A DNA stretch of 64,000 bases. It comes from a virus. Lineage: Duplodnaviria > Caudoviricetes. Position numbers and translations under genes: made by a program. The notes below the pieces were generated by a model that was not told the origin of the DNA, did no database searches, and worked only from the letters and a program-made list of their open reading frames with translations. Location: the IMG/VR virus record IMGVR_UViG_3300025575_000014, positions 1,393-65,392 of that record; one strand, given 5' to 3'. How positions within the stretch are numbered: the first letter of the stretch is position 1; each line of letters opens with the position of its first letter. Positions 1-64,000 of this stretch are shown piece after piece.

Positions 1-992
1 TTTTGAGGTTGCTCGCCATTAGTCTGACCGTCTAATTGATTAGGTTCTTGTGAAGGTTGTTGACCTTCTGATACTGGCATTGAATCTGTTGGTTGTGTAG
101 GTTCTGCCTGTTCAACATCTAATGTTTCCATATCTTCAATGTTGCCAGCTTCATCCCTTGGATAATAAAACTTAGGTAAATCCCTTATGATAATTTCGTT
201 TGCCCATGTTAACAGGCTAACTTCGTTATCTTTATCTTTATACCAACACTCTACGACACTTACCATATCTTCTGTTTTACTTTTGCTTTCTTCTCCGAAA
301 TTCTCTAAGTCTCCATATTCTGAACCTTCATTAGATAACTTACTTCTAAATTCTTCACCGTAAATTCTGCAAACTTGATCTAATGTTTTATTTTCTATCT
401 GAAAACAATAGTCCATGTCTTCAATCTTGATTACATTCGGTTGAGGAATAAAGTTAATAGGATGAGGATTAGTTGTTTCAAGTCTACCTCTATACGTGTG
501 ACCATTATAATCGGGATTAAATGAAACTTTGAGGATAGACATACCATTCTTTTTAGTAATACGTTCATTCTCGCTGACCATCTTTTGTAAGTTAGAACCT
601 TCACTCATATATGTTAGCATGCCCTCTATCATCTTTCGATTCTCCATACCATCAGCAGATTCTATTGCTGATACCGCTGGTTTAGGTACTGCAACATCAA
701 TTGTTCCTTCTATCAATTGCATTGTTATGTTTACATTACTATCTAATTCCTCTGCAGAACTTAATTCCTTTCTACTGGACATGAAACCTTTTATTTTTGT
801 ATCTTCTCTAGCATCGTGATATTGTGCATCCCATAAATTGCTATAAGCCCTGAAAGAAGAATGAGAGGACATTGCTTCGTTGAGTTTCCGTTTCCATCCT
901 AAAAGTTTATCATTAGTTTCTTTTTTCTCTTTAACATCTGCTTGCTTACCTTTGATTTTTTTAACGATTTTCTTTACTAAATTATCTGCCAC
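1..992 (-). CDS. Portal protein, N-terminal ~330 aa (runs off window start)
   Basis: Manual translation from GTG at 992 after GGGTGA RBS: MADNLVKKIVKKIKGKQ...NITMQLIEGTIDVAVPKP...NPHPINFIPQPN...VVECWYKD; open to position 1; lies downstream of terL. Confidence 0.8.
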   Translation of the reverse strand, partial: MADNLVKKIVKKIKGKQADVKEKKETNDKLLGWKRKLNEAMSSHSSFRAYSNLWDAQYHDAREDTKIKGFMSSRKELSSAEELDSNVNITMQLIEGTIDVAVPKPAVSAIESADGMENRKMIEGMLTYMSEGSNLQKMVSENERITKKNGMSILKVSFNPDYNGHTYRGRLETTNPHPINFIPQPNVIKIEDMDYCFQIENKTLDQVCRIYGEEFRSKLSNEGSEYGDLENFGEESKSKTEDMVSVVECWYKDKDNEVSLLTWANEIIIRDLPKFYYPRDEAGNIEDMETLDVEQAEPTQPTDSMPVSEGQQPSQEPNQLDGQTNGEQPQ

Positions 993-1029
993 TTTATCAC
1001 CCGCTTTCTTTTAGGATTATGTTAATTTT

Positions 1030-1191
1030 CTATTTCTTCTTCCTGAGTGCTTTGAAGCTTTCTATAAGACGTTTATCTTGTTTGTAAGTACAGAAGCTAT
1101 ATAATAATCCTATTATAAAAATTACTAACCACAACCACCAATACTTAATAAGCAACTCGCCTTGCGTTAGGTGTATGAAATCATTTAACAT
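1030..1191 (-). CDS. 53-aa single-TM membrane protein
   Basis: Manual ORF MLNDFIHLTQGELLIKYWWLWLVIFIIGLLYSFCTYKQDKRLIESFKALRKKK; overlaps the stop of the upstream gene. Confidence 0.6.
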   Translation of the reverse strand: MLNDFIHLTQGELLIKYWWLWLVIFIIGLLYSFCTYKQDKRLIESFKALRKKK

Positions 1192-1423
1192 TTAATCGCC
1201 TGCCATTTATGTGTTTATCTATAAAACCTATAAATAAAATAGCTCCTAGTATTTTGATACCATTAAACCCATTTCTCATTGTTATATTAATGTTAATGTT
1301 AAAAATAGCAATACTAGCTACGACGGTAACAAAAACAAAAAGTCCAGTAAAAAAGAACCCTAATAAATTTTTTAATATCTTCTTTAACAATATATCGCCT
1401 ACTTCCAGAAAAATTATGTGCAT
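1181..1423 (-). CDS. Small two-TM membrane protein (probable TTG start at 1390)
   Basis: Two hydrophobic segments; co-oriented with neighbours. Confidence 0.55.
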   Translation of the reverse strand: MHIIFLEVGDILLKKILKNLLGFFFTGLFVFVTVVASIAIFNININITMRNGFNGIKILGAILFIGFIDKHINGRRLNVK

Positions 1424-1465
1424 GGATAAACCATATTTGTTGCTTATGTTATAAAGTCTATACTT

Positions 1466-1912
1466 TTAAGCTCTATTTGTTATTTCATCTTTATACCAAC
1501 TAGGTTTACCATCTTTAATCAGTAACTTTAAATTTCGCATTATATTTATAGCAACATCACAAGCCTCATCATCAACAATAGTAGTTTTAAAATTAGCCAT
1601 GATGTAATCCGCTAATTTATCTATTTGTTCTTTCTTTTCATCTTTTAGTTGTTCCTCGCAATCAACTTGAATATTTCTTCTGCCAACTATTTTATTGTTG
1701 TAAGCGGTTGTTATATCTGAATGTGATAGAATTTGTTTTTCTGTTGGTTCCTCGAATATCTTTTTCAGAGAGTTATATATTCTTGATTGTGTTTGGTCGC
1801 ATTTTTCTCTACCTTGAACTTTCTCTTTAGCTAATAGATAAATGCTCAACAATTCCGATTCATCCATTGCCACATTATAATTAACTACTGTACTTAATTT
1901 TTCAACTTTCAT
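1466..1912 (-). CDS. Hypothetical protein
   Basis: 148-aa ORF with AAAGGGGTG RBS. Confidence 0.75.
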   Translation of the reverse strand: MKVEKLSTVVNYNVAMDESELLSIYLLAKEKVQGREKCDQTQSRIYNSLKKIFEEPTEKQILSHSDITTAYNNKIVGRRNIQVDCEEQLKDEKKEQIDKLADYIMANFKTTIVDDEACDVAINIMRNLKLLIKDGKPSWYKDEITNRA

Positions 1913-2138
1913 ACAAATACACCCCTTTAATTAATATTTTACCCTCACCATTTGCCCTAGAATCCATTGTTAGCGTACAACCTTTATGGTTATACCTTCA
2001 AAATTCTATTCTTGCGGTGGAGGTATGCCACTAAACCCTTTAAACTAGCCATTCTATTTTTAACAATATTTACAACAAAATCTATAAATTATCGCACATC
2101 TATGTAGTGAGAACTAGCTATGCTTTATGTAAATGCGC

Positions 2139-4007
2139 TTATTGTCTACGTGCTAAGTAATCTTCCATTGCTTTCGGATCAGCAAGTAAGTCCGCTTTTA
2201 AATCCTCTGGAAGTTTATCTAAGAATGATAAATCCTTGGTGCGTGTAATGTATTTAATTTGTTGCGCCCTAGCTTCTTCAGCTATCATGTCACTAAATAA
2301 TATATCATCGTGCTTTCCAGACTCCGCATCAGGTCTACCCTCTTTATTGATAAAGGTTAAGCATTCATTTAAAAAATCAATGTCATTGAACGAATCAATA
2401 TTATCTCGAATCAAAACAACTTCTCTGTCTATAATTAATGGCCTTGTATTTCCATCTGTCTTAAATCCATATTTACGTTGATATTCACCACTTATACTGT
2501 CATATCTCTTACGAATATATTGTTTATGATAACCCAACCGTTTAAGTTCTTCTATCGGGAATGTATTAAAATTACTCTCTATGCTTATGAGAGCATGGTT
2601 GTAATACTGTCCGATACAATAACATTGGTGTGCGTATGTGTCAGATTCCATGTAAGCGTGAAGCGTTAAGCATCTGTTACCAGTAATGTTATTGATAACC
2701 GTACCTGTAAAGTAATCCGAACCTTCGCCCTTAGTATCCCCACCAAGCACATACGGATAACCAGCAATACATTCTTCATATAATTTAATGTAACCATTGC
2801 TGCTTTCAACAAACTTAATTGTCTTATCCTTAATCTTATTCTTAGTGATTGCATCATCCCACTCAAAAACAAACGAACCTACTTTATAAGGTTTTTCAGC
2901 ATACTTGGACTTAAGTACCATCTTACGTAATACAATTTTTTCTTTATCGAATATACATAAGCCACTAGCAATAAACGCTTCATCTGCAGAACAAGGATAT
3001 TCTTGCTTCATATCACCTTTAAAATCTTTCCATTGGTTAAAATACCAATATAACTGATTAAAATTGAGCTTTACGTTATCGAGCAACCACTTACACCTAT
3101 AGTAAGCCCACTTTTCGTTTTCTACATCTGTGTTTTCTTCTGCATTTGTAATGTTACTCTTAAAATTAGCTTCTGTAATATCACTCTCAAAGTTTTCTAC
3201 ATATTCAGGAGTGTCCCACCATTCAAAGAATAAACATTCCCAATTGTTGTTCTCTTCCCATAATTCGAAAAACTCATTGATACCATTTGCGGTGCTCTCA
3301 AGCACTTTGATTGAATTTTTAGTAAGTGCAGGTTTAAGACCAGTTAAAATACTTTTAAGATTTAACCAGAAACCGCATTCACTACCATGAAAGAAATTAA
3401 GTGTTTTTGACCTACCAGCATTTTTACTGCCTGCGGTGCTTACTCTCCATCTGCTATTAAGCTTTTCAAAGTGCAACTCTCGCCTATTGTTGTATTTTTC
3501 TGTTGGTTTTAGTTGAATCGGTAAAGTATCATAAGGAAATTTTGCCTTATCACTAAATATAGCTTCCGTATTGTCCTTTTCATCTGCTAGTGTGAAGCCC
3601 GAAAAGTTGCGTTGAGTAATACTGCATGCTAATTGATAAGCGGTTATAATACTCGTAAAACCCTGCTGGCGACCTTTGAGTATGAGAAAATTAAGATATA
3701 ATCTTTTCCCATTGTTAAAATCATCTTTTGCAACATTTAGTATATCCAAGAATTTAACCTGGACCATATTAATAAAGAATGGTACTGTCTCCTGTTTTTT
3801 ATTTACAATGACAAAACACATCTCAATTAAAAATTCTGGATTGGTTTTAATTTCAACTCTAAGGTCAGCTCCATTTCCACCAACAATATATTCCGCAATT
3901 GCAGCTACAAACATATTGTCTTTATCAATATCCTTATACCTGGACCACATCTGTTTACGTTTTTTAATTATATCTAAAGCTTTCATACAATCACCTTTTC
4001 TATCCAT
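2139..4007 (-). CDS. terL: Terminase large subunit (probable start 3986, MKALDII)
   Basis: Walker A LKGRQQGFTS, Walker B FFHGSE, motif III ESTANG, RNase H-like nuclease residues VLGGDTKGEGSDY and HDDILFS. Confidence 0.93.
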   Translation of the reverse strand: MDRKGDCMKALDIIKKRKQMWSRYKDIDKDNMFVAAIAEYIVGGNGADLRVEIKTNPEFLIEMCFVIVNKKQETVPFFINMVQVKFLDILNVAKDDFNNGKRLYLNFLILKGRQQGFTSIITAYQLACSITQRNFSGFTLADEKDNTEAIFSDKAKFPYDTLPIQLKPTEKYNNRRELHFEKLNSRWRVSTAGSKNAGRSKTLNFFHGSECGFWLNLKSILTGLKPALTKNSIKVLESTANGINEFFELWEENNNWECLFFEWWDTPEYVENFESDITEANFKSNITNAEENTDVENEKWAYYRCKWLLDNVKLNFNQLYWYFNQWKDFKGDMKQEYPCSADEAFIASGLCIFDKEKIVLRKMVLKSKYAEKPYKVGSFVFEWDDAITKNKIKDKTIKFVESSNGYIKLYEECIAGYPYVLGGDTKGEGSDYFTGTVINNITGNRCLTLHAYMESDTYAHQCYCIGQYYNHALISIESNFNTFPIEELKRLGYHKQYIRKRYDSISGEYQRKYGFKTDGNTRPLIIDREVVLIRDNIDSFNDIDFLNECLTFINKEGRPDAESGKHDDILFSDMIAEEARAQQIKYITRTKDLSFLDKLPEDLKADLLADPKAMEDYLARRQ

Positions 4008-4214
4008 TATGTTAAATTGGATTATACATTTATATATGTTATGTTAAATTTAACTACAAGTATTATAGCCATATTTAACTAAACCTAGTTATGCCAACGT
4101 TTATAGAACATTGACCAGTTTAACACAATATCTATTAAGTTAAACTCGACACCCTCACCATTTACCTTGTAATGAACTTTAAGTATGCAGCCCTTATAGT
4201 TGCACCCCTAATTA

Positions 4215-4818
4215 TGCAACCTTTTTAGTGCAACCTTTTTAGTGCAACCTTTTTTATTCTAAGTAATCTTCAAGTTTTCTACCAATAGTTGCATTTAGAT
4301 CGACTTCTTTACGTTCTCGCCATTCAGCTGGTTTTCTATTTGCAAGCCAAAACTTTATAGCGGTTACGTCAGGTGATAAATGTTTAGTTACTACTTTAGT
4401 AACTGCAATTTTATGGTTACCCTCATCATCTCTAATTGCTTTACCATCTGGGTTATACAAGGGTTCTTCTGTAATCTCCTTGTATGTATAGCCCTGCGCT
4501 TTCTTATATAGTGCATTCTCTATAATGATGTCCGTTACTTCCTTGCCAAACTTAAAAGCGTTAGCCAACTCGATATGTTTATTCTTATAATCATACAAAG
4601 TCGCAACATTAATACCTAAGTTATCTGCAACCTGTTTATTAGATAATCCATTTCTTACCCACGCTTCTATTAATGTAAGTTTTTCTCTAATCTCTGGCCA
4701 TCTACTTCTATTACCTACTGGGTTTGAAGGTGCAACTATTATCTCTACAGGTGCAACCTTTTGTGCAACCTTTTCGATTCTAATTGTTTTTACAGGTGCA
4801 ACCTTTTTAGCTGCAACC
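4215..4818 (+). repeat. Cluster of eight TGCAACC repeats in and just downstream of terS, including a 14-bp tandem TGCAACCTTTTTAG x3
   Basis: Copies at 4215, 4229, 4243, 4626, 4752, 4764, 4797, 4812. Confidence 0.9.
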
Positions 4819-4964
4819 TTTTCACCTCTCAACCAGTTCTCTCTATGTTTCCAACTCTTTAAAGTATTAACACCAATACCATACTTACTTGCTATATCCT
4901 TATATGTCATGCCTTGCTTATAGTCTTTGCCTGCTTGCTCTCTCACATCTGACATAGTATTCAC
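4254..4964 (-). CDS. terS: Terminase small subunit (probable start 4955)
   Basis: Two HTH segments (GMTYKDIASKYGIGVNTLKSWK; GLSNKQVADNLGINVATLYDYK), IENALYKKAQG and PDVTAIKFWLANRKPAEWR motifs; directly upstream of terL. Confidence 0.88.
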   Translation of the reverse strand: MNTMSDVREQAGKDYKQGMTYKDIASKYGIGVNTLKSWKHRENWLRGEKVAAKKVAPVKTIRIEKVAQKVAPVEIIVAPSNPVGNRSRWPEIREKLTLIEAWVRNGLSNKQVADNLGINVATLYDYKNKHIELANAFKFGKEVTDIIIENALYKKAQGYTYKEITEEPLYNPDGKAIRDDEGNHKIAVTKVVTKHLSPDVTAIKFWLANRKPAEWRERKEVDLNATIGRKLEDYLE

Positions 4965-5030
4965 TTCCTTACTCTGCGATCACACCCTTATGCTAATTGC
5001 TTTAATCGTATTTATATCCACCCACACATA

Positions 5031-5063
5031 AAAATAAGCACCCATTAAATTAATAACGAGTGC
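5031..5063 (-). terminator. Intrinsic terminator between late promoter and terS
   Basis: GCACTCGTT-loop-AATGGGTGC followed by TTATTTT on the minus strand. Confidence 0.6.
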
Positions 5064-5098
5064 TTTGTCCTAGGGGGACTATATATTTATATAACTAA

Positions 5099-5128
5099 AT
5101 TATACCATATTGATTTCAACGTAGTGAA
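5099..5128 (-). promoter_or_regulatory. Extended -10 promoter upstream of terS (putative late promoter)
   Basis: TGG-TATAAT (minus strand, -10 at 5099-5104). Confidence 0.55.
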
Positions 5129-5204
5129 TAAATTTCCATACAATTTTTATACAATATTTACACAATAAAAAGCAAAGTGCAAAATATGCCCAATGCTAAT
5201 TGAT

Positions 5205-5570
5205 TCATATTAAGATTTTAAATATATTCGTTATATCAGCACCGTACTTTTTAGTTACTTCTATTAGTTTTTTAAATTTAAGCTCATACATCTCCATCGG
5301 GTTTTCTTTAAATATCCCTCTTTTATTTTTACACATAATTTCAAACTCAAACATCCCAAATTCTTTTTCCCAAGGCTTTTCATCATCAAAATTCATATAT
5401 TTTTCATAGCCTTTCCCATCCTCTAAAATAATAAACTGATTTAGTTTAACAAATTCACTTCCGATGTTTATTATCGAATGTCCTTCACCATTATCATTTT
5501 TTATAACAGTTTTTTTATTCTTTATCATTTTAACACCCCTTTTATAATAATGGCGGTTTAGGTCCGCCAA
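5205..5570 (-). CDS. Hypothetical protein (probable start 5528)
   Basis: AAAGGGGTG RBS before MIKNKK. Confidence 0.7.
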   Translation of the reverse strand: MADLNRHYYKRGVKMIKNKKTVIKNDNGEGHSIINIGSEFVKLNQFIILEDGKGYEKYMNFDDEKPWEKEFGMFEFEIMCKNKRGIFKENPMEMYELKFKKLIEVTKKYGADITNIFKILI

Positions 5571-5582
5571 CCTTATCTGCTA

Positions 5583-6038
5583 TTAAGTCAATAAAGGTTT
5601 GCCATGTCCTCTGAATATTTGACTACCATGTAATTCCCTTATCTTATCCATGCTTAACTCTTTATAATGCTTCTTTGCTGAATCTCCTAGACTCCATGCT
5701 ATTTTTTTCTTTCTCCATCTAAATCCTAACTCTTTAAATATTGTTGTAAAAGGTTTTGTATTTCCTGTTAGCCATATCCAACTACCGCATATTTCAATTT
5801 CTAATCCTTCACAGTTAATCAGTTTTTCGATTACGTCCTTGAAGTTCTCTGCATATTCATATTCGCTATAATCTACATTTGCAGTATCTTTTAATGTCTT
5901 GAGCAATTCATCATACTCACCGTTTAATGTTTGCATCGCTTCAAGTGTGCCACCCTTATCCGGGTGATGTAAGAAAGCTAATCTCCTGTACTCCGTTTTC
6001 AACTCTTCAATAGTTTTAATATTTTTTAAGAATTTCAT
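5583..6038 (-). CDS. J-domain (DnaJ-like) protein
   Basis: ELKTEYRRLAFLHHPDKGG with intact HPD motif, plus an unrelated C-terminal domain. Confidence 0.85.
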   Translation of the reverse strand: MKFLKNIKTIEELKTEYRRLAFLHHPDKGGTLEAMQTLNGEYDELLKTLKDTANVDYSEYEYAENFKDVIEKLINCEGLEIEICGSWIWLTGNTKPFTTIFKELGFRWRKKKIAWSLGDSAKKHYKELSMDKIRELHGSQIFRGHGKPLLT

Positions 6039-6082
6039 AATTAATCCCCCTCAAGATTATTTAATAACTAACTTATATTCTT

Positions 6083-6111
6083 ATTGTATATCACATGACA
6101 TACATTGTCAA
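6083..6111 (-). promoter_or_regulatory. SigA promoter TTGACA-N17-TACAAT
   Basis: Near-consensus hexamers with 17-bp spacer; near-duplicate of 7220-7248. Confidence 0.85.
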
Positions 6112-6134
6112 CAATAATTTGGGTTATTTTTCAA

Positions 6135-6165
6135 AATAAAAAAAAGAAAGGTTTTACCCTTTCCC
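6135..6165 (-). terminator. Intrinsic terminator, repeat family shared with 27501 and 28557
   Basis: AAAGGG-TAAAA-CCTTT hairpin followed by a T run. Confidence 0.7.
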
Positions 6166-6339
6166 TTTCAGCTTTGCTATTATATGAGTTTGTGCATCTA
6201 ATATTATTATCATCCTTACATAGTTTGAAAGGTCAAGCCCTAGTTTAGCAGCTTGTTTTTCTCCCTGTTCTCTCATTTCTTTAGTCATCCTTATATTAAC
6301 TATTTCTTTTTTTGGTGAATCTTCTGTTTTAATTTTCAT
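6154..6339 (-). CDS. Ribbon-helix-helix (CopG/Arc-like) regulator
   Basis: EIVNIRMTKEMREQGEKQAAKLGLDLSNYVRMII fits the beta-alpha-alpha RHH pattern. Confidence 0.75.
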   Translation of the reverse strand: MKIKTEDSPKKEIVNIRMTKEMREQGEKQAAKLGLDLSNYVRMIIILDAQTHIIAKLKGKG

Positions 6340-6707
6340 TATGCTCCCTGCCCTTCTAACTCTATATATCTTACATTATCTATATTCCAGTTTAAATCAC
6401 TTGGTACATTGTCTTTATCAGCTCTTTCGTATAAATATTTATCTGTAGACATTCTTTCAATGTCGTTATCATAAACCCTAATGCAATGAGAAAACATATA
6501 ATTTTTAAGAGTTTCAAACCTTATAGTAGATTCTTCCTTTACAAATTCATTGCTTTTTATAAAATCATTTTTCTTGTCTTCGTTTATAAAGTAATAATAA
6601 AACCAATGGTCCATTTCCACACCGCCATCTGTGCCATACACCGAACACCCTACCTTAAATAATTCTTTCACATTTTGTTGCTCTAATACTTCGAGAAATG
6701 TTTTCAT
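6339..6707 (-). CDS. Hypothetical acidic protein
   Basis: 122-aa ORF with RBS, in a promoter/terminator-bounded cassette. Confidence 0.7.
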   Translation of the reverse strand: MKTFLEVLEQQNVKELFKVGCSVYGTDGGVEMDHWFYYYFINEDKKNDFIKSNEFVKEESTIRFETLKNYMFSHCIRVYDNDIERMSTDKYLYERADKDNVPSDLNWNIDNVRYIELEGQGA

Positions 6708-6745
6708 ATTAATATGCCCCTTTATAATTAGATTATTTTTTGATG

Positions 6746-7153
6746 TTATTTCCTATTAAAATTAATTTCGGTCCCTATTCTTTTAAAAGAAATTGCATTT
6801 GTATATGGTGTTGTATTTATGCTTATATTGTTTTCTCTTGCATACTTTATTGCGTCCTCTTCGCTTCTAAAGTCTGGGACATTTTCTAATGCTTTTTCTG
6901 TCTCTAAATTTTCAATGCAATATATTTTATCAAACATTCTCATTTTATTTGAATTTTTATAAATTTCATCTTTAAAGTTTGAAATGAAATTTATTTTACA
7001 CTGATCTTTGGATGATGTAGCGATATGAATTTTCACATTCCCTTTTACTGCGTGTATAAAATTATATTCAGGTGTTTTGCTATTCTCAATTTTAAATCCG
7101 TTTTCAATTGCAAGAGCTTTCATGATTTCAATTTTATTATTGTTATCAGTCAT
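6746..7153 (-). CDS. Hypothetical protein
   Basis: 135-aa ORF with AAAGGGGA RBS, first gene after promoter 7220-7248. Confidence 0.7.
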   Translation of the reverse strand: MTDNNNKIEIMKALAIENGFKIENSKTPEYNFIHAVKGNVKIHIATSSKDQCKINFISNFKDEIYKNSNKMRMFDKIYCIENLETEKALENVPDFRSEEDAIKYARENNISINTTPYTNAISFKRIGTEINFNRK

Positions 7154-7219
7154 TTTTACATATCCCCTTTAACTTTAATTTGTTGTACTTGCTGGCTTTG
7201 GTTAGCTTTCTATATTTAC

Positions 7220-7248
7220 ATTGTATATCACACGAAACACATTGTCAA
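7220..7248 (-). promoter_or_regulatory. SigA promoter TTGACA-N17-TACAAT
   Basis: 28/31 nt identical to 6083-6113. Confidence 0.85.
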
Positions 7249-7332
7249 CATTTATTTTAGATTTATTTTAATTATTTTTCTGCATAAAAAAGAGCAGGCA
7301 TTGAGTACCCACTCACTTCATTATATAGTCAT

Positions 7333-8148
7333 TTAATAATTACTTTGTTTAGGATTTGGCACTTCAAAATATCTATGTGATGATTCTATAAAGCTTAATA
7401 TATTACCAGTATTGCCCTTAGGTAAATTTTCAAAATGTAATACTGTCTGTTCCTCAAAGTATTCTTCATCTATCCCGTATTCTTCTAAGCTATTGATCCA
7501 TCCTAATATTTCATCAAGTTTTGATTCTTTAATCTTCATATGTTCTTTTCCTATTTCTCTTTTGAAATAAAAGCTATAGGTTTTTAAAAATGTGACGTCA
7601 TTTGGTAAAATGATGTATCTTTCATTAGTATTATTTGGTTTAGTATTTTTAACCTTAGTATTATTTACACTCCCATTTGTAAGAATTGATTCTGCATTAT
7701 TAGCGTTTTTTATTCCTCCCAAAATGCGTAATTTAGATATGTCAGCACTTGTGGCTAGTTTTTTCTCTAATAATTCTCTCGTGTTTCTACCACTTTCGAT
7801 ATATTCTAATAACAATTCAGGGTTTTCAATTATTTTAAAGTATCTTTTAGGTGGTATCCCTTTAACTTTATATTTTATTAATTTTAATTTTTGCAAATTT
7901 TTAATAACCGTTCTTTGCACTTTTTCACCTAAACTAGTATCGAGTAATAAATTATCTACAGTATTAAAAAAGTAACCATCATCTGTTAAACTTTCTCTTA
8001 TGTTAAAATAATTATATTTCGCTATCAGTTCTGTATAGATAATCGCTTCATTCATGCCTAGCGAAAACATGAGATTCTTATTAATTACGACACTTCCATC
8101 TGCTCTGATTAAATCATAAATCGGACTTAAATTTTTCAATTTTACCAT
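7333..8148 (-). CDS. Replication-initiator-like winged-HTH protein (Rep)
   Basis: N-terminus VINKNLMFSLGMNEAIIYTELI...DGYFFNTVDNLLLDTSLGEKVQRTVIKNL...KGIPPKRYF is typical of Firmicute phage/plasmid initiators; low-complexity N/T/K linker. Confidence 0.65.
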   Translation of the reverse strand: MVKLKNLSPIYDLIRADGSVVINKNLMFSLGMNEAIIYTELIAKYNYFNIRESLTDDGYFFNTVDNLLLDTSLGEKVQRTVIKNLQKLKLIKYKVKGIPPKRYFKIIENPELLLEYIESGRNTRELLEKKLATSADISKLRILGGIKNANNAESILTNGSVNNTKVKNTKPNNTNERYIILPNDVTFLKTYSFYFKREIGKEHMKIKESKLDEILGWINSLEEYGIDEEYFEEQTVLHFENLPKGNTGNILSFIESSHRYFEVPNPKQSNY

Positions 8149-8190
8149 CTCCCATTGTATATTTACGGAGACTTATGATATAATAAAGAT

Positions 8191-8245
8191 ACAATCTATT
8201 TCATAAATCGCCTAACGCCTATGTCCCCCAAAGATATAGGTTTTT
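8191..8245 (+). ncRNA. Putative antisense countertranscript to the rep leader
   Basis: Plus-strand TTGTAT-N18-(TG)a-TATAAT at 8155-8184, then terminator CCTATGTC-ccccaaa-GATATAGG-TTTTT at 8218-8245; lies inside the leader of the rep mRNA (-10 at 8260-8265). Confidence 0.6.
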
Positions 8246-8326
8246 CCGTTCCTATGTATATTATACCACTTCGTTGATTCGATTTATATTAAAATCAAAC
8301 AAAAGGACACTAATCAAATAGTATCC

Positions 8327-8746
8327 TCACTTCATTATTTTACACAATTTTTCGATCGCTTTCCTGGCTACTCGTACAACATCACCTGTCTCATGTTTTA
8401 ATTCTACTCTCGTAGCCCTCCAAGTGTTGTTGTTAGCGTACTTTAATTCTAATACTTTCAACTCAGTTTTATCCAGTAGTTTCATCGCTTCATCTAATCT
8501 TTTGATTTGAGTTTCTAGTGATATTTTATCTATTTCGAGCATAGCTTCATCGGCCATATTTTGATATGCGTATTGTTCTGTTGTATTAGATATGTTGCTA
8601 GTTTGCACCCTCTCGTCAAAACTTGTGCTTTGAATGCTCATACTTCCTATTGTTTGCACTTCTTCAATTTGTAGCTTTTTATCCTCTATTTCCGCAAGTA
8701 TATACTTCCTGTTTTTTATAAGTTGTATAACGTCTTTTTCTTTCAT
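8327..8746 (-). CDS. ArpU/RinA-family late transcriptional activator
   Basis: ~140 aa; coiled-coil N-terminus, ERVQTSNISNTTEQ motif and C-terminal LLDKTELKVLELKY-HTH. Confidence 0.75.
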   Translation of the reverse strand: MKEKDVIQLIKNRKYILAEIEDKKLQIEEVQTIGSMSIQSTSFDERVQTSNISNTTEQYAYQNMADEAMLEIDKISLETQIKRLDEAMKLLDKTELKVLELKYANNNTWRATRVELKHETGDVVRVARKAIEKLCKIMK

Positions 8747-8997
8747 TATTGAACCCTCTTATATTTCAGTTTTGTAGTTTCGCCACCTCGTTCACTTCTA
8801 TGTTCTTTGTTCATCATTATGATTTGTTTAACTTTTATAGCATCTTGAGGATTTATTTCCAGTAGTCTTTCCCTCATGTCTTTGTGTACTGTAGACCTTG
8901 AAACTCCAAATATCTTTGATGCAACTCTGATCGTGCATTTAGTTTCAATCATGTGTTCAGCGATTCCTTTTGCTCTAGCTTCTATATATTCTTTCAT
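8746..8997 (-). CDS. spoIIID: Sporulation transcription regulator SpoIIID homologue
   Basis: MKEYIEARA...TIRVASKIFGVSRSTVHKDMRERLLEINP...NKEHRSERGGETTKLKY closely follows the SpoIIID signature (GVSKSTVHKD...RHIRGGEATK). Confidence 0.92.
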   Translation of the reverse strand: MKEYIEARAKGIAEHMIETKCTIRVASKIFGVSRSTVHKDMRERLLEINPQDAIKVKQIIMMNKEHRSERGGETTKLKYKRVQ

Positions 8998-9006
8998 CGT
9001 TGCCCC

Positions 9007-9213
9007 CTACTTTTTAATAACATGTGTCCTGCGTTTATTTTTTCCGACAGCGGAAATCGTATAATTTTTATATATATCATCACGTTTTCTCTTTTCCGCT
9101 GCTTTTAACCTCGATATATGTGTATGTGTAATTAAACTTAAAAGCTCCCAATCTTTATTTTTACTAGCTTCATCTATTAATTCGATTTCCTCGGTAGTTA
9201 GAAAATCTTTCAT
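9007..9213 (-). CDS. Hypothetical protein
   Basis: 68-aa ORF translationally coupled to its neighbours. Confidence 0.6.
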   Translation of the reverse strand: MKDFLTTEEIELIDEASKNKDWELLSLITHTHISRLKAAEKRKRDDIYKNYTISAVGKNKRRTHVIKK

Positions 9214-9374
9214 AAAGTTTCCTTTTTACAAAATTTTACACACGTAAATGTCCTTTGTCTAAATCCACGTAAAGGACATTTGCCATCACATTGTTTCACT
9301 AGCACACCTTTTCTATTTTTATAGAATGGTTCGTATAATTCGCAATCTCCACATTTTCCTTTAGCTTCACTCAT
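9210..9374 (-). CDS. 54-aa Cys-rich (Zn-binding-like) protein
   Basis: Manual ORF MSEAKGKCGDCELY...QCDGKCPL...TCVKFC; start and stop overlap neighbours. Confidence 0.6.
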   Translation of the reverse strand: MSEAKGKCGDCELYEPFYKNRKGVLVKQCDGKCPLRGFRQRTFTCVKFCKKETL

Positions 9375-9565
9375 TTCTTTTCTCCCTCCATGTTTTCACA
9401 GAATTTATTAATAATCCTATCAAGTCGTTTTTGAGATATTTTTTCATCCTTAAAGGCACTTCTTAGACATTCTTCTAGTCTTGTATCTAATAGTTCGCAA
9501 TGCTCAATAAATTTCCTGTTCGCAAGGGTTTCTGCCACTATAACGAGTGTTCCCTTGGCTATCAT
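9371..9565 (-). CDS. Hypothetical protein
   Basis: 64-aa coupled ORF. Confidence 0.6.
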   Translation of the reverse strand: MIAKGTLVIVAETLANRKFIEHCELLDTRLEECLRSAFKDEKISQKRLDRIINKFCENMEGEKK

Positions 9566-9945
9566 TCGACCACTTCCGAAATTTCTATTTCTACCCTCGG
9601 ATTCTTTTTATCATACAGAACTCTGGAACCATCCACGCTTACTATTATTTTAGAATCATCATCCTTCAAAATTTTAGCTTTTACGAGAATATCGTGAGTA
9701 CTTTCCATCAAATTTGTAAGGTCTACTTTACCCCTAGTTGGCATGTAGTAAAGACATTTTATAGTGATGGGTGATTCTATCGGCTCGCCTTTATATTGGC
9801 TATTAAGCTTATATAGGCTTGCTTCTTAGTAGTTGGTAAAGGCTTCGCTAGGAACTATAAACCTTCTACCAGTTTTATGATTTTTAAGTATTCGTTGACT
9901 ATTCTTCTTTGTAATCGGTCTACCTTCTATCATTAAAGTGATCAT
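9562..9945 (-). pseudogene. rusA: RusA-family Holliday junction resolvase with one in-frame TAA at 9826-9828
   Basis: MITLMIEGRPITKKNS...AFTNY*EASLYKL...PITIKCLYYMPTRGKVDLTNLMESTHDIL...DDDSKII...NPRVEIEI: both halves in the same frame; D-L-x-N and DD catalytic motifs. Confidence 0.8.
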
Positions 9946-10019
9946 GTCCTCACCCCCTAAAAACTTTAATTGACTATACTTCCACTTATTTAATTCTCGC
10001 TCTTTCTCTTGAATAATCA

Positions 10020-10556
10020 CTACCGCAGCCCTACAATTTCTTTAAGCTTACTCCAACCACTTTTGGCCCTTAATTCTTTATTTTCTTTTTCAAGTCTTAC
10101 ATTTTTAATCGCCATATCCATTATTGTTTCGCTATTTGCTTTTATTTTTTTATAGTATTTACGGTTTTCTTCTTTATACTTTTCGCACTTCGCTTTATTT
10201 ATTATGTTTAAATCGATATTTCCCTGCGCCATTTTCGTTTTATCGCTAATCTCTCTTTTAAGTTCAATGATTTTTAGTTCTCTTTCTCTTTTATCTTTCA
10301 AAGATATGGCATGTAGTTCTTTTGCTATTTCAGCATCGGATTTTAAAGTTTTATTTTCTCTTGTTAATTTTTCAATATCATCCTCTAACCTATATGTTTT
10401 AATTAAAATAGAATTTTTACGTTTTTGTAAGTCCATAATGAAATCATTTAACATAGTCGTTGTACACTCATAATCTTTTATTTCGCCTTTCATTCTTTGA
10501 TTATCGCTTTTCATTCTCTCATTATTTTTAATTAATTGTGTTTTTCTCCTATTCAT
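10020..10556 (-). CDS. Coiled-coil hypothetical protein
   Basis: 178 aa, K/E-rich heptads. Confidence 0.7.
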   Translation of the reverse strand: MNRRKTQLIKNNERMKSDNQRMKGEIKDYECTTTMLNDFIMDLQKRKNSILIKTYRLEDDIEKLTRENKTLKSDAEIAKELHAISLKDKRERELKIIELKREISDKTKMAQGNIDLNIINKAKCEKYKEENRKYYKKIKANSETIMDMAIKNVRLEKENKELRAKSGWSKLKEIVGLR

Positions 10557-10569
10557 TATTCATCCCCCT

Positions 10570-10944
10570 TTAAATATAATTTCTGCCCCCCATTAAGCGA
10601 ATCAATATCTCGTCAACCCTGTAACCATCTCTATGTCCGCATAGCCTTTTACATATAAGCACCGCATCAAAATCACTACAATCAAGAATTTCTCTTATTT
10701 CATCCTTACAATAATGAGTTTTTTCGGAAAACATTTCAGTTAATTTATGTTGTAGGTTGGTTTTTAATTTTAAATCTGCTTCTTTGTTCAAATGAACGCC
10801 ACCATTGCCCCTGTGACATTCAACGCATAGTTTTGCTAAGTTAGCTTTTATCGTTCTCATGTATACCGCTTGACTTTTAAAAATCCGATGATGGATTTCG
10901 CAATAAATATTTTCCTTACCACACAATTCGCAAGTTCCATTCAT
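10570..10944 (-). CDS. HNH endonuclease
   Basis: CELCG...EIHHRI...NLAKLCVECHRG...VH. Confidence 0.85.
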   Translation of the reverse strand: MNGTCELCGKENIYCEIHHRIFKSQAVYMRTIKANLAKLCVECHRGNGGVHLNKEADLKLKTNLQHKLTEMFSEKTHYCKDEIREILDCSDFDAVLICKRLCGHRDGYRVDEILIRLMGGRNYI

Positions 10945-11144
10945 TTCTTCTCACCCTCTGTAATTTGATTAGCAACATACTTTTCTAACATATTTATTAT
11001 TTGTCCTTTACTAGCTGCATTGTAATAAATTATCCTTTCCGTGTGTGTAGTTTCTCTAATGTCTTTGTCATAGCTATGATTTTCAAAGTCATAGCAGCCC
11101 TCTTTCAAAACCTTTATAAAAATCTGTTCCATTTCAATATCCAT
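10941..11144 (-). CDS. Hypothetical protein
   Basis: 67-aa coupled ORF. Confidence 0.55.
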   Translation of the reverse strand: MDIEMEQIFIKVLKEGCYDFENHSYDKDIRETTHTERIIYYNAASKGQIINMLEKYVANQITEGEKK

Positions 11145-11700
11145 TCTGTTGTCTTTCGTAGTTGATTTTATTTTTTTCTAAATATGCTGATTCCATCTCT
11201 TTTGCAGTAAACCCAAGTGCATGTCCTAGGTGAATGAACGCAACATACATGTTTGCATACTCAATATTTAAATAATCCATGATAGGCTCTTTATTGCTTG
11301 TTTTCCAATACTTAAACGACCTACTCGCATTTGCTACCATCGAAAATTTTATAATAAATTTTTCTAACGCCTCCAACCAGTTTGTAGTTTTAAATTTCAA
11401 TAACTCATACACCATTTTAAATTCTACATCCTTGTAAGGAATGTCTACTTGCACCACATTTCCAACCGACATTACAAAATGAAAGACGTCTGATGCTTCC
11501 ATGAGTTTGTCATTCTTGTTAGCTTCACTGAGCTCTCCAACCTCTGTTGCCAAGGCCAATAATCTATAAGCAAGTAACTGTTGTTTATCCTCTACGACTA
11601 CACCCTTTGTTTTTAAATTAGCCATGATATAGTCATCTAAATCCTCTTGTTCTTTGAATAGTTCCCCTACTTTCATACATTTACCCCTCGTTATCCACAA
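11134..11700 (-). CDS. dut: Dimeric (all-alpha) dUTPase (probable start 11676)
   Basis: LALATEVGELSEA, LMEASDVFHFVMS and C-terminal AYLEKNKINYERQQNGY. Confidence 0.85.
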   Translation of the reverse strand: MWITRGKCMKVGELFKEQEDLDDYIMANLKTKGVVVEDKQQLLAYRLLALATEVGELSEANKNDKLMEASDVFHFVMSVGNVVQVDIPYKDVEFKMVYELLKFKTTNWLEALEKFIIKFSMVANASRSFKYWKTSNKEPIMDYLNIEYANMYVAFIHLGHALGFTAKEMESAYLEKNKINYERQQNGY

Positions 11701-11754
11701 TCTGTGGTTATTTTGTGTATAATGTTACGTTCTGTTGAAATGATACTTAAAAAA

Positions 11755-11994
11755 TTACAATTTAAGCTTATTAAGACATTTGTCACAAATAACTTTGCCC
11801 ATAAATTCTTTTGTTACCTTAATCTCTCCGCAAAACGTACAACCTGGCTCGTACTTCTTTAATAATATGTATTCACCATCTGTAAATATCTCCAATGCCC
11901 CTTTATCGTCTATTTTAAACGACTTCCTTAATTCTGCTGGTAAAACGATTCTCCCTAGTTCATCTAAACGTCTAACAATTCCGATTGACTTCAT
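11755..11994 (-). CDS. abrB: AbrB/SpoVT-family transition-state regulator with Cys-rich tail
   Basis: MKSIGIVRRLDELGRIVLPAELRK...LEIFTDGEYILLKKYEPGCTFCG...ICDKC; AAGGAGG RBS; 10-bp-stem hairpin in the 5' UTR (12014-12043). Confidence 0.92.
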   Translation of the reverse strand: MKSIGIVRRLDELGRIVLPAELRKSFKIDDKGALEIFTDGEYILLKKYEPGCTFCGEIKVTKEFMGKVICDKCLNKLKL

Positions 11995-12127
11995 TTTCGA
12001 ATCCTCCTTATGTATTAGCAGAACCATTTAAGATTCTGCTAATTTCTATATTTATATTATATCACATAAAGTGGTATATTTACACAGAATGTTGAATATA
12101 ATGATAAATATATGTTTATCTCCTAAA

Positions 12128-12721
12128 TTATCCTAGCTCTCTATAAAACTTATCGTACTTTTCTATTAAATCCCATCTATCGATAAATATATCATATTTA
12201 CTTTTACGCCCTATACACATTGTAACCACTTTCAAATCACTACCAGGTATTATAAAAAACTTTTCAATGGCTTTATTTTCATCAAGTGCAAATATCATAT
12301 ACAAATCGCAAGTAGCAAATTTCTTAGTAGTCCTAAATGTATGAACTCTAGACCCCTTAACATAGCCAGGCCTGCTAACCTTAACGTCTATTTTAATGTT
12401 GTCGTTTATCAATAAATCAAACGGATATTTAGTAGTCATCCTTTCAACTTCAAACCCTTTGCCCTCGATTAATTCAATAGCTTTTAATTCATAATCTTGG
12501 CCCAAACTCGTATCGCTAATTTTTAAACCCATCTTTAATTTTTCTGCCCAATAAGAAAAACCACCAGTTTTTGCTATTTTATTAGTAAGTGCATCATCAT
12601 TTGTAATACTAATTATTTCCGTTCTACTTGGCATACGATTAATACTTAATAATTCTGCAACTCTCATTATTTCACTCTCTATAAGATTATCGTTCCACCT
12701 GATGCCTTTTGTATACCCCAT
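12128..12721 (-). CDS. HTH plus PD-(D/E)xK-type nuclease-like protein
   Basis: C-terminal YPFDLLINDNIKIDVKVS fits D-x(n)-D/E-x-K; own promoter TTGTAC-N17-TATTAT upstream. Confidence 0.6.
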   Translation of the reverse strand: MGYTKGIRWNDNLIESEIMRVAELLSINRMPSRTEIISITNDDALTNKIAKTGGFSYWAEKLKMGLKISDTSLGQDYELKAIELIEGKGFEVERMTTKYPFDLLINDNIKIDVKVSRPGYVKGSRVHTFRTTKKFATCDLYMIFALDENKAIEKFFIIPGSDLKVVTMCIGRKSKYDIFIDRWDLIEKYDKFYRELG

Positions 12722-12831
12722 TCAAACACCCCTTCTTATTATTTATCTTACTTTATCCTATAATACCATATCTTTCCTTATGGTACAAGGCAAATTAGTA
12801 TGATACAATATATTTAAGGGGATGATTTTAT

Positions 12832-12966
12832 ATGAAAGAAAAAATAACAATTACTATTGATGAAGAAATATTAAAAAAATTACAAACTATAGCCGAAAAA
12901 GAAAGCAGAACTATAAGCGGCTTAATAAATAAAACTTTAAAAGATAGCATAAAGAGCGATAAATAA
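12832..12966 (+). CDS. 44-aa ribbon-helix-helix protein divergent from the nuclease
   Basis: MKEKITITIDEEILKKLQTIAEKESRTISGLINKTL; AAGGGGATG RBS, TG-a-TACAAT promoter, bidirectional hairpin shared with ssb. Confidence 0.8.
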   Translation: MKEKITITIDEEILKKLQTIAEKESRTISGLINKTLKDSIKSDK

Positions 12967-13008
12967 TATCGCTCTAACTTATTTTGATAAAGGAGAATAA
13001 GAAACTCC

Positions 13009-13413
13009 TTATTTAAAAGGGATATCCGAATCGTCAACCGGTGTTATACCCGAATCACTACCAAAATCATTTGAACTTGTTTGTTTTGAAGAAGTATTTT
13101 CATTTTTACCGCCAGTAAATTCGATAGTATTAACCATAATATCAGAAGAGTATTTTATTACACCATCTTTGCCTTCATACTTATTTATTCTTAATGCACC
13201 CTCTACTAACACCTTAGTCCCTTTAACTAAGTACTGTGCTAATTTTTCACCTCTCTCGCCAAATAAGCAACAATTAAGCCAATCAGTACCATCTTCTTTT
13301 TTAAATCCTCTCGCTACTGCAACACTGAATTTTAGCAATGCTTTTCCACTTCCAGCAATGAATGAAAGTTCTGCATCTGATCCTAAATTACCGTTGAATA
13401 TAATCTTATTTAT
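13009..13413 (-). CDS. ssb: Single-stranded DNA-binding protein, apparent ATA start
   Basis: (M)NKIIFNGNLGSDAE...LKFSVAV...TDWLNC...LVKGTKVLVEG...DDSDIPF; OB fold extends upstream of the listed ORF to ATA at 13411-13413 after GAGGAG. Confidence 0.9.
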   Translation of the reverse strand: MNKIIFNGNLGSDAELSFIAGSGKALLKFSVAVARGFKKEDGTDWLNCCLFGERGEKLAQYLVKGTKVLVEGALRINKYEGKDGVIKYSSDIMVNTIEFTGGKNENTSSKQTSSNDFGSDSGITPVDDSDIPFK

Positions 13414-13468
13414 AATAAATCACTCCTCTTTCTAATTTTATTTGTGTCAGAATATTTTTGAATTGCGA

Positions 13469-13666
13469 CTAAACTAACGATTCCCCATTACACATTCTTG
13501 CAACTCTTTTACATTCGTGGTTTGCTTCTTTTCTTGTCTCAAATGCACTGTGCATTTTATCAATTTCACTGTTATAATCTTCTAAAGTTTTATAATGTTT
13601 TACATCTAAAACCTTATTTGTTGCATCAGCACTTATTACACAAAATCTACTAAAATTTTCATTCAT
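13469..13666 (-). CDS. Hypothetical protein
   Basis: 65-aa coupled ORF. Confidence 0.55.
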   Translation of the reverse strand: MNENFSRFCVISADATNKVLDVKHYKTLEDYNSEIDKMHSAFETRKEANHECKRVARMCNGESLV

Positions 13667-14259
13667 TTCAATTCCTCCATCATTTTTATTTCATTGCCCC
13701 AACAATCCCAACCCTTAATTTCTTGTCGTGCAAATAACTCTATTCGTGGTAAATCTCCAACTAATTCGATTATTTCATTTCTTACTATAGGTGGTTTTTC
13801 ACTATGCTTAGTTAGTGGCTGATATATTATTTGTCTTACCTTTGCAGAAATTCTTTTCGGTTTTCCTTTCGTAGCTAGAAGACACAACTCTGCGTTTTGC
13901 CTAGTCCATCTACCTTGCCCCATAAAATCATCAATACCATTTCTTTTTATATTTCTTTCTTCATTAAAAATTTTATTTCTCTTAACCCAATCAAAGGCAC
14001 ATGTTTTATATTCAAAACCCCAGGCTTTAATTACTTCAAATACCTTATCTAACTTTGGCATTGTCACCCAAATAAAAAGCAAACAATCTTTATCACTAAT
14101 ACTTTTTACATCTAAATTACATATATCATCCATGGTCATTGTTGAATAATAATCTTCGGATGAACTTCTTTTCGCTCCCTTACCTAGTGCCATTCTACTG
14201 TTATAACTCCAAGGAGGATCAGCATAAATTATTTGATATTTTTTATTAGGAAATTCCAT
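13663..14259 (-). CDS. MT-A70-family N6-adenine methyltransferase (orphan)
   Basis: YQIIYADPPW, LFIWVT, WGFEYKT, HSEKP, IELFAR and GWDCWGNE motifs. Confidence 0.9.
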   Translation of the reverse strand: MEFPNKKYQIIYADPPWSYNSRMALGKGAKRSSSEDYYSTMTMDDICNLDVKSISDKDCLLFIWVTMPKLDKVFEVIKAWGFEYKTCAFDWVKRNKIFNEERNIKRNGIDDFMGQGRWTRQNAELCLLATKGKPKRISAKVRQIIYQPLTKHSEKPPIVRNEIIELVGDLPRIELFARQEIKGWDCWGNEIKMMEELK

Positions 14260-14303
14260 TATTTTAACCCCCCACTGTGTCGTGATATTCTCATATTTTG
14301 CAA

Positions 14304-14546
14304 CTATTCTATAAATTCTTTTCCTATTTCCTCATAGTTAGGTTTAATAATTTCAGCTACTTCATGAATGAGATTATAAAAATTTCTACTTTTCGTATCT
14401 CTGAGATAATGAGCATTGTTAATTTCTTTCCAAATAGAATTTAAATCTGTTTTCAATTGTGCGTTTTCTTTATTTAGTCTGTTAATTGTCTGTATTAATA
14501 CATATCTTTCATTTTCTTTCAACAGTTCTTCCACCGTTATTGGCAC
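14304..14546 (-). CDS. Hypothetical coiled-coil protein
   Basis: 80-aa ORF. Confidence 0.6.
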   Translation of the reverse strand: MPITVEELLKENERYVLIQTINRLNKENAQLKTDLNSIWKEINNAHYLRDTKSRNFYNLIHEVAEIIKPNYEEIGKEFIE

Positions 14547-14668
14547 CTCGTTTCATTTGCAGGACATTCAAACAACCCACAATCTTTACAGCAATCTTTC
14601 CATACAGTTTCGCCTTTTTCATTGAATAGAACTTGTTTGTTATCTTCCATATTATTCCCTCCTTTTAA

Positions 14669-15793
14669 TTAGCTGATAGCTTTAATATCCTTTGAATACA
14701 CGTTTAATCCTTCATACTTCAAGTCATAATACTTTGATGCTATACCCGGAAACTTTGCTGCAAACTCATTCATATATTTTACCGGCGAACTGTTTTCTCC
14801 ATTTGCTATGCAAAATTCTCTAAAGCTTTTCTTTTTAAAAAAATTAGGTTGATTGCACCACCTAGCTAAAGTTATATACATTCCTCTATATGGACTTTCC
14901 TCATATCTGTTAAACCTCATAATATAAGGCAAGCAGCCATACTTCATTAATATTTTAATTCTTTCAAATGTATCTTCAATATCTTGATTCCAAAAGTTCT
15001 GATCCCATTTATCGTTTCTATCAAACCCAGTAAATACATATAGCTTTGTAGTTTTTTTTATATGTTTTTTCCATATCGTTAATTTATTTTCTATAAGCTC
15101 CCTATCTCCTAAGAAATCAAAGGCAAATATATAATCTCCAAAATACTTAACTGGCTTAAATGCTAATACTTTTTCCTCTGTCATTAATCTAATGTCTAAT
15201 CCTTGTCTGAATTGAAAATACTTTTTAGTATCGACTATTGTTTTCAATATCTGTTTCCAGCCTGGAAATGCTAAAAAATTATCATCCCATAGAGATATTC
15301 TAGGTTTTGAAATATCAAGAAACTCATTTATAGGTGAGTGTATAACTGTGCAATCATACTTTTTATTAACACAGAATGGACACTTACGGAAACAACCTCT
15401 AGTAGTAAATCCTATTGAGCATTTTAAATAATCATCGAATTGTTTTGGTTTAGAACCACTGTCTATTTTATTTTGTACCCAAGTGCTATATAAACTATAG
15501 TCTGGCATGGAATGCTCTATTTCATATGGTAAATCTGGTGCTTTGTCAAAGAAAAATCCAGTACCACCATATTCAACATTGGTTATTTCTAATACTTTTT
15601 CGTCTATAGGTGTATCTGTAAATACTTTTGATATAAATACTTTGTCATATGCTTCGAAACTCTCATAATCCAATTTTAAGGTTACATTATTTCCTTTTGA
15701 CTTATAGTACCCACTTAGCTTCATACAAGCCAAGTTGGGAAATCTGTGTTGTTTCCTACCTATTAAATCAGCATCTATTATTCCAATATTCAA
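14669..15793 (-). CDS. Radical SAM protein
   Basis: TTRGCFRKCPFCV (CxxxCxxC), WDDNFL, N-terminal FPNLACMKLSGYYKSKG domain. Confidence 0.88.
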   Translation of the reverse strand: MNIGIIDADLIGRKQHRFPNLACMKLSGYYKSKGNNVTLKLDYESFEAYDKVFISKVFTDTPIDEKVLEITNVEYGGTGFFFDKAPDLPYEIEHSMPDYSLYSTWVQNKIDSGSKPKQFDDYLKCSIGFTTRGCFRKCPFCVNKKYDCTVIHSPINEFLDISKPRISLWDDNFLAFPGWKQILKTIVDTKKYFQFRQGLDIRLMTEEKVLAFKPVKYFGDYIFAFDFLGDRELIENKLTIWKKHIKKTTKLYVFTGFDRNDKWDQNFWNQDIEDTFERIKILMKYGCLPYIMRFNRYEESPYRGMYITLARWCNQPNFFKKKSFREFCIANGENSSPVKYMNEFAAKFPGIASKYYDLKYEGLNVYSKDIKAIS

Positions 15794-15824
15794 CTCTAAT
15801 ACCTCCCTTCGGACTATTTAGCAA

Positions 15825-16394
15825 TTACGACTTAACTAACTTTCCAGTTATAAGCTCACTAAATTCTAAGCTTTCAACCCATTTGCAAAATTCTTTCCAT
15901 TCAGGCAACCTATGGTCTTTACGTTGGCTATATACAGTTTTTAACGCTCTGTAGTTCGTAGTTAGTCGAGCGGTTAATTCAAATCCACTAGGGTTGCTAT
16001 ATAAAAGTCTTAAATAATCTACGCTATCTTTTGTTTCATTGTAGGTATTTTTTAATTCTTCCATGACGGTAATTATTCTTGGATCGACATATTGATTATA
16101 TTGATTGTGTAGATTGAATTTACTTATTTTATGCATAGTACTTTGACTTGAAACAAAATTTACGAAGGTATAGCGTTCCATCTCAATCCATGCTTTATTG
16201 CTAAAAGTTAAGTCAAACGATACTAAAATACCTGTCAAGAATTGGTCATGCCCTTCGCCTTTATCGGAGGTTGCAAGGCCCATAACTCTATCGGTTATAA
16301 ATCTATCGCATTTATTTGTATCTACTGCCATTGGATATTTTGAAGCCTTTACACTACTAGGCAATCCCATTGTTTCTACATTATCAATTTTCAT
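15825..16394 (-). CDS. ThyX (flavin-dependent thymidylate synthase)-like protein with divergent motif
   Basis: GEGHDQFL, EMERYTFVNFVSSQSTMH, TNYRALKTVYSQRKDHRLPEW align with ThyX motifs (HxSxLE, RHR...SxR, TxNxRxL...R...EI) but lack RHR. Confidence 0.6.
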   Translation of the reverse strand: MKIDNVETMGLPSSVKASKYPMAVDTNKCDRFITDRVMGLATSDKGEGHDQFLTGILVSFDLTFSNKAWIEMERYTFVNFVSSQSTMHKISKFNLHNQYNQYVDPRIITVMEELKNTYNETKDSVDYLRLLYSNPSGFELTARLTTNYRALKTVYSQRKDHRLPEWKEFCKWVESLEFSELITGKLVKS

Positions 16395-16397
16395 ATT

Positions 16398-17180
16398 TTA
16401 CCCCTCCAAATATTGATATTCTCTAATCTCTTGATTCTTTTTTAGCTTAATCAATCCACTTCGATAAATAGAATTTATATCTTTCCACGTTGTGTTATAT
16501 GTTTTAGCAATCTCCTTACAGGTCATAACCTCGTTTTTTAGCCCAATCTTTTTGGAAAATATATCAAATTCTTTTTCACTCAATATTGTTTTTATTATTT
16601 TTATCATGTGTTTACCAGCCATTTCTACAATTGGGTCAACCGCTTTTTCATCTTTAATCGCATCTGCAATCGGTGATCCTGTTTCTCCAACTTTTAAATC
16701 AAAAGAACAAACTTCAACCATACTTTTTTTAAATTCCGTAATTTCCTCTAATGTCTTATCACAATATTCAACCATTTCACTTGACGTAGCTTTCCTTCCT
16801 AGTTCACTTTCTAATTCTTTAACCATCGCATCAATTTTATAATTTTTATCGAATATCCAGCAAGGCACTCTTATTGTTCTTGAATGATTTTGTACCAACC
16901 TTATCATGTGTTGCCGAATCCACGAATGAGCATAAGTGCTTAATTTTAAGTTTTTACTTAAATCAAATTTATCTATAGATTTCATTAAACCCATAACTCC
17001 AACTTGGCATAGGTCTTCAAATTCTGTAGTCCTAGATACAAATCTTTTAGCTATAGTTTTTATCATTCCGATATTGCATAATATTAAATATTCCAGTGCT
17101 TCTTTATCTCCATTTTGCGTTCTTAATATGAATTCTTTTTCCTCCACTTTTCCCAGCAACGGGTATTTGATTATTTCCAT
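16398..17180 (-). CDS. Sigma-70 factor, SigA/RpoD-like
   Basis: Region 1.2-like YPLLGKVEEKEFI, 2.2 EDLCQVGVMGLMKSIDKFD, 2.3-2.4 STYAHSWIRQ...RTIRVP, region 3 ELGRKATSSEM, region 4 HTH. Confidence 0.88.
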   Translation of the reverse strand: MEIIKYPLLGKVEEKEFILRTQNGDKEALEYLILCNIGMIKTIAKRFVSRTTEFEDLCQVGVMGLMKSIDKFDLSKNLKLSTYAHSWIRQHMIRLVQNHSRTIRVPCWIFDKNYKIDAMVKELESELGRKATSSEMVEYCDKTLEEITEFKKSMVEVCSFDLKVGETGSPIADAIKDEKAVDPIVEMAGKHMIKIIKTILSEKEFDIFSKKIGLKNEVMTCKEIAKTYNTTWKDINSIYRSGLIKLKKNQEIREYQYLEG

Positions 17181-17230
17181 TTTCTCCCCCTTAGTTTGTT
17201 GTAAAGTCACATTAGGTTTTTGTAATAGGA

Positions 17231-17524
17231 CTATATAACTTCTGTTAATATTCTAAATTCTTTTAATATATTGCCATCAAATGTACACTCAATTGGTTTA
17301 TTTAATAATTTATCTACAGTTTCAACATTGGCATCTTTTAACATCTTCTGTACATTGTCCATCATAGTAACCATGCCATTATCTTCATGTCCTTTATATG
17401 AGGGATTATAATAATAGCTACCAACAACTCCCCAACCTTCTCCGCCTATTCCAAGCGTTAATCCAAATAAATATTCAGAGTAACCAAACCTTACACTTTT
17501 AATTTTCGCTAATTTCCTTTTCAT
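17231..17524 (-). CDS. Hypothetical phage protein
   Basis: 97-aa ORF with AAGGAGG RBS. Confidence 0.75.
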   Translation of the reverse strand: MKRKLAKIKSVRFGYSEYLFGLTLGIGGEGWGVVGSYYYNPSYKGHEDNGMVTMMDNVQKMLKDANVETVDKLLNKPIECTFDGNILKEFRILTEVI

Positions 17525-17563
17525 ATAATCCTCCTTAAATTATCATCCGTGTTTTTATTAAAT

Positions 17564-18046
17564 CTAATATTCTATATGATATTTCTTGCACACTTCTGAA
17601 AAATTATATTCTTCGCCAGTAAGTTGTTTATATAGGTATCTATCGCTTAAATAAACTTCCGGGAGCAACCCTTCTGTTTTATCTTTTGAAGTGTCCCACG
17701 CAACACAATTTCTTGCAACGTTTTCCGTTATTCCCTCGATTGTCGCTTCTCCTAATTTATCCTCGTACTCTTTTAAATAATTTCTTACCTCTGCGAACCC
17801 AACTAAAGCGAGATACATGCCACATGTAAACCTATCTTCGTCCATATATTCTCCAAAATCTATAGCATTGCAATATTCTTCATCATGTTCTATTCCGTAC
17901 AATTCTTTATCCATTTTACGAATATATTCAACTAAAGATATTTCCGCTTCGCCAACTCTTACATATACCTCTTTACCTTTTACAAATACAAAGTTGTGCA
18001 TGTGTTCAATCATTCCTTTGGGATTTTCAGTTACTAATTTTTTCAT
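17564..18046 (-). CDS. Hypothetical acidic protein
   Basis: 160-aa ORF with AAGGAG RBS. Confidence 0.75.
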   Translation of the reverse strand: MKKLVTENPKGMIEHMHNFVFVKGKEVYVRVGEAEISLVEYIRKMDKELYGIEHDEEYCNAIDFGEYMDEDRFTCGMYLALVGFAEVRNYLKEYEDKLGEATIEGITENVARNCVAWDTSKDKTEGLLPEVYLSDRYLYKQLTGEEYNFSEVCKKYHIEY

Positions 18047-18154
18047 ATAATCACTCCTTTAGTTTGCTACCGACATCAATGTCGGCAACAAAATATTAAA
18101 TATTTCCTAATCACTTTCATGTTTAATCTTCACATCCATCATCTTCTAACTTAA

Positions 18155-18895
18155 TTAATAATCTCTATGTTCAACAAGTGTTTCATCGTTGCTACTTTGA
18201 TCGTCTATTTCTATTTTTGTGTAAGCTTGATCTACCCTCATCATAAACATATCAAATTTATCTAAGTGCCTTAATGATTTTAGATCGCTAGCTTTTTTCT
18301 TCCATTCCAATCTATGCCCTTTATCAATTTCTTTCCATCTAGTAAGCATGAACTCAACATTTAATTTTTCGTCTTCTTCACATTCAAATCTAACTATATG
18401 TTTTTCGTAATCGTTCCAATCGCTACTAACTTCTTCTACCTCAAAGCTAGTATTGATATAGCCACCGTCATATTCATAATTTTCTATTTTTTCAGTATCT
18501 ATTACATTAGAACAATATTCGCACCATTTTTCATAAATTTTAGTTATCTTTATATCACTTGAAATTTCTTCGCAAGTCATTAATTCTTTAAAGTTTTCTA
18601 ATAACTTTCTATTTTCTAAAGAGGTACCCTTAAGTACATCAACTAGTACAGAATCAAGTTTACATACATATTGTGAGTAATCATAATTTTCTAAATAAGG
18701 AACCATTACTGATTTAACTTTGTTTTCAATTACCTTTTTAACTTCTCCATTCCATCCGAACATATCATTTAGAGCCGAAGAAACGCACTCTTCAAGTTTT
18801 GCTGCTATTACCTTTTCAACTATTCCCTTTTCTATTTCCTGCGATATACAATCTTTTATACTATTTTCTAAATTCATAATAATTTCCCCCTCCAA
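18155..18895 (-). CDS. Hypothetical phage protein (probable start 18877)
   Basis: 240-aa acidic ORF with GGAGGGGG RBS. Confidence 0.75.
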   Translation of the reverse strand: MEGEIIMNLENSIKDCISQEIEKGIVEKVIAAKLEECVSSALNDMFGWNGEVKKVIENKVKSVMVPYLENYDYSQYVCKLDSVLVDVLKGTSLENRKLLENFKELMTCEEISSDIKITKIYEKWCEYCSNVIDTEKIENYEYDGGYINTSFEVEEVSSDWNDYEKHIVRFECEEDEKLNVEFMLTRWKEIDKGHRLEWKKKASDLKSLRHLDKFDMFMMRVDQAYTKIEIDDQSSNDETLVEHRDY

Positions 18896-19105
18896 TTTAT
18901 CTACAAATAAAACTCCATTTTCTCAACCCTTTTAAAGTTGCTACCACACCATGTTTTCTACAAAAACCAATATAATTAATTCTACTTTTATTTGTCATTG
19001 CAATTCCCTCCATTATTTTGTATAATAATGGTCAGGTAAGTAAATTCACAAAATCTATTACCTAACCAATTTCTTAATCTAAGTACCCTCGCCGAAGGGT
19101 GCTTT

Positions 19106-19471
19106 TTAATTTGCTTGATAAAAGTCATACTCACAATCGAAATTATCAAGAACACTCCCTGCCGAACATTCCTCGAGTGCATCTTCTAAATCAGAATTTC
19201 TATTCTCTAATTCCTCAATCCTCTCCTGCATGTACTCCCTTGTTTCAAATTTATCATGTAACGTTTTGTCTAATAAATCAAATAGTATCTCTTTGTCCAT
19301 TGTAGCGAGGTTAAGCATACCCACCGTGAAGTTGTTATTGTATTCATTATCAATTACCACCAAAGCTTTAGAACCTCTTGTGATGCCCTTGTGAGTTGTT
19401 ATTTCTGTATATCCTGTCGCTAAACCTTCTTCAATTTCTGTTGATATTAAATTTACGATTGACATTGGCAA
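19106..19471 (-). CDS. Hypothetical protein
   Basis: 121-aa ORF with AAGGAGG RBS. Confidence 0.7.
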   Translation of the reverse strand: MPMSIVNLISTEIEEGLATGYTEITTHKGITRGSKALVVIDNEYNNNFTVGMLNLATMDKEILFDLLDKTLHDKFETREYMQERIEELENRNSDLEDALEECSAGSVLDNFDCEYDFYQAN

Positions 19472-19548
19472 TTCCTCCTTATTATTCCATTTCTTATTAT
19501 ATTATATTCCTATAAGTAATATTATGCAACAGTTTGTTGTTATTTTAT

Positions 19549-20148
19549 TTATAGCTTTACATATTCAATTCCATAGACTTTGTAAGTATTTTTAAAAAAC
19601 TCCAATCCTTTTTCTTTTGCTATGTCATGGTGTAAAGTACAAAGAGATATTTTGCTTTTGTCATCTAATGTATAAATAATAGCTTCTTGTCCGCAAATGC
19701 TACACTTAGAATGTTTAAGACAATAAAACAAGTACGTTGAAATTTCAGTAGTCCTGTTAAGTGCTAGGTCTGTTAAAGGTATACTATTCATTATTACAAA
19801 CTCAATTACAAAATCTATAAAAGCTCTTGCAACCTCCAGTGTGCAATTAGATAAGCTAAAATCTTCTAATCCGCTTTCCATGCAAAAATTATATTTAAAC
19901 AACTGTTTAATGTACTCAGGAACATCTCCATTCCAATCCGCTATATCTTTAAATGTTGCGTAAAGTTTTTTCCTTTGTTCAGCATTTATTTTTCTACCAT
20001 CATCAAATGTTATTTCTCCATGTATACCCTTATTTGTAGAATATTTTAATAATTCTTCTTTAGTAATGTCTAAGCCAACCGTCAAAAATGCCTTTCCCTT
20101 AATTTCTTTTATACTTAAAACTTGTACTGGCTGGCTAAAGTTTTTCAT
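19549..20148 (-). CDS. Putative HNHc nuclease of the recombination module
   Basis: INAEQRKKLYATFKDI...FSLSNCTLEVARAFIDFVIEF...KCSICG...LCTLHH. Confidence 0.7.
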   Translation of the reverse strand: MKNFSQPVQVLSIKEIKGKAFLTVGLDITKEELLKYSTNKGIHGEITFDDGRKINAEQRKKLYATFKDIADWNGDVPEYIKQLFKYNFCMESGLEDFSLSNCTLEVARAFIDFVIEFVIMNSIPLTDLALNRTTEISTYLFYCLKHSKCSICGQEAIIYTLDDKSKISLCTLHHDIAKEKGLEFFKNTYKVYGIEYVKL

Positions 20149-20153
20149 AAGTG

Positions 20154-21305
20154 TTATTCCTCCTCGATTTTCCCTTTTGCAGTAGCTACATAATCATAGT
20201 TGTTATCTTTTAAAAATTTACTAAGTGCAACGACTTCTCCCATATTCCCTTGTATTCTCATTTCAATGAAGAATCGTTCCTCTGCTATTTCTGAAACTGT
20301 TTTTTTATCCTCTACTGATTCAGCACTTATATTGATATTTCTAACCAATTCTTTTGTTTTTGTTTCTCGCTCTAGTTTTTCAGTAGCTTTATTTTTTTCA
20401 GCTTCATCCTTTAAATACTGTGTTCTTTCAGCTTGTAACTCCTTATTCAACTTTTCCGTTTTTTCATCCTCAATAGCTTTTAATCTTAATCTTTCTTTTT
20501 CTTCCGCAGCTTCTTTTGCAATTCTTTTATTTCTTTCTTCTATCCTTACTTTTTCCGCTTCTTCAAATTTAGCTTTTTCTATTCTCTCAAGAACTAATTT
20601 TTCCGCTTTAGCTTTATTATCTGCTATAGCTTTTAACTCATTAGCCTTTGTTCTTTCTGCCCTGTCGTTTATCGTAGATAGTATTTGAGATATAGGAAAT
20701 TCTGTATTTATAAGCATTTGAAAATCCGAAATATCTAATTTGGCATCAATGTTTTTATTGCAATTTTCTATAGTATCTTTTATTATTTGTAGGTTTTCAA
20801 CTTCTTGTTGTTGTTCTTGTTGCAGAAGATAACCTCGTCTTTCAATATCCTCCTTAACCTTTTTAACGCTCATAGAAACGTTCATATATTCATCATGTAC
20901 AATCAGTTTACTACTATACTTATCATTCAACAGAAGCTCTTTAACCATGCTTTCTATGTGCGTTTGTGCCATTAATCTTTTAATCTCTCTAGCCTTATCA
21001 TCAAATACAGAAATTGCTTGTTTGATAGGGTTTTCAACTTCTACTATTAATCCAACTAATTCCTTGCATTGGCCTTCAAACCTAGTTACTGGAATAAGCA
21101 TTTCTTTCTTAATTCCTTTTCTATAAGTTTCTAAATCATTTTTCGTCTTAGAAAGTTCTTTTTGCATCGCTTTACAATCTTTTAAAGTGCTTTCAGAAAC
21201 TACTAGATTTTTATATTTTTCAGATCCAGCTATTAAAGAAGCCTTTACCTCTTCAAAATTTATTTGTACGATCGGTAATTGTTTTTCTAGTTTTATATCC
21301 AACAT
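20154..21305 (-). CDS. DUF1351-like coiled-coil protein
   Basis: LPIVQINFEEVK...YKNLVVSE...K..RKGIKKEMLIPV..FE; next to ERF. Confidence 0.7.
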   Translation of the reverse strand: MLDIKLEKQLPIVQINFEEVKASLIAGSEKYKNLVVSESTLKDCKAMQKELSKTKNDLETYRKGIKKEMLIPVTRFEGQCKELVGLIVEVENPIKQAISVFDDKAREIKRLMAQTHIESMVKELLLNDKYSSKLIVHDEYMNVSMSVKKVKEDIERRGYLLQQEQQQEVENLQIIKDTIENCNKNIDAKLDISDFQMLINTEFPISQILSTINDRAERTKANELKAIADNKAKAEKLVLERIEKAKFEEAEKVRIEERNKRIAKEAAEEKERLRLKAIEDEKTEKLNKELQAERTQYLKDEAEKNKATEKLERETKTKELVRNINISAESVEDKKTVSEIAEERFFIEMRIQGNMGEVVALSKFLKDNNYDYVATAKGKIEEE

Positions 21306-21567
21306 ATTAATTCCCCCTATTTTTCAAAACTTTGTTACATCAAAATATTTTTGAAGTGTGCCGCTATTCACCATCACTAAATATCGTGTTATTACCAGCT
21401 ACAAGAGTTATTTCACTAATAGTATTAACTAGCTTTACATTAGTCCACCCTTTGCCATCGTTGAATACAATAACTTTATGATAATCTTCCTTTTCTATTC
21501 TTTTTAACAAATCATATACAGTCATGTTTATACCTCCTTATTGCGTACTGTTATCATATTATGCCAT

Positions 21568-22407
21568 CTATATTATGCCTTCCAGCGGATTAGCTACCTT
21601 ATCAGGACGCAGCCCCAATTTCTCCATTGCTTCACTCCAAACCTCAAAAGTCATTTGTTCAAACTTTGTATTGTTATAAGCGGCACATATTATCGCTTGC
21701 TTAACGCCTTTTTTATCTGCCAACACTTTGATTGCTTCAATTTTGTTCTTATCAATCAATTTTTCTTCGCTTTTCTCATTACCCATTTTCTTAAAATTTT
21801 CATAAGCACTTTTTTTATCTTCTTGTTTGATGAATTTAACTTCTTTTGCATTGTACTTTTTGCACAATGAAGCTTCGTTATATCCCTTGCTCGCTGCCAT
21901 ATCAACTAACATTTTAGTAGTTACATTATTAGAATCAAAATTGTGTTTATCATTCTTCGTTCCTGTAGGTTCCTTATTATCTGCATCATCTTCATCAGTT
22001 GGTAATCCAAATGTTTTTAACAAAAAGTACCTCTCGTTGTACGAAAGTGCAGTCCCCACTGCCTTACTTATATCATCCGTTTGTTGCCCTAGTGCTAGCC
22101 ATTCAGTAACTAACATTTCTGTAGGTGTTTCTGCATTTATCCATGTATAAGTTAGTTTGAAAGTCACTATAAAATCCATACTTTCTTTTCCTTTAGCGGT
22201 TATATAATTATGCTTTTCCCAATGCACCGTAGAATAATCAACACTAGGTATAAGCAATAATCCCATTTCATCCATCTTAACTTTGATTTTACTTAGTACT
22301 TGGCTACCACTTACATAATCAAAACCATAACTTTTAGTATCTTTTGAAAATCCTGTTATAGACTTTCTAACCTCAACTATTTTCTGAAATAAATTTAATT
22401 TTTCCAT
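21568..22407 (-). CDS. ERF-family ssDNA annealing protein
   Basis: LNLFQKIVEVRK...FDYVSGSQVLSKIK...KAVGTALSYNERYFLLKTFGLPTDEDDAD. Confidence 0.82.
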   Translation of the reverse strand: MEKLNLFQKIVEVRKSITGFSKDTKSYGFDYVSGSQVLSKIKVKMDEMGLLLIPSVDYSTVHWEKHNYITAKGKESMDFIVTFKLTYTWINAETPTEMLVTEWLALGQQTDDISKAVGTALSYNERYFLLKTFGLPTDEDDADNKEPTGTKNDKHNFDSNNVTTKMLVDMAASKGYNEASLCKKYNAKEVKFIKQEDKKSAYENFKKMGNEKSEEKLIDKNKIEAIKVLADKKGVKQAIICAAYNNTKFEQMTFEVWSEAMEKLGLRPDKVANPLEGII

Positions 22408-22426
22408 ATTGTCCCCCTATTTATTT

Positions 22427-23044
22427 TTAAACACATTTTTCTAAAAACTCATATTTCTTTTTCAACGACACAGGCAATTCTCTAAGAAGTTTACTCACCC
22501 AACTTTGACTTAAATTTAATTTTTCTGCTATTTTCATTTGTGAAGATTCATCAATAAAAAACATTTTTAATATCACTTTATGGCTAGGTTTAAGTTCGTT
22601 AATAAGTAGATTAACTTCTTTTATTTCTTCGTGCTTTAAAACTAATTCCTCACACTGATCTGGACTTGAAATCAAATTCATTAATGTCAATGTATTTCCA
22701 CAACCATCGGTGGCAAACGGTTCATCAAAACTTACTTCGCACATGTTATATTTCTTTTTATTTGATTCCTTTCTTATTTGCATTAAAAAGTCATTTGTTA
22801 CAACCCTGCCTAGCAATGTGGTGAACAGATAACCTTTTTCAATATCATAAGCGTTAAAAGCTTTCGCCAATGCCATGCTGCCTATTTGGTTTAAATCCTC
22901 AATATCTAAATCCGAATTTGTAAATTCAAGTGCTTTTTTATAAATTAATCTTTCGAACTGTTCAAATGTTTCGCCGCAAGTCATTTCTCTTATTTCAATT
23001 CCTTTTTCTTTTGTTTTTAACTTTATCGCTTTTCGTATCTCCAC
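22427..23044 (-). CDS. Sigma-70-family factor resembling sporulation SigE/SigK
   Basis: EDLNQIGSMALAKAFNAYDIEKG, VSFDEPFATDGCGNTLTLMNLI (cf. SigE VSFDEPLNIDWDGNEL), region 4 SQMKIAEKLNLSQSWVSKL. Confidence 0.82.
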   Translation of the reverse strand: MEIRKAIKLKTKEKGIEIREMTCGETFEQFERLIYKKALEFTNSDLDIEDLNQIGSMALAKAFNAYDIEKGYLFTTLLGRVVTNDFLMQIRKESNKKKYNMCEVSFDEPFATDGCGNTLTLMNLISSPDQCEELVLKHEEIKEVNLLINELKPSHKVILKMFFIDESSQMKIAEKLNLSQSWVSKLLRELPVSLKKKYEFLEKCV

Positions 23045-23070
23045 GCTTACCTCCCTCGATTCCCATAGTT

Positions 23071-23247
23071 TTAATTTTGTTTTAAGTTATAATCAAGACA
23101 ACTTTCTCCATAAGCACATTGTTGTTCTTCTGCATCCCCGCAATCTCCACTCCAATGATGTTTATTACAAAATGGTACATATCCAGCCCCAACATCTCTT
23201 TCGTCCGATACAACACTATGAGTACATATATCGCATTTGTTTTCCAT
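23071..23247 (-). CDS. 58-aa Cys/His-rich protein
   Basis: Manual ORF MENKCDICTH...FCNKHHW..DC...CAYGESCLDY with AAGGGGGAG RBS. Confidence 0.6.
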   Translation of the reverse strand: MENKCDICTHSVVSDERDVGAGYVPFCNKHHWSGDCGDAEEQQCAYGESCLDYNLKQN

Positions 23248-23258
23248 AACTCCCCCTT

Positions 23259-23459
23259 TTATAAAATATCAATTTTAATTTTTAAAAGTTTAATAAGTAT
23301 TTGAATCTGTTTTAATCTAGGATTCCGTTTACCATTTTCTATTTGGCAATAACAAGATTGCGTTACTCCTAAGCGTTCTGCAACTTCTGCTTGTGACATG
23401 TCAGCTTTAACTCTAGCGATTTTTAATTCTTGTCTTTTCACTACATCATTTCCTTTCAT
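23259..23459 (-). CDS. Cro-like XRE HTH regulator
   Basis: LKIARVKADMSQAEVAERLGVTQSCYCQIENGKRNP; divergent from the repressor. Confidence 0.88.
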   Translation of the reverse strand: MKGNDVVKRQELKIARVKADMSQAEVAERLGVTQSCYCQIENGKRNPRLKQIQILIKLLKIKIDIL

Positions 23460-23485
23460 GCTAAATTATTCCTTCTTATTGTTAT

Positions 23486-23514
23486 ATTGTATTACATATC
23501 GTTATAATTTGCAA
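23486..23514 (-). promoter_or_regulatory. Early lytic (PR-like) promoter TTGCAA-N17-TACAAT
   Basis: Hexamers at 23509-23514 and 23486-23491, just upstream of cro. Confidence 0.7.
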
Positions 23515-23727
23515 CCCTTTATTTTCCTATTTTCCACATCTTGTTGAATTATTTTTTCACACTATTTCTTTTAGAAATTATTTTTGTCTTTTTGGTATTC
23601 TTTTTGCTATTTTCGTTTATAATGTTAGTATGTAGTTGAAAAAATCTTATGTTAATCTACTAATAAATGTATATATTGTTTTATATGTTGTTTTTTAAAT
23701 TTTAAAAATACATGGAGGTGTTTATAT

Positions 23728-24156
23728 ATGGAGGATAAAATTATGAATAGTGACGAAGAGTTGAGAGAAGTATTTACCCAACGACTAAAGCGATTGAGGA
23801 TGGATAAGGATTTAACCTTAGAGGAACTTGCCAAAATATTGAAAACTAAATACGATATAGGAGTAACTTACGGATCATTGGGTAATTATGAGCGGAATAC
23901 GCGTATGCCGAGTTTGTTCATTCTATCTAAAATTGCAGAGTTTTTCGATGTAACGACAGATTACCTACTGGGAAAGGTGGATATTAAAAATGCCAAAATA
24001 ATGCAGACAACCATATTCGATAAATACAATAAACAACAGAACGTTAAACTCGTTGTTAACAAAGATTCAGAGCTTGCTAATATGTCCATAAATGAAATAA
24101 GGGAACTGGTAATCAAATTACGTAGTTTAGGAATTGATTTCGACAATATCGTTTAA
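23728..24156 (+). CDS. CI-like XRE repressor
   Basis: RLKRLRMDKDLTLEELA...LGNYERNTRMPSLFILSKIAEFFDVTTDYLLG; divergent from cro. Confidence 0.85.
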   Translation: MEDKIMNSDEELREVFTQRLKRLRMDKDLTLEELAKILKTKYDIGVTYGSLGNYERNTRMPSLFILSKIAEFFDVTTDYLLGKVDIKNAKIMQTTIFDKYNKQQNVKLVVNKDSELANMSINEIRELVIKLRSLGIDFDNIV

Positions 24157-24265
24157 TAGAAATGTAAAAATAGGTCAATATTTAGTAGTATATAGTGTTC
24201 ATTAATTTGTTCTTTCTGTCACATTCAATGATATAATAAAGGAAGAACATTAGGAGGCTATGCTT

Positions 24266-24406
24266 ATGACAAATTTACTAAAAGGTCTTTTTTACATACA
24301 AACTAGTGACGGTAAAAAAATTACTAAAGAACAAATTCTAGACAAGCTTAAGAAACCAAAATCAATTATTCTTACAGTAGCTTTACTGATAGCGTTCATA
24401 CACTAA
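24266..24406 (+). CDS. 46-aa peptide with C-terminal TM helix
   Basis: MTNLLKGLFYIQTSDGKKITKEQILDKLKKPKSIILTVALLIAFIH; AGGAGG RBS, TG-a-TATAAT at 24232, hairpin terminator shared with the convergent gene. Confidence 0.65.
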   Translation: MTNLLKGLFYIQTSDGKKITKEQILDKLKKPKSIILTVALLIAFIH

Positions 24407-24461
24407 AGCAGATAAAAAACACCTACATTAATTTGCAGATGTTTTTTTATTTTTCATATGA

Positions 24462-24938
24462 TTATTTATCGTCCATGTTGTCTATGTATAGCTTACATAT
24501 TATATTGACTATTTCATTTCTACTGTACCCGCCTTTACTCTTCGCTAATTTATCCAGTTTATCAGCCAACGCAATATCCATGACAATACCGAAAGCTTTA
24601 GTCTTAACTCTAGCCTTAGCTTTAATAGGTATGTCTAATTGTAGCTTATCGCTTAGCTTATGGTCTAGTTTTTCTTTTGGTCTATGGCTTAGTTTTTTCT
24701 TCTTGTCAACAATTGGAGTATTGTCTTTTTTATCCTCTTGTGGTATGTTTGTTTTGACGTACTGCTTAGATATAGAATCGTATATATAGCTAGCCTTTTT
24801 GAAATTTCTTGCTATACTAGTGCGACCTATGCCTAAATAGTGCGCCGCTTTTGTTAATGTATCACCTTTTGCAAGTAGATCATTAACATATTCTAATTGC
24901 TTTACTATCTCCATTTCCTCAAACTCCGATTTGTTCAT
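24462..24938 (-). CDS. HTH plus C-terminal RHH DNA-binding protein (plasmid-type)
   Basis: N-terminal TLTKAAHYLGIGRTSI HTH; C-terminal KAFGIVMDIALADKLDKLAKSKGGYSRNEIVNIIC RHH. Confidence 0.7.
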   Translation of the reverse strand: MNKSEFEEMEIVKQLEYVNDLLAKGDTLTKAAHYLGIGRTSIARNFKKASYIYDSISKQYVKTNIPQEDKKDNTPIVDKKKKLSHRPKEKLDHKLSDKLQLDIPIKAKARVKTKAFGIVMDIALADKLDKLAKSKGGYSRNEIVNIICKLYIDNMDDK

Positions 24939-25032
24939 TGCAATCTCACCTCTTAAATACTTTACTATATCTTAACTAAAATTGAAATAGAAAAAGGATA
25001 CAGTATCTTACAACTATATCCATAAACTTTAT

Positions 25033-25335
25033 CTATTCATTTTTACTGTCAGCAATCGCACCTTTGATGTTTTCCCAAAAATACATTAAATTAACTACGG
25101 GTATTACTGCAAGTGTCGCTATTACTATATAAAGACTAAGAGGTGCGTTATCAAACGCCCAATTAAATAAATTATTAAATCTTTCTAACCATTCATCTGG
25201 CAGAGTATCCATTTGTTCTTGTATATGTCTCATTGCTTTAAAAGGATCGTTTCCTTTATTTAACTTCATTCTAAGTATTGCAGACATTACACCCGCTAAT
25301 ACTGTTATCCAATATATCTGTAATATAATATTCAT
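25033..25335 (-). CDS. Two-TM membrane protein
   Basis: Two hydrophobic helices; RBS present. Confidence 0.65.
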   Translation of the reverse strand: MNIILQIYWITVLAGVMSAILRMKLNKGNDPFKAMRHIQEQMDTLPDEWLERFNNLFNWAFDNAPLSLYIVIATLAVIPVVNLMYFWENIKGAIADSKNE

Positions 25336-25564
25336 TTGTTACCCCCAAATTAATCCTCATTACTTTGTTCAGTTTTTATTTCTTCGTTTATAAAAAATAA
25401 TGCAGTTCTTAATCCTTCGATGGAATTATTATCTTCTATTAATTCACATTGTATTTCGGTTTCTATAATTTCCTTTGCCCTCTTTAATCCTTCAATCATT
25501 GTTTTTTCTCCTTTCAACCTCTCGATTTAAAATCGACTACTTTAGAATATTTTTGAAATATGAC

Positions 25565-25786
25565 TTAAATTCCTACTTTTGTACCATCACTATAATGATA
25601 TACAATGTCGTTAAAAAACAATTCACTGTTAAATTTAAGTTCAGCCCCTCTTGTATTTATCCTCCTATGATTATAGGTATATCTACTCATTTCAATAAAG
25701 AGTAATCTTTTAGGAGTATCATTTATTGTTTTTAATTCATCTTTATCCTCTACGATATTTCCATGTGCATTTATTACTACTCTCAT
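25565..25786 (-). CDS. Hypothetical protein
   Basis: 73-aa ORF with GGAGGAG RBS. Confidence 0.6.
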   Translation of the reverse strand: MRVVINAHGNIVEDKDELKTINDTPKRLLFIEMSRYTYNHRRINTRGAELKFNSELFFNDIVYHYSDGTKVGI

Positions 25787-25812
25787 AATCTCCTCCAGCT
25801 TGATTCGTATTA

Positions 25813-26002
25813 TTATTTTTTCAAGTTCATAATTTGACCCATCGGTTTATTAATTACATTCAAACCACCTTGAAGGCATATCCCAATACTCAAATCTAAC
25901 ATTTCTAATTGCTCTTGTTTTAATCCTACTGGATATATTGTCCCATCCTTGCAATAACATAATAACTATTCCGTCTTTTGTTCCATCGGACATGTTATTC
26001 AT
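25813..26002 (-). pseudogene. Probable small gene with a +1 frameshift near 25955
   Basis: RBS and ATG give MNNMSDGTKDGIVIM; the protein-like continuation YCKDGTIYPVGLKQEQLEMLDLSIG...LKK* is one base out of frame; span 190 = 63x3+1. Confidence 0.4.
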
Positions 26003-26019
26003 TTAATAGCCCCCTCGTT

Positions 26020-26202
26020 TCAATCTTTCTTTAAGTCCCTGACCTCTTTTATCAATGTCTCATCAAGTTCTTTCATCATCTCTATACCTTTCTCGTCGGA
26101 TAATCTTCTCAATACTCTTCCTTGCCTGAACGTTAGTTTTACACCCTTAACATAAACCATATCAATAAATTTATCAAAGAGCCTTTCTTTCTCGGCATTC
26201 AT
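26020..26202 (-). CDS. Hypothetical protein
   Basis: 60-aa ORF with RBS. Confidence 0.55.
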   Translation of the reverse strand: MNAEKERLFDKFIDMVYVKGVKLTFRQGRVLRRLSDEKGIEMMKELDETLIKEVRDLKKD

Positions 26203-26803
26203 ATAAATTCCTTCTCTCGTTTATAATAAATTTTATAATTCTTAATGTATATTTAAAATTTGTTGTATCTCCGTTATTTTTAGTAAAATTACCGCCTTTT
26301 CTTTTGTTGAAATATTCTATGCAAAGGTTATAAGCATACGTATTTACGTTTGTTGTTTTTATAGTATCGAGTTTGCTTTTAAAAGTTGATAGTATAGACT
26401 TATATATGTCTATAGAGTACATTGAGTTAACTTCTAATAGCCATTGTAATATATCATCATCTAATTTTACCTCATATCTTCCGTTTTTCCTGTAACAACT
26501 TGTAGGCCCTATGAAATGATTATAATTAAGTTTTTCCGTACCCCTTTCTGTAAATCTATAATAAATATCACCAGTAAAAAATTCTGTAATGCTATATCTA
26601 TTATCCATATAATATTTTTTATTGTTTAATAGCATAAAATAATTATCTATACTATTTATTAACACTTCCTTTTTATGTTTTTTTAAAAGTGGATTAATAA
26701 ATACCTTTATTAAATTTATATTTTCTTTGTATTTTGTCTTAGATGTTTTCTCCCAGTGTTCAAGTACCAAGCTTTCATTCTTCGTTAATTTATACTGTTT
26801 CAA
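26174..26803 (-). CDS. Protein resembling the C-terminal domain of phage/plasmid replication initiators
   Basis: LVLEHWEK...LINSIDNYFMLLNNKKYY...YSITEFF resembles the IFxHWN...AIDNYA...WTLxEF domain; TTG start after GAGGGGG. Confidence 0.4.
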   Translation of the reverse strand: MKQYKLTKNESLVLEHWEKTSKTKYKENINLIKVFINPLLKKHKKEVLINSIDNYFMLLNNKKYYMDNRYSITEFFTGDIYYRFTERGTEKLNYNHFIGPTSCYRKNGRYEVKLDDDILQWLLEVNSMYSIDIYKSILSTFKSKLDTIKTTNVNTYAYNLCIEYFNKRKGGNFTKNNGDTTNFKYTLRIIKFIINERRNLYECRERKAL

Positions 26804-26809
26804 TTTTAT

Positions 26810-27455
26810 CCCCCTCTATTTATTTTATTGTATATAAGTTTTTGAACTTCTAAAATGTTTCGGGACTAAAGGAATGAAGATAGAACTCCCTCCCTCCTAA
26901 AAATTAGATTTTACTCTAATCTTCAAGAAAGTGTTAATGTTTCGTACACTTTAAGTACTCGACTTCACACCGTTATTTCTAACCAACCATTCAAAAGTAT
27001 TTCTACCTCAACTCACTCATTTAGCGCCATACATTAAGTTTTTAGTTGCTCCCTTTGCATTTCTGCAACACTTCTATATCCATATTAATGAGATTTTTCG
27101 TCCTCTCCCATACACCCAGCCATGTAGTTCACCGAGGACGTATTTCCATCTAACGAATAACAAATACAGTGCTACGCTCCTAATTGGCATTAGTATTTCC
27201 TACTGTATGAGTTTTTTAGTTTAACGAGGCATTCTTCCTTCAACGGCCTCCAATCATTTGTAAAATACAAAAACCCTTCTACAAGTGATTAACTTATAAA
27301 AGGGTTGTATTGGAGTATTAAAAGTGCTATAATTAGCTCAATAATATTCTTCTAAACGTCTTTCAAAGTGTTCTGATCACTTGATTGATTTAGCTCTCAT
27401 GGTTGGTCTTGTAAGCCAATATGAGAGTGTTGAAGATTTTTTAATTTATTCTATT
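26810..27455 (-). ncRNA. Long structured leader/ncRNA (~650 nt) with internal attenuator
   Basis: Promoter TTGTAA-N17-TATACT (27462-27490); 12-bp-stem terminator plus T5 at 27269-27304; ~440 nt downstream with no convincing ORF (longest found 38 codons, no RBS), GC-richer, several hairpins. Confidence 0.55.
27340..27442 (+). ncRNA. Putative antisense RNA to the attenuator leader
   Basis: TTGTAT-N17-(TG)c-TATAAT at 27305-27333; hairpin CTCTCAT..GTTGG/CCAAT..ATGAGAG at 27394-27427, T run at 27437-27442. Confidence 0.6.
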
Positions 27456-27500
27456 AATGGTAGTATACTACGAAATGTTGAATTTTACAATAACTTTCCT

Positions 27501-27531
27501 AATAAAAAAGAGAAAGGTTTTACCCTCTCTC
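27501..27531 (-). terminator. Intrinsic terminator (repeat family)
   Basis: GAGAGAGG-gtaaaa-CCTTTCTC-TTTTTT; 30/31 identical to 28557-28587. Confidence 0.8.
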
Positions 27532-27536
27532 AATAA

Positions 27537-28289
27537 TTAACTTTTAGTTATTTTTCTTACACCTTCAGGTGTTAATAATGTCGGCATCCTTTCGCCTAAC
27601 TTTTTGTAGTCGATCTCCTCTTTTAAATTGAAACTTTCTAGCGTCAATCTAGTTCTCAAAGTGTCTATGGAAATATCGTATTCTTCAGCTATTTCTCTCA
27701 TAGTTTTAAACCCTTTTAAATTTATGGTATTGCCAAGTTGTTTTATTATCGCATTTTTTATACAGTTTTCTGCATATAATCTTGAAGAAAATTTCTCGAT
27801 ATTTTTATCATTTCCCCAAAACTTTATAACATCTAAATACCATCTTTCATCTTCAAATATAAAACTAACCACTTTTTCATCTTTAAGATAGTGTATTTCT
27901 CCGTTTTCATCTATTATTATTGCACCATCATTTCTTCTAGTTTGATTTTCTAAACAAATTTCATCCCATTTTTTTAAAATTTTATCGCTATTATTTGAAA
28001 TTAATTCTCCCCAGTTCGGTATTTCTTGGTTTTTACTCTTTAAGTTTTCTAGTTTATAGACTAATTCATCTATGTTTATAATATCATCCTCATAATCGCA
28101 TATGGTATTAAAGCCATTTTCCCACCCTCTATCATGACGTGATGCGTAATTAGTAAGTATTGCAGTGTGTATTTTTTCAATTATCAGATCAAATACGTCA
28201 CTGACGGTTCCGCTTTTATCCAATATATTGTTTTGCTGATTTGCATACTTCGATAATTCTACTAATTGTTTCAATGTCTCTTTATTCAT
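27537..28289 (-). CDS. Hypothetical protein with C-terminal HTH
   Basis: TMREIAEEYDISIDTLRTRL HTH at the C-terminus. Confidence 0.7.
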   Translation of the reverse strand: MNKETLKQLVELSKYANQQNNILDKSGTVSDVFDLIIEKIHTAILTNYASRHDRGWENGFNTICDYEDDIINIDELVYKLENLKSKNQEIPNWGELISNNSDKILKKWDEICLENQTRRNDGAIIIDENGEIHYLKDEKVVSFIFEDERWYLDVIKFWGNDKNIEKFSSRLYAENCIKNAIIKQLGNTINLKGFKTMREIAEEYDISIDTLRTRLTLESFNLKEEIDYKKLGERMPTLLTPEGVRKITKS

Positions 28290-28291
28290 TT

Positions 28292-28489
28292 TTACACACC
28301 CCTTTTATTGTTTTTCATATACTTTAAAAATTCATAATTTCCGTTTGTTGATTTAAGGTTTTTTCTCCACGTACACCTAGCTTCTCTAAAAGTCATACAT
28401 TTAGGTATGTCGGTATCGCGTTGAACTATCTTATTTAATAGTTTTTGATATACATTCATTGATATTTGCCCCCTCTTTATTTTAAACAT
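28292..28489 (-). CDS. Hypothetical protein (probable start 28459)
   Basis: AGAGGGG RBS before MNVYQK; first gene after the consensus promoter. Confidence 0.55.
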   Translation of the reverse strand: MFKIKRGQISMNVYQKLLNKIVQRDTDIPKCMTFREARCTWRKNLKSTNGNYEFLKYMKNNKRGV

Positions 28490-28515
28490 TATTTAACTAA
28501 CTCTCTATACTTCAT

Positions 28516-28544
28516 ATTATACACACACGTGTGTGTATTGTCAA
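28516..28544 (-). promoter_or_regulatory. Perfect SigA promoter TTGACA-N17-TATAAT containing a 20-bp palindrome
   Basis: Palindrome ATACACACACGTGTGTGTAT at 28519-28538 fills the spacer. Confidence 0.9.
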
Positions 28545-28556
28545 TCATTTCTAATA

Positions 28557-28587
28557 AATAAAAAAGAGAAAGGTTTTATCCTCTCTC
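28557..28587 (-). terminator. Intrinsic terminator (repeat family)
   Basis: Near-identical to 27501-27531. Confidence 0.8.
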
Positions 28588-28676
28588 CATCCCAGCACAA
28601 CTCTCAATAGATTGATTAACCTCACTTGAACTTATTTTCAATTCCTGCATTGTTTCCAGAACTCTTTCTCTTGTAT

Positions 28677-28886
28677 TCATCTTTCTAACTCATTTTCATA
28701 TTGATTCGGAGCAAATTTCAAAGATATTATTTCAATAGGTTCGTTGATGTTTTCTTTTATTTTTATATTCCAAAATTCTTGTTGGTCATTTCTATATATA
28801 TCCGCAACTTTACGAGTTAATAAGAGTTCCTCTTTAAGAATTTTATTTTCATTGATTAAAGTAGTAAGTTTATTTTTGAATATCAT
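28677..28886 (-). CDS. Hypothetical protein
   Basis: 69-aa ORF with AAGGAG RBS. Confidence 0.6.
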   Translation of the reverse strand: MIFKNKLTTLINENKILKEELLLTRKVADIYRNDQQEFWNIKIKENINEPIEIISLKFAPNQYENELER

Positions 28887-28901
28887 TCTCCAACTCCTTT
28901 T

Positions 28902-29090
28902 TTATTCTTTTTCTCTTTCATTCTCATATTCATGCTCGCAATTTCTTGATCCGTAATAATTGCAGGAATCTTTTATACTTTCAACCATGATTTCATGTCG
29001 TGCATTTTCCCATTCTTTAGCTTCTTCTGTTTTACATTCATTTAACATAATAGAATGATATACGTTTTCTAGTGCTGCAGCTGCATTCAT
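28902..29090 (-). CDS. Hypothetical acidic protein
   Basis: 62-aa ORF with AAGGAG RBS. Confidence 0.6.
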   Translation of the reverse strand: MNAAAALENVYHSIMLNECKTEEAKEWENARHEIMVESIKDSCNYYGSRNCEHEYENEREKE

Positions 29091-29111
29091 TAATATTCTC
29101 CTTATTTATTG

Positions 29112-29273
29112 TTATAAATCTATATCAACCACTGGAAAATTTATTTTATATCTCATTTCTTCTTTGAAATTTTCAAACTGGTTATATCTTTTGAGAAATT
29201 CTTTTTCTGTGATTATTCCTCTTTGTTCCTGCGCTATAAAATGACCAATTATTTGATTAAACATTTCAGACAT
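29112..29273 (-). CDS. 53-aa hypothetical protein
   Basis: Manual ORF MSEMFNQIIGHFIAQEQRG...VDIDL. Confidence 0.45.
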   Translation of the reverse strand: MSEMFNQIIGHFIAQEQRGIITEKEFLKRYNQFENFKEEMRYKINFPVVDIDL

Positions 29274-29464
29274 TTTTTTATTCATTTTTCTAACTCCTTA
29301 TCATTGCTACCAATACTGAACTCTATTATGTGTTTATATTCCATATCTAAACTAAATTTAATTTCTTTTAGCCTTCCATCAGCATCAACCGAAAAGTACT
29401 TTTCATTTTTACCATTTTCTACGCAAATTCCATTTTTATAATCATATAGGTTATATTGTTAATT

Positions 29465-30433
29465 TCATTCTCTTTCATTCTCCTTGTTACTAATATGCTC
29501 GCATTCTTTAATTGCTTGGTCTATGAGATATTGAGGAACTTTATATTTTTGACTTAACATGTTTAATGCTTGCTTGTAAATATATTTACTTTCTTTCAGG
29601 TTATCAATACATTTAATTAGTTCCTTGGCTTCTGTAATGGCTTTGTCCTTTTCTAAACTATTTTTGTTACTATAATTTTTATACACTTGTAACGTCCTCT
29701 CAATTGCTTTAATTTTGATTTCTTGGAGTTCGGAATTTCTAGCTTTTGCTAGCATTTGTTTATGGTCATTCTCATTTAACTTCTTTTCTATTGCTGCATA
29801 CCATGCTTTTACTTCCATGTGCTTGCGCTTGCTATATTTAACACCTCTATTAAGGCATTTAAAGCGTTGTTTCATGTGGTTGCTATAATTAGTCTGCCAC
29901 TCTCTCATTTTCTCTACACCATCAAAATATCGCGTATTAGATAATATGCTTTCATTTTTCTTGTTTTTAAATTTAGGCACTATGAGAGCGTGAATATGCC
30001 AAGTTTTTTCATCTTTGTGTAAAGTTGCATAGACACAATTACTCCCAAAGTTATCTTTTAGGAATTTAGCATTATCGTTTTTCCATAATTCTAAATCCGT
30101 TTTTGATAATCCTTTAAAAAAGTCAGGTGATGCGGACATTAATAACGATCTTGCTATTATTGCATTTTTTCTTAATTTAATATCTGTTATATAGTTTTTG
30201 ACATTATTGATTACGTTTTTATCGCCTATTAATATTTCGTTTTTTATATTAGTATTTGCATTTGCAACTTCGTTTTCTCGTTCCATATGATTAACAAATC
30301 CATTTAATGAATTGACGGTTTTGTATTTGTCAGCTATTCTAAATATTGCATAATAAAAATTTGAGTTTTTACTTATAGTTATGTCTTTCAATTTTTCTGT
30401 TTTAACTGGTGTTCTAAAATCTTCCCAACTCAT
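29465..30433 (-). CDS. mobV: MOBV (Mob/Pre) relaxase
   Basis: YAIFRI..K, NHMER (catalytic His region), RKNAIIARSLLMSASPDFF, ATLHKDEKTWHIHALIVP (HxDE..H.H), WQTNY...LNRG; coiled-coil C-terminus. Confidence 0.92.
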   Translation of the reverse strand: MSWEDFRTPVKTEKLKDITISKNSNFYYAIFRIADKYKTVNSLNGFVNHMERENEVANANTNIKNEILIGDKNVINNVKNYITDIKLRKNAIIARSLLMSASPDFFKGLSKTDLELWKNDNAKFLKDNFGSNCVYATLHKDEKTWHIHALIVPKFKNKKNESILSNTRYFDGVEKMREWQTNYSNHMKQRFKCLNRGVKYSKRKHMEVKAWYAAIEKKLNENDHKQMLAKARNSELQEIKIKAIERTLQVYKNYSNKNSLEKDKAITEAKELIKCIDNLKESKYIYKQALNMLSQKYKVPQYLIDQAIKECEHISNKENERE

Positions 30434-30466
30434 TTATTTGCTCCTTGTTTATTGTTTTGCAAAATG

Positions 30467-30482
30467 CCGTACTGAGTTACGG
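30467..30482. promoter_or_regulatory. Candidate oriT hairpin
   Basis: CCGTA-CTGAGT-TACGG inverted repeat ~35 bp upstream of mobV; MOBV oriTs typically are hairpins at the mob promoter, and the GAG|TTAC loop resembles the pMV158 GTG|TTAT nick context. Confidence 0.35.
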
Positions 30483-30550
30483 TTTATATTCCTATCTAAT
30501 TACTAGGTTTTACCATATGCAACCTTCAGAATCTGTTTTTTATGTTACCA

Positions 30551-31915
30551 TTAATTACTAACTTTTTGTACATTGTTTGCATATTTTGGTTGATTATAGT
30601 AAATGTTTTGATTGTCTAAAAATGGCAATTTATTATGAGCAATTATTAATACCATGTCATCGTTTATACGTCTGATTTCACCTGGTGTAAATAATTTCTT
30701 AGTAGTAGTTCCTGTTGTTACTTTGTCACCGTTATGTGTCTCTGTTTTCACTTCTCTATCATCACATAAATTTGAAATATAACTCATTGTTTTATAATCA
30801 GAAATAGAAGGTAGTATAACTTTAGATTTAAGATTATTCAGAATTGTGGTTGCGTTATTCTCGCCATATATTTCATAGAGTTTTGATATATTTTGTAAGC
30901 ATACTAAAAATCCAACTTCTTCTGATCTACATACTGAAACCGTTTCTTCAAAATTTGATATTTTACCAATATTCTGAAATTCATCGAGCATGAATAATAT
31001 CGGTAATCCTTTATTGTGCATAACCTTGTCAATTAATTGAGTATAGAATACCGATAAGAACGGTGATAGGTATTTACTCTTTGACGTATCATATTTGATG
31101 TACAATGCAATAGGTCTAGTTCTTAAATCGAGCGGCTTAAAATCGCTATTAGAGGTATTGTTGATTATTTTGTGATCTGTGAATAACTGTAGACTTGTTA
31201 ATAACGTTGACATTATGCTTGACATTGTTTTTGGACTTCCAGCACTAGCCATAAATATTTTAAATTGTATAGAAATATCTTCATTTTGATTATTACCTAA
31301 TATTTCTGTTAATTCCTCTAGTGGTGTATTGATTATAAGTTTTAAAGCTTGCGATATATTTTTACTGTATAATAAAGCACTTGTGAATAAAGGAATACTC
31401 ATGTTTTCCCATTCATTTCCGCTTTTCCCTGAACCACCATTAACAATTAAATTGCTTGCTAATTCTCTAACTTCTGTAAATCCTTCGCAGTTTTCTAAAA
31501 GATTGTATTTTGCATGTTTGCCTAAAGGCTCAAACAATATCGGTTCTCTGCCTATACTTCTTTGATACTCACTCGTTAAATCCCACAACTCACCTTTAGG
31601 ATCACCTATTATAAGGCTACTTTTAGGCAAATCATCGCTTAATAGATTAGGCAGAGGAATACTTGTTGTCTTCCCTTCTCCTGTTGGTGCTATAACACAG
31701 ACACCTTCTAATGTCTTCTTGAAGGTCAATTGAAACTCTTTTGATAATACTAGTCCGTCTGTTCCAGTAAGTTTTCCTAAATCCTTTTTAGTACCTAATT
31801 TTGAGGTTGCTAGTTTTTGCTTATTTTTTCTAAATAATAAAACTATATCTATAACCGGGATGCACATTGCTAACCATAATAATTTTTGCATCATTACGAA
31901 CTCTTCCACCGACAA
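30551..31915 (-). CDS. virD4: VirD4/TraG-like type IV coupling protein
   Basis: One N-terminal TM, Walker A APTGEGKT, GDPKGE, Walker B FMLDEFQNIG, LQNISKLYEIYG, ILNN...LFTPGEI. Confidence 0.92.
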   Translation of the reverse strand: MSVEEFVMMQKLLWLAMCIPVIDIVLLFRKNKQKLATSKLGTKKDLGKLTGTDGLVLSKEFQLTFKKTLEGVCVIAPTGEGKTTSIPLPNLLSDDLPKSSLIIGDPKGELWDLTSEYQRSIGREPILFEPLGKHAKYNLLENCEGFTEVRELASNLIVNGGSGKSGNEWENMSIPLFTSALLYSKNISQALKLIINTPLEELTEILGNNQNEDISIQFKIFMASAGSPKTMSSIMSTLLTSLQLFTDHKIINNTSNSDFKPLDLRTRPIALYIKYDTSKSKYLSPFLSVFYTQLIDKVMHNKGLPILFMLDEFQNIGKISNFEETVSVCRSEEVGFLVCLQNISKLYEIYGENNATTILNNLKSKVILPSISDYKTMSYISNLCDDREVKTETHNGDKVTTGTTTKKLFTPGEIRRINDDMVLIIAHNKLPFLDNQNIYYNQPKYANNVQKVSN

Positions 31916-31976
31916 TTACTCCTTGTATATTGATTGTAGATATGGGGTATACTTAAATTTAAAAGGAAGTGATATT

Positions 31977-32054
31977 ATGATATTATTATTAAGTGTTGGT
32001 GAAGTTTTGAGTTGGTGCGCTGCTGCTTATTGCTTGTATCGAGGTTTGTTTTAA
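31977..32054 (+). CDS. 25-aa hydrophobic peptide
   Basis: MILLLSVGEVLSWCAAAYCLYRGLF after AAAGGAAGTG RBS; stop overlaps the stop of the convergent RHH gene. Confidence 0.45.
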   Translation: MILLLSVGEVLSWCAAAYCLYRGLF

Positions 32055-32218
32055 ATTTCTTCAAGTCCGTCTTTTGATGATTTATTAAGACTTATATATT
32101 TCAGATAAAATTCACATGCTTCTTTTATAAATGCTGATTTTTCCTCCATGGCGTATATGGCTGCATAGATTTTTTGGTCTTTAGTTGTGTTCTTAAAACT
32201 TACAACTATTTTTGACAT
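32051..32218 (-). CDS. 55-aa RHH/ParR-like DNA-binding protein
   Basis: MSKIVVSFKNTTKDQKIYAAIYAMEEKSAFIKEACEFY; AAGAAGGA RBS. Confidence 0.7.
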   Translation of the reverse strand: MSKIVVSFKNTTKDQKIYAAIYAMEEKSAFIKEACEFYLKYISLNKSSKDGLEEI

Positions 32219-32436
32219 ATTTACGTCCTTCTTTGTATTGTTGTATTAATAATATATACAAAGTTTAATCAATTGGTTACAATGAATTACTCCATAAATA
32301 AGAAAAAGTCTAGCAAATGCTAAACTTTTAAATAAACTTTAATTGTTGGTTTTTATCAGAATAGCCTAAAAATTTTAATATTATTCTTTCTCGCTTTTTA
32401 CCGTAATATTCACTTTTAGTACTACTTTGTAGCTAA

Positions 32437-32610
32437 TTAAAAATCTAAATCAAAATCACTTTCCTGTTTTTTTTCATTTTTCATAACTTTAACCGGCATT
32501 TCTTTTTTTATTAACCCTTTAATATAAATGCTAGGACTTAACTGAGATAAGAGAAAATTATACATGTCTTTCTCTGTTTCTTTAAACGAAATGCTAACTT
32601 TTAAAGCCAA
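32437..32610 (-). CDS. ParR-like partition adaptor (57 aa)
   Basis: MALKVSISFKETEKDMYNFLLSQLSPSIYIKGLIKKEM...DFDLDF: RHH N-terminus and acidic tail; TTG start overlaps the parM stop. Confidence 0.75.
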   Translation of the reverse strand: MALKVSISFKETEKDMYNFLLSQLSPSIYIKGLIKKEMPVKVMKNEKKQESDFDLDF

Positions 32611-33458
32611 ATTGATTCACCTCTTTTTTTAAAACCTCTGCTATTGGCAAATATTGAATCTTCTATTAATTGAACATTAGGTATTCTATTTTTAAACGCT
32701 TTATGAAGCATTATAGCTCCACCACCAACTAACATAATGTCTAAGGTCTTGATACTATACCCAACTTGTAACTCATTCACAAGCCCTTCTACATAGCTTT
32801 TAAATATATCTAATGCAAAACCAATATTTCTATCTTCTCCATATATTTTTAATCCATTTTTAATTAATCTTGGTGCATCATCAGCTTTTAGATCAAGTGC
32901 ATATTTGCTATTAACCATTTTTATAAAATCTGAATATAAATTTAAGGTCCCAATAGGCAAACTATATGGTTTTTTAACTTTTTTATTTTCTAACAATGCG
33001 ATATCAGTTGTTCTACCTCCGATATCTACAATAACACCGTTAAATTCTTTGTTTATTAAAGCAGCAATGCCCTCTGGATATACTTCTATATCTTCAATTA
33101 TTAGCTTTCTTTCAATCCCATTTAAACCAATATTCTGCATCCTGTCTTTTAATAATAATTCTTTAAAAGCATTTTTATCTTCTTTGTATTGACTAAGAGG
33201 TAAACCCACACAAATCTGATTATTTATTTCATCCGTACTCATTGCTACCGCCGCAAGAAACATTTCTTTAATATATTCTTTTTTAATCTTACGGTATTCA
33301 GTATTATATGAACCTTCTTCCATATAAAAAGTACCATCCATGGTTGTTAACGCAATGGAACTGTCAAGTATATTGTCCGTCTTTGCAACTTTAGACGTAA
33401 AATTAACACCCTTTGAGGTTTTTGTTGCATAATTACCTAAATCCACACCTATTATCAT
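32601..33458 (-). CDS. parM: ParM/StbA-family actin-like partition ATPase
   Basis: Phosphate-1 GVDLGNYATK, VYPEG, phosphate-2 IVDIGGRTTD, adenosine LVGGGA, connect FANSRGF. Confidence 0.92.
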   Translation of the reverse strand: MIIGVDLGNYATKTSKGVNFTSKVAKTDNILDSSIALTTMDGTFYMEEGSYNTEYRKIKKEYIKEMFLAAVAMSTDEINNQICVGLPLSQYKEDKNAFKELLLKDRMQNIGLNGIERKLIIEDIEVYPEGIAALINKEFNGVIVDIGGRTTDIALLENKKVKKPYSLPIGTLNLYSDFIKMVNSKYALDLKADDAPRLIKNGLKIYGEDRNIGFALDIFKSYVEGLVNELQVGYSIKTLDIMLVGGGAIMLHKAFKNRIPNVQLIEDSIFANSRGFKKRGESIWL

Positions 33459-33539
33459 TAAATATATCTCCTTTTAACTACTTCTTACTATATAGTATTC
33501 CATATTGAGCAAAATGTAACCAATGTTGTTTTGCAAAAT

Positions 33540-33586
33540 AAAAAACCCATATACTTACATGAAAGGCAAGCATACAGGCTTTAAAC
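33540..33586 (-). terminator. Intrinsic terminator isolating the par operon from upstream phage genes
   Basis: 14-bp G:U-rich stem GCCTGTATGCTTGC/GTAAGTATATGGGT followed by a T run. Confidence 0.7.
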
Positions 33587-33715
33587 TATTGTGGAATTAT
33601 ATTATTTTATTACAGCAAACATTCAAGAACCTATTACATAATTTGATCTACTTATATTATACAACATATTTACAGTTATAAATTTAATTATGTCAGATTA
33701 TTTTTGAAGCACGTC

Positions 33716-33898
33716 TTATAATAGTTCTGGTGATAATTCACTTTTAAGCCAACCTACACCCTCTAACTTAACTACCCATATGTCATATACATTTTTATCT
33801 TCAATGAAAGGCTTACACTTGCTTTTAAGCATTTCTACATTGTTTGCTTCTACAATATGTGTCCTACCATTAATATAACTAATTCTTGCTTCTAACAT
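33716..33898 (-). CDS. Hypothetical protein
   Basis: 60-aa ORF with AGGAGG RBS. Confidence 0.6.
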   Translation of the reverse strand: MLEARISYINGRTHIVEANNVEMLKSKCKPFIEDKNVYDIWVVKLEGVGWLKSELSPELL

Positions 33899-33927
33899 AG
33901 CCCATTCCTCCTTAATTTTTATTCCGA

Positions 33928-34239
33928 CTATCTCATTCTCTCTTTTACTCTCATACCAATATCAGAAATTATTTTATTTAATCTCTTATTCTCTACCATA
34001 AGCACATCATAATCACGTTCAGCAGAATCAATACCTAACAAAGTATCTACTGAGACATTAAAGGTTTTGGCTATTAGCACTATTCTGTCTAAAGAAGGTT
34101 CTCTGTCACCTATCTCGATATGGCTTATCATTGATTTACTGTATTTTAATTTATTTGCTAATTCTAATATGTTCCAATTGTTCCGCTTGCGTAATTTTCT
34201 TACCATTTCCCCGAATATATTAATACGTTTCATCCCCAT
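33928..34239 (-). CDS. XRE-family HTH regulator
   Basis: FGEMVRKLRKRNNWNILELANKLKYSKSMISHIEIGDREPS...FNVSVDTLLG. Confidence 0.88.
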   Translation of the reverse strand: MGMKRINIFGEMVRKLRKRNNWNILELANKLKYSKSMISHIEIGDREPSLDRIVLIAKTFNVSVDTLLGIDSAERDYDVLMVENKRLNKIISDIGMRVKERMR

Positions 34240-34244
34240 TCTTA

Positions 34245-34436
34245 TTACATCTTTTCAATTAACCATAATCCAACTTTAATTTCTAAATTATCAATTGCTA
34301 TCGCGAAGTTTTTCAAAGTTTCTTTTTCATCACAAATTTTCTCAAACCCACTACAATAGCCACTTTCTCTATGAATTAACACTTTATTTTTCTTATCAAT
34401 TATTAATTCAGTATGGTCAAATAAACCTACTTTCAT
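34245..34436 (-). CDS. Hypothetical protein
   Basis: 63-aa ORF with AAAGGAG RBS. Confidence 0.6.
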   Translation of the reverse strand: MKVGLFDHTELIIDKKNKVLIHRESGYCSGFEKICDEKETLKNFAIAIDNLEIKVGLWLIEKM

Positions 34437-34721
34437 AGTTTTCTCCTTTCGGTTATCAAGTAATCCTCGTTACCTCCACGCTTGCATTTTAAACAATTCT
34501 CGATTATGCAACCACTAGCCATTAGTTTTATTCCTTAAGTATTTTTGCCAATTTTCGTTCATTTCATGAAATCCGTCATATATACGTTTTTCATCCGCTC
34601 TTAATCTCTTAGCATTTTCGTTATGCCATAGTATTTTCTGTTCATTCTCGTGTATTTTTTTATCTATGTCGCGCTCATTCATATAAATATAATCCTCCCC
34701 AGAATTTATTTTAATTCCAAA

Positions 34722-34847
34722 TTAATCTTCTCTATTAGCATCGTTATATCTTTCCTCGAACTCAATTTTGTCTATTGGCACAATCTCTTTTTCTTCACAT
34801 TCACGCACATACTTTTTATACAATTTTATAACTTTAACCCTTGTTAT
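34722..34847 (-). CDS. 41-aa protein with apparent ATA start
   Basis: GGGAGG-N7-ATA then TRVKVIKLYKKYVRECEEKEIVPIDKIEFEERY. Confidence 0.45.
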   Translation of the reverse strand: MTRVKVIKLYKKYVRECEEKEIVPIDKIEFEERYNDANRED

Positions 34848-34946
34848 AATATAACCTCCCTACCATATTTAAACATTATCATAATTATATTATATTCCTA
34901 ATTGTAATAAATAACAACTAAATGTTGAAATAATATTTAAAAATAT

Positions 34947-35159
34947 TTACTCTTTTATAGGAGTTTCCAATAACTCACCAACATCATTTTTTATTTCATC
35001 CAATTTTGTGCCTGCTGAAACCGCTGCCGAACCTTTTAAATGATTTAATAACCACAAAACCTCAGTTTCATCCTTGCATTTTTCAAATAAATCATCCAAA
35101 ATAACATCTAAAACAAAATGTTTAAGCCTTAGTTTTCCATTTTCACCTCTTGATAGCAC
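34947..35159 (-). CDS. Hypothetical protein
   Basis: 70-aa GTG-start ORF with AGGGGG RBS. Confidence 0.55.
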   Translation of the reverse strand: MLSRGENGKLRLKHFVLDVILDDLFEKCKDETEVLWLLNHLKGSAAVSAGTKLDEIKNDVGELLETPIKE

Positions 35160-35352
35160 TTTATATACCCCCTGTAATTCACAATGTAGCCTGTGATTGA
35201 TTTTTATTCGATATTTGACTAATCATACCTTTTAATATTAAATCGTCTTAGAAGGCTTATTAGTAGTTAATTTCATAACCACTAAAATGATTAAATTTAA
35301 TAATTTATTTTTATCATTAGAGTATTTGTCATAATAGAGTTGAATTAACCAA

Positions 35353-35613
35353 TTACGTATTCTGCTCATAAAATATGAAACCCCCGAGGGTAATTCTGTT
35401 CGATAATTCTTGTCCGTTTAATTCTTTATATTCAATCAACATTTTAGATAAAATCACACTATACATACTTAAAATTTTAGTATATTTATCAATTTCTTGT
35501 GGTGTCCTTTTGGAATCTTCGCAATATTCCGAACATCTATAATACAAATCTAAGCTTTCGTTGTATCTATTACAAAATTCTTTATGCTTGATTTTAAATT
35601 CCTTTTCACCCAT
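35353..35613 (-). CDS. Hypothetical protein
   Basis: 86-aa ORF with GGAGG RBS. Confidence 0.65.
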   Translation of the reverse strand: MGEKEFKIKHKEFCNRYNESLDLYYRCSEYCEDSKRTPQEIDKYTKILSMYSVILSKMLIEYKELNGQELSNRITLGGFIFYEQNT

Positions 35614-35625
35614 ATCTCTAACCTC

Positions 35626-37467
35626 CTAATACGGAATAGGTTCGTCTGTGACATAGTTAGGATTAAGCTCCATGTTTTTATTCTTTTCCCACCCATAATT
35701 TACTATCTCTTTGGTTCTATCATTGTAAAATCTTAATGTCTTTTTACTAAAATTCATTCTTATAACTTTTCTTATTCCACTTTCACGATCTTTTAAACTT
35801 GTAATGAAAGCATCGCACTCCGCATTATCTCCAAAATTTCTTTCTATCGCAATTATATTATCAGCTTTATTGGCGATATTGTTTGAACCACTTATATCCA
35901 ATTTATCTAAATTACCTTCTTGTGCATCATCTGTTTTAATTTCACCTTTTCCTTTGTTGGGATGCGCAAGTAGAACCACATGAACATTATTGCTAATAGC
36001 GAAGTTTTTACAACTTTGAATAAAATTTGCTTGTGCTGAATACAATTCATCTGCTACTTCTTCGAGCTTACTCATAAGATTATCAATCACAAACAACTTA
36101 ACACCATAGCGATCAGCAGCAATACCCATAATTTTAAAGAAATCATCCATTTTCTTGCTAACTTTGTCTGAACTTCTATCGAATAAATAAAATTTGTCTT
36201 GGTGCCATTTTTTTATTTCTGTTATGATATTCGGTTTTAATTCCGCTTTAGACTTATATTTACACTGAATAAATCTAAAATAATCGTCTTTGTTTCCAGC
36301 TATTTGTTTGTATAACCAATCCTGTATTTTATGCTCCGACATTTCACCACTGTATAAAAACACTTTTGTATTTTTCATAAGATTATGTGCTATCACCTGG
36401 CTTATAAATGTGGTTTTACCTTCTCCGTTTCTACCGAATATTATTGTGAGTTCTTGTTCTTTCCAATCCTCCACATGTTCGTCATATTCAATAAACCCTG
36501 TTTCGATACCGTTAGATTGTATTTCGATATTTGATTTATATTCTAATTGCGATACCTCAATTAAGCCTTCTGGAACTTCATTTATAGCTTTATTTATTAA
36601 TTCTAGAATGTATTTTTCACCCTCATAATAAAGGTCTTCGTTAGCATCTTTGTGTTTTTCAGATGTTATAATTTTTACATTTTTAAGTTTCATTTTTATT
36701 TTATCAGCCATTTCAAAACCCGGCTTATCATTATCAGCATAAACTATAAATTCTTTTATACATTGCAACCATTCCCAACAATTATCAATCCAAGTAAGAT
36801 TATTTGAGCCACTAGGTACACTCACAACATTTTTATAACCACTCTGATAAATTGCCATCGCATCCGGCTGGCCTTCCGTAATTACAAGAGGTTTAGACAT
36901 ATCAATATGTTCCATTCCCCATAAAATCGGCATTGTGTCAAGTTCACAACCACCCTTTAGTCCACCTTTTATAGCTTCCCTATAACTAACGAATACTAAT
37001 TTACCACCTTTGAAGTACTGAAATACATAAACGTCTTTGTTTGCGAATCTACCTTGCTTAACATTTAATTCATTCAACGTCTGTTTAGTAATTTTTCTTT
37101 TATCCATGTAAGAAATTAATGAATCGGTTAATTCTATAGTTTTAATATTCGGGAATTTATATATTTTCTTAGAAGTTTTGTTTTGTAAATGAACTCCGCT
37201 TTTACCTACCAATTCCCCGACTTTTTCTACAGCTTCACAAAATGACATATTTTCATAATCTTGATAATATCTATAAATATCAATTTGTTCTCCGCATGAA
37301 TTACACCTATACATCATTCCTTTAGCAAACCAACTCATAGAAGGTTTTTTATCTGTGTGAAAAGGACAACTCACCATCTTTTTAATTTCTCTTAACCCTA
37401 ATCCACTTAAAATTATTTCTTTTGCTCGTTGCCCTAAATCTTCTTTTAATTCCACTGCATCTAGCAT
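35626..37467 (-). CDS. Primase-helicase (Zn finger, TOPRIM, SF4 helicase; T7 gp4/Twinkle-like)
   Basis: CPFHTDKKPS...CNSCG; ITEGQPDA, YADNDKPG, KDANE; GRNGEGKT, FVIDNLM, LAHPNK, DISGS. Confidence 0.92.
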   Translation of the reverse strand: MLDAVELKEDLGQRAKEIILSGLGLREIKKMVSCPFHTDKKPSMSWFAKGMMYRCNSCGEQIDIYRYYQDYENMSFCEAVEKVGELVGKSGVHLQNKTSKKIYKFPNIKTIELTDSLISYMDKRKITKQTLNELNVKQGRFANKDVYVFQYFKGGKLVFVSYREAIKGGLKGGCELDTMPILWGMEHIDMSKPLVITEGQPDAMAIYQSGYKNVVSVPSGSNNLTWIDNCWEWLQCIKEFIVYADNDKPGFEMADKIKMKLKNVKIITSEKHKDANEDLYYEGEKYILELINKAINEVPEGLIEVSQLEYKSNIEIQSNGIETGFIEYDEHVEDWKEQELTIIFGRNGEGKTTFISQVIAHNLMKNTKVFLYSGEMSEHKIQDWLYKQIAGNKDDYFRFIQCKYKSKAELKPNIITEIKKWHQDKFYLFDRSSDKVSKKMDDFFKIMGIAADRYGVKLFVIDNLMSKLEEVADELYSAQANFIQSCKNFAISNNVHVVLLAHPNKGKGEIKTDDAQEGNLDKLDISGSNNIANKADNIIAIERNFGDNAECDAFITSLKDRESGIRKVIRMNFSKKTLRFYNDRTKEIVNYGWEKNKNMELNPNYVTDEPIPY

Positions 37468-38345
37468 TAAAAATCATCCCTCCTTGTAACTGGCTTATAT
37501 TTGGGTTTTTCTTTAATTTGTGTTTTGAATGGCTGATTTAGATAATTTTCAAAATTGTTAACACCAAATAACGTTTGCGGTCTTAAATAAATCCTCATAT
37601 CCTTTTCATTAAGACTAGGCTCGTGATTCCACTCGATGGTTTTTATGTCTATTACTTTTATGAAATCTCCTAATGTGTATTTAGCGTTATCGTTAAACCT
37701 AGCATTTATAAGTTTTCTAGTCGCACTACTATTACTACTAAATTTTTTATCTGCTTTTAAATTTAGGTAATCGATTATTTCTTTAAAAGGTATTTCGGTA
37801 GATGTATCTTTTAAGGGTTCGTTATTAGTAATAGGACTTATAGCATTACCTTCTTTACCTTCTTTACCTTCTTTACCTTCTTTACCTTCTTTACCTTCTT
37901 TATTAGTGGTTAGTTGCTGGTTAGTTGCTGGTTGGTTGCTGGTTAGTTGCTGGTTAGTCTGCTGGTTGCATATTCCTTGAAACGATTGAAATTGCTCGGT
38001 TGGTTGCTGGTTAGTATGCTGGTTGAATTTTTCATAATTTACGATAGAATATATTGTAAACTTCGGAGTAGCTTTTATGTTTACAATCATATTATCTTCT
38101 AAAAGTCTTTTCAAACACGTTCTAATCCTTTGTTCTCCTATGTTTAACTCTTTACTCCATTGAGTTCTCCCAAATATAAATTCACCATATCCCAAGGTGT
38201 ATTTTATATTTTGATAATAGCTTGTTTTGGTTTCTTTTTTATACCTAGCTTTACCTAACATGGTAATCCAAATTTTTAAGCAATTCGCATCGGTATAAAT
38301 CCAATGTTCAAAAATAGACCTGCACAATGGGAATGAATTAAACAT
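37467..38345 (-). CDS. Phage replisome organiser / replication initiator
   Basis: Start MFNSFPLCRSIFEHWIY after AAGGAGG; wHTH; Q/N repeats; C-terminal IPFKEIIDYLN...LRPQTLFG.NNFENYLNQ conserved phage C-terminal domain. Confidence 0.85.
   Translation of the reverse strand: MFNSFPLCRSIFEHWIYTDANCLKIWITMLGKARYKKETKTSYYQNIKYTLGYGEFIFGRTQWSKELNIGEQRIRTCLKRLLEDNMIVNIKATPKFTIYSIVNYEKFNQHTNQQPTEQFQSFQGICNQQTNQQLTSNQPATNQQLTTNKEGKEGKEGKEGKEGKEGNAISPITNNEPLKDTSTEIPFKEIIDYLNLKADKKFSSNSSATRKLINARFNDNAKYTLGDFIKVIDIKTIEWNHEPSLNEKDMRIYLRPQTLFGVNNFENYLNQPFKTQIKEKPKYKPVTRRDDF
37848..37975. repeat. Iteron-like tandem repeats inside the initiator gene (likely lytic ori)
   Basis: 9-bp TTCTTTACC tandem (KEG repeats) and ~12-bp GTTGCTGGTTAG-like repeats (NQQLT/NQP). 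Confidence 0.75.
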
Positions 38346-38437
38346 TGTATTTCCTCCTTTGATAAATATAGAATAATATCCCTGCGGAGGTAATATAAAA
38401 TCATGTACTTTTAAAAAAATACGTGTTATAATATAAG

Positions 38438-38512
38438 TAATATATTTCAAAAGCAACTAAGTTTATAAACCTTCACTTTGTCAACCGGCCATGGTTGGCA
38501 ATTTTCTTTTTT
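38438..38512 (+). ncRNA. Putative antisense RNA to the initiator leader
   Basis: TG-t-TATAAT at 38424-38432, terminator TTGTCAACC-ggccat-GGTTGGCAA-TTTTCTTTTTT at 38478-38512; opposing promoter TTTACA-N18-TATAAT at 38533-38562. Confidence 0.6.
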
Positions 38513-38565
38513 CAACAATTTGGCATGTTTTTATTATACAACACTTCAACGATATGTGTAAATGA

Positions 38566-39000
38566 TTATTCTTCATATCTATTATCGTGTAAAAATTTTC
38601 TATAATCCTGCTCTAAATAATTTCTTTGTATAAAGTCTAATAAATGCCCATATTTAATATAAATATTTTTCTTTAGAAACTTGTCTATACTGTGTTTTCT
38701 TATCTTTTCTAATTTGTAATATTCTTTAAATATTTTATTGTAATCAGAAAGTTTAAGATCATAATCAGCCTTTTGGTAATCTCCATATTGAAATTGGTCT
38801 GCCATTTTACCGATTTCATCATCTCGACCATAATAGCTATAAATAAGTTCTTTTTCATCTCCGAAGTTTCCTGCTTGATATCTACTAGTATAATAATCAC
38901 GAAAAGTCCATAAAAAATCTAGTCTGTGCGCAATCCATTCTTTATCCGTTTCCCACTCATCAAATGTATAAGGTTTTGAATATTGTCTGTAATCTTTCAT
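38566..39000 (-). CDS. Hypothetical protein
   Basis: 144-aa ORF with AAGGAGG RBS. Confidence 0.7.
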   Translation of the reverse strand: MKDYRQYSKPYTFDEWETDKEWIAHRLDFLWTFRDYYTSRYQAGNFGDEKELIYSYYGRDDEIGKMADQFQYGDYQKADYDLKLSDYNKIFKEYYKLEKIRKHSIDKFLKKNIYIKYGHLLDFIQRNYLEQDYRKFLHDNRYEE

Positions 39001-39019
39001 AAAATATAAAACCTCCTTA

Positions 39020-39187
39020 TTATTTGCCTTTGTTTTCTTTTAACCACTTCATCACTGGTTCCAATTCAAATCTTATTTGTGTCCCTATATTGATGAACGG
39101 AAGACCTTCCTTGCGCCATCTTGATAATGTCATACTACTCACTTGCAAATATTCAGCTAAATCACGATTAGTTAGTAACTTTGCCAC
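39020..39187 (-). CDS. Small MerR/Xis-like HTH protein
   Basis: KLLTNRDLAEYLQVSSMTLSRWRKEGLPFINIGTQIRFE; GTG start. Confidence 0.85.
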   Translation of the reverse strand: MAKLLTNRDLAEYLQVSSMTLSRWRKEGLPFINIGTQIRFELEPVMKWLKENKGK

Positions 39188-39333
39188 ATTTATCATCCCC
39201 TTACATTCATTATAGCATGGATATGGATAAAAATACATGTTTAAAAATATTTATTTATGTTGTAACATGTCTATACATTTTCACATAGTATATAAACATA
39301 ACTAAGAAAAATATAGAAGGAGTGTAAAAAAAA

Positions 39334-39501
39334 ATGAATAAATCTTATGAATTTTCAAATGAGGGATTAAAGAAAGCAATCAATGAACGTCATAGCCATT
39401 TAAAGGCGCGCAGAAAGATTTTAATAACAGTTAGTATATTTGCATTAACAAGTGTTTTAAACTTGCCCAGTGCATCAGTAATTGCGTTCAGGTGTCTGTA
39501 A
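39334..39501 (+). CDS. 55-aa protein with TM segment
   Basis: Manual ORF after AAGGAG; first gene of the plus-strand cluster. Confidence 0.5.
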   Translation: MNKSYEFSNEGLKKAINERHSHLKARRKILITVSIFALTSVLNLPSASVIAFRCL

Positions 39502-39531
39502 AACATACTAATATATAAGGAGTTTGTAAAA

Positions 39532-39885
39532 TTGAATAATAAATTTATATCTAAATTAATATCTGAGGCTAATGGTATAGCAGAATGGTCAAACAAAGAG
39601 GGAAAAATAGATACTTACATTGATGGTGTGTATTATCCTACAGGTTGGTTTTATCAAAAAGGAAATTCAGAAAATTTAAAATTAAAAATGATGGAAATGG
39701 AATTAAGTTATAAGCAATTAAATAAAATTTATAGACAGTTTTCATATGTAAATTTATCTAAAAGAATAAGTTTTGAGGAATCTATAGACATAATAATTAA
39801 AGCGACCTTAGATAAAGTAAATTCATGGGTATTCCATAAAGGTGAAAACGATGAAAAATGGACAGTTGTTAAACCGTTCAATTAA
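39532..39885 (+). CDS. Hypothetical protein
   Basis: 117 aa, TTG start, ATATATAAGGAGTTT RBS unit. Confidence 0.7.
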   Translation: MNNKFISKLISEANGIAEWSNKEGKIDTYIDGVYYPTGWFYQKGNSENLKLKMMEMELSYKQLNKIYRQFSYVNLSKRISFEESIDIIIKATLDKVNSWVFHKGENDEKWTVVKPFN

Positions 39886-39903
39886 TATACGGGGAGTTTA
39901 TAA

Positions 39904-40062
39904 ATGAATACAATAAATAGTGATTTTAGAAAAATAGAAGAATTGAAAAAGGAAAATAAGATATTAGAAATAAATATGAATGCATTATGTGATGAAGACG
40001 GTACTATATTTCGAATGATAGCAGAAAACGAGAGAATCATAGAAACATTAATTAATATATAA
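39904..40062 (+). CDS. 52-aa acidic protein
   Basis: Manual ORF with the repeated RBS unit. Confidence 0.6.
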   Translation: MNTINSDFRKIEELKKENKILEINMNALCDEDGTIFRMIAENERIIETLINI

Positions 40063-40074
40063 GGAGTTTTATAA

Positions 40075-40317
40075 ATGAAAAAATATATTGATGCAATTGA
40101 AAAATTAAGAAATGAAATGTTGCAAGAAAAAGAAAAACTCGAAGAAAAAGGCCTATACGAATCAGAAAAATTCATGACTATCGAATCTGTTTTCTGTAAA
40201 TTATGCGAATTGGAGGTTGCCTTAAACGTAGGTGTGACCAAAATGGAAAGTTTAGAAGATATCGAAATAGAACAATTAGTTTATGATTTATTAAATAAAG
40301 ACTTGTTGCAACTTTAA
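40075..40317 (+). CDS. Small acidic protein
   Basis: 80 aa, repeated RBS unit. Confidence 0.7.
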   Translation: MKKYIDAIEKLRNEMLQEKEKLEEKGLYESEKFMTIESVFCKLCELEVALNVGVTKMESLEDIEIEQLVYDLLNKDLLQL

Positions 40318-40331
40318 ATCAAAAGGAGTGA

Positions 40332-40523
40332 TTGTTATTGAGAAAAGTTATAGTTGATGCAATTCGAGAACTTAAATACATGATAGACGAAGAACCGGAG
40401 GAATCTTTTGAAAATGCTAAAGAAATGGAAGATTGTATATATGCCTATAACGGTTTAAGTATTATTCAAAAAAGATTAATAGATTGTATTCCAGAAACAG
40501 AAATAGAAAGGGATGATTATTGA
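40332..40523 (+). CDS. Small acidic protein
   Basis: 63 aa, AAAAGGAGTG RBS. Confidence 0.65.
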   Translation: MLLRKVIVDAIRELKYMIDEEPEESFENAKEMEDCIYAYNGLSIIQKRLIDCIPETEIERDDY

Positions 40524-40717
40524 TGAAACCGTCAGAATTAGTTAATTTGAATGATTACAACAATTTATTGGATACGTGGTTATTCGATAAATACGAACTT
40601 GATGGATGGGGAGATTATTACGATTCAATGAAAAAATTAGGTTGGAATGAAAACAAAATATATAAAGAATTTAAAATAATACAGTTAGAATTTGAAAAAG
40701 ACGTAGAAATAGATTAA
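40520..40717 (+). CDS. Small acidic protein
   Basis: 65 aa, coupled to the previous gene. Confidence 0.65.
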   Translation: MMKPSELVNLNDYNNLLDTWLFDKYELDGWGDYYDSMKKLGWNENKIYKEFKIIQLEFEKDVEID

Positions 40718-40737
40718 ATTAAAAGGAGTGGTTATTA

Positions 40738-40917
40738 ATGTTATTAAAAATAGATATTGAAATCGAGGATGGATTATTGAAATGTATACCCTTAGATAAA
40801 TTAGTGAACGAAACATTACTGCAAACACTTTACAAAGAAGAAAAAAATAAAAACATTGGTTCTTTCAAGTTAAAAGTAGAGGAAATAAAAAAGGCCACAA
40901 TTAAGCAGCCCTCATAG
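40738..40917 (+). CDS. 59-aa protein
   Basis: Manual ORF with AAAAGGAGTG RBS. Confidence 0.55.
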   Translation: MLLKIDIEIEDGLLKCIPLDKLVNETLLQTLYKEEKNKNIGSFKLKVEEIKKATIKQPS

Positions 40918-40925
40918 AAAAAAAT

Positions 40926-40958
40926 ATATCAAAGGACATTTCGCGTGTCCTTTGATAT
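40926..40958. terminator. Terminator hairpin between the early cluster and the convergent lysis cassette
   Basis: 13-bp perfect stem ATATCAAAGGACA/TGTCCTTTGATAT. Confidence 0.75.
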
Positions 40959-41058
40959 TATATGCAGAAATTTTAAAAGTGATTGTATTTTGTTTATGAT
41001 ATATTTGTATTATGTTTATAATTTAATTGTAATTTATTTATAATATTTCTGTAATGAA

Positions 41059-41556
41059 TTACAATGTTAGTTTATTTTCTCCAACTTGTGCTGATACAGT
41101 TTGTGGAGTTTCATTTGCTTTTAGTGCATCTTGAGTATTGGAAGATACTTCTTTTGTAACAACAACATCAGCTTCATCTTTGACAGGATCATAAACTGGT
41201 GCTAATAAAGTTTCTACTTGATTATTAACTTCCCCGACTACACTTTCCCTAAAGTGGTCTAGCTGTGATTGTGTAAGGAATGGGAATTTAGCTAATAGTA
41301 TTTTATCAAACATGGTGGCCTTTAAATTCCCTGCATTGGGGATTAACTTAAACAATTGTTCTACTTGATAAAATATACCTTTGGCTACTGTAGCACGAGA
41401 ATTATAAGTATCTGCCCCTAATTTGACCGTCTCTACTTGTTTTTTCTTACCAAGGTATAAACTTACCTGTGCTATTAAATATGTAGTAGCAAGCCCTACA
41501 ATGGTGAATATAGCTTCTGTTAATATATTTGAAATTCCGTTTATCAATGTATTCAT
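41059..41556 (-). CDS. Holin (LL-H-like)
   Basis: N-terminal TM, QVEQL and ESVVGEVN motifs; adjacent to the endolysin. Confidence 0.65.
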   Translation of the reverse strand: MNTLINGISNILTEAIFTIVGLATTYLIAQVSLYLGKKKQVETVKLGADTYNSRATVAKGIFYQVEQLFKLIPNAGNLKATMFDKILLAKFPFLTQSQLDHFRESVVGEVNNQVETLLAPVYDPVKDEADVVVTKEVSSNTQDALKANETPQTVSAQVGENKLTL

Positions 41557-41573
41557 GATAAAACCTCCTTAAA

Positions 41574-42269
41574 TTATATTAGTATTTTGAAAGACTTGAA
41601 ACCTTTAGCCTCCAATTCTTTTATCCTAGCATCCGCATTTGCTTCATCTGCGAAACTACCTGTTATAACCCGGTATGTTTTATTACCTGTTGTAACTGTT
41701 GGCTTAGAAACAGTTGCAGGCTTAATTGTTATGTTTGGAATATCCTTACCTGTAATGCCTTTTACGATTGCGTTTGCTAATTTTTCAGCATTATATTTAT
41801 TGCAATCACTTTTGGTATCGCAAAAGAATGGCTCCACCAGAATTGCGGTTGCATTAGTATGTTTTAATACGTATAATCCTGGTCTTGAGACACTCCCTCT
41901 GTTATGAAAGCCAAGAGTAGCCATTTGTGTATTTATTCTATCTGCATATACCTTTGCTTTTGCACTTATATACTCAACTTCGCAACCACTAGCCTTATCT
42001 GTTTGGAAAGCATTTACATGAAGACTAACAAATAAGTCTACTTTGGAATTGTTAGCCTTGTTAACTCTATAGGCTAGGCTTTGACCTAACGTTAATTCAC
42101 TTTGCGCAGGTGTTACGTTGATTACTGTATGGCCCAGCTTCTGTAATCCCGCTATTACTAAAGCGCCATATTGTCTATTAACTACTGTTTCTATTAAATA
42201 TCCACCCGCCCCAGTATCTCCGCTGCCACTTCCGTTTAGAGAGTGGCCTAAATCTATCGCAATCCTCAT
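41574..42269 (-). CDS. Endolysin: Amidase_3 plus SPOR domain
   Basis: IAIDLGH, ETVVN, SLHVN, ILVEPFFCD; C-terminal YRVITGSFADEANADARIKELEAKGF. Confidence 0.93.
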   Translation of the reverse strand: MRIAIDLGHSLNGSGSGDTGAGGYLIETVVNRQYGALVIAGLQKLGHTVINVTPAQSELTLGQSLAYRVNKANNSKVDLFVSLHVNAFQTDKASGCEVEYISAKAKVYADRINTQMATLGFHNRGSVSRPGLYVLKHTNATAILVEPFFCDTKSDCNKYNAEKLANAIVKGITGKDIPNITIKPATVSKPTVTTGNKTYRVITGSFADEANADARIKELEAKGFKSFKILI

Positions 42270-42283
42270 ACATTAAAACCTCC

Positions 42284-42634
42284 CTATTTAAGTATTTCGT
42301 CAATCCTTTTATGTGCTGATTTAGTAGAACCTTCAACTGTGCATAATCTAGTGTCCATACTATTTATTTGTCTACTATGTTCCCTGTTATCTAACTTTAT
42401 GTCATCCATTCCCTTGCTGATATAATCAAGTTTTGTTTCGATTATGGAACTACTTTTAGTTTCACACATAGTCTCTGCTTTTATTTTCGCTTCTGCATCT
42501 GCGAGTTCCTTTTTAGCTTGAGTTTCTGCATTTTTTAAATCTTGTTTTGACAATCTTGTATAACTTCTAATCGCTACGAACAATGATACTGCTGCAATGA
42601 ATATCAAAAATATAGATTTTGTATTCTCGCTCAT
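42284..42634 (-). CDS. XhlA/BhlA-like holin-associated membrane protein
   Basis: N-terminal TM then coiled coil ending STKSAHKRIDEI; first gene of the lysis cassette. Confidence 0.7.
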   Translation of the reverse strand: MSENTKSIFLIFIAAVSLFVAIRSYTRLSKQDLKNAETQAKKELADAEAKIKAETMCETKSSSIIETKLDYISKGMDDIKLDNREHSRQINSMDTRLCTVEGSTKSAHKRIDEILK

Positions 42635-42685
42635 TTACATTTCCCTCCTATTGTCTTTAATATTTTCTTAAGGTAAAATGGAAAT

Positions 42686-42747
42686 ACCTTTGTATTTAAA
42701 GGTTTTTGATGCAAGCGGTCAGCCAAAAACAAGCCGCTTGCATTTTT
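42686..42747 (+). ncRNA. Putative antisense RNA to the lysis-cassette leader
   Basis: TTGTCT-N17-TAAAAT at 42651-42679; 10-bp perfect stem ATGCAAGCGG/CCGCTTGCAT plus TTTT at 42709-42747. Confidence 0.5.
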
Positions 42748-42871
42748 ATGTGTTGCGAGTTCTCCTTCCTTAAAACCGATTCAACCTTTATTCTTTAATT
42801 GTAACATAACGTTGAAATGGAGGGTATAAAAACAATAATAAAAACACCCATTAATAATGAGTGCTAACATC

Positions 42872-45800
42872 TTACCTTTTAATTAATTGACGGTCATCAG
42901 AACTTAATGAATTATAAAAATCCTTTCTATCTGATTTAGTCATGCCATCGTATTTTTGTTGCAATTCAGAATAACCTGATTCTTTCAATTTTTTAACCGC
43001 TGCTTTTTTTCTGCTACTTCTTTCTTTACTGGGTGTATCGTATTTATCAAAAATTGCAGTTGTGCTAGCATGTGGATTATCTTTTAACGCATTTCCAAGT
43101 TCTTCATTTAATGCTTTTGAATTAGCAAGTTTCGTTTTGCTATTTTCTGAAATTAGTTCCGTTAATTTTATTTGCTTTTTTTCATTACTTGGTGCAGTAT
43201 ATTCTCTTAACCAATTACCCTCATAAGATTTTTTGGAACTATCATATGATGAATTTGTTGCCGCTTTTGCATAAGTACCAGCACCGCTTCCAACCAGTGC
43301 GTTGCCTATGACTTTTTGTACTCCTGATGATGGAGTTTCATTGTTATATTTAAAGGTGCTAGGTACACCAAAAGGAATTGGACCTGCTTCACTTAAAATA
43401 TACTTAAGAATATTAATGTCATTTTCTGACCCTGTTTTATCGGGATTGCTTATTTTTCTACCTAAATAGTCAGTATTAGAAGCCCAACCAACTCCTGTTC
43501 TTAAAAATGGTGACAATTTACCTTGTAATGATTTAGATACACCGCCTAAAACCCCATTTGTTACAACATTGGAAACTAATTTAGTGAAATCGCCTATACC
43601 ACTTCTAAACAATGAAATGTATACGTCTGGTTGAACTTGTAATTGCAATTCGTGTCCTTTGGGGTTTTTATCTGTAAGATGTCCTGTAAATAAATAGTTC
43701 AATCCTTCTGTTAACAAACCACCAGCCACTAAACCTGTTATATATTGACTTCTTGCCGCATTGCCGCCAGGACCTTTTTCAAATGCTTTACCAACCATAC
43801 GAACGGAAGATTCCGTCCAATCTGGTGCTAAAAGTAGCATTCGTTCAGTTCCTAACGCGGAAGGGTTTTTACCTAATGACTGCCAATTGAGACCACCATA
43901 CGCTAGGTTAACTTCTTTGGCGATACTAATTTTAGCTTTTGATAAGTCTGCATTAACCGTTTCTGGATGCTTAGACGCAAAATCTAAAACTTTATTTTGA
44001 TAATCAGTAACTTTAAGCCATCTTTGAATTTTTCCAAATAATAAGTTGTTATTAGCTTCAATAAGATGCTTGCCTTGTTTTAGAATCGGTAAATTAGTTA
44101 TTTTATCCATTTTTGAACCTGTAGTTGTTAATCTACTTAATGTATCAATATTGGATGATAATTTAGAAGTTGTGCCAGTATGTCGTGCAAAATCTTTTTC
44201 GGATACTTGAAACTCTGGACTATCTAAAAGGTGTAAATCGTTCCAATGTCTTATAAAATCTATTCCGCCTTTATTATTATATAAAGCTTGTGCGGCTAAT
44301 GTGATATGGTGAAAAGTTGAAAATGCCAAATCCATTGTTTTAACAACACCTTGATATTTCTGTATACCTCTCATGCTATCAATTTTTTTAGTTAAATCCG
44401 AATCCGTAATTGCTCTCAATCCATTAGCGAGATTTTCAGGTAATACAAAAGGTCTTACTTCATATCCGGTAGCGGTTGGAACATGTTTATCTAATCCGAT
44501 AACGTTTTTAAATCCTTCTGGGACGTTCTTGCTATAAGAACCTAATCCACTAGTTTCTAATGAGGTAGCAAGTTCTCTAGTGGTATTTGCGTAGGACATT
44601 TCTTGATTATGAATTGCTAATAGGTCATTTGCTTTTAATGTTGCTGGTTGCTTACCATTTAAAAGTCCTTCGCTGATATTGTCATAAACTCTTTGCTTAC
44701 CATGTGAAGTGTTGGGATTAATACCATTGTTTCTTATGTCGGTTTTAACACCTCTAGGAGGTTTAACCCACATTCTGTTTGCGTAATTTTCCCTACCTAC
44801 ATTTATTGCACCTGTTTTTAAAGCATAATCTTTACTTTCTTTATAATATTTTTCAGCCATTTCCACCGCTTTCATAGCGTTCGGAGATAGATTTAAAGCC
44901 TGTTTATAACCGTCTCTATAGGTTATCTTAGTGTTAGGTATATAGCTATCCATTATTGGGTCGTTATGGTCTGTCATATCTCTTAAATGATTCATATTAC
45001 CGCCAGCATCGATAAATAATTGTATACCTTCTTGCTCGTTGGGTGCTAGTTTTTTCATAGTATCCGCTAAGTGATTTCCTGCTGCTATCTGTCCATTTCT
45101 TTTACCTATAAAGGCATCGCGTATATTTTGTGACGTTGCTTTATCGTTTTTGCCTGAAATAATCGGCAAAGGTTTATTATCGACATATTCACTGCTTACT
45201 TCATGCTCTAGTGAAGGGTCCCAATTTGGATCACTTGGTTTAATATATAACGGTTTTTTAGGTGGTATTTTATCGCCACTATCACCAGGTTTTATTTTAG
45301 TAAATTTCATAGGTTTTTCACTCATATTAGCGGTACTGGTCATGTCACTTTTACTCTTAGTTGATTTAGGTAAAGTATCTTCCGCTTTAACAATTCCACT
45401 ATCTTTTTTAATCTTTTGCGTAGGAACTTTATCCTTTTCAACCTTTGTAACTGGTTTTCCTTCTTTACCTATTATTCCTGTGGCACCTTGACCATCAGCA
45501 AAAACACTGATATTTACAGGATTTCCATTTGGCGATTTACCTTTTATGTGGATAATACCATCTTCATTTAGAAAAAGTTTATATTTAATGCCTTTCTCGT
45601 CCATTTTTTTAATAAATTTTTCTGTTTCTAATTTCTGCCTAGGAACATCTGTTACTACTTTTTTTGATTTAACAACATTGTTATCGGAAATTTTGTTTTG
45701 TTCAGACGATTTTTTCTCAACTATTTTTGTGGAATTTGTTCCGCTTGTTTCTCCTTTAATCATAGGTAACTTATTGATAGTGTCATTTTTTTTATCTACC

Positions 45801-48800
45801 GTTATTTGTTCTGGATTAAATACCGCATAAGTGTTTGAACCATCTTTTTCAAGTATTTTAAAACCATCATAACCTAACTCTTTAAGTTCGCTTGTGAAGC
45901 TATTAACACCTTTTAATTGTCCTAGTGTAGTCGGTTTTGTAATTTTAGGAAGTTCGCCATCATAATTGAAAATATCTTCAAACTGTTGAGGTGTAATTTT
46001 ATCATTGTTATAGTCCCACATTTTATCATGTTTTAATGTAGCTTTTATAACCCTCCCTTCACCTACGTTTGATTGATATGTTGTTGCATAATTATTAGCG
46101 CTTTCTAAACTATCAGTGAAATAAAAAGCATCGCCATATAAAGTACTTTTCTTATTAAACGAATTATCAAATTGTTTAAACTTTTTATTAGTACCATGAT
46201 ATACAAAGTTATCTTTAGTAGTATTTTTAAGCTCTGCATCTTTTAAATTAGGTTGATTATCATCAATATCTATTTTTGCGTCTTTCCCGCTTGTTGTTCC
46301 TTCGATAACTCTTGTTCTTTCACTCTTTTGTTCATTTCCCTTAGTTGCAATGCTTTCTTGATTGCTTCCCTGTTTGATATTACCTTCACTTGTATCACCT
46401 CCGAATAAATCAGTTTGACCATCATTAACTACTGAATTATTTATCTTTTCTGCAATATTTTTATTTTTACCTAAGTAATCTGTAATATCACTTGTGGCTT
46501 TTTCTACCGCTGAATTTAATTTTAATCCCTCCGAACCTATTTTACTAGCATACGTGTTCAATATATCATTAATTGGGTCGCCTTTTTTACCCTTGCCTTG
46601 GTCTATTAATTTTAAAACATTATCTAAAATTTCTTTTTTCTTAGCGTTACCAACAGTATTTAAAGTATTTCCAGCATCATTTAAAATATCACTTTTGTTT
46701 ATAACTTTATTAAATACATTTTTGTTGCTTGTAATAGTGTGCTTTAATTGAGATATGAGTTTCATTTTATCAGCGAAATTGCTACCCATAACATCACTAG
46801 TTCCTAGACCATCTAAGGACATTTGTTGGTTCTCTGCTACGTCATTGACCATTCCATTTTGACTACCTTTAATCATATAAATAGCTTCATGCAATTCATT
46901 TTTATTAGGATTATTTTTTTGTATATAATCCATTACTGCATTTTGGTTTGCATCATTTTCTTTTGAATCATTAGGAAATTCGCTGCCTATCATTGAAGCT
47001 TTGTCATAATCGAGATTTTTATTAACTACATGGTGATATAGTCTGTCATTTAATTGAGCAATATTATAACCTTGAACTATAGATTTATCTTTAGTAGATA
47101 ATCCTTGTTTCTTTAAATCATCAACAGTGTAATTGCCATCTCTAAATATTTGTGCAGCATCTTTTGGAGTTCCTTGACCCTCTGCTATATTTTGCATTGC
47201 TCCGATTTCTCTAGCTTTCTTATCGGTTATACCGTCACTTTCCTTCAGCAATAGCGCATTAACACTATCGGTATTTGTTCTTTGAGCCAATTCAAGCCTG
47301 TGATGTCCGTTAACTACCCAGTTCTTACCTTGATTGTCTTGCCATACAGTTATTGCACCAGCTTTACTTTTAACAAACTTATCGGTGCCTTTGAGTTTAT
47401 CGGTAGTACCTGTTTCAGAATCGGTATTTTCTTTAAATTGGAATCTCTTAGGGTCAACACCAATCGAATTAACTTTTATTGATTTCATTTCTTCACTATT
47501 AGAAACACCGTTGTTGTCAGTGGTATCTACCTTTTTCGCGGTGTCGGAAATATGGTTTAAACCTTCGTTATTTGCGTTCTGCTGAACGTTACTACCTATA
47601 GGTGCATTAACATTGTCAACTGTTTGCGAGGTGCCGCTAGTTTGGTTTACGTTAGTACCATTATAGCCAGTTAAAGCGGTGTCATTAGGATGCTTCATTT
47701 TGTAAACATCATCAATAGAGTTTAATCCCTCATTACTTCCATTTTGTTCAATTACGTCTGAACCCTTTTGAGCTTTTTCTAATACTGTTTGAGCATTGTT
47801 TCTATTTATAGTAATGACTTTTTTTCTAACTTCTTCCATGATAGGATTTTCTTGTGGCATATCTTCTAGTTTATTTGCGATTTCAGCAAGTCCTTGCGCT
47901 TGGTCAATTTCATCATGTTTCAGTTGAGTGTATTCGCTTTTAGGTTGAGTGTCGTTTGCAATTGGAGCTGATTCCATGGCCTGTTTATATTTTTGGATAA
48001 CGTTCTTAGTTTCACCATCTGTTTTAGAATTTTTTAATTCATCAGAAAATTTTATTTCCCATTTAGGTATTGCGTTCCCTTTGTTGTCTTGATAATTAGA
48101 GTTTTCTATAAATACATTAGCTGATTCTGGAGAATTTTTTAATGTTGAATCGCCTTTGTTGGTTGTTTCGGTAGGTTTTACCCAATATCCGCTTCCTGGT
48201 ATCGGTTCAGTATAACCCTTTGATTTTATATAACTTGAAGTTTTACCCATTACATCGCCTAAAGCTTTGCCTCCTGCACCCCATAATGCACCGCTTACGA
48301 ATCCTTCACCAGCACTTTTAGCAATTTGCTTTGTGTTTCCTCCTTGTAGTGAAGTTTCGGTTGCGTTTAATCCTGCAAATTCTGTACCAGTACTAGCTGC
48401 GGAAATTCCATATTGAATAGCCTTATTTGCTATTTTATTTGATACATAATCACCGACTACTTTGCCTGTTAATTTAGAAATTCCATTTTCAGCAAGAGTA
48501 GACATTTGACCAAATTTAGCAATGCCTGCTTTTTCTAAACTACCGAAACCAAACATACTTCCTACCGCATCTGCAATAAAATCGGTTGCGGCGTTGCCTG
48601 TACTTTTATTATCGCTTTGATATGCCCCAGCTTGAAATGCACTTCTTGCAGTTTCAGTAATTCTGTGAGTGATTGCATTTCTGTCTATTGATTCAGCATC
48701 ATAACCTAAATTTTGAAAAAGTTTCATTCCCCATCTTGCGATAAGATTAGGTTGCTCTTTTTCTATTGCTGCATTCATAGCGGTACGGTCATTTGCATTA

Positions 48801-50194
48801 TATGGTTTGTTGTCGTAATGGATTGCATATGCTGGGTCGTTTAACATTTTTTTATAAGCTGCATTGCCACTATTATCATTAGGTTCAATTGTATTAGGTG
48901 CAACCTTTTGAGTATCGGTGGTTGCATATGTTATAGGAACTTCATTTTTAGGTTGTAAATACTGATTCAAATAATCTAATTTGATTGGGTCGGATTTAGG
49001 AGTTGTCGAATCAAGTTCTTGACCACTAAGCATTGGTAATTGAGCCTTTATTGTTGCATCTTTTTCATTTGAAGCTTTGCCTTTTGCTACTTGCGCTGCT
49101 ATTTCTGCTTTAGAGCCTGTAATATTAGTTGTGTATGGCATATTTATTTGAGCCTTACCAGTAAGAGGATTAATGCCTGTTGTTACATCTGCACCCATAG
49201 CCTTAACATCTTCATGTCCTGCTTTTAACTGACCATTTAAAGTTGATTTTGCATTATTAACTAACCCTAGCAAATAATTAGCAATATCAATATCAGCTTG
49301 GCTTGATTCAGAATCGTTAATAGTTTCACTATATTGTTTTCCTAAATCATCAAGGCTAGTTAATCTATCTTCAAATGTTTTTTTAGCGGAATCGCCTTTG
49401 CTATTAAGAATATCATTAACACTAGCAATCCCTTCCTTACCATCCGCACTATTCATTATTTTAGCTAGTGCAATTTTGGCTTTATCTGCATAACGTTGGT
49501 TATCGGTTAATACCTTTTGAGCCGCTATTTTTGAAGTTGCATCATAGCGTGCATTATCCGTTAACACCGCTTGTGCATCTTGTGCAACCTTAGTCTTATA
49601 TCTTGCATTAGAAGTAGCTTGTTCAGTGTTAAAATGAGCATCAGAAACATTGTCTCTACTTGCGGTATGATCGTAATTAGATTTCCAATGAGAATCAGTT
49701 GTTGCATCCCTGCCAGCTTGATATTCTTGTGCTACTTCTTTATCAGCATAGTTTCTAGCTAAATTATCAATTACTGTTCGTTTATCATTAGCCATTGTAT
49801 TTGCATTGTTATCGTAAGCTGATTGTTGAAGTTTTAAATTGCTATCTATGTTGTCCATTGCCTTAGTACGTCTTTGGTTTATAGCACCAACATATTTGTT
49901 ATTAACTTGATTCATTTCTGCAATCCCTGCACCAGCATTAGAATTTGCCCCTAAACCTCTAGTTGAAATTGTATTGTTATAGTTATTTTGTGCGGTTTTA
50001 TTGTTGCTATTTTGACTAGCTACTTCGGTGTCAAAATTTTGATTAGTGCTAGATTTTTGGGTATTCAAAGCGGAGGTATTACCTTTAAGTGTACTTTTTA
50101 ATATAGCAATTTTAGCAGCGTAAGTTGGAGCAAGTTCTTTACTAGCTATTGCGGTTTGTGAATTTATTTTCTGTGCATAATTTGTTGAAGCCAT
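42872..50194 (-). CDS. Giant internal virion/ejection protein of polyvalent type (2440 aa)
   Basis: Last structural gene before lysis; ParB-like domain (~47130-47480: VDPKRFQFK...WVVNGHHRLELA), ART-like domain (~45800-46210: VYHGT...FYFTD...GYDG..YAVFNPEQI), Gly/Ala-rich membrane-interacting segments. Confidence 0.75.
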   Translation of the reverse strand: MASTNYAQKINSQTAIASKELAPTYAAKIAILKSTLKGNTSALNTQKSSTNQNFDTEVASQNSNNKTAQNNYNNTISTRGLGANSNAGAGIAEMNQVNNKYVGAINQRRTKAMDNIDSNLKLQQSAYDNNANTMANDKRTVIDNLARNYADKEVAQEYQAGRDATTDSHWKSNYDHTASRDNVSDAHFNTEQATSNARYKTKVAQDAQAVLTDNARYDATSKIAAQKVLTDNQRYADKAKIALAKIMNSADGKEGIASVNDILNSKGDSAKKTFEDRLTSLDDLGKQYSETINDSESSQADIDIANYLLGLVNNAKSTLNGQLKAGHEDVKAMGADVTTGINPLTGKAQINMPYTTNITGSKAEIAAQVAKGKASNEKDATIKAQLPMLSGQELDSTTPKSDPIKLDYLNQYLQPKNEVPITYATTDTQKVAPNTIEPNDNSGNAAYKKMLNDPAYAIHYDNKPYNANDRTAMNAAIEKEQPNLIARWGMKLFQNLGYDAESIDRNAITHRITETARSAFQAGAYQSDNKSTGNAATDFIADAVGSMFGFGSLEKAGIAKFGQMSTLAENGISKLTGKVVGDYVSNKIANKAIQYGISAASTGTEFAGLNATETSLQGGNTKQIAKSAGEGFVSGALWGAGGKALGDVMGKTSSYIKSKGYTEPIPGSGYWVKPTETTNKGDSTLKNSPESANVFIENSNYQDNKGNAIPKWEIKFSDELKNSKTDGETKNVIQKYKQAMESAPIANDTQPKSEYTQLKHDEIDQAQGLAEIANKLEDMPQENPIMEEVRKKVITINRNNAQTVLEKAQKGSDVIEQNGSNEGLNSIDDVYKMKHPNDTALTGYNGTNVNQTSGTSQTVDNVNAPIGSNVQQNANNEGLNHISDTAKKVDTTDNNGVSNSEEMKSIKVNSIGVDPKRFQFKENTDSETGTTDKLKGTDKFVKSKAGAITVWQDNQGKNWVVNGHHRLELAQRTNTDSVNALLLKESDGITDKKAREIGAMQNIAEGQGTPKDAAQIFRDGNYTVDDLKKQGLSTKDKSIVQGYNIAQLNDRLYHHVVNKNLDYDKASMIGSEFPNDSKENDANQNAVMDYIQKNNPNKNELHEAIYMIKGSQNGMVNDVAENQQMSLDGLGTSDVMGSNFADKMKLISQLKHTITSNKNVFNKVINKSDILNDAGNTLNTVGNAKKKEILDNVLKLIDQGKGKKGDPINDILNTYASKIGSEGLKLNSAVEKATSDITDYLGKNKNIAEKINNSVVNDGQTDLFGGDTSEGNIKQGSNQESIATKGNEQKSERTRVIEGTTSGKDAKIDIDDNQPNLKDAELKNTTKDNFVYHGTNKKFKQFDNSFNKKSTLYGDAFYFTDSLESANNYATTYQSNVGEGRVIKATLKHDKMWDYNNDKITPQQFEDIFNYDGELPKITKPTTLGQLKGVNSFTSELKELGYDGFKILEKDGSNTYAVFNPEQITVDKKNDTINKLPMIKGETSGTNSTKIVEKKSSEQNKISDNNVVKSKKVVTDVPRQKLETEKFIKKMDEKGIKYKLFLNEDGIIHIKGKSPNGNPVNISVFADGQGATGIIGKEGKPVTKVEKDKVPTQKIKKDSGIVKAEDTLPKSTKSKSDMTSTANMSEKPMKFTKIKPGDSGDKIPPKKPLYIKPSDPNWDPSLEHEVSSEYVDNKPLPIISGKNDKATSQNIRDAFIGKRNGQIAAGNHLADTMKKLAPNEQEGIQLFIDAGGNMNHLRDMTDHNDPIMDSYIPNTKITYRDGYKQALNLSPNAMKAVEMAEKYYKESKDYALKTGAINVGRENYANRMWVKPPRGVKTDIRNNGINPNTSHGKQRVYDNISEGLLNGKQPATLKANDLLAIHNQEMSYANTTRELATSLETSGLGSYSKNVPEGFKNVIGLDKHVPTATGYEVRPFVLPENLANGLRAITDSDLTKKIDSMRGIQKYQGVVKTMDLAFSTFHHITLAAQALYNNKGGIDFIRHWNDLHLLDSPEFQVSEKDFARHTGTTSKLSSNIDTLSRLTTTGSKMDKITNLPILKQGKHLIEANNNLLFGKIQRWLKVTDYQNKVLDFASKHPETVNADLSKAKISIAKEVNLAYGGLNWQSLGKNPSALGTERMLLLAPDWTESSVRMVGKAFEKGPGGNAARSQYITGLVAGGLLTEGLNYLFTGHLTDKNPKGHELQLQVQPDVYISLFRSGIGDFTKLVSNVVTNGVLGGVSKSLQGKLSPFLRTGVGWASNTDYLGRKISNPDKTGSENDINILKYILSEAGPIPFGVPSTFKYNNETPSSGVQKVIGNALVGSGAGTYAKAATNSSYDSSKKSYEGNWLREYTAPSNEKKQIKLTELISENSKTKLANSKALNEELGNALKDNPHASTTAIFDKYDTPSKERSSRKKAAVKKLKESGYSELQQKYDGMTKSDRKDFYNSLSSDDRQLIKR

Positions 50195-50209
50195 ACATAA
50201 AAACCTCCT

Positions 50210-50947
50210 TTATTTTGATGCCAGTGATTTCTTTAATGAATCTGCATATCTTTGGTTGTCAGTTTTTACTGCGGTTGAATCAATTATAGCCTGTGCATTG
50301 TATCTATCGTTGGCGGTTTTTAAAGCTTGTGCTGCCGTTAATTGAGCATCTTTATATCTCGAGTTATCCGTAGATTGAGTAGTAGCATATTGAGCATCAG
50401 CGACCTTGTCTCTGCCTATATTGTAATTATTAGTAGTGTTCCATTCACTATCTGCCACAGAATCCCTTCCAGCTTGATATTCTTGTGCAACTTGTTTATC
50501 TGCATAATCATGTGCCATTGTGTTGGCAGAATCTAATTTGTCAGCCCCTAAATTAGCAACATTAGCGTTATAGTCTATGTTCGCTTGAGCAATGCTACTG
50601 TCCACAGTGTTCAATGCACCTGTTCTATTCTGTTTAATCGCAGCAATGTAACGATTATTAATTTGGTCCTGTTCTGCAAGTCCTGTTAACGCGATACTAC
50701 TTCGACCAATCCCCTTACTTAAATTTGAAGTGTCGAGTGAATTTTTATTAGATACATTGCTTATATTTTGATTAGTAACTTGGGTGTCATAACTTTGATT
50801 AATTCCTGTCTTTGAATTAGTTAATGCAAGTGTACTAGCGGCTAAAGAGTTCTTAAGTGCGGTAACCTTCATATTGTAAGCTGGATTAAGTTCAGAATTT
50901 GCCACCGCGGTTTGTTGAGTTATTTTTTGTGCATAAGTTGAAGACAT
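50210..50947 (-). CDS. Ejection-type protein paralogous to the N-terminus of the 2440-aa protein
   Basis: Collinear similarity over the full length (YAQKI, YADKQVAQEYQAGRD, TDNQRYAD). Confidence 0.7.
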   Translation of the reverse strand: MSSTYAQKITQQTAVANSELNPAYNMKVTALKNSLAASTLALTNSKTGINQSYDTQVTNQNISNVSNKNSLDTSNLSKGIGRSSIALTGLAEQDQINNRYIAAIKQNRTGALNTVDSSIAQANIDYNANVANLGADKLDSANTMAHDYADKQVAQEYQAGRDSVADSEWNTTNNYNIGRDKVADAQYATTQSTDNSRYKDAQLTAAQALKTANDRYNAQAIIDSTAVKTDNQRYADSLKKSLASK

Positions 50948-50990
50948 ATTAAAACCTCCTTAAAATAAAAAAAAGAACCTATCAAAGTTC

Positions 50991-52667
50991 TTATCCCCAT
51001 ATCTTTATAATATTCTTTACATCTCCTGCTATTCCGTTTTCCTTGGCATAACCTAGTCCTGTAGAACTTACAAGTTCATTCACTGAATTGGAACTCTTAT
51101 AAGCTTTTTCAACAAAGTCTTTGTATATATTTACAAAAGGACTATAATCAGAACTTATTGCCACATATGTCCCATCCTTGCTAAAATCAGAACTCGAACA
51201 AGAACCTGTAGGCATTACTGAAAGATTTGTAACTTTTGAAAAATTATCTCCGTTTCTACTATAAACCGTAAAAAAAGGTGAATAACTATGCGTAACCAAT
51301 AAGAAAAAGCCATCAGCACTAAAAGATACAGAATAAGAATTTCCTGGTGGTGCAGTATTAGTCCATGCTAATTTTGTAAAAGTATCTCCATTTCTTTTAT
51401 ATACAACAATATTTGAAGTGAGAGTATTTGTAGCCATATAAACACCATCTGGACTAAAGCAAACACCAAAACATGCGGCTAGTGGCAATATTGAAGGATT
51501 GTCCAGTTTTGTAAAAGTGTCACCATTCCTTTTATATATGACAATATAAGGATAAGAATAACAAGTTACCACTAAATACATACCATCTGGACTAAATTTT
51601 ACACTTTTACTAAAACCATTCGGAAGCACCGTTGGATTTGGAAGTTTCGTGAGAACATCATTGACAATTTTATAAATAAAAACAAATGGTGTATCGAAAG
51701 TACCTATCGCTAAATACGTACCATCTGGACTAAAGCACGTACTGTAAGCTGCATCCATAGCTAAACTTGAAGGGTTTGGGAGTTTTGTAAATACATCTCC
51801 ATTTCTTTTATATACAGTCACAAAAGGCGAACTACTATGTACGACGGATAAATAAACACCATCTAAACTAAAACATACACCGAAACATATATCCGGTGGT
51901 AATGTCGAAGGACTTGGAAGTTTTGTAAAAGTGTCACCGCTTCTTTTGTATATGCAAATAAATGGACTTGCATTAGACACTAATACTAAATATATCCCAT
52001 CTGGACTAAAAGCAATTCCGTTAGTAGTACCTACCGATAATGATGAAGGATTAGGAAGTTTAGTTGCATTAAATTTTATATACACAGGATCGTAAATTGA
52101 TAATGTTTCGCCATACAAAACATTTACACTTGATTGTCCTTTTATTATCGTTTCGCCCCCGCCTGTACCTGTTATCGTATTAACACCATCTGCTAATTCT
52201 TGAAATGAATTTGGGGAAGTTCCAGAAACCGTTCCCCCTTTGCCGTTGATAGCGGTTTTAACTATTTCTTTCCCATCAACGACACTTGTAAAAAGTCCAT
52301 TCCAACCGTCTTTATCTGCCTGTGTAACATGGATTGCCGAATTCGCTATATGGTTATCGCTATTTGTTGTTTTTGGAATCATAGCCTCAACCTCGGTGGT
52401 TAACGCATCGACCGCACTTAAATCGATTCCATTAACTCTAGTTGTAAGACTATCTATTTCAGTTTTTAAACCATTAACCGCAGTAAGGTCAATAGCTTTA
52501 ATAGCGATTGAATTGTCGCTAACTTTTTCGGTTAAACCAGCAATTAAGTTTGAATTTACTGTTATTTCATCTTCTATACTACTGGTATCAATAACCTTAT
52601 CTATGAAGTTCTTGATTTTATCATCGCATTGTATCATTAACGCTAAAGCAACCGTTTTAGTGTCCAT
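50991..52667 (-). CDS. Tail fibre/receptor-binding protein with 7-bladed beta-propeller
   Basis: N-terminal coiled coil, HIANSAIHVTQADKDGWNG motif, seven ~46-aa FSxDGxY...YKRxGDTFTKL repeats. Confidence 0.75.
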   Translation of the reverse strand: MDTKTVALALMIQCDDKIKNFIDKVIDTSSIEDEITVNSNLIAGLTEKVSDNSIAIKAIDLTAVNGLKTEIDSLTTRVNGIDLSAVDALTTEVEAMIPKTTNSDNHIANSAIHVTQADKDGWNGLFTSVVDGKEIVKTAINGKGGTVSGTSPNSFQELADGVNTITGTGGGETIIKGQSSVNVLYGETLSIYDPVYIKFNATKLPNPSSLSVGTTNGIAFSPDGIYLVLVSNASPFICIYKRSGDTFTKLPSPSTLPPDICFGVCFSLDGVYLSVVHSSSPFVTVYKRNGDVFTKLPNPSSLAMDAAYSTCFSPDGTYLAIGTFDTPFVFIYKIVNDVLTKLPNPTVLPNGFSKSVKFSPDGMYLVVTCYSYPYIVIYKRNGDTFTKLDNPSILPLAACFGVCFSPDGVYMATNTLTSNIVVYKRNGDTFTKLAWTNTAPPGNSYSVSFSADGFFLLVTHSYSPFFTVYSRNGDNFSKVTNLSVMPTGSCSSSDFSKDGTYVAISSDYSPFVNIYKDFVEKAYKSSNSVNELVSSTGLGYAKENGIAGDVKNIIKIWG

Positions 52668-52681
52668 TAAATCACCTTCCT

Positions 52682-54481
52682 TTACATATCTGAATATCTG
52701 CTTTCTATTTCTATAAAATCAGTAGGATTATTCACTGATCTTACTATATCTACAAAATAAGCACGTCCGAAACATGGAATCACATTATACATAGGGTACG
52801 CGTTGTATAAATTTCCATACAATAAAGAGTTAGAATCATTTTCATCTATGCCAGTATCTAAATTCATCGCAGATGGAAAACTTTTAGTTCCGTTGATGCC
52901 TGTAATTGAACTACAATCATAATAATAATGATTATCTAATATTATTATCCCTCTGCTCATGGTTAGGTTTGGAGAAGAATTTATTTGTGTTTCATTACCG
53001 CTATCTAAATTAAGTTTATAAAGAGTATCATATCGGTGCATCGGATTATAATTATCGTATTCCCACCTTGTAAACCTACAAAAATATAAGCAATCTAAAA
53101 CAATAGCCATCTCATTACCTGTTGAAATACTAGGTCCTATAGTTTTAATTAAAGTTTCACCGCTACCATCTTGACTATATCTATATAAAAGTCTATTACC
53201 GGAATCATCGTCTTTCATAGCGTAAATAAATCCATTATTAAGTGCAAAACTAACTACCTTAGGACAAAAATATGATGATAAACTCTTTTGTGTTAAATCA
53301 TATATAATTATTTGGTATACATTATCCTTTTTCACAAGTGCAAAAACCTTGTTATTGTAAATAGAAAAATCATATATTTTACCTAGTGTGTAACTAACTA
53401 TTGTGTCCCTTCCAGTTGCAAAACTATATTTCATTAAATAACTGTTGGTGTTATAGTACAGGTTGTTTTTATATAATTTATGAACGCAATCACTATAATT
53501 TCCATTTTTTAACGTATAATCCTTTTGAGGATAATAATATTGGTAGCCATCAATAGTAACTGGAATTTTAATTTTTAATATCGCCGAACCAGTATACTCA
53601 AAAATAGCAACATTACCATAATCAATCAAAGGTATATGCCACGTTGTTGAGCAATTACAACCAACTTCTGTATCTATAAAATAATTGATAGCACTTAACA
53701 ATTCATAATCTGTAGGAGATTTTGAAATCGGTTTGCCTTGATGAACTTTCCCTGTGCAAGTAGCGGTGCTAAGTCTAGGTTTATCATCATCATTTAAAAC
53801 ATGATAATAAAATATTCTGTCAGTATTATTTATTACATTTATTGTAGTTCCAGCATTATCCCCTGCAACCCTTTTGCTAGAATAAATTTCAAGAAAAATA
53901 AGTTTATCATTTTTGGGAATTATTTCGATATAATATAGGCCTTTTATAAGAATAGCATTTGGAGTAGTTTTAATAGGGAAATATTCAAATTGAACAACAC
54001 GATCCCATCTATAGTTGCAATAATACTTTCCGTTAAGCATTTCTAATTTTATAATGAGAGAAACAACACCATTATAAAAAAGTGTAGCATTTGTAGTTGA
54101 ACCATCGGCACAACCTATTACAAAAACACCTGATAAACTATAACCAGAATGTAAGGCTGCATATAGATCAGCTTCTAATTCTAATACAGGAACAATTTTA
54201 ACTCCTCTGCCCATATTAAAATCTATTTCTTCCAAAGTATTAACATCAACCACTTTTTTTATGTTTTTACCTTCTGTATCTCTGATTGCACTTAAGTGTA
54301 TAATACTGTTATCATCATAAGCAACAACAGGTTTATCTTCTGTACTAATATCAATGCTCGTTATTCTTTTTTTAGGATTAAGACTATCTATATTTTGATA
54401 TAAATAGTCCATATTTTCGTTTATTGCCTTTAAACTCAAAGGTGTAGTGTCTTTTATAGAATTTTTAACATATCTATTCAT
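52682..54481 (-). CDS. Tail-associated protein with C-terminal beta-propeller-like region
   Basis: In the tail operon; Tyr-rich short beta repeats; N-terminus paralogous to 54492-54761. Confidence 0.55.
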   Translation of the reverse strand: MNRYVKNSIKDTTPLSLKAINENMDYLYQNIDSLNPKKRITSIDISTEDKPVVAYDDNSIIHLSAIRDTEGKNIKKVVDVNTLEEIDFNMGRGVKIVPVLELEADLYAALHSGYSLSGVFVIGCADGSTTNATLFYNGVVSLIIKLEMLNGKYYCNYRWDRVVQFEYFPIKTTPNAILIKGLYYIEIIPKNDKLIFLEIYSSKRVAGDNAGTTINVINNTDRIFYYHVLNDDDKPRLSTATCTGKVHQGKPISKSPTDYELLSAINYFIDTEVGCNCSTTWHIPLIDYGNVAIFEYTGSAILKIKIPVTIDGYQYYYPQKDYTLKNGNYSDCVHKLYKNNLYYNTNSYLMKYSFATGRDTIVSYTLGKIYDFSIYNNKVFALVKKDNVYQIIIYDLTQKSLSSYFCPKVVSFALNNGFIYAMKDDDSGNRLLYRYSQDGSGETLIKTIGPSISTGNEMAIVLDCLYFCRFTRWEYDNYNPMHRYDTLYKLNLDSGNETQINSSPNLTMSRGIIILDNHYYYDCSSITGINGTKSFPSAMNLDTGIDENDSNSLLYGNLYNAYPMYNVIPCFGRAYFVDIVRSVNNPTDFIEIESRYSDM

Positions 54482-54491
54482 AGAATACCTC

Positions 54492-54761
54492 TTATCTTAA
54501 TATTGATATTTCTATAGTGCCATCGGAAAGTTTGTCAATAAAACCGTCTGCATTTCTTGAAACACAATAATTTTCAGTCTTTCCATCTTCATAAACAACA
54601 TCGAATATATCGGGACTTGTAAAATTTATAGTGCCGACATTTTGTGAATCTAGTGCTTCATTCAAATGTGTGTACAAATAATCAAAATTATCATTTAATC
54701 CCTTTAAACTTTGTGGTGTAGTATCTCTCATTTGGTTTTTAAGGAATCTATCATTGGCCAT
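54492..54761 (-). CDS. Small tail protein
   Basis: RFLKNQMRDTTPQSLKGLNDNFDYLY matches RYVKNSIKDTTPLSLKAINENMDYLY of the next gene. Confidence 0.6.
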   Translation of the reverse strand: MANDRFLKNQMRDTTPQSLKGLNDNFDYLYTHLNEALDSQNVGTINFTSPDIFDVVYEDGKTENYCVSRNADGFIDKLSDGTIEISILR

Positions 54762-54771
54762 TTTAACACCT

Positions 54772-56280
54772 CTATATTGAATACATTACTTCTGTTTGCT
54801 TAATTGTAAAATCTGAACCATTAACATTTTGAAATTTAAAACTTATTACCTTGCCTTTGTTTTTTAGTTTTACTTTGTAAGGTGTGAAATCAGTAGTTAA
54901 AGCTATAGTTTTGGTTTTAATCTTCTTTTCTGAGATAACACTAAGCAATATAGAGCCTGTTCCTTTTGCTACGAAATGCAACGATTGAACACTCTTTTTT
55001 AAGTCTAATTCTCCGAAAGTATAATCTCCTGTATGCCAACTTGCATCAATTGTTCTAGTATTGAATGTGTTAACCGTTTCATCATATTTAAATACTTTAT
55101 TCTCTTTGTTAATAAACAATAATTCACCGTTTTGTACTAAGAAATCATTGACCTCAAAACCTCTTTTAACCATGAAAGTATCGTTAATCATATCGTACTC
55201 GATGATTACATTATTATCCCAAACCGAATCCGGTCCTTTTATAGCCAAAATATATTTGTTTTTAAATATGATCGCGGTTGACACTCCCATATCAATCGAG
55301 CCACGAGGTATAGCTTTAAATTCTTCTTGAATCTTTTGAGATAAATATTTTATACTTACACCATTGAAAAGAAAAATTCCAACATCGGTTGCAAAGAATA
55401 TACCCGAGTTGTAACTTCTAATCGTCTTGTTACATATCGTACCTTGAACATTATCCGCTATTTGTGACACTGTGTAATTAGCCGGACTACTACCGTATAT
55501 ACGATAAATATTATTAGTTTTAAATACAATAACATCTTCAAATAAACCTTTAATTCCAACTATAATCCCATTATCCCATGTAGGAATTTCGATAAATCCT
55601 CCATGTTGATTTGCTTGACCTTCTGCAATCGGCATTGTAAAGTCCTCTGGATCAAATGCAGCACTAAACCATACAGTATTAAATAAACTACCGCCGCATA
55701 TCCACAATCGTTCTTTATATAATTCTAGAAATTGACCAGCGGGAGCTGAGTTATCATCGCTAGCAACAGAACCCGAACCATTCTTTTTAAGTCTTCTCAT
55801 TTTATTAGAAGCAATTCCGGCAACACTAATATCTATATCCTCAATTACTTTTACAACCGTCCATATATTAGACATAATTGTCATAAACTTCTCACCTGTT
55901 TGATAATTTACAAAATCGGCAACGGAGCTATTGTCGCCAGCATCATCATCTAATATTTTAACGAATGTATTGTCTCGCTGATTTAAAATATAATTATCGC
56001 CTTTTAAATCGTTGACAAGCACAATCCCTAATTCTCCATTGAAATATTCTGTATTTGCATTATAGTAATTATATAAACATCTAAGTTCAATACGTAAATC
56101 TTCATTATAAGTACCAAAAAAAGCAGGATTAAAAACCGAATATCCTTTACATAAACTCAAATTGCCTTTATTTAGGTCACAATTCTGTGATTCGGAAGCT
56201 TCGTTTAATTTTAAGTATTGAGCATCAACATATTCATTAATACCACCATCAAAGGCTAATGTCATTCTCTTTTCAGCCAT
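54772..56280 (-). CDS. Podovirus tail nozzle/stabilisation protein (P22 gp10/T7 gp12-like)
   Basis: FDGGIN N-terminus, YKERLWICG, VWFSA..DPEDF, VFKTNNIYRIYG, GTIC..TI, FFATDVGIFLFNG, ASWHTG; follows the adaptors. Confidence 0.75.
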   Translation of the reverse strand: MAEKRMTLAFDGGINEYVDAQYLKLNEASESQNCDLNKGNLSLCKGYSVFNPAFFGTYNEDLRIELRCLYNYYNANTEYFNGELGIVLVNDLKGDNYILNQRDNTFVKILDDDAGDNSSVADFVNYQTGEKFMTIMSNIWTVVKVIEDIDISVAGIASNKMRRLKKNGSGSVASDDNSAPAGQFLELYKERLWICGGSLFNTVWFSAAFDPEDFTMPIAEGQANQHGGFIEIPTWDNGIIVGIKGLFEDVIVFKTNNIYRIYGSSPANYTVSQIADNVQGTICNKTIRSYNSGIFFATDVGIFLFNGVSIKYLSQKIQEEFKAIPRGSIDMGVSTAIIFKNKYILAIKGPDSVWDNNVIIEYDMINDTFMVKRGFEVNDFLVQNGELLFINKENKVFKYDETVNTFNTRTIDASWHTGDYTFGELDLKKSVQSLHFVAKGTGSILLSVISEKKIKTKTIALTTDFTPYKVKLKNKGKVISFKFQNVNGSDFTIKQTEVMYSI

Positions 56281-56292
56281 GATTTTACCTCC

Positions 56293-56892
56293 TTATAAAA
56301 CATCAATTACGTCTGAATAATCCGAAACATAACTGTCTCTTGGAATCGAGTTATAAACACTCATATACAAGTCGTAATAGAGTTGATTATCTGTTATTAG
56401 AAACAACGCATAATACATTAACCCTTGATGATAAATCGCGCTTATAGTAGGAATATCGGTATCAAGTTTAAGTTCTATAGGCTTAATACCATACACAAGT
56501 TTTATATTGGTTACATTGCAACCTAACAGTACATCATCTCTTATCATAATTCCGTTTGCTTTCAATTCAATGTAATGACGAGGTATTTTAATAATAGTTT
56601 CATTAGAAACTTCCGTTGGTGAAATTATAGTAATGCCATCTTCTGCGTAAACTATTGGAATGATTTCCGTTGCGGTTACATAAAGTGAATGATAAGTCAG
56701 AAAGTCTGCTGGTAACTCTAAGGTATTAGTAAGAGGAATCAAATAATTTTGTTCTCCTATACTGCAATCTTTTTCTGCAAATACAACATAAGCTTGATTA
56801 ATAGCACTTTTAATTAATGCCATTTCCGAATTTTCATTCCCTTTTAATTTGAGTTTCCCTTTTATAACATCTTGAATATCTTTAAATCTCAT
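56293..56892 (-). CDS. Head-tail adaptor/ring protein paralogue 3
   Basis: MRFKDI..., AINQA, LELPADF, YHQGLMYYALF. Confidence 0.65.
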   Translation of the reverse strand: MRFKDIQDVIKGKLKLKGNENSEMALIKSAINQAYVVFAEKDCSIGEQNYLIPLTNTLELPADFLTYHSLYVTATEIIPIVYAEDGITIISPTEVSNETIIKIPRHYIELKANGIMIRDDVLLGCNVTNIKLVYGIKPIELKLDTDIPTISAIYHQGLMYYALFLITDNQLYYDLYMSVYNSIPRDSYVSDYSDVIDVL

Positions 56893-57401
56893 TGTTTAAC
56901 CTTCGGGTTTGTTATTCCAATTATAGAATTAAACTCACTCAAAAGGGAACTTGCAGCGGTAAAATTATTAACTAATGTTTGATAATGGTAAGCACCATAA
57001 GCGGCCAACACACTATGGAAAATAGCTTTTGCTTCTGGTTCTTTATCTCCATCTAATTTTAAATCCATGTCTAATGGGATATAATTATAAATCATTGTCA
57101 AGACACCTACCAAGTCACTATCGCTTACCAAAATATAATCATCACCTATATAAAAATCATTCTCTGATAGTTTCATTCCATCGGAAGTTAGCAGCATTGA
57201 TAGAGATAGAAAATCTATCGGCATACTTGAAGGAATATTTAAAACTGTTGTGATAGTTGAAGTCTTGAATTTTTTACTTTGTGTAGCGATAAGCTTTATT
57301 CCTGCATTAATTCCAGCCATAACGACTGATTCAATTTGCTTATCTCCTTCTTTAGCATTTATACGATTCAATGCTAATTTATATATTTCTTTAAGCTTCA
57401 T
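56889..57401 (-). CDS. Head-tail adaptor/ring protein paralogue 2
   Basis: MKLKEIYKLA..., GINAG, SMPIDF, FHSVLAAYGAY. Confidence 0.65.
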   Translation of the reverse strand: MKLKEIYKLALNRINAKEGDKQIESVVMAGINAGIKLIATQSKKFKTSTITTVLNIPSSMPIDFLSLSMLLTSDGMKLSENDFYIGDDYILVSDSDLVGVLTMIYNYIPLDMDLKLDGDKEPEAKAIFHSVLAAYGAYHYQTLVNNFTAASSLLSEFNSIIGITNPKVKQ

Positions 57402-57909
57402 TTTTGCCACCTCCATTATTCGCAATCATATTAAATTCATTTAAAAACATTGTTGCTGATTGATATTGCTTTTGGCTTAAAGTGTACGAGTATGAAGCAT
57501 AAGCCGCTAACGCAATACAGTAAATATCTTTTAAATCTATTGTAGCGGTTACATCCGTTATTTTAACAGGAACAAAAATATATGTTAAATCGAATGTTCC
57601 GCTTGTTATATCTTCGATTTTTGGAATAACAAGGTCACCAATTAACTCGTAATCCGTTATCGACATAACCCCATACACTGAATGTTTTAGTTCTACTAAA
57701 CCAAAATAGTCAGTAGGAAGTTTTATTTTTTCGGCATAAGGCAAGGTTGCTACTTTGGTTTTTTTGTCTTTGGTCATTGCAAGTAGTCCGATACCTTGAT
57801 TTATTGATGCAGTAAAGATCGTATCCATTTGAATGTCTGCATCTGTTCCTATTTCGGGTTCTTCATCAACCCTGTAATATGCTAAATCTAAAATTTCTCT
57901 AAGTGTCAT
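57391..57909 (-). CDS. Head-tail adaptor/ring protein paralogue 1
   Basis: MTLREILDLA..., SINQG, IKLPTDY, YCIALAAYASY. Confidence 0.65.
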   Translation of the reverse strand: MTLREILDLAYYRVDEEPEIGTDADIQMDTIFTASINQGIGLLAMTKDKKTKVATLPYAEKIKLPTDYFGLVELKHSVYGVMSITDYELIGDLVIPKIEDITSGTFDLTYIFVPVKITDVTATIDLKDIYCIALAAYASYSYTLSQKQYQSATMFLNEFNMIANNGGGKNEA

Positions 57910-57968
57910 TTATTCACCGCCTTTTGTATTAAAATAGACACCCTTTCGAGTGTCTTAAATTGTAATAT

Positions 57969-58649
57969 TTAGTTACTGTAGTTGTTGCATTGCAATTTAT
58001 GAAATTCATTATAATAATTTTCAGCATCTTTTCTAGCTTGAATTGCTTTTTCTATCGTTTCAAAACTTCCTAAATGCTTTTTAACACCATCGCGTGTTAT
58101 GTGTGCGCGAAAATGTGTTTTACCACTAGTACATACACCTTTGTGCTTCAATTTATTGTTTTTATTAAGGCTTCTATTTTGTTCTTGTATAAAATAGTCT
58201 GCCCATCTACAGTTGCTAGGTGAATAATCCTTTAATGGATTAATTCTATCTATCGTTAGCTTTTCAGCATATCCATTTTCTAAAGTCCATTCGAGAAAAG
58301 GCTGAAAATCATTTTCCCACTCTTTACAAACTCTAATGCCCTTGCCACCATATCTTTCATAATTATCAGTTTTAGGATTATTACACCTATTCACCATACA
58401 TTTATATATTCCATATATTCTTTTATATTTTATTGTATTACCTTTTTGAGTATGTCTTTCACAACCACAACTTTTATCCGGTTTGCGTTTAGGTAAACCT
58501 ATTAAGCGCGACTTTTGCAAAACGATTTCATTTCCACAATCGCATTTGCATAACCATGAACTCCCTCTATTATCTTGATAATTTAATTTTACAACAGTTA
58601 AATGTCCAAACACTTTATTGGTTAAATCTACTGTTTTTATATCAATCAC
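57969..58649 (-). CDS. Free-standing HNH-AP2 homing endonuclease (probable ATA start at 58640)
   Basis: FGHLTVV...WLCKCDCG, MVNRCNNP...YGGKGIRVC.EW, TIDRIN..KDYSPSNCRWA, C-terminal AP2 KHLGSFETIEKAIQARKDAE; own promoter TTGTAT-N17-TACAAT. Confidence 0.9.
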   Translation of the reverse strand: MIDIKTVDLTNKVFGHLTVVKLNYQDNRGSSWLCKCDCGNEIVLQKSRLIGLPKRKPDKSCGCERHTQKGNTIKYKRIYGIYKCMVNRCNNPKTDNYERYGGKGIRVCKEWENDFQPFLEWTLENGYAEKLTIDRINPLKDYSPSNCRWADYFIQEQNRSLNKNNKLKHKGVCTSGKTHFRAHITRDGVKKHLGSFETIEKAIQARKDAENYYNEFHKLQCNNYSN

Positions 58650-58740
58650 CTCTTACATATATTGTAACATAAAAGGTGACGTAATACAATACTTTTACGA
58701 ATCAATGTTGCACATTTTTTTCCTATTATGAAACTATCCA

Positions 58741-60429
58741 TTAAACACCAACATGTGATAAAGCAATTTGACCAGACGCTTGTACTTTTGCTCTACCCCA
58801 AACTGTTACACCAGATGTAGTTAACTGGTACTGTATAATTACTCTATTATTTGTTGTAGTTACAAACTGTACTGCATAACGAGTACCAGTTCCACCTACT
58901 TCATCAGTGCCTAAAACAGCTACTGTAACTATCCCTGAAGTATTACCAACTCGACTAATTACTCTTTTATATCTAGCATACATAGCACCAAAACTATAAT
59001 CATATCCACTAAATTCAATGTCAATCATAAATGCTCCACCTTCGTTAGCAAGCAAATCAAAGTAACCTAGCGTTACCCATGTCCCAACAACATTAGCATA
59101 AAATGGTGTCGTAAATCCATGGTCTACTTCGCCTGATTGACTTGGCCAAGATGAAAGTTTACGATTATCTCTTACTAAATCAACACTAGTCATTGAACCA
59201 ATATTTTGTTTAGCTATATTAACGCCTTGCGTTCCTACGCCAGTATCATTCCCACCAGCTAAAGTAACTAATGCACCAGTATATACTGCTTTTTGCCAAA
59301 TATTTGTGCCAACAACAAGATTGTGCATATTGTAAGCAACAATACCACCACTTGGAACACCCTTAAAAGTACAACCCCCAATATAAACATTTCCTATATT
59401 ATCTGCGTGTGTAGTGTCGGCTGAACCAATAAGCATAGCAACCGCACTTGTCCCAGAGCCTTGAAATACAACACCATTAAATGTAAGATCATACATGCCG
59501 CTTAAAAGAGATGAACCCTTTTGACCTATCCGAACAGGAGCAACACTACAGGAAGATATTCCTCCACCAATAACCATAAATTCAACGGTTGTGCATCCAT
59601 CGGCAACCATAATATCTAAACCATAATTAAAAGCACCTATGCCACTTGCTCCTGGTCCTGTTCCCGCAACAATTTTATTGTTTGACCAACGGATTCCACC
59701 ACCACTTTCCCATCTTACTGCGGAAATTGCATTAGTTTTTCTCCCCAACATAGCGACAACGCAATTACATATGCCTTGGTCTCCGAAATCTCCCTCTCCA
59801 GCATTATCGTTTAAAAAGTACATTCCATAATTAACTGGGTCATAAAAATGGCAAGAGTCTATTGTTCCAAATCTGCCTTCGACTTGTATATCATTAAAAA
59901 ATCCTTGAACTGTAACCCTAGATAAAGCATGGTTATGTCCTGAGTTCATTTTAATTCCAGTACCTGCGGTCGGGTTGCCTATAAATGTATTTATTACCGC
60001 AAAATCAACTAAAATTGTTCCTGCTGAATTAGTTGTTAAACAATCAGCAGTTGCGGATGAACAACGAAACCCACTAATAGCAATTCCAGGGAACGTTCCA
60101 CCTTGATTAGTGGATATTAGTCTACCACCAACACCACTTATTTTTAATGTTCCATTTACCATAAGTCCACCGCTCGGAATATAATACATTCTAGTAAGCC
60201 TAACCTCGCCACCAATTGCAACCGCTCCATCAATAGCTTGTTGGACAAAACTTGTATCGTCTACGCCAGCACTATATGTTGATGATGCACCGTAATTTTC
60301 AGGCATGAAGTATGTCACTTTTTTAGCCAAGTCCGACGTATTAGATTCAAGTTGATTCTCGATTTTATTCATATTTATAGCATTTACATCGGTAGTTCCG
60401 TCTACCCAGTTTGTTTTGGAATAACTCAT
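58741..60429 (-). CDS. Tailspike with right-handed beta-helix (putative polysaccharide depolymerase)
   Basis: N-terminal anchor YSKTNWVDG..INMNKIE, ENYGA...DDTSFVQQAID pectin-lyase-like start, Gly/Asn-rich parallel beta repeats. Confidence 0.75.
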   Translation of the reverse strand: MSYSKTNWVDGTTDVNAINMNKIENQLESNTSDLAKKVTYFMPENYGASSTYSAGVDDTSFVQQAIDGAVAIGGEVRLTRMYYIPSGGLMVNGTLKISGVGGRLISTNQGGTFPGIAISGFRCSSATADCLTTNSAGTILVDFAVINTFIGNPTAGTGIKMNSGHNHALSRVTVQGFFNDIQVEGRFGTIDSCHFYDPVNYGMYFLNDNAGEGDFGDQGICNCVVAMLGRKTNAISAVRWESGGGIRWSNNKIVAGTGPGASGIGAFNYGLDIMVADGCTTVEFMVIGGGISSCSVAPVRIGQKGSSLLSGMYDLTFNGVVFQGSGTSAVAMLIGSADTTHADNIGNVYIGGCTFKGVPSGGIVAYNMHNLVVGTNIWQKAVYTGALVTLAGGNDTGVGTQGVNIAKQNIGSMTSVDLVRDNRKLSSWPSQSGEVDHGFTTPFYANVVGTWVTLGYFDLLANEGGAFMIDIEFSGYDYSFGAMYARYKRVISRVGNTSGIVTVAVLGTDEVGGTGTRYAVQFVTTTNNRVIIQYQLTTSGVTVWGRAKVQASGQIALSHVGV

Positions 60430-60554
60430 CTTGTTTCACCTACTTTAAACATTCCAACTTTACACATACCAGCTTTAACCGTTGTTCTAACTGGCGTAAC
60501 TGGTGTACCTTTCTTATTGTTTTTCAATATTAAATTTATTAGTTTAATATCCAT
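60426..60554 (-). CDS. 42-aa virion-associated hypothetical protein
   Basis: Manual ORF coupled to both neighbours. Confidence 0.5.
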   Translation of the reverse strand: MDIKLINLILKNNKKGTPVTPVRTTVKAGMCKVGMFKVGETR

Positions 60555-60799
60555 TATGACAACCAATATCTAACAATAGACGTACCTGTTAAGGTCTTGT
60601 AATAGAGTTTATTAAATGTGTCTCTTCTGTCCTGCAATGGGATTGTTTCACCTGTTTTATATGTTTGATAATTCGAATTATCATTTATACTAATTTCAAC
60701 GTCTGCATCAACTGCAAGTATTAATGTAGGGAAAAGATTACTACTTAATGCGATGCTTTGTTCTGTAGCGGTTGCGTAAAGTTTGCCTGTTTTAACCAT
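60554..60799 (-). CDS. Small beta-rich structural protein
   Basis: 81 aa, AGGAGG RBS, follows the major capsid gene. Confidence 0.6.
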   Translation of the reverse strand: MVKTGKLYATATEQSIALSSNLFPTLILAVDADVEISINDNSNYQTYKTGETIPLQDRRDTFNKLYYKTLTGTSIVRYWLS

Positions 60800-60856
60800 G
60801 ATAAAAACCTCCTATTAAATAAAAATAAAGGAAGGACCTAAGCCCTCCCTTTTTGA

Positions 60857-61816
60857 TTAAGCTGATGGTGGAATGTTACCAATCACCCATCTCCAATCAT
60901 TCCAACCGTTGCTAAATCGCATATAGCCTCGAATCATCCAATTGTCTGTATTTAAGTCAACCCATGATTTAGTTTCAAGTGGTGTTCTGTCCACCCAAAA
61001 AAGGTTCTTCGCTTTCCACCTGCTATCTAACCCGTACCAACTTGTAGGATTATCTAGGAAATCGGAAATGATAACCTTGTACTTAGAGAACTTAGGATTA
61101 ACATTACCATTAGGAGAATCATAACCGTTCGGTGTACCTAAAATTTCCCAAGCAACATCTCTCAATTCAAATGGTACAACAATTGTGTCCATCTTGAAAT
61201 TACCTTTGATACCACTATCAGTAACAAAATTCTTAAACATGTTTTCGACAAGTGTTAAATTCGCTGGTGTAAGTGGTAAAGCGGTTAAGTTACTTTGAAC
61301 TTTACCCTTCTTGGTTTTTGAAGGATGAGAAGTTGAACATAATTCTTTACCATCTGCACCTAGCAGACTATAAGACTTTCCGTTTGCAGTAGTGTACGCG
61401 GTTTCAGTACAATAGTTGAAAGGTAAATGAACAAATCTTTCTTTAGTTCTATTTGCGCTATCCATGAGTGTACCTGCTTGATTCTGCATATCTATTAATT
61501 GAGCATCATCAATAGTTTCGCGTTTAATTTGAATACCCTTCTTGAAAACTTCGGGAGTGAATGTCTTAGTGTAACCTTCCTCCATACCCTCGAATGGAAC
61601 CTCTGCATCTGTCATTTCAAACTCGCCAATGCCTGTCATTCCTCCGATACTTTCTGAATAATGCTTAGAATCCTTTACTGTATAAAACTCTTTAAGTAAT
61701 GAATCTTGAGCGTTATCCGATTCCTCTTTACTCATATATGCCATAAGTGGACCTTCAAAACGTCCAATCGCTAAATCTATTTTTCCTGCGGTTGCTTTAA
61801 TAATCAACTCTATCAA
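60857..61816 (-). CDS. Major capsid protein (HK97 fold, Mu gpT-like; probable TTG start at 61807)
   Basis: KGIQIKRETIDD, GADGKELCSTSHP, MDTIVVPFELR, SDFLD...SWY, RGYMRFSNGWNDWRWVIG; preceded by scaffold and decoration genes. Confidence 0.85.
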   Translation of the reverse strand: MIELIIKATAGKIDLAIGRFEGPLMAYMSKEESDNAQDSLLKEFYTVKDSKHYSESIGGMTGIGEFEMTDAEVPFEGMEEGYTKTFTPEVFKKGIQIKRETIDDAQLIDMQNQAGTLMDSANRTKERFVHLPFNYCTETAYTTANGKSYSLLGADGKELCSTSHPSKTKKGKVQSNLTALPLTPANLTLVENMFKNFVTDSGIKGNFKMDTIVVPFELRDVAWEILGTPNGYDSPNGNVNPKFSKYKVIISDFLDNPTSWYGLDSRWKAKNLFWVDRTPLETKSWVDLNTDNWMIRGYMRFSNGWNDWRWVIGNIPPSA

Positions 61817-61867
61817 CTCCTAATTTTTATTCTTTTGCATTAAAAAAAGCCTTAGATTTCTAAGACT

Positions 61868-62254
61868 TTAAAATGTTATTACCGCTCTGTTCTTAACTGG
61901 ATTATATGAAACAATTTCGATTGCTCCTGTTGTTAAATTGCCACTGTCTATGCTCAAACCATCTGAGGATATTGCTACAGTTTGCATTCCTACAACTGGT
62001 GTTCCTGTGCCTGTTACATCACATTTATATTTATTATCTTTCCTGATTTTGAGATATTCCGTTTTTACGCTAATTCCTCCTGCGGTGTCTGCATTTAAAA
62101 TCGCATAAGGTGTAACCAATGGTGTAGCTTTTGTAAGCCTACCAGCAACCACCATAACCAACTCACCACTAACACCCGTTTCATTGTCCTTCATTAGTAT
62201 TGAACTTTCTGTATTCATATTGGGTACATAGATTGCACTGTGAAAATCGAACAT
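61868..62254 (-). CDS. Capsid decoration/cement protein
   Basis: 128 aa, Gly/Thr/Val-rich, between scaffold and capsid (lambda D-like position). Confidence 0.6.
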   Translation of the reverse strand: MFDFHSAIYVPNMNTESSILMKDNETGVSGELVMVVAGRLTKATPLVTPYAILNADTAGGISVKTEYLKIRKDNKYKCDVTGTGTPVVGMQTVAISSDGLSIDSGNLTTGAIEIVSYNPVKNRAVITF

Positions 62255-62272
62255 TTTATTACCTCCTTGTTT

Positions 62273-63289
62273 CTATTGCATATTTGCTTTGACAAAAGCC
62301 ATGGCTTGTTTTTCTGTGAAGCCCATAGACTTATAGGTAGACATTGTTTCTGCATCAATGAAAGTATCGTTTGAAGCACTAGAGTTACTTTCTTTCTCTG
62401 TCTTTAGGTGCTTCTTGGAGTTAAGCTTATTTAGTGTCTCTTGTCTTGCTATTTCTTTGGCTTTTTTGGTAATTTTTTCTTTGATTTTTCCTTCATTAAC
62501 TAATTTGAAAGCATCCATTAATTCGTAACCTTTCTCATACTTAGCCCAAACTTCATTGCTTATATCTTCTGGCTTTGTGATTAGATCAGGGAATGCTTTT
62601 TCTAAAGCGGTGTATTCAACTAATAATTTTTCATCATCAATAGGCTTTTCTTTAATTTCTTCCTTAGGTTCAATGACTTCTTTGGGTTCTGCTATCTCTG
62701 CGCCTTTTGTGATAAATTTTGCAGCGGCTAACATTGCAGCATAATTAGGATCAAGTGATATAGCATCTTGAATGGCTTTAACATCATAGCCTTTCTCTTC
62801 AAGTTCTTTGACCTTATTGTCCATAATCTGCGTATCCATCATTTTCCTATAAGAATCAAAATCCTTAACCCCAACATCGCCAAAATTCCTAACCGCCCAT
62901 TCATCATTTTCTTGCTTTAGTTTTTGAAACTCTTTCTTTTGTCTTCTAAGTTCTGCGAATGCCGCATTAGTTTTATCAGATTGTTTGATTTCGTCTGGGG
63001 TTTCTTCAAGTTCTTCAACTTCATCCTCAACAACTTCCTCAACTTCATCTTCGAGTTCTTCAACCTTTTCTTCTTTTTCCTCAACATCATCTCTTAACCA
63101 ATCAGGAACATCATTATTCCTAACACCATTAAAGAGGTTTTCTTCGTCAACATTATTTTCAATCGGTTCGGTGGTTTCCGATTCTTCTACACCTGTGTCG
63201 GCGAATAGTTGTAAATTCATTATTAACTTTGGTTCTATATCAGCAGATTTAGCGGCTTTCTGCATTTCTACGCTTGATTTTTTATTCAT
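62273..63289 (-). CDS. Capsid scaffolding protein
   Basis: Highly acidic, NLQLFAD motif, NAAFAELRR, basic C-terminus; start MNKKSS after AAAGGA. Confidence 0.8.
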   Translation of the reverse strand: MNKKSSVEMQKAAKSADIEPKLIMNLQLFADTGVEESETTEPIENNVDEENLFNGVRNNDVPDWLRDDVEEKEEKVEELEDEVEEVVEDEVEELEETPDEIKQSDKTNAAFAELRRQKKEFQKLKQENDEWAVRNFGDVGVKDFDSYRKMMDTQIMDNKVKELEEKGYDVKAIQDAISLDPNYAAMLAAAKFITKGAEIAEPKEVIEPKEEIKEKPIDDEKLLVEYTALEKAFPDLITKPEDISNEVWAKYEKGYELMDAFKLVNEGKIKEKITKKAKEIARQETLNKLNSKKHLKTEKESNSSASNDTFIDAETMSTYKSMGFTEKQAMAFVKANMQ

Positions 63290-63474
63290 GTATTTCCTTT
63301 CTAAATCATGATTTTCGCCCTTTTCATCTGGGGATTTTAAAGCATGACAAAATACATAGTCTTTGCTATGTGTCATTGCAAGCGAGTGCTTACTTGCCTA
63401 TACGGTAATTTAAAACATAAACAAACACTTGCAAAATAAAGAGCATAAAAAAAGAACTTACAATTAAGTAAATT

Positions 63475-63624
63475 CTATTTGCCACTCTTACCAGTTCTTA
63501 GATCGTTTCCAGTAATCCATACAGAAGTTTCTGTTGGCGCTCCTGTAGCTGAACCACTTACACCTCTGCCACTTACGGGCATTTGTTTACCGTTGTTACT
63601 GTTGTTACCATTGTCTTTAGCCAT
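63475..63624 (-). CDS. 49-aa Gly-rich head-region protein
   Basis: MAKDNGNN...GNDLRTGKSGK after AAAGGTGGTG RBS. Confidence 0.6.
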   Translation of the reverse strand: MAKDNGNNSNNGKQMPVSGRGVSGSATGAPTETSVWITGNDLRTGKSGK

Positions 63625-63746
63625 TAATAACACCACCTTTCATATATCGAATTGCAGTATAGGCAGAACCCTGCGTTAATACATACTCTTGACTTTGTGT
63701 ATTCTTAATGCTCACTTATTGAGGAACTCTTACCTCGCCTATACTT

Positions 63747-64000
63747 TTAATACGCTATTAGTCTTCTTGGATTTGATTCTGTATCTATGTGGGTACCAGG
63801 AACAAACGTTAAAGCTTCTGCAATTACATAAGAACCATCTGGATTTTTCTGTTGTGTAGTAACTTGAACAATGCAACCAGTTTGGGTATTGCATATCTTT
63901 GTAGATTTTAGCCAGCCTTGTTCTTTGCTTGAAGCCTTACATAATAAAGCAAATGTATCGCCATCACCATATACAACTAAATCTGATATATTTGCTTTAG
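63747..64000 (-). CDS. Conserved phage hypothetical protein, C-terminal part
   Basis: ...YGDGDTFALLCKASSKEQGWLKSTK...CIVQVTTQQ...AEALTFVPG; start lies beyond the window. Confidence 0.65.
   Translation of the reverse strand, partial: KANISDLVVYGDGDTFALLCKASSKEQGWLKSTKICNTQTGCIVQVTTQQKNPDGSYVIAEALTFVPGTHIDTESNPRRLIAY

Follow-up and report, generated by a model that had tools for sequence, protein, structure and literature searches.

The phage DNA analysed here, a window of 64,000 nt corresponding to positions 1,393 to 65,392 of the 65,392-bp source record IMGVR_UViG_3300025575_000014, carries a self-contained unit in the order terminator, promoter, parM, parR, terminator. Gene features are given in window coordinates (Table 1), and matches that bear on the closure of the contig in record coordinates. 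The first gene encodes an actin-like segregation ATPase, ParM, which matched Pfam ALP_N (3.9e-15, 56.8 bits against a cut-off of 26.3) and phrog_691, annotated 'partition protein' (3.9e-48), and which aligned over its full length both with the solved Cb-cParM of Clostridium botulinum (PDB 7x54, E 4.5e-18) and with the ParM structure 6izr. Its score against the NCBIfam ParM equivalog was only 40 bits, relative to a cut-off of 417. All of its ATPase motifs are intact: phosphate 1 (DxG), the catalytic Glu, phosphate 2 (DxGGxTxD, here D145-IGGRTTD) and adenosine (GGG). Residues D6, G8, E129, D145, G147, G148, T150, T151 and G245-247 were invariant among 47 homologues, the window protein included.

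The second gene, the parR candidate, overlaps the parM stop by 10 nt, and its Shine-Dalgarno (SD) sequence lies within the 3′ end of parM. This overlap and the internal SD are kept in eight loci from different phages, and the gene pair is present in all seven of the other related loci examined. The predicted adaptor has a conserved, strand-like KVSISFK segment in its N-terminal part, together with two helices, a Lys-rich linker and a C-terminal tail with the conserved motif (D/E)FxLDF; an AF2 monomer model (pLDDT 68) placed the helices at residues 11-22 and 26-37 and left the tail disordered. As modelled, this pattern is compatible with a ribbon-helix-helix (RHH) protein. No RHH or ParR family was assigned to it by Pfam, NCBIfam, a PDB profile search, Foldseek or VIA-align, and meaningful matches were found neither in a Pfam run on all 44 ParR-family members nor in an hhalign comparison with the downstream ORF of phage phiSM101. 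A search of the ESM Atlas returned unnamed clusters only. None of the 51 proteins in the family has a name, and at least 14 match, by length, the contig of a ParM homologue. As judged from dN/dS ratios of 0.08-0.13 for parM and 0.1-0.35 for parR, both genes are under purifying selection.

The intrinsic terminator upstream of parM (-19.5 kcal/mol, z -5.85, with none of 200 shuffled sequences as stable) has a clean counterpart at the matching position in L007, a relative whose ParM is 80% identical. Where might ParR bind? No parC iteron array was found within 31.9-34.0 kb by tandem-repeat and direct-repeat searches, and the sole repeats at parMR are a palindrome and two ATTTTGC 7-mers, all at the promoter; these two copies are among only 18 occurrences of the 7-mer in the window. 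Promoter-proximal palindromes, differing in sequence, are present in most of the relatives examined, and in Cb-cParCMR a palindromic parC is reported to adjoin the operon (PMC12270681). The promoter and leader region is our best candidate for a ParR operator and parC, and the 3′ UTR is a possible second parC site. The conserved leader word AGTAAGAAGT was ruled out as an iteron because it is single-copy in the window.

A second small gene, which lies behind the terminator that ends the parMR transcript and is therefore outside this transcript, is located immediately upstream of the coupling-protein gene. Its 55-aa product matched phrog_18533 (2.1e-15), has a weak phrog_4223 match in common with parR and is 25% identical to the ParR candidate, as a paralogue might be. 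It is a putative regulator or relaxosome accessory protein. The original prediction, which placed a type II partition system with a ParM-like ATPase and an overlapping ParR-like gene at 32051-33586, was correct as to both genes and as to parMR lying within that span; its left edge is this separate gene.

Table 1. Features of the phage genome in window coordinates.
Feature	Position	Strand	Details
Portal, P22 type	3-992	-	PF16510; window part of a 710-aa gene
Terminase large subunit	2139-4007	-	phrog_24361 and phrog_309 given for the terL/terS pair
Terminase small subunit	4254-4964	-	PHROG match
Divergent lysogeny switch	23259-24156	.	268-bp spacer with short tandem repeats
cro-like HTH protein	23259-23459	-	66 aa; HTH matches
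Tandem repeats, cI/cro spacer region	23520-23694		
cI-like HTH_3 protein	23728-24156	+	142 aa; HTH_3 1.3e-11
MobV relaxase	29465-30433	-	Mob_Pre 2.3e-28; MobV 2e-28
VirD4/TraG-type coupling protein	30551-31915	-	T4SS-DNA_transf 1.1e-58; conju_CD1115 4.9e-52
Second small ParR-like or RHH-like gene	32051-32218	-	55 aa; own promoter; no LDF tail
Terminator ending the parMR transcript	32304-32329	-	about 110 nt past parR; -11.6 kcal/mol, z -3.76
3′ UTR, possible second parC site	32330-32436		
parR candidate	32437-32610	-	57-aa adaptor; TTG start; overlaps parM
parM, actin-like segregation ATPase	32601-33458	-	285 aa; ALP_N, phrog_691, PDB 7x54
parM promoter and leader, candidate operator/parC	33459-33541	-	read from sequence; promoter and leader blocks conserved in relatives
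parM SD AAGGAG	33468-33473	-	
Conserved leader AGTAAGAAGT	33480-33489	-	single copy in window
parM -10 TACTAT	33492-33497	-	
parM -35 GTTACA	33515-33520	-	17-nt spacer to -10
Direct copies of ATTTTGC (two)	33533-33539, 33509-33515	-	24 bp apart; parM promoter region
10-bp palindrome TTTTGCAAAA	33529-33538	-	parM promoter region
Intrinsic terminator	33542-33582	-	hairpin and U-run; closes upstream HTH/60-aa unit, insulating parMR
Primase-helicase	35626-37467	-	Zn-ribbon, Toprim, DnaB_C (Pfam); phrog_239 4e-80
Replication initiator, origin inside gene	37467-38456	-	Phg_2220_C 1.6e-21; phrog_428 8e-37
Iterons within initiator gene	37846-37902		9 bp x 6.3, perfect
Iterons within initiator gene	37907-37967		11 bp x 5.5
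Iterons within initiator gene	37992-38024		tandem-repeat search
Holin-like gene	41059-41556	-	phrog_14669; weak phrog_608 match
Endolysin	41574-42269	-	phrog_435 4e-68
Tailspike, right-handed beta-helix	58741-60429	-	AF2 and Foldseek
Major capsid protein	60857-61816	-	Phage_capsid_4 1.1e-08; phrog_371 1.6e-13

Closure of the genome and searches for recombinases

The two ends of the record are joined in an independent contig. Logan contig SRR3989258_26484, which comes from a different sample than the record, runs at 100% identity from record position 7056 to 1, continues for 29 bases and resumes from 65392 to 53665, without host flank. Because the record ends join with only these 29 extra bases, nothing is hidden outside the record, and a CheckV completeness of 87% was set aside in favour of this direct test, which shows the genome to be complete but for 29 bp. 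Virion DNA or replicating DNA would yield such a closed assembly just as readily. Among the contigs examined, no host junction was present in either assembly; those of Logan run SRR3989258 were two (record 51010->65392->1->7056 and 7029-39267) and covered all of the record but 39267-51010.

All 65,392 bp of the record were searched in six frames with the HMMs PF00589, PF00239, PF07508, PF00665 and PF16684; none matched at E<=1, while the controls responded, and the record thus contained neither a tyrosine or serine recombinase nor an rve transposase or a protelomerase. Nor did the phage genome yield a multimer-resolution recombinase, though many circular plasmid prophages carry one. The lack of tyrosine and serine recombinases predicted from the window thus extends to the entire record, the circularity proposed as a check is seen in the joined ends, and the stretch unseen at the time, correctly guessed to lie between the portal and head genes, contains the remainder of the portal and small ORFs, with no integrase. 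Megablast of the 29-39 kb region against phage and plasmid collections gave zero matches.

Replication, mobilisation and virion genes

The initiator gene and the primase-helicase gene constitute the only supported replicon. Two extra Rep-like genes named in an earlier note (27537-28289 and 7333-8148) were rejected, as neither has a Pfam or NCBIfam family match; the former, the only one of the two searched against PHROGs, gave one weak match there (E 0.004). A cI/cro switch had been predicted at 23.2-24.2 kb, and the divergent HTH_3 and HTH genes found there are consistent with it. The phage also encodes a sigma factor. Directly downstream of parMR are the mobilisation genes, and this MobV/VirD4 kit beside parMR is the more unusual part of the locus. 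The order parMR...T4CP...Mob...cI/cro is kept in L007.

The virion, packaging and lysis set comprises terS, terL, portal, capsid, tailspike, an internal-virion-like protein (phrog_511, 3.9e-12), endolysin and a holin-like gene. The whole portal protein, read from L010, matched PF16510 (P22_portal) at 6.2e-15 and 55 bits, with the six-frame match above the cut-off, and SU10_adaptor scored 24.5 bits, slightly below its cut-off of 27. The nearest relatives of terL are in Stx2/933W-type phages, CRP-7 and douglas 12A4. An AF2 model of the tailspike, built with 59 homologues (pLDDT 90.9, pTM 0.87), had as its best Foldseek matches the phage tailspikes 6e1r, 6c72, HK620 and Sf6, with E values down to 1.6e-12. 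The long-tail families PF10145, PF04984 and PF06199 were absent from all six frames, in which several proteins of 170-250 aa have no family; no tail-tube or tape-measure PHROGs were found among the phage proteins searched, and two virion proteins, of 562 and 502 aa, had no tblastn match among phages. The podovirus architecture of the original prediction is supported by the P22-type portal, the tailspike fold, the internal-virion-like gene and the lack of long-tail families, and the phage is likely, from its gene content, to be short-tailed; the assignment stops short of proof, as three proteins of the tail region could not be placed in any family.

How the phage might be maintained

How might this phage persist in its host? 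We consider it probable that parMR is the type II partition cassette of a temperate, probably short-tailed phage. The argument for plasmid life draws mainly on the absence of an integrase from a closed genome: without an integration module, the phage most likely persists as a low-copy circular plasmid in a Clostridia-type host. If it works in the manner of R1, pSK41 and Cb-cParMR, the circularly permuted genome would close after infection, and the cI-like repressor would silence the late genes. The initiator would bind the iterons inside its own gene and, together with the primase-helicase, replicate the circle. The insulated parMR unit would be transcribed from its own promoter, and ParR dimers would recognise short repeats, palindromic or direct, at this promoter or close to it, thereby also providing autoregulation. 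The conserved C-terminal LDF tail of ParR would then capture the growing ends of ATP-ParM filaments, the elongation of which would push sister copies to opposite cell halves.

The distribution of the ParM family bears on how much parMR can tell by itself. A single-protein scan of IMG/VR found zero relatives, and an alignment-based scan found 57. Among 39 viral records in IMG/VR that contain a related ParM, a tyrosine recombinase is present in 23, and 17 have been classed as provirus; relatives also occur in Mb-size Clostridium chromosomal contigs and on 188 closed plasmids, mostly Clostridium and Clostridioides replicons of 38-55 kb. The nearest relatives are in Caloramator genomes, in keeping with a Caloramator or Clostridium-like host, and another, in the episomal phage phiSM101, adjoins a plasmid replication gene. 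The parMR pair alone was found again in phages with quite different virion modules. Because the family is common in tyrosine-recombinase, provirus and chromosomal records, parMR alone is not proof of plasmid life, and phages that integrate can evidently carry such a cassette as well.

This distribution also underlies a different explanation, in which parMR is real and works outside classical lysogeny, positioning or segregating phage DNA during lytic replication, in pseudolysogeny or a carrier state, or at sporulation; in the last case, ParMR would drive one copy of the genome to the cell pole, where the forespore would trap it. The reasoning is that a ParM family so often met in integrase-bearing and provirus records and on chromosomes (the 'cParM' of PMC12270681) must have a use besides plasmid keeping. 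Cb-cParR has been described as a depolymerisation factor (PMC12270681), which fits such a role, as do the sigma factor of the phage and the putative sporulation-type regulators named by an earlier reading of the sequence. We nevertheless regard this explanation as unlikely: the repressor/cro pair and the insulated, separately promoted parMR are in keeping with expression in a quiescent state, no direct evidence points to sporulation-specific promoters at the parMR locus, and any stable lysogeny must be extrachromosomal anyway because there is no integrase.

Integration or maintenance by an unrecognised function, with ParMR as an accessory, seems to us less probable still. An unnamed recombinase ORF could be responsible, or host XerCD acting at a dif-like site, as for CTXphi; dozens of the phage ORFs have no family, and other phages are documented to integrate by way of host Xer recombinases (PMC8026635). 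Close ParM relatives (73%, 67% and 57% identity) occur in records with a tyrosine recombinase, which in one of them lies 1.1 kb upstream of parM. Against this, the five families of recombinases, transposases and telomerases had no match at E<=1 in six frames, with responding controls, and Logan run SRR3989258, the only other assembly in hand, showed no host junction in the two contigs examined. That the par/mob/RHH block is a relic, without any function now, of a plasmid once fused with the phage is most improbable. The plasmid-like block does extend over 24.4-33.6 kb, between the lysogeny switch and the replication genes, but every gene in it is intact, parM and parR are under purifying selection, the gene order down to cI/cro is kept in a phage with only 80% ParM identity, and the parMR pair recurs by itself beside quite different virion modules. 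Plasmid-prophages of this kind are already familiar from Firmicutes, and the phage is most likely a further example, set apart chiefly by virion genes of the short-tailed type.

Relation to known systems and implications

The paradigm of type II partition is ParMRC (parA/stb) of plasmid R1, with Gram-positive versions in pSK41 ParMR, AlfAB and Alp7AR. As in all of these, the gene for an actin-fold ATPase is followed here by a small co-transcribed adaptor gene. In R1-type systems, the autoregulated promoter region is the likely centromere, and the adaptor has an N-terminal DNA-binding part and a C-terminal filament tail. The parC of R1 consists of ten 11-bp iterons and that of pSK41 of four 20-bp repeats, whereas nothing comparable to these arrays lies beside the window parMR, and the window ParM, at 285 aa, is shorter than R1-type ParM (about 320 aa). 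In its probable life style, which joins virion transfer to plasmid inheritance with active partition, the phage resembles P1 (ParABS) and N15 (SopAB); in contrast to its actin-type cassette, both of these rely on type I partition with a Walker ATPase. Dimers of P1 are resolved by Cre, and the linear N15 encodes a protelomerase; both functions are absent from the window phage according to the recombinase and protelomerase HMM searches.

The best solved relative of the window ParM belongs to Cb-cParCMR of Clostridium botulinum Bf (PDB 7x54-7x59; J Biol Chem 2025, PMC12270681). The 285-aa ParM aligns with Cb-cParM end to end, a small partner gene lies downstream in both, the Cb-cParCMR parC has short palindromes and no long iteron array, and the neighbouring genes there are phage-type (a replication initiator, an amidase and a Cro/CI regulator). 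In contrast, the identity between the two ParM proteins is only about 25-30%, and Cb-cParR has no detectable similarity to the window 57-aa protein. Measurements showed that Cb-cParM polymerises and that its ParR binds the palindromic parC (PMC12270681); for the window pair, both activities are predicted. Cb-cParCMR was described as chromosome-encoded and of unknown role (PMC12270681); our comparison suggests that the Clostridium ParMs published as 'chromosome-encoded' may belong to prophages.

A ParM-like protein with an RHH adaptor has been reported in the plasmid prophages of Bacillus phages IEBH and vB_BtS_B83 (PMC8026635). These two and Clostridium perfringens phiSM101 (NC_008265) are temperate tailed phages kept as circular plasmids and, as here, have a ParM-like gene followed by a small adaptor gene, together with their own initiator and repressor; IEBH, like the window phage, has no recombinase at all. 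The three are siphoviruses or myoviruses, in contrast to the window phage with its P22-type portal, its tailspike and its lack of long-tail genes. The ParM of phiSM101 is ~29% identical to the window ParM, and its downstream ORF is unrelated to the window ParR. A relaxase and a coupling protein are unreported for all three and present in the window phage. We tentatively raise the idea, which we consider rather doubtful, that three inheritance routes are combined in this one 65-kb genome: a short-tailed virion, a ParMR-segregated plasmid and conjugative mobilisation of the MobV/VirD4 type.

Phage-plasmids, in which Clostridia are rich, form in the current view a major bridge between phages and plasmids; in Clostridia, they represent as many as half of the phages or plasmids (PMC7969092). 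The genome described here is a closed and clearly bounded example that carries an actin-type partition cassette, and its short-tailed-type virion module sets it apart from the circular plasmid prophages tabulated in PMC8026635, all of which are long-tailed. It also brings to light a new, unannotated ParR-like family with 51 members, a conserved LDF tail and no Pfam family. Within the ParM family, the presence of parMR does not predict the absence of an integrase, and 'ParM = plasmid prophage' is therefore unfit as an annotation rule.

The parMR cassette

Does the ParM/ParR pair of this phage betray a life as a plasmid? Judged by its sequence, parMR is a genuine ParM/ParR cassette under selection, with pairwise dN/dS values of 0.08-0.13 for parM and 0.1-0.35 for parR. 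The original prediction of a ParM-like ATPase was borne out: the parM product matches Pfam ALP_N over the cut-off (E 3.9e-15) and phrog_691 'partition protein' (E 3.9e-48), and 47 aligned homologues show no change at the positions for phosphate-1, the catalytic Glu, phosphate-2 (DIGGRTTD) and adenosine (GGG). Among proteins of solved structure it is closest to Cb-cParM of Clostridium botulinum (7x54, E 4.5e-18), likewise of 285 aa and aligned from residue 4 to 284, and then to pCBH ParM and Ta0583.

The overlapping ParR-like gene was likewise correctly predicted. Its Shine-Dalgarno sequence, AGAGGTG, lies inside parM, and the overlap recurs in seven further loci on different phage-like contigs, with ATG starts. 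A profile search gathered 51 members of this 57-aa family, all unnamed and with no Pfam family; for at least 14 of them the longest contig is as long as that of a ParM homologue, which suggests that these members sit on the same contigs as ParM homologues. Aligned, the family members share an N-terminal M-A-x-K-V-S-I-S-F-K and a C-terminal (D/E)FxLDF, both conserved, with two helices and then a variable Lys-rich linker in between; the AF2 monomer (pLDDT 68) places helices at 11-22 and 26-37 and leaves the tail disordered. This modelled layout is as expected for a ribbon-helix-helix (RHH) ParR with a filament-binding tail; the fold is putative and unproven, because no sequence, profile or fold search tied the candidate to known RHH or ParR families.

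Terminators on both sides insulate parMR as a unit. Its promoter (-35 GTTACA, 17-nt spacer, -10 TACTAT) and leader, conserved in relatives, occupy about 80 bp between the upstream terminator and parM. The span originally assigned to the partition system, 32051-33586, does contain parMR, but its left part is a separate gene past the terminator. Repeat searches found no iteron array near the operon. For a putative centromere/operator, the strongest candidates are two features of the promoter region: TTTTGCAAAA, which is a perfect 10-bp palindrome, and two direct copies of ATTTTGC, 24 bp apart; the window holds only 18 copies of this motif. Most relatives examined have palindromes near the promoter, differing in sequence, one with 11-bp arms. 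Because there are palindromes but no iteron array, and because the parC of the Cb-cParM system likewise consists of palindromes (three beside the operon, with no conserved parC among strains; PMC12270681), a parC at parMR is plausible, not established.

Features of the window discussed here
Feature	Position	Strand	Remarks
Putative pac or terS-binding repeats	4215-4254		14-bp unit TGCAACCTTTTTAG x 2.9
12-bp relative of this unit	4751-4774		two copies, inside small-terminase gene
Divergent HTH pair	23.26-24.16 kb		cI-like, 142 aa, plus strand; cro-like, 66 aa
VirD4/TraG-type coupling protein and MobV relaxase	29465-31915	-	CD1115 family 4.9e-52; MobV 2e-28
Distant ParR-like paralogue, 55 aa	32051-32218	-	without LDF tail; separate gene behind terminator
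Terminator	32304-32329	-	about 110 nt after parR; z -3.8
parR candidate, 57 aa	32437-32610	-	TTG start; 10-nt overlap with parM stop
parM, actin-like ATPase, 285 aa	32601-33458	-	ALP_N, phrog_691
Palindrome TTTTGCAAAA	33529-33538		parM promoter region
Strong terminator	33542-33582	-	ahead of parMR promoter region; -19.5 kcal/mol, z -5.9
Replication initiator gene	37467-38456	-	iterons inside coding sequence; then primase-helicase
Iterons	37846-38024		perfect; 9-bp x 6.3 (TTACCTTCT), 11-bp x 5.5 (TGGTTAGTTGC)
Polyvalent virion protein, 2,440 aa	42872-50194		ART-PolyVal domain (9e-14)
Beta-propeller-like proteins, 558 and 599 aa	50991-54481		adjacent; WD40/PD40-type matches
HNH endonuclease gene	57969-58649		phrog_374, 4e-67; mid virion module, between tailspike and adaptor-like genes
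Predicted beta-helix tailspike, 562 aa	58741-60429	-	after capsid gene; AF2 pLDDT 91

Genome closure and replication

The 64-kb window has a GC content of about 31%, with almost every gene on the minus strand. IMG/VR classes the 65,392-bp record as linear, and CheckV gives a completeness of 87%; this status is countered by an independent contig from a different sample. Logan contig SRR3989258_26484 runs from record position 7056 to 1, through 29 extra bases, and on from 65392 to 53665, with 100% identity throughout and a 103-aa gene crossing the junction. Because it joins the record ends, these are an assembly break, and the genome, closed or circularly permuted, forms a circle of about 65,421 bp, of which the record falls 29 bp short. 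Circularity, proposed as a check on the original prediction, agrees with this closed assembly, which virion or replicating DNA would equally give. The 1,392 record bases outside the window, correctly guessed to lie between portal and head genes, hold the remainder of the 710-aa portal gene, together with a small ORF rich in Lys, and no terminal repeats. A second contig of the SRR3989258 sample covers record 7029-39267 in identical gene order, and host DNA flanks are absent from both contigs. The break at record 39267 (window 37875) coincides with the initiator-gene iterons, which form a predicted lambda-O-style origin within the gene.

Virion and mobilisation genes

The portal is P22-type (55 bits), and the nearest named relatives of the terminase are Stx2/933W-type phages, Roseobacter CRP-7 and Vibrio douglas 12A4, which we take to be short-tailed phages. 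The 562-aa protein has no Pfam or PHROG match and 224 homologues in the representative library; the best PDB matches of its fold are the tailspikes 6e1r, 6c72, HK620 and Sf6 (E down to 1.6e-12), and from this model we are confident that it is a right-handed beta-helix tailspike or depolymerase. A 502-aa protein matches phrog_511 'internal virion protein', a 199-aa protein falls just short of the SU10 podovirus adaptor family threshold, and PHROG and family searches found no tape-measure, tube or sheath family. The predicted podovirus architecture agrees with the portal, the tailspike and the lack of long-tail families, but a short tail is only likely, with several small proteins outside any family. 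The HNH gene is probably a homing-type insertion. A segment of the polyvalent protein resembles the C-terminal part of phrog_21. The TGCAACCTTTTTAG repeats, a candidate pac or terS-binding site, lie at the downstream edge of the small-terminase gene, ahead of terL. The beta-propeller-like pair, for which the Atlas gives a weak pointer to the propeller of a phage RBP, may be receptor-binding proteins besides the tailspike.

Directly downstream of parMR lie the coupling protein and MobV relaxase, with no mating-pore genes. The order parMR, T4CP, Mob_Pre, cI/cro is the same in a metagenome contig whose ParM is 80% identical (L007), so this block is a lineage trait and no recent accident. Conjugation genes have been reported as no more than sporadic among phage-plasmids (bioRxiv 10.1101/2025.11.07.687105). 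Two traits of this phage are unusual: its virion of short-tail type, and the MobV/VirD4 pair, conserved and adjoining parMR. In another element (L004/L005; JGI 3300009695, 3300010331), a ParMR pair 67% identical has an FtsK/SpoIIIE-type translocase about 4 kb off; there, as beside the VirD4 translocase in the window, ParMR neighbours a DNA pump.

ParMR and plasmid life

We consider it most likely, with moderate confidence, that this is a phage-plasmid, mainly because a closed genome with a temperate switch has no integration function. The predicted cI/cro switch at 23.2-24.2 kb is present as divergent HTH genes with short repeats in their spacer. The phage might instead integrate by a route unseen in our searches; against this, HMM searches in six frames across the entire record, to which control genomes gave responses, found no tyrosine recombinase, serine recombinase (two families), rve transposase or protelomerase at E<=1, and the predicted lack of tyrosine and serine recombinases held.

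Alternatively, ParMR might serve outside classical lysogeny, as the frequency of ParM relatives in provirus records and on Mb-size Clostridium contigs (L019, L023, L029) would allow. Among 39 IMG/VR records with a relative of the window ParM (33-73% identity), 17 are of provirus class and 23 carry a tyrosine recombinase (12 of the 19 that are at least 90% complete), in one case 1.1 kb upstream of parM. In plasmid prophages, Xer-like recombinases may act to resolve dimers and are diagnostic neither way (PMC8026635). The 'chromosome-encoded ParM' paper likewise places such ParMs in Clostridium (PMC12270681); because the neighbours of Cb-cParMR are of phage type (amidase, Cro/CI, replication initiator), that system may itself be prophage-borne. 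In favour of plasmid life, ParM relatives are carried by 188 closed plasmids, most of them Clostridium and Clostridioides replicons of 38-55 kb, and occur beside a plasmid replication gene in the episomal phage phiSM101. ParMR does not by itself imply plasmid life. The plasmid-prophage prediction is therefore retained for its missing integration function, closed genome and switch, but not for ParMR alone, which is not diagnostic.

The plasmid prophage IEBH encodes a ParM-like protein along with an RHH adaptor and no recombinase (PMC8026635). In the family of the window ParM, however, the presence of parMR is not by itself diagnostic of plasmid life.
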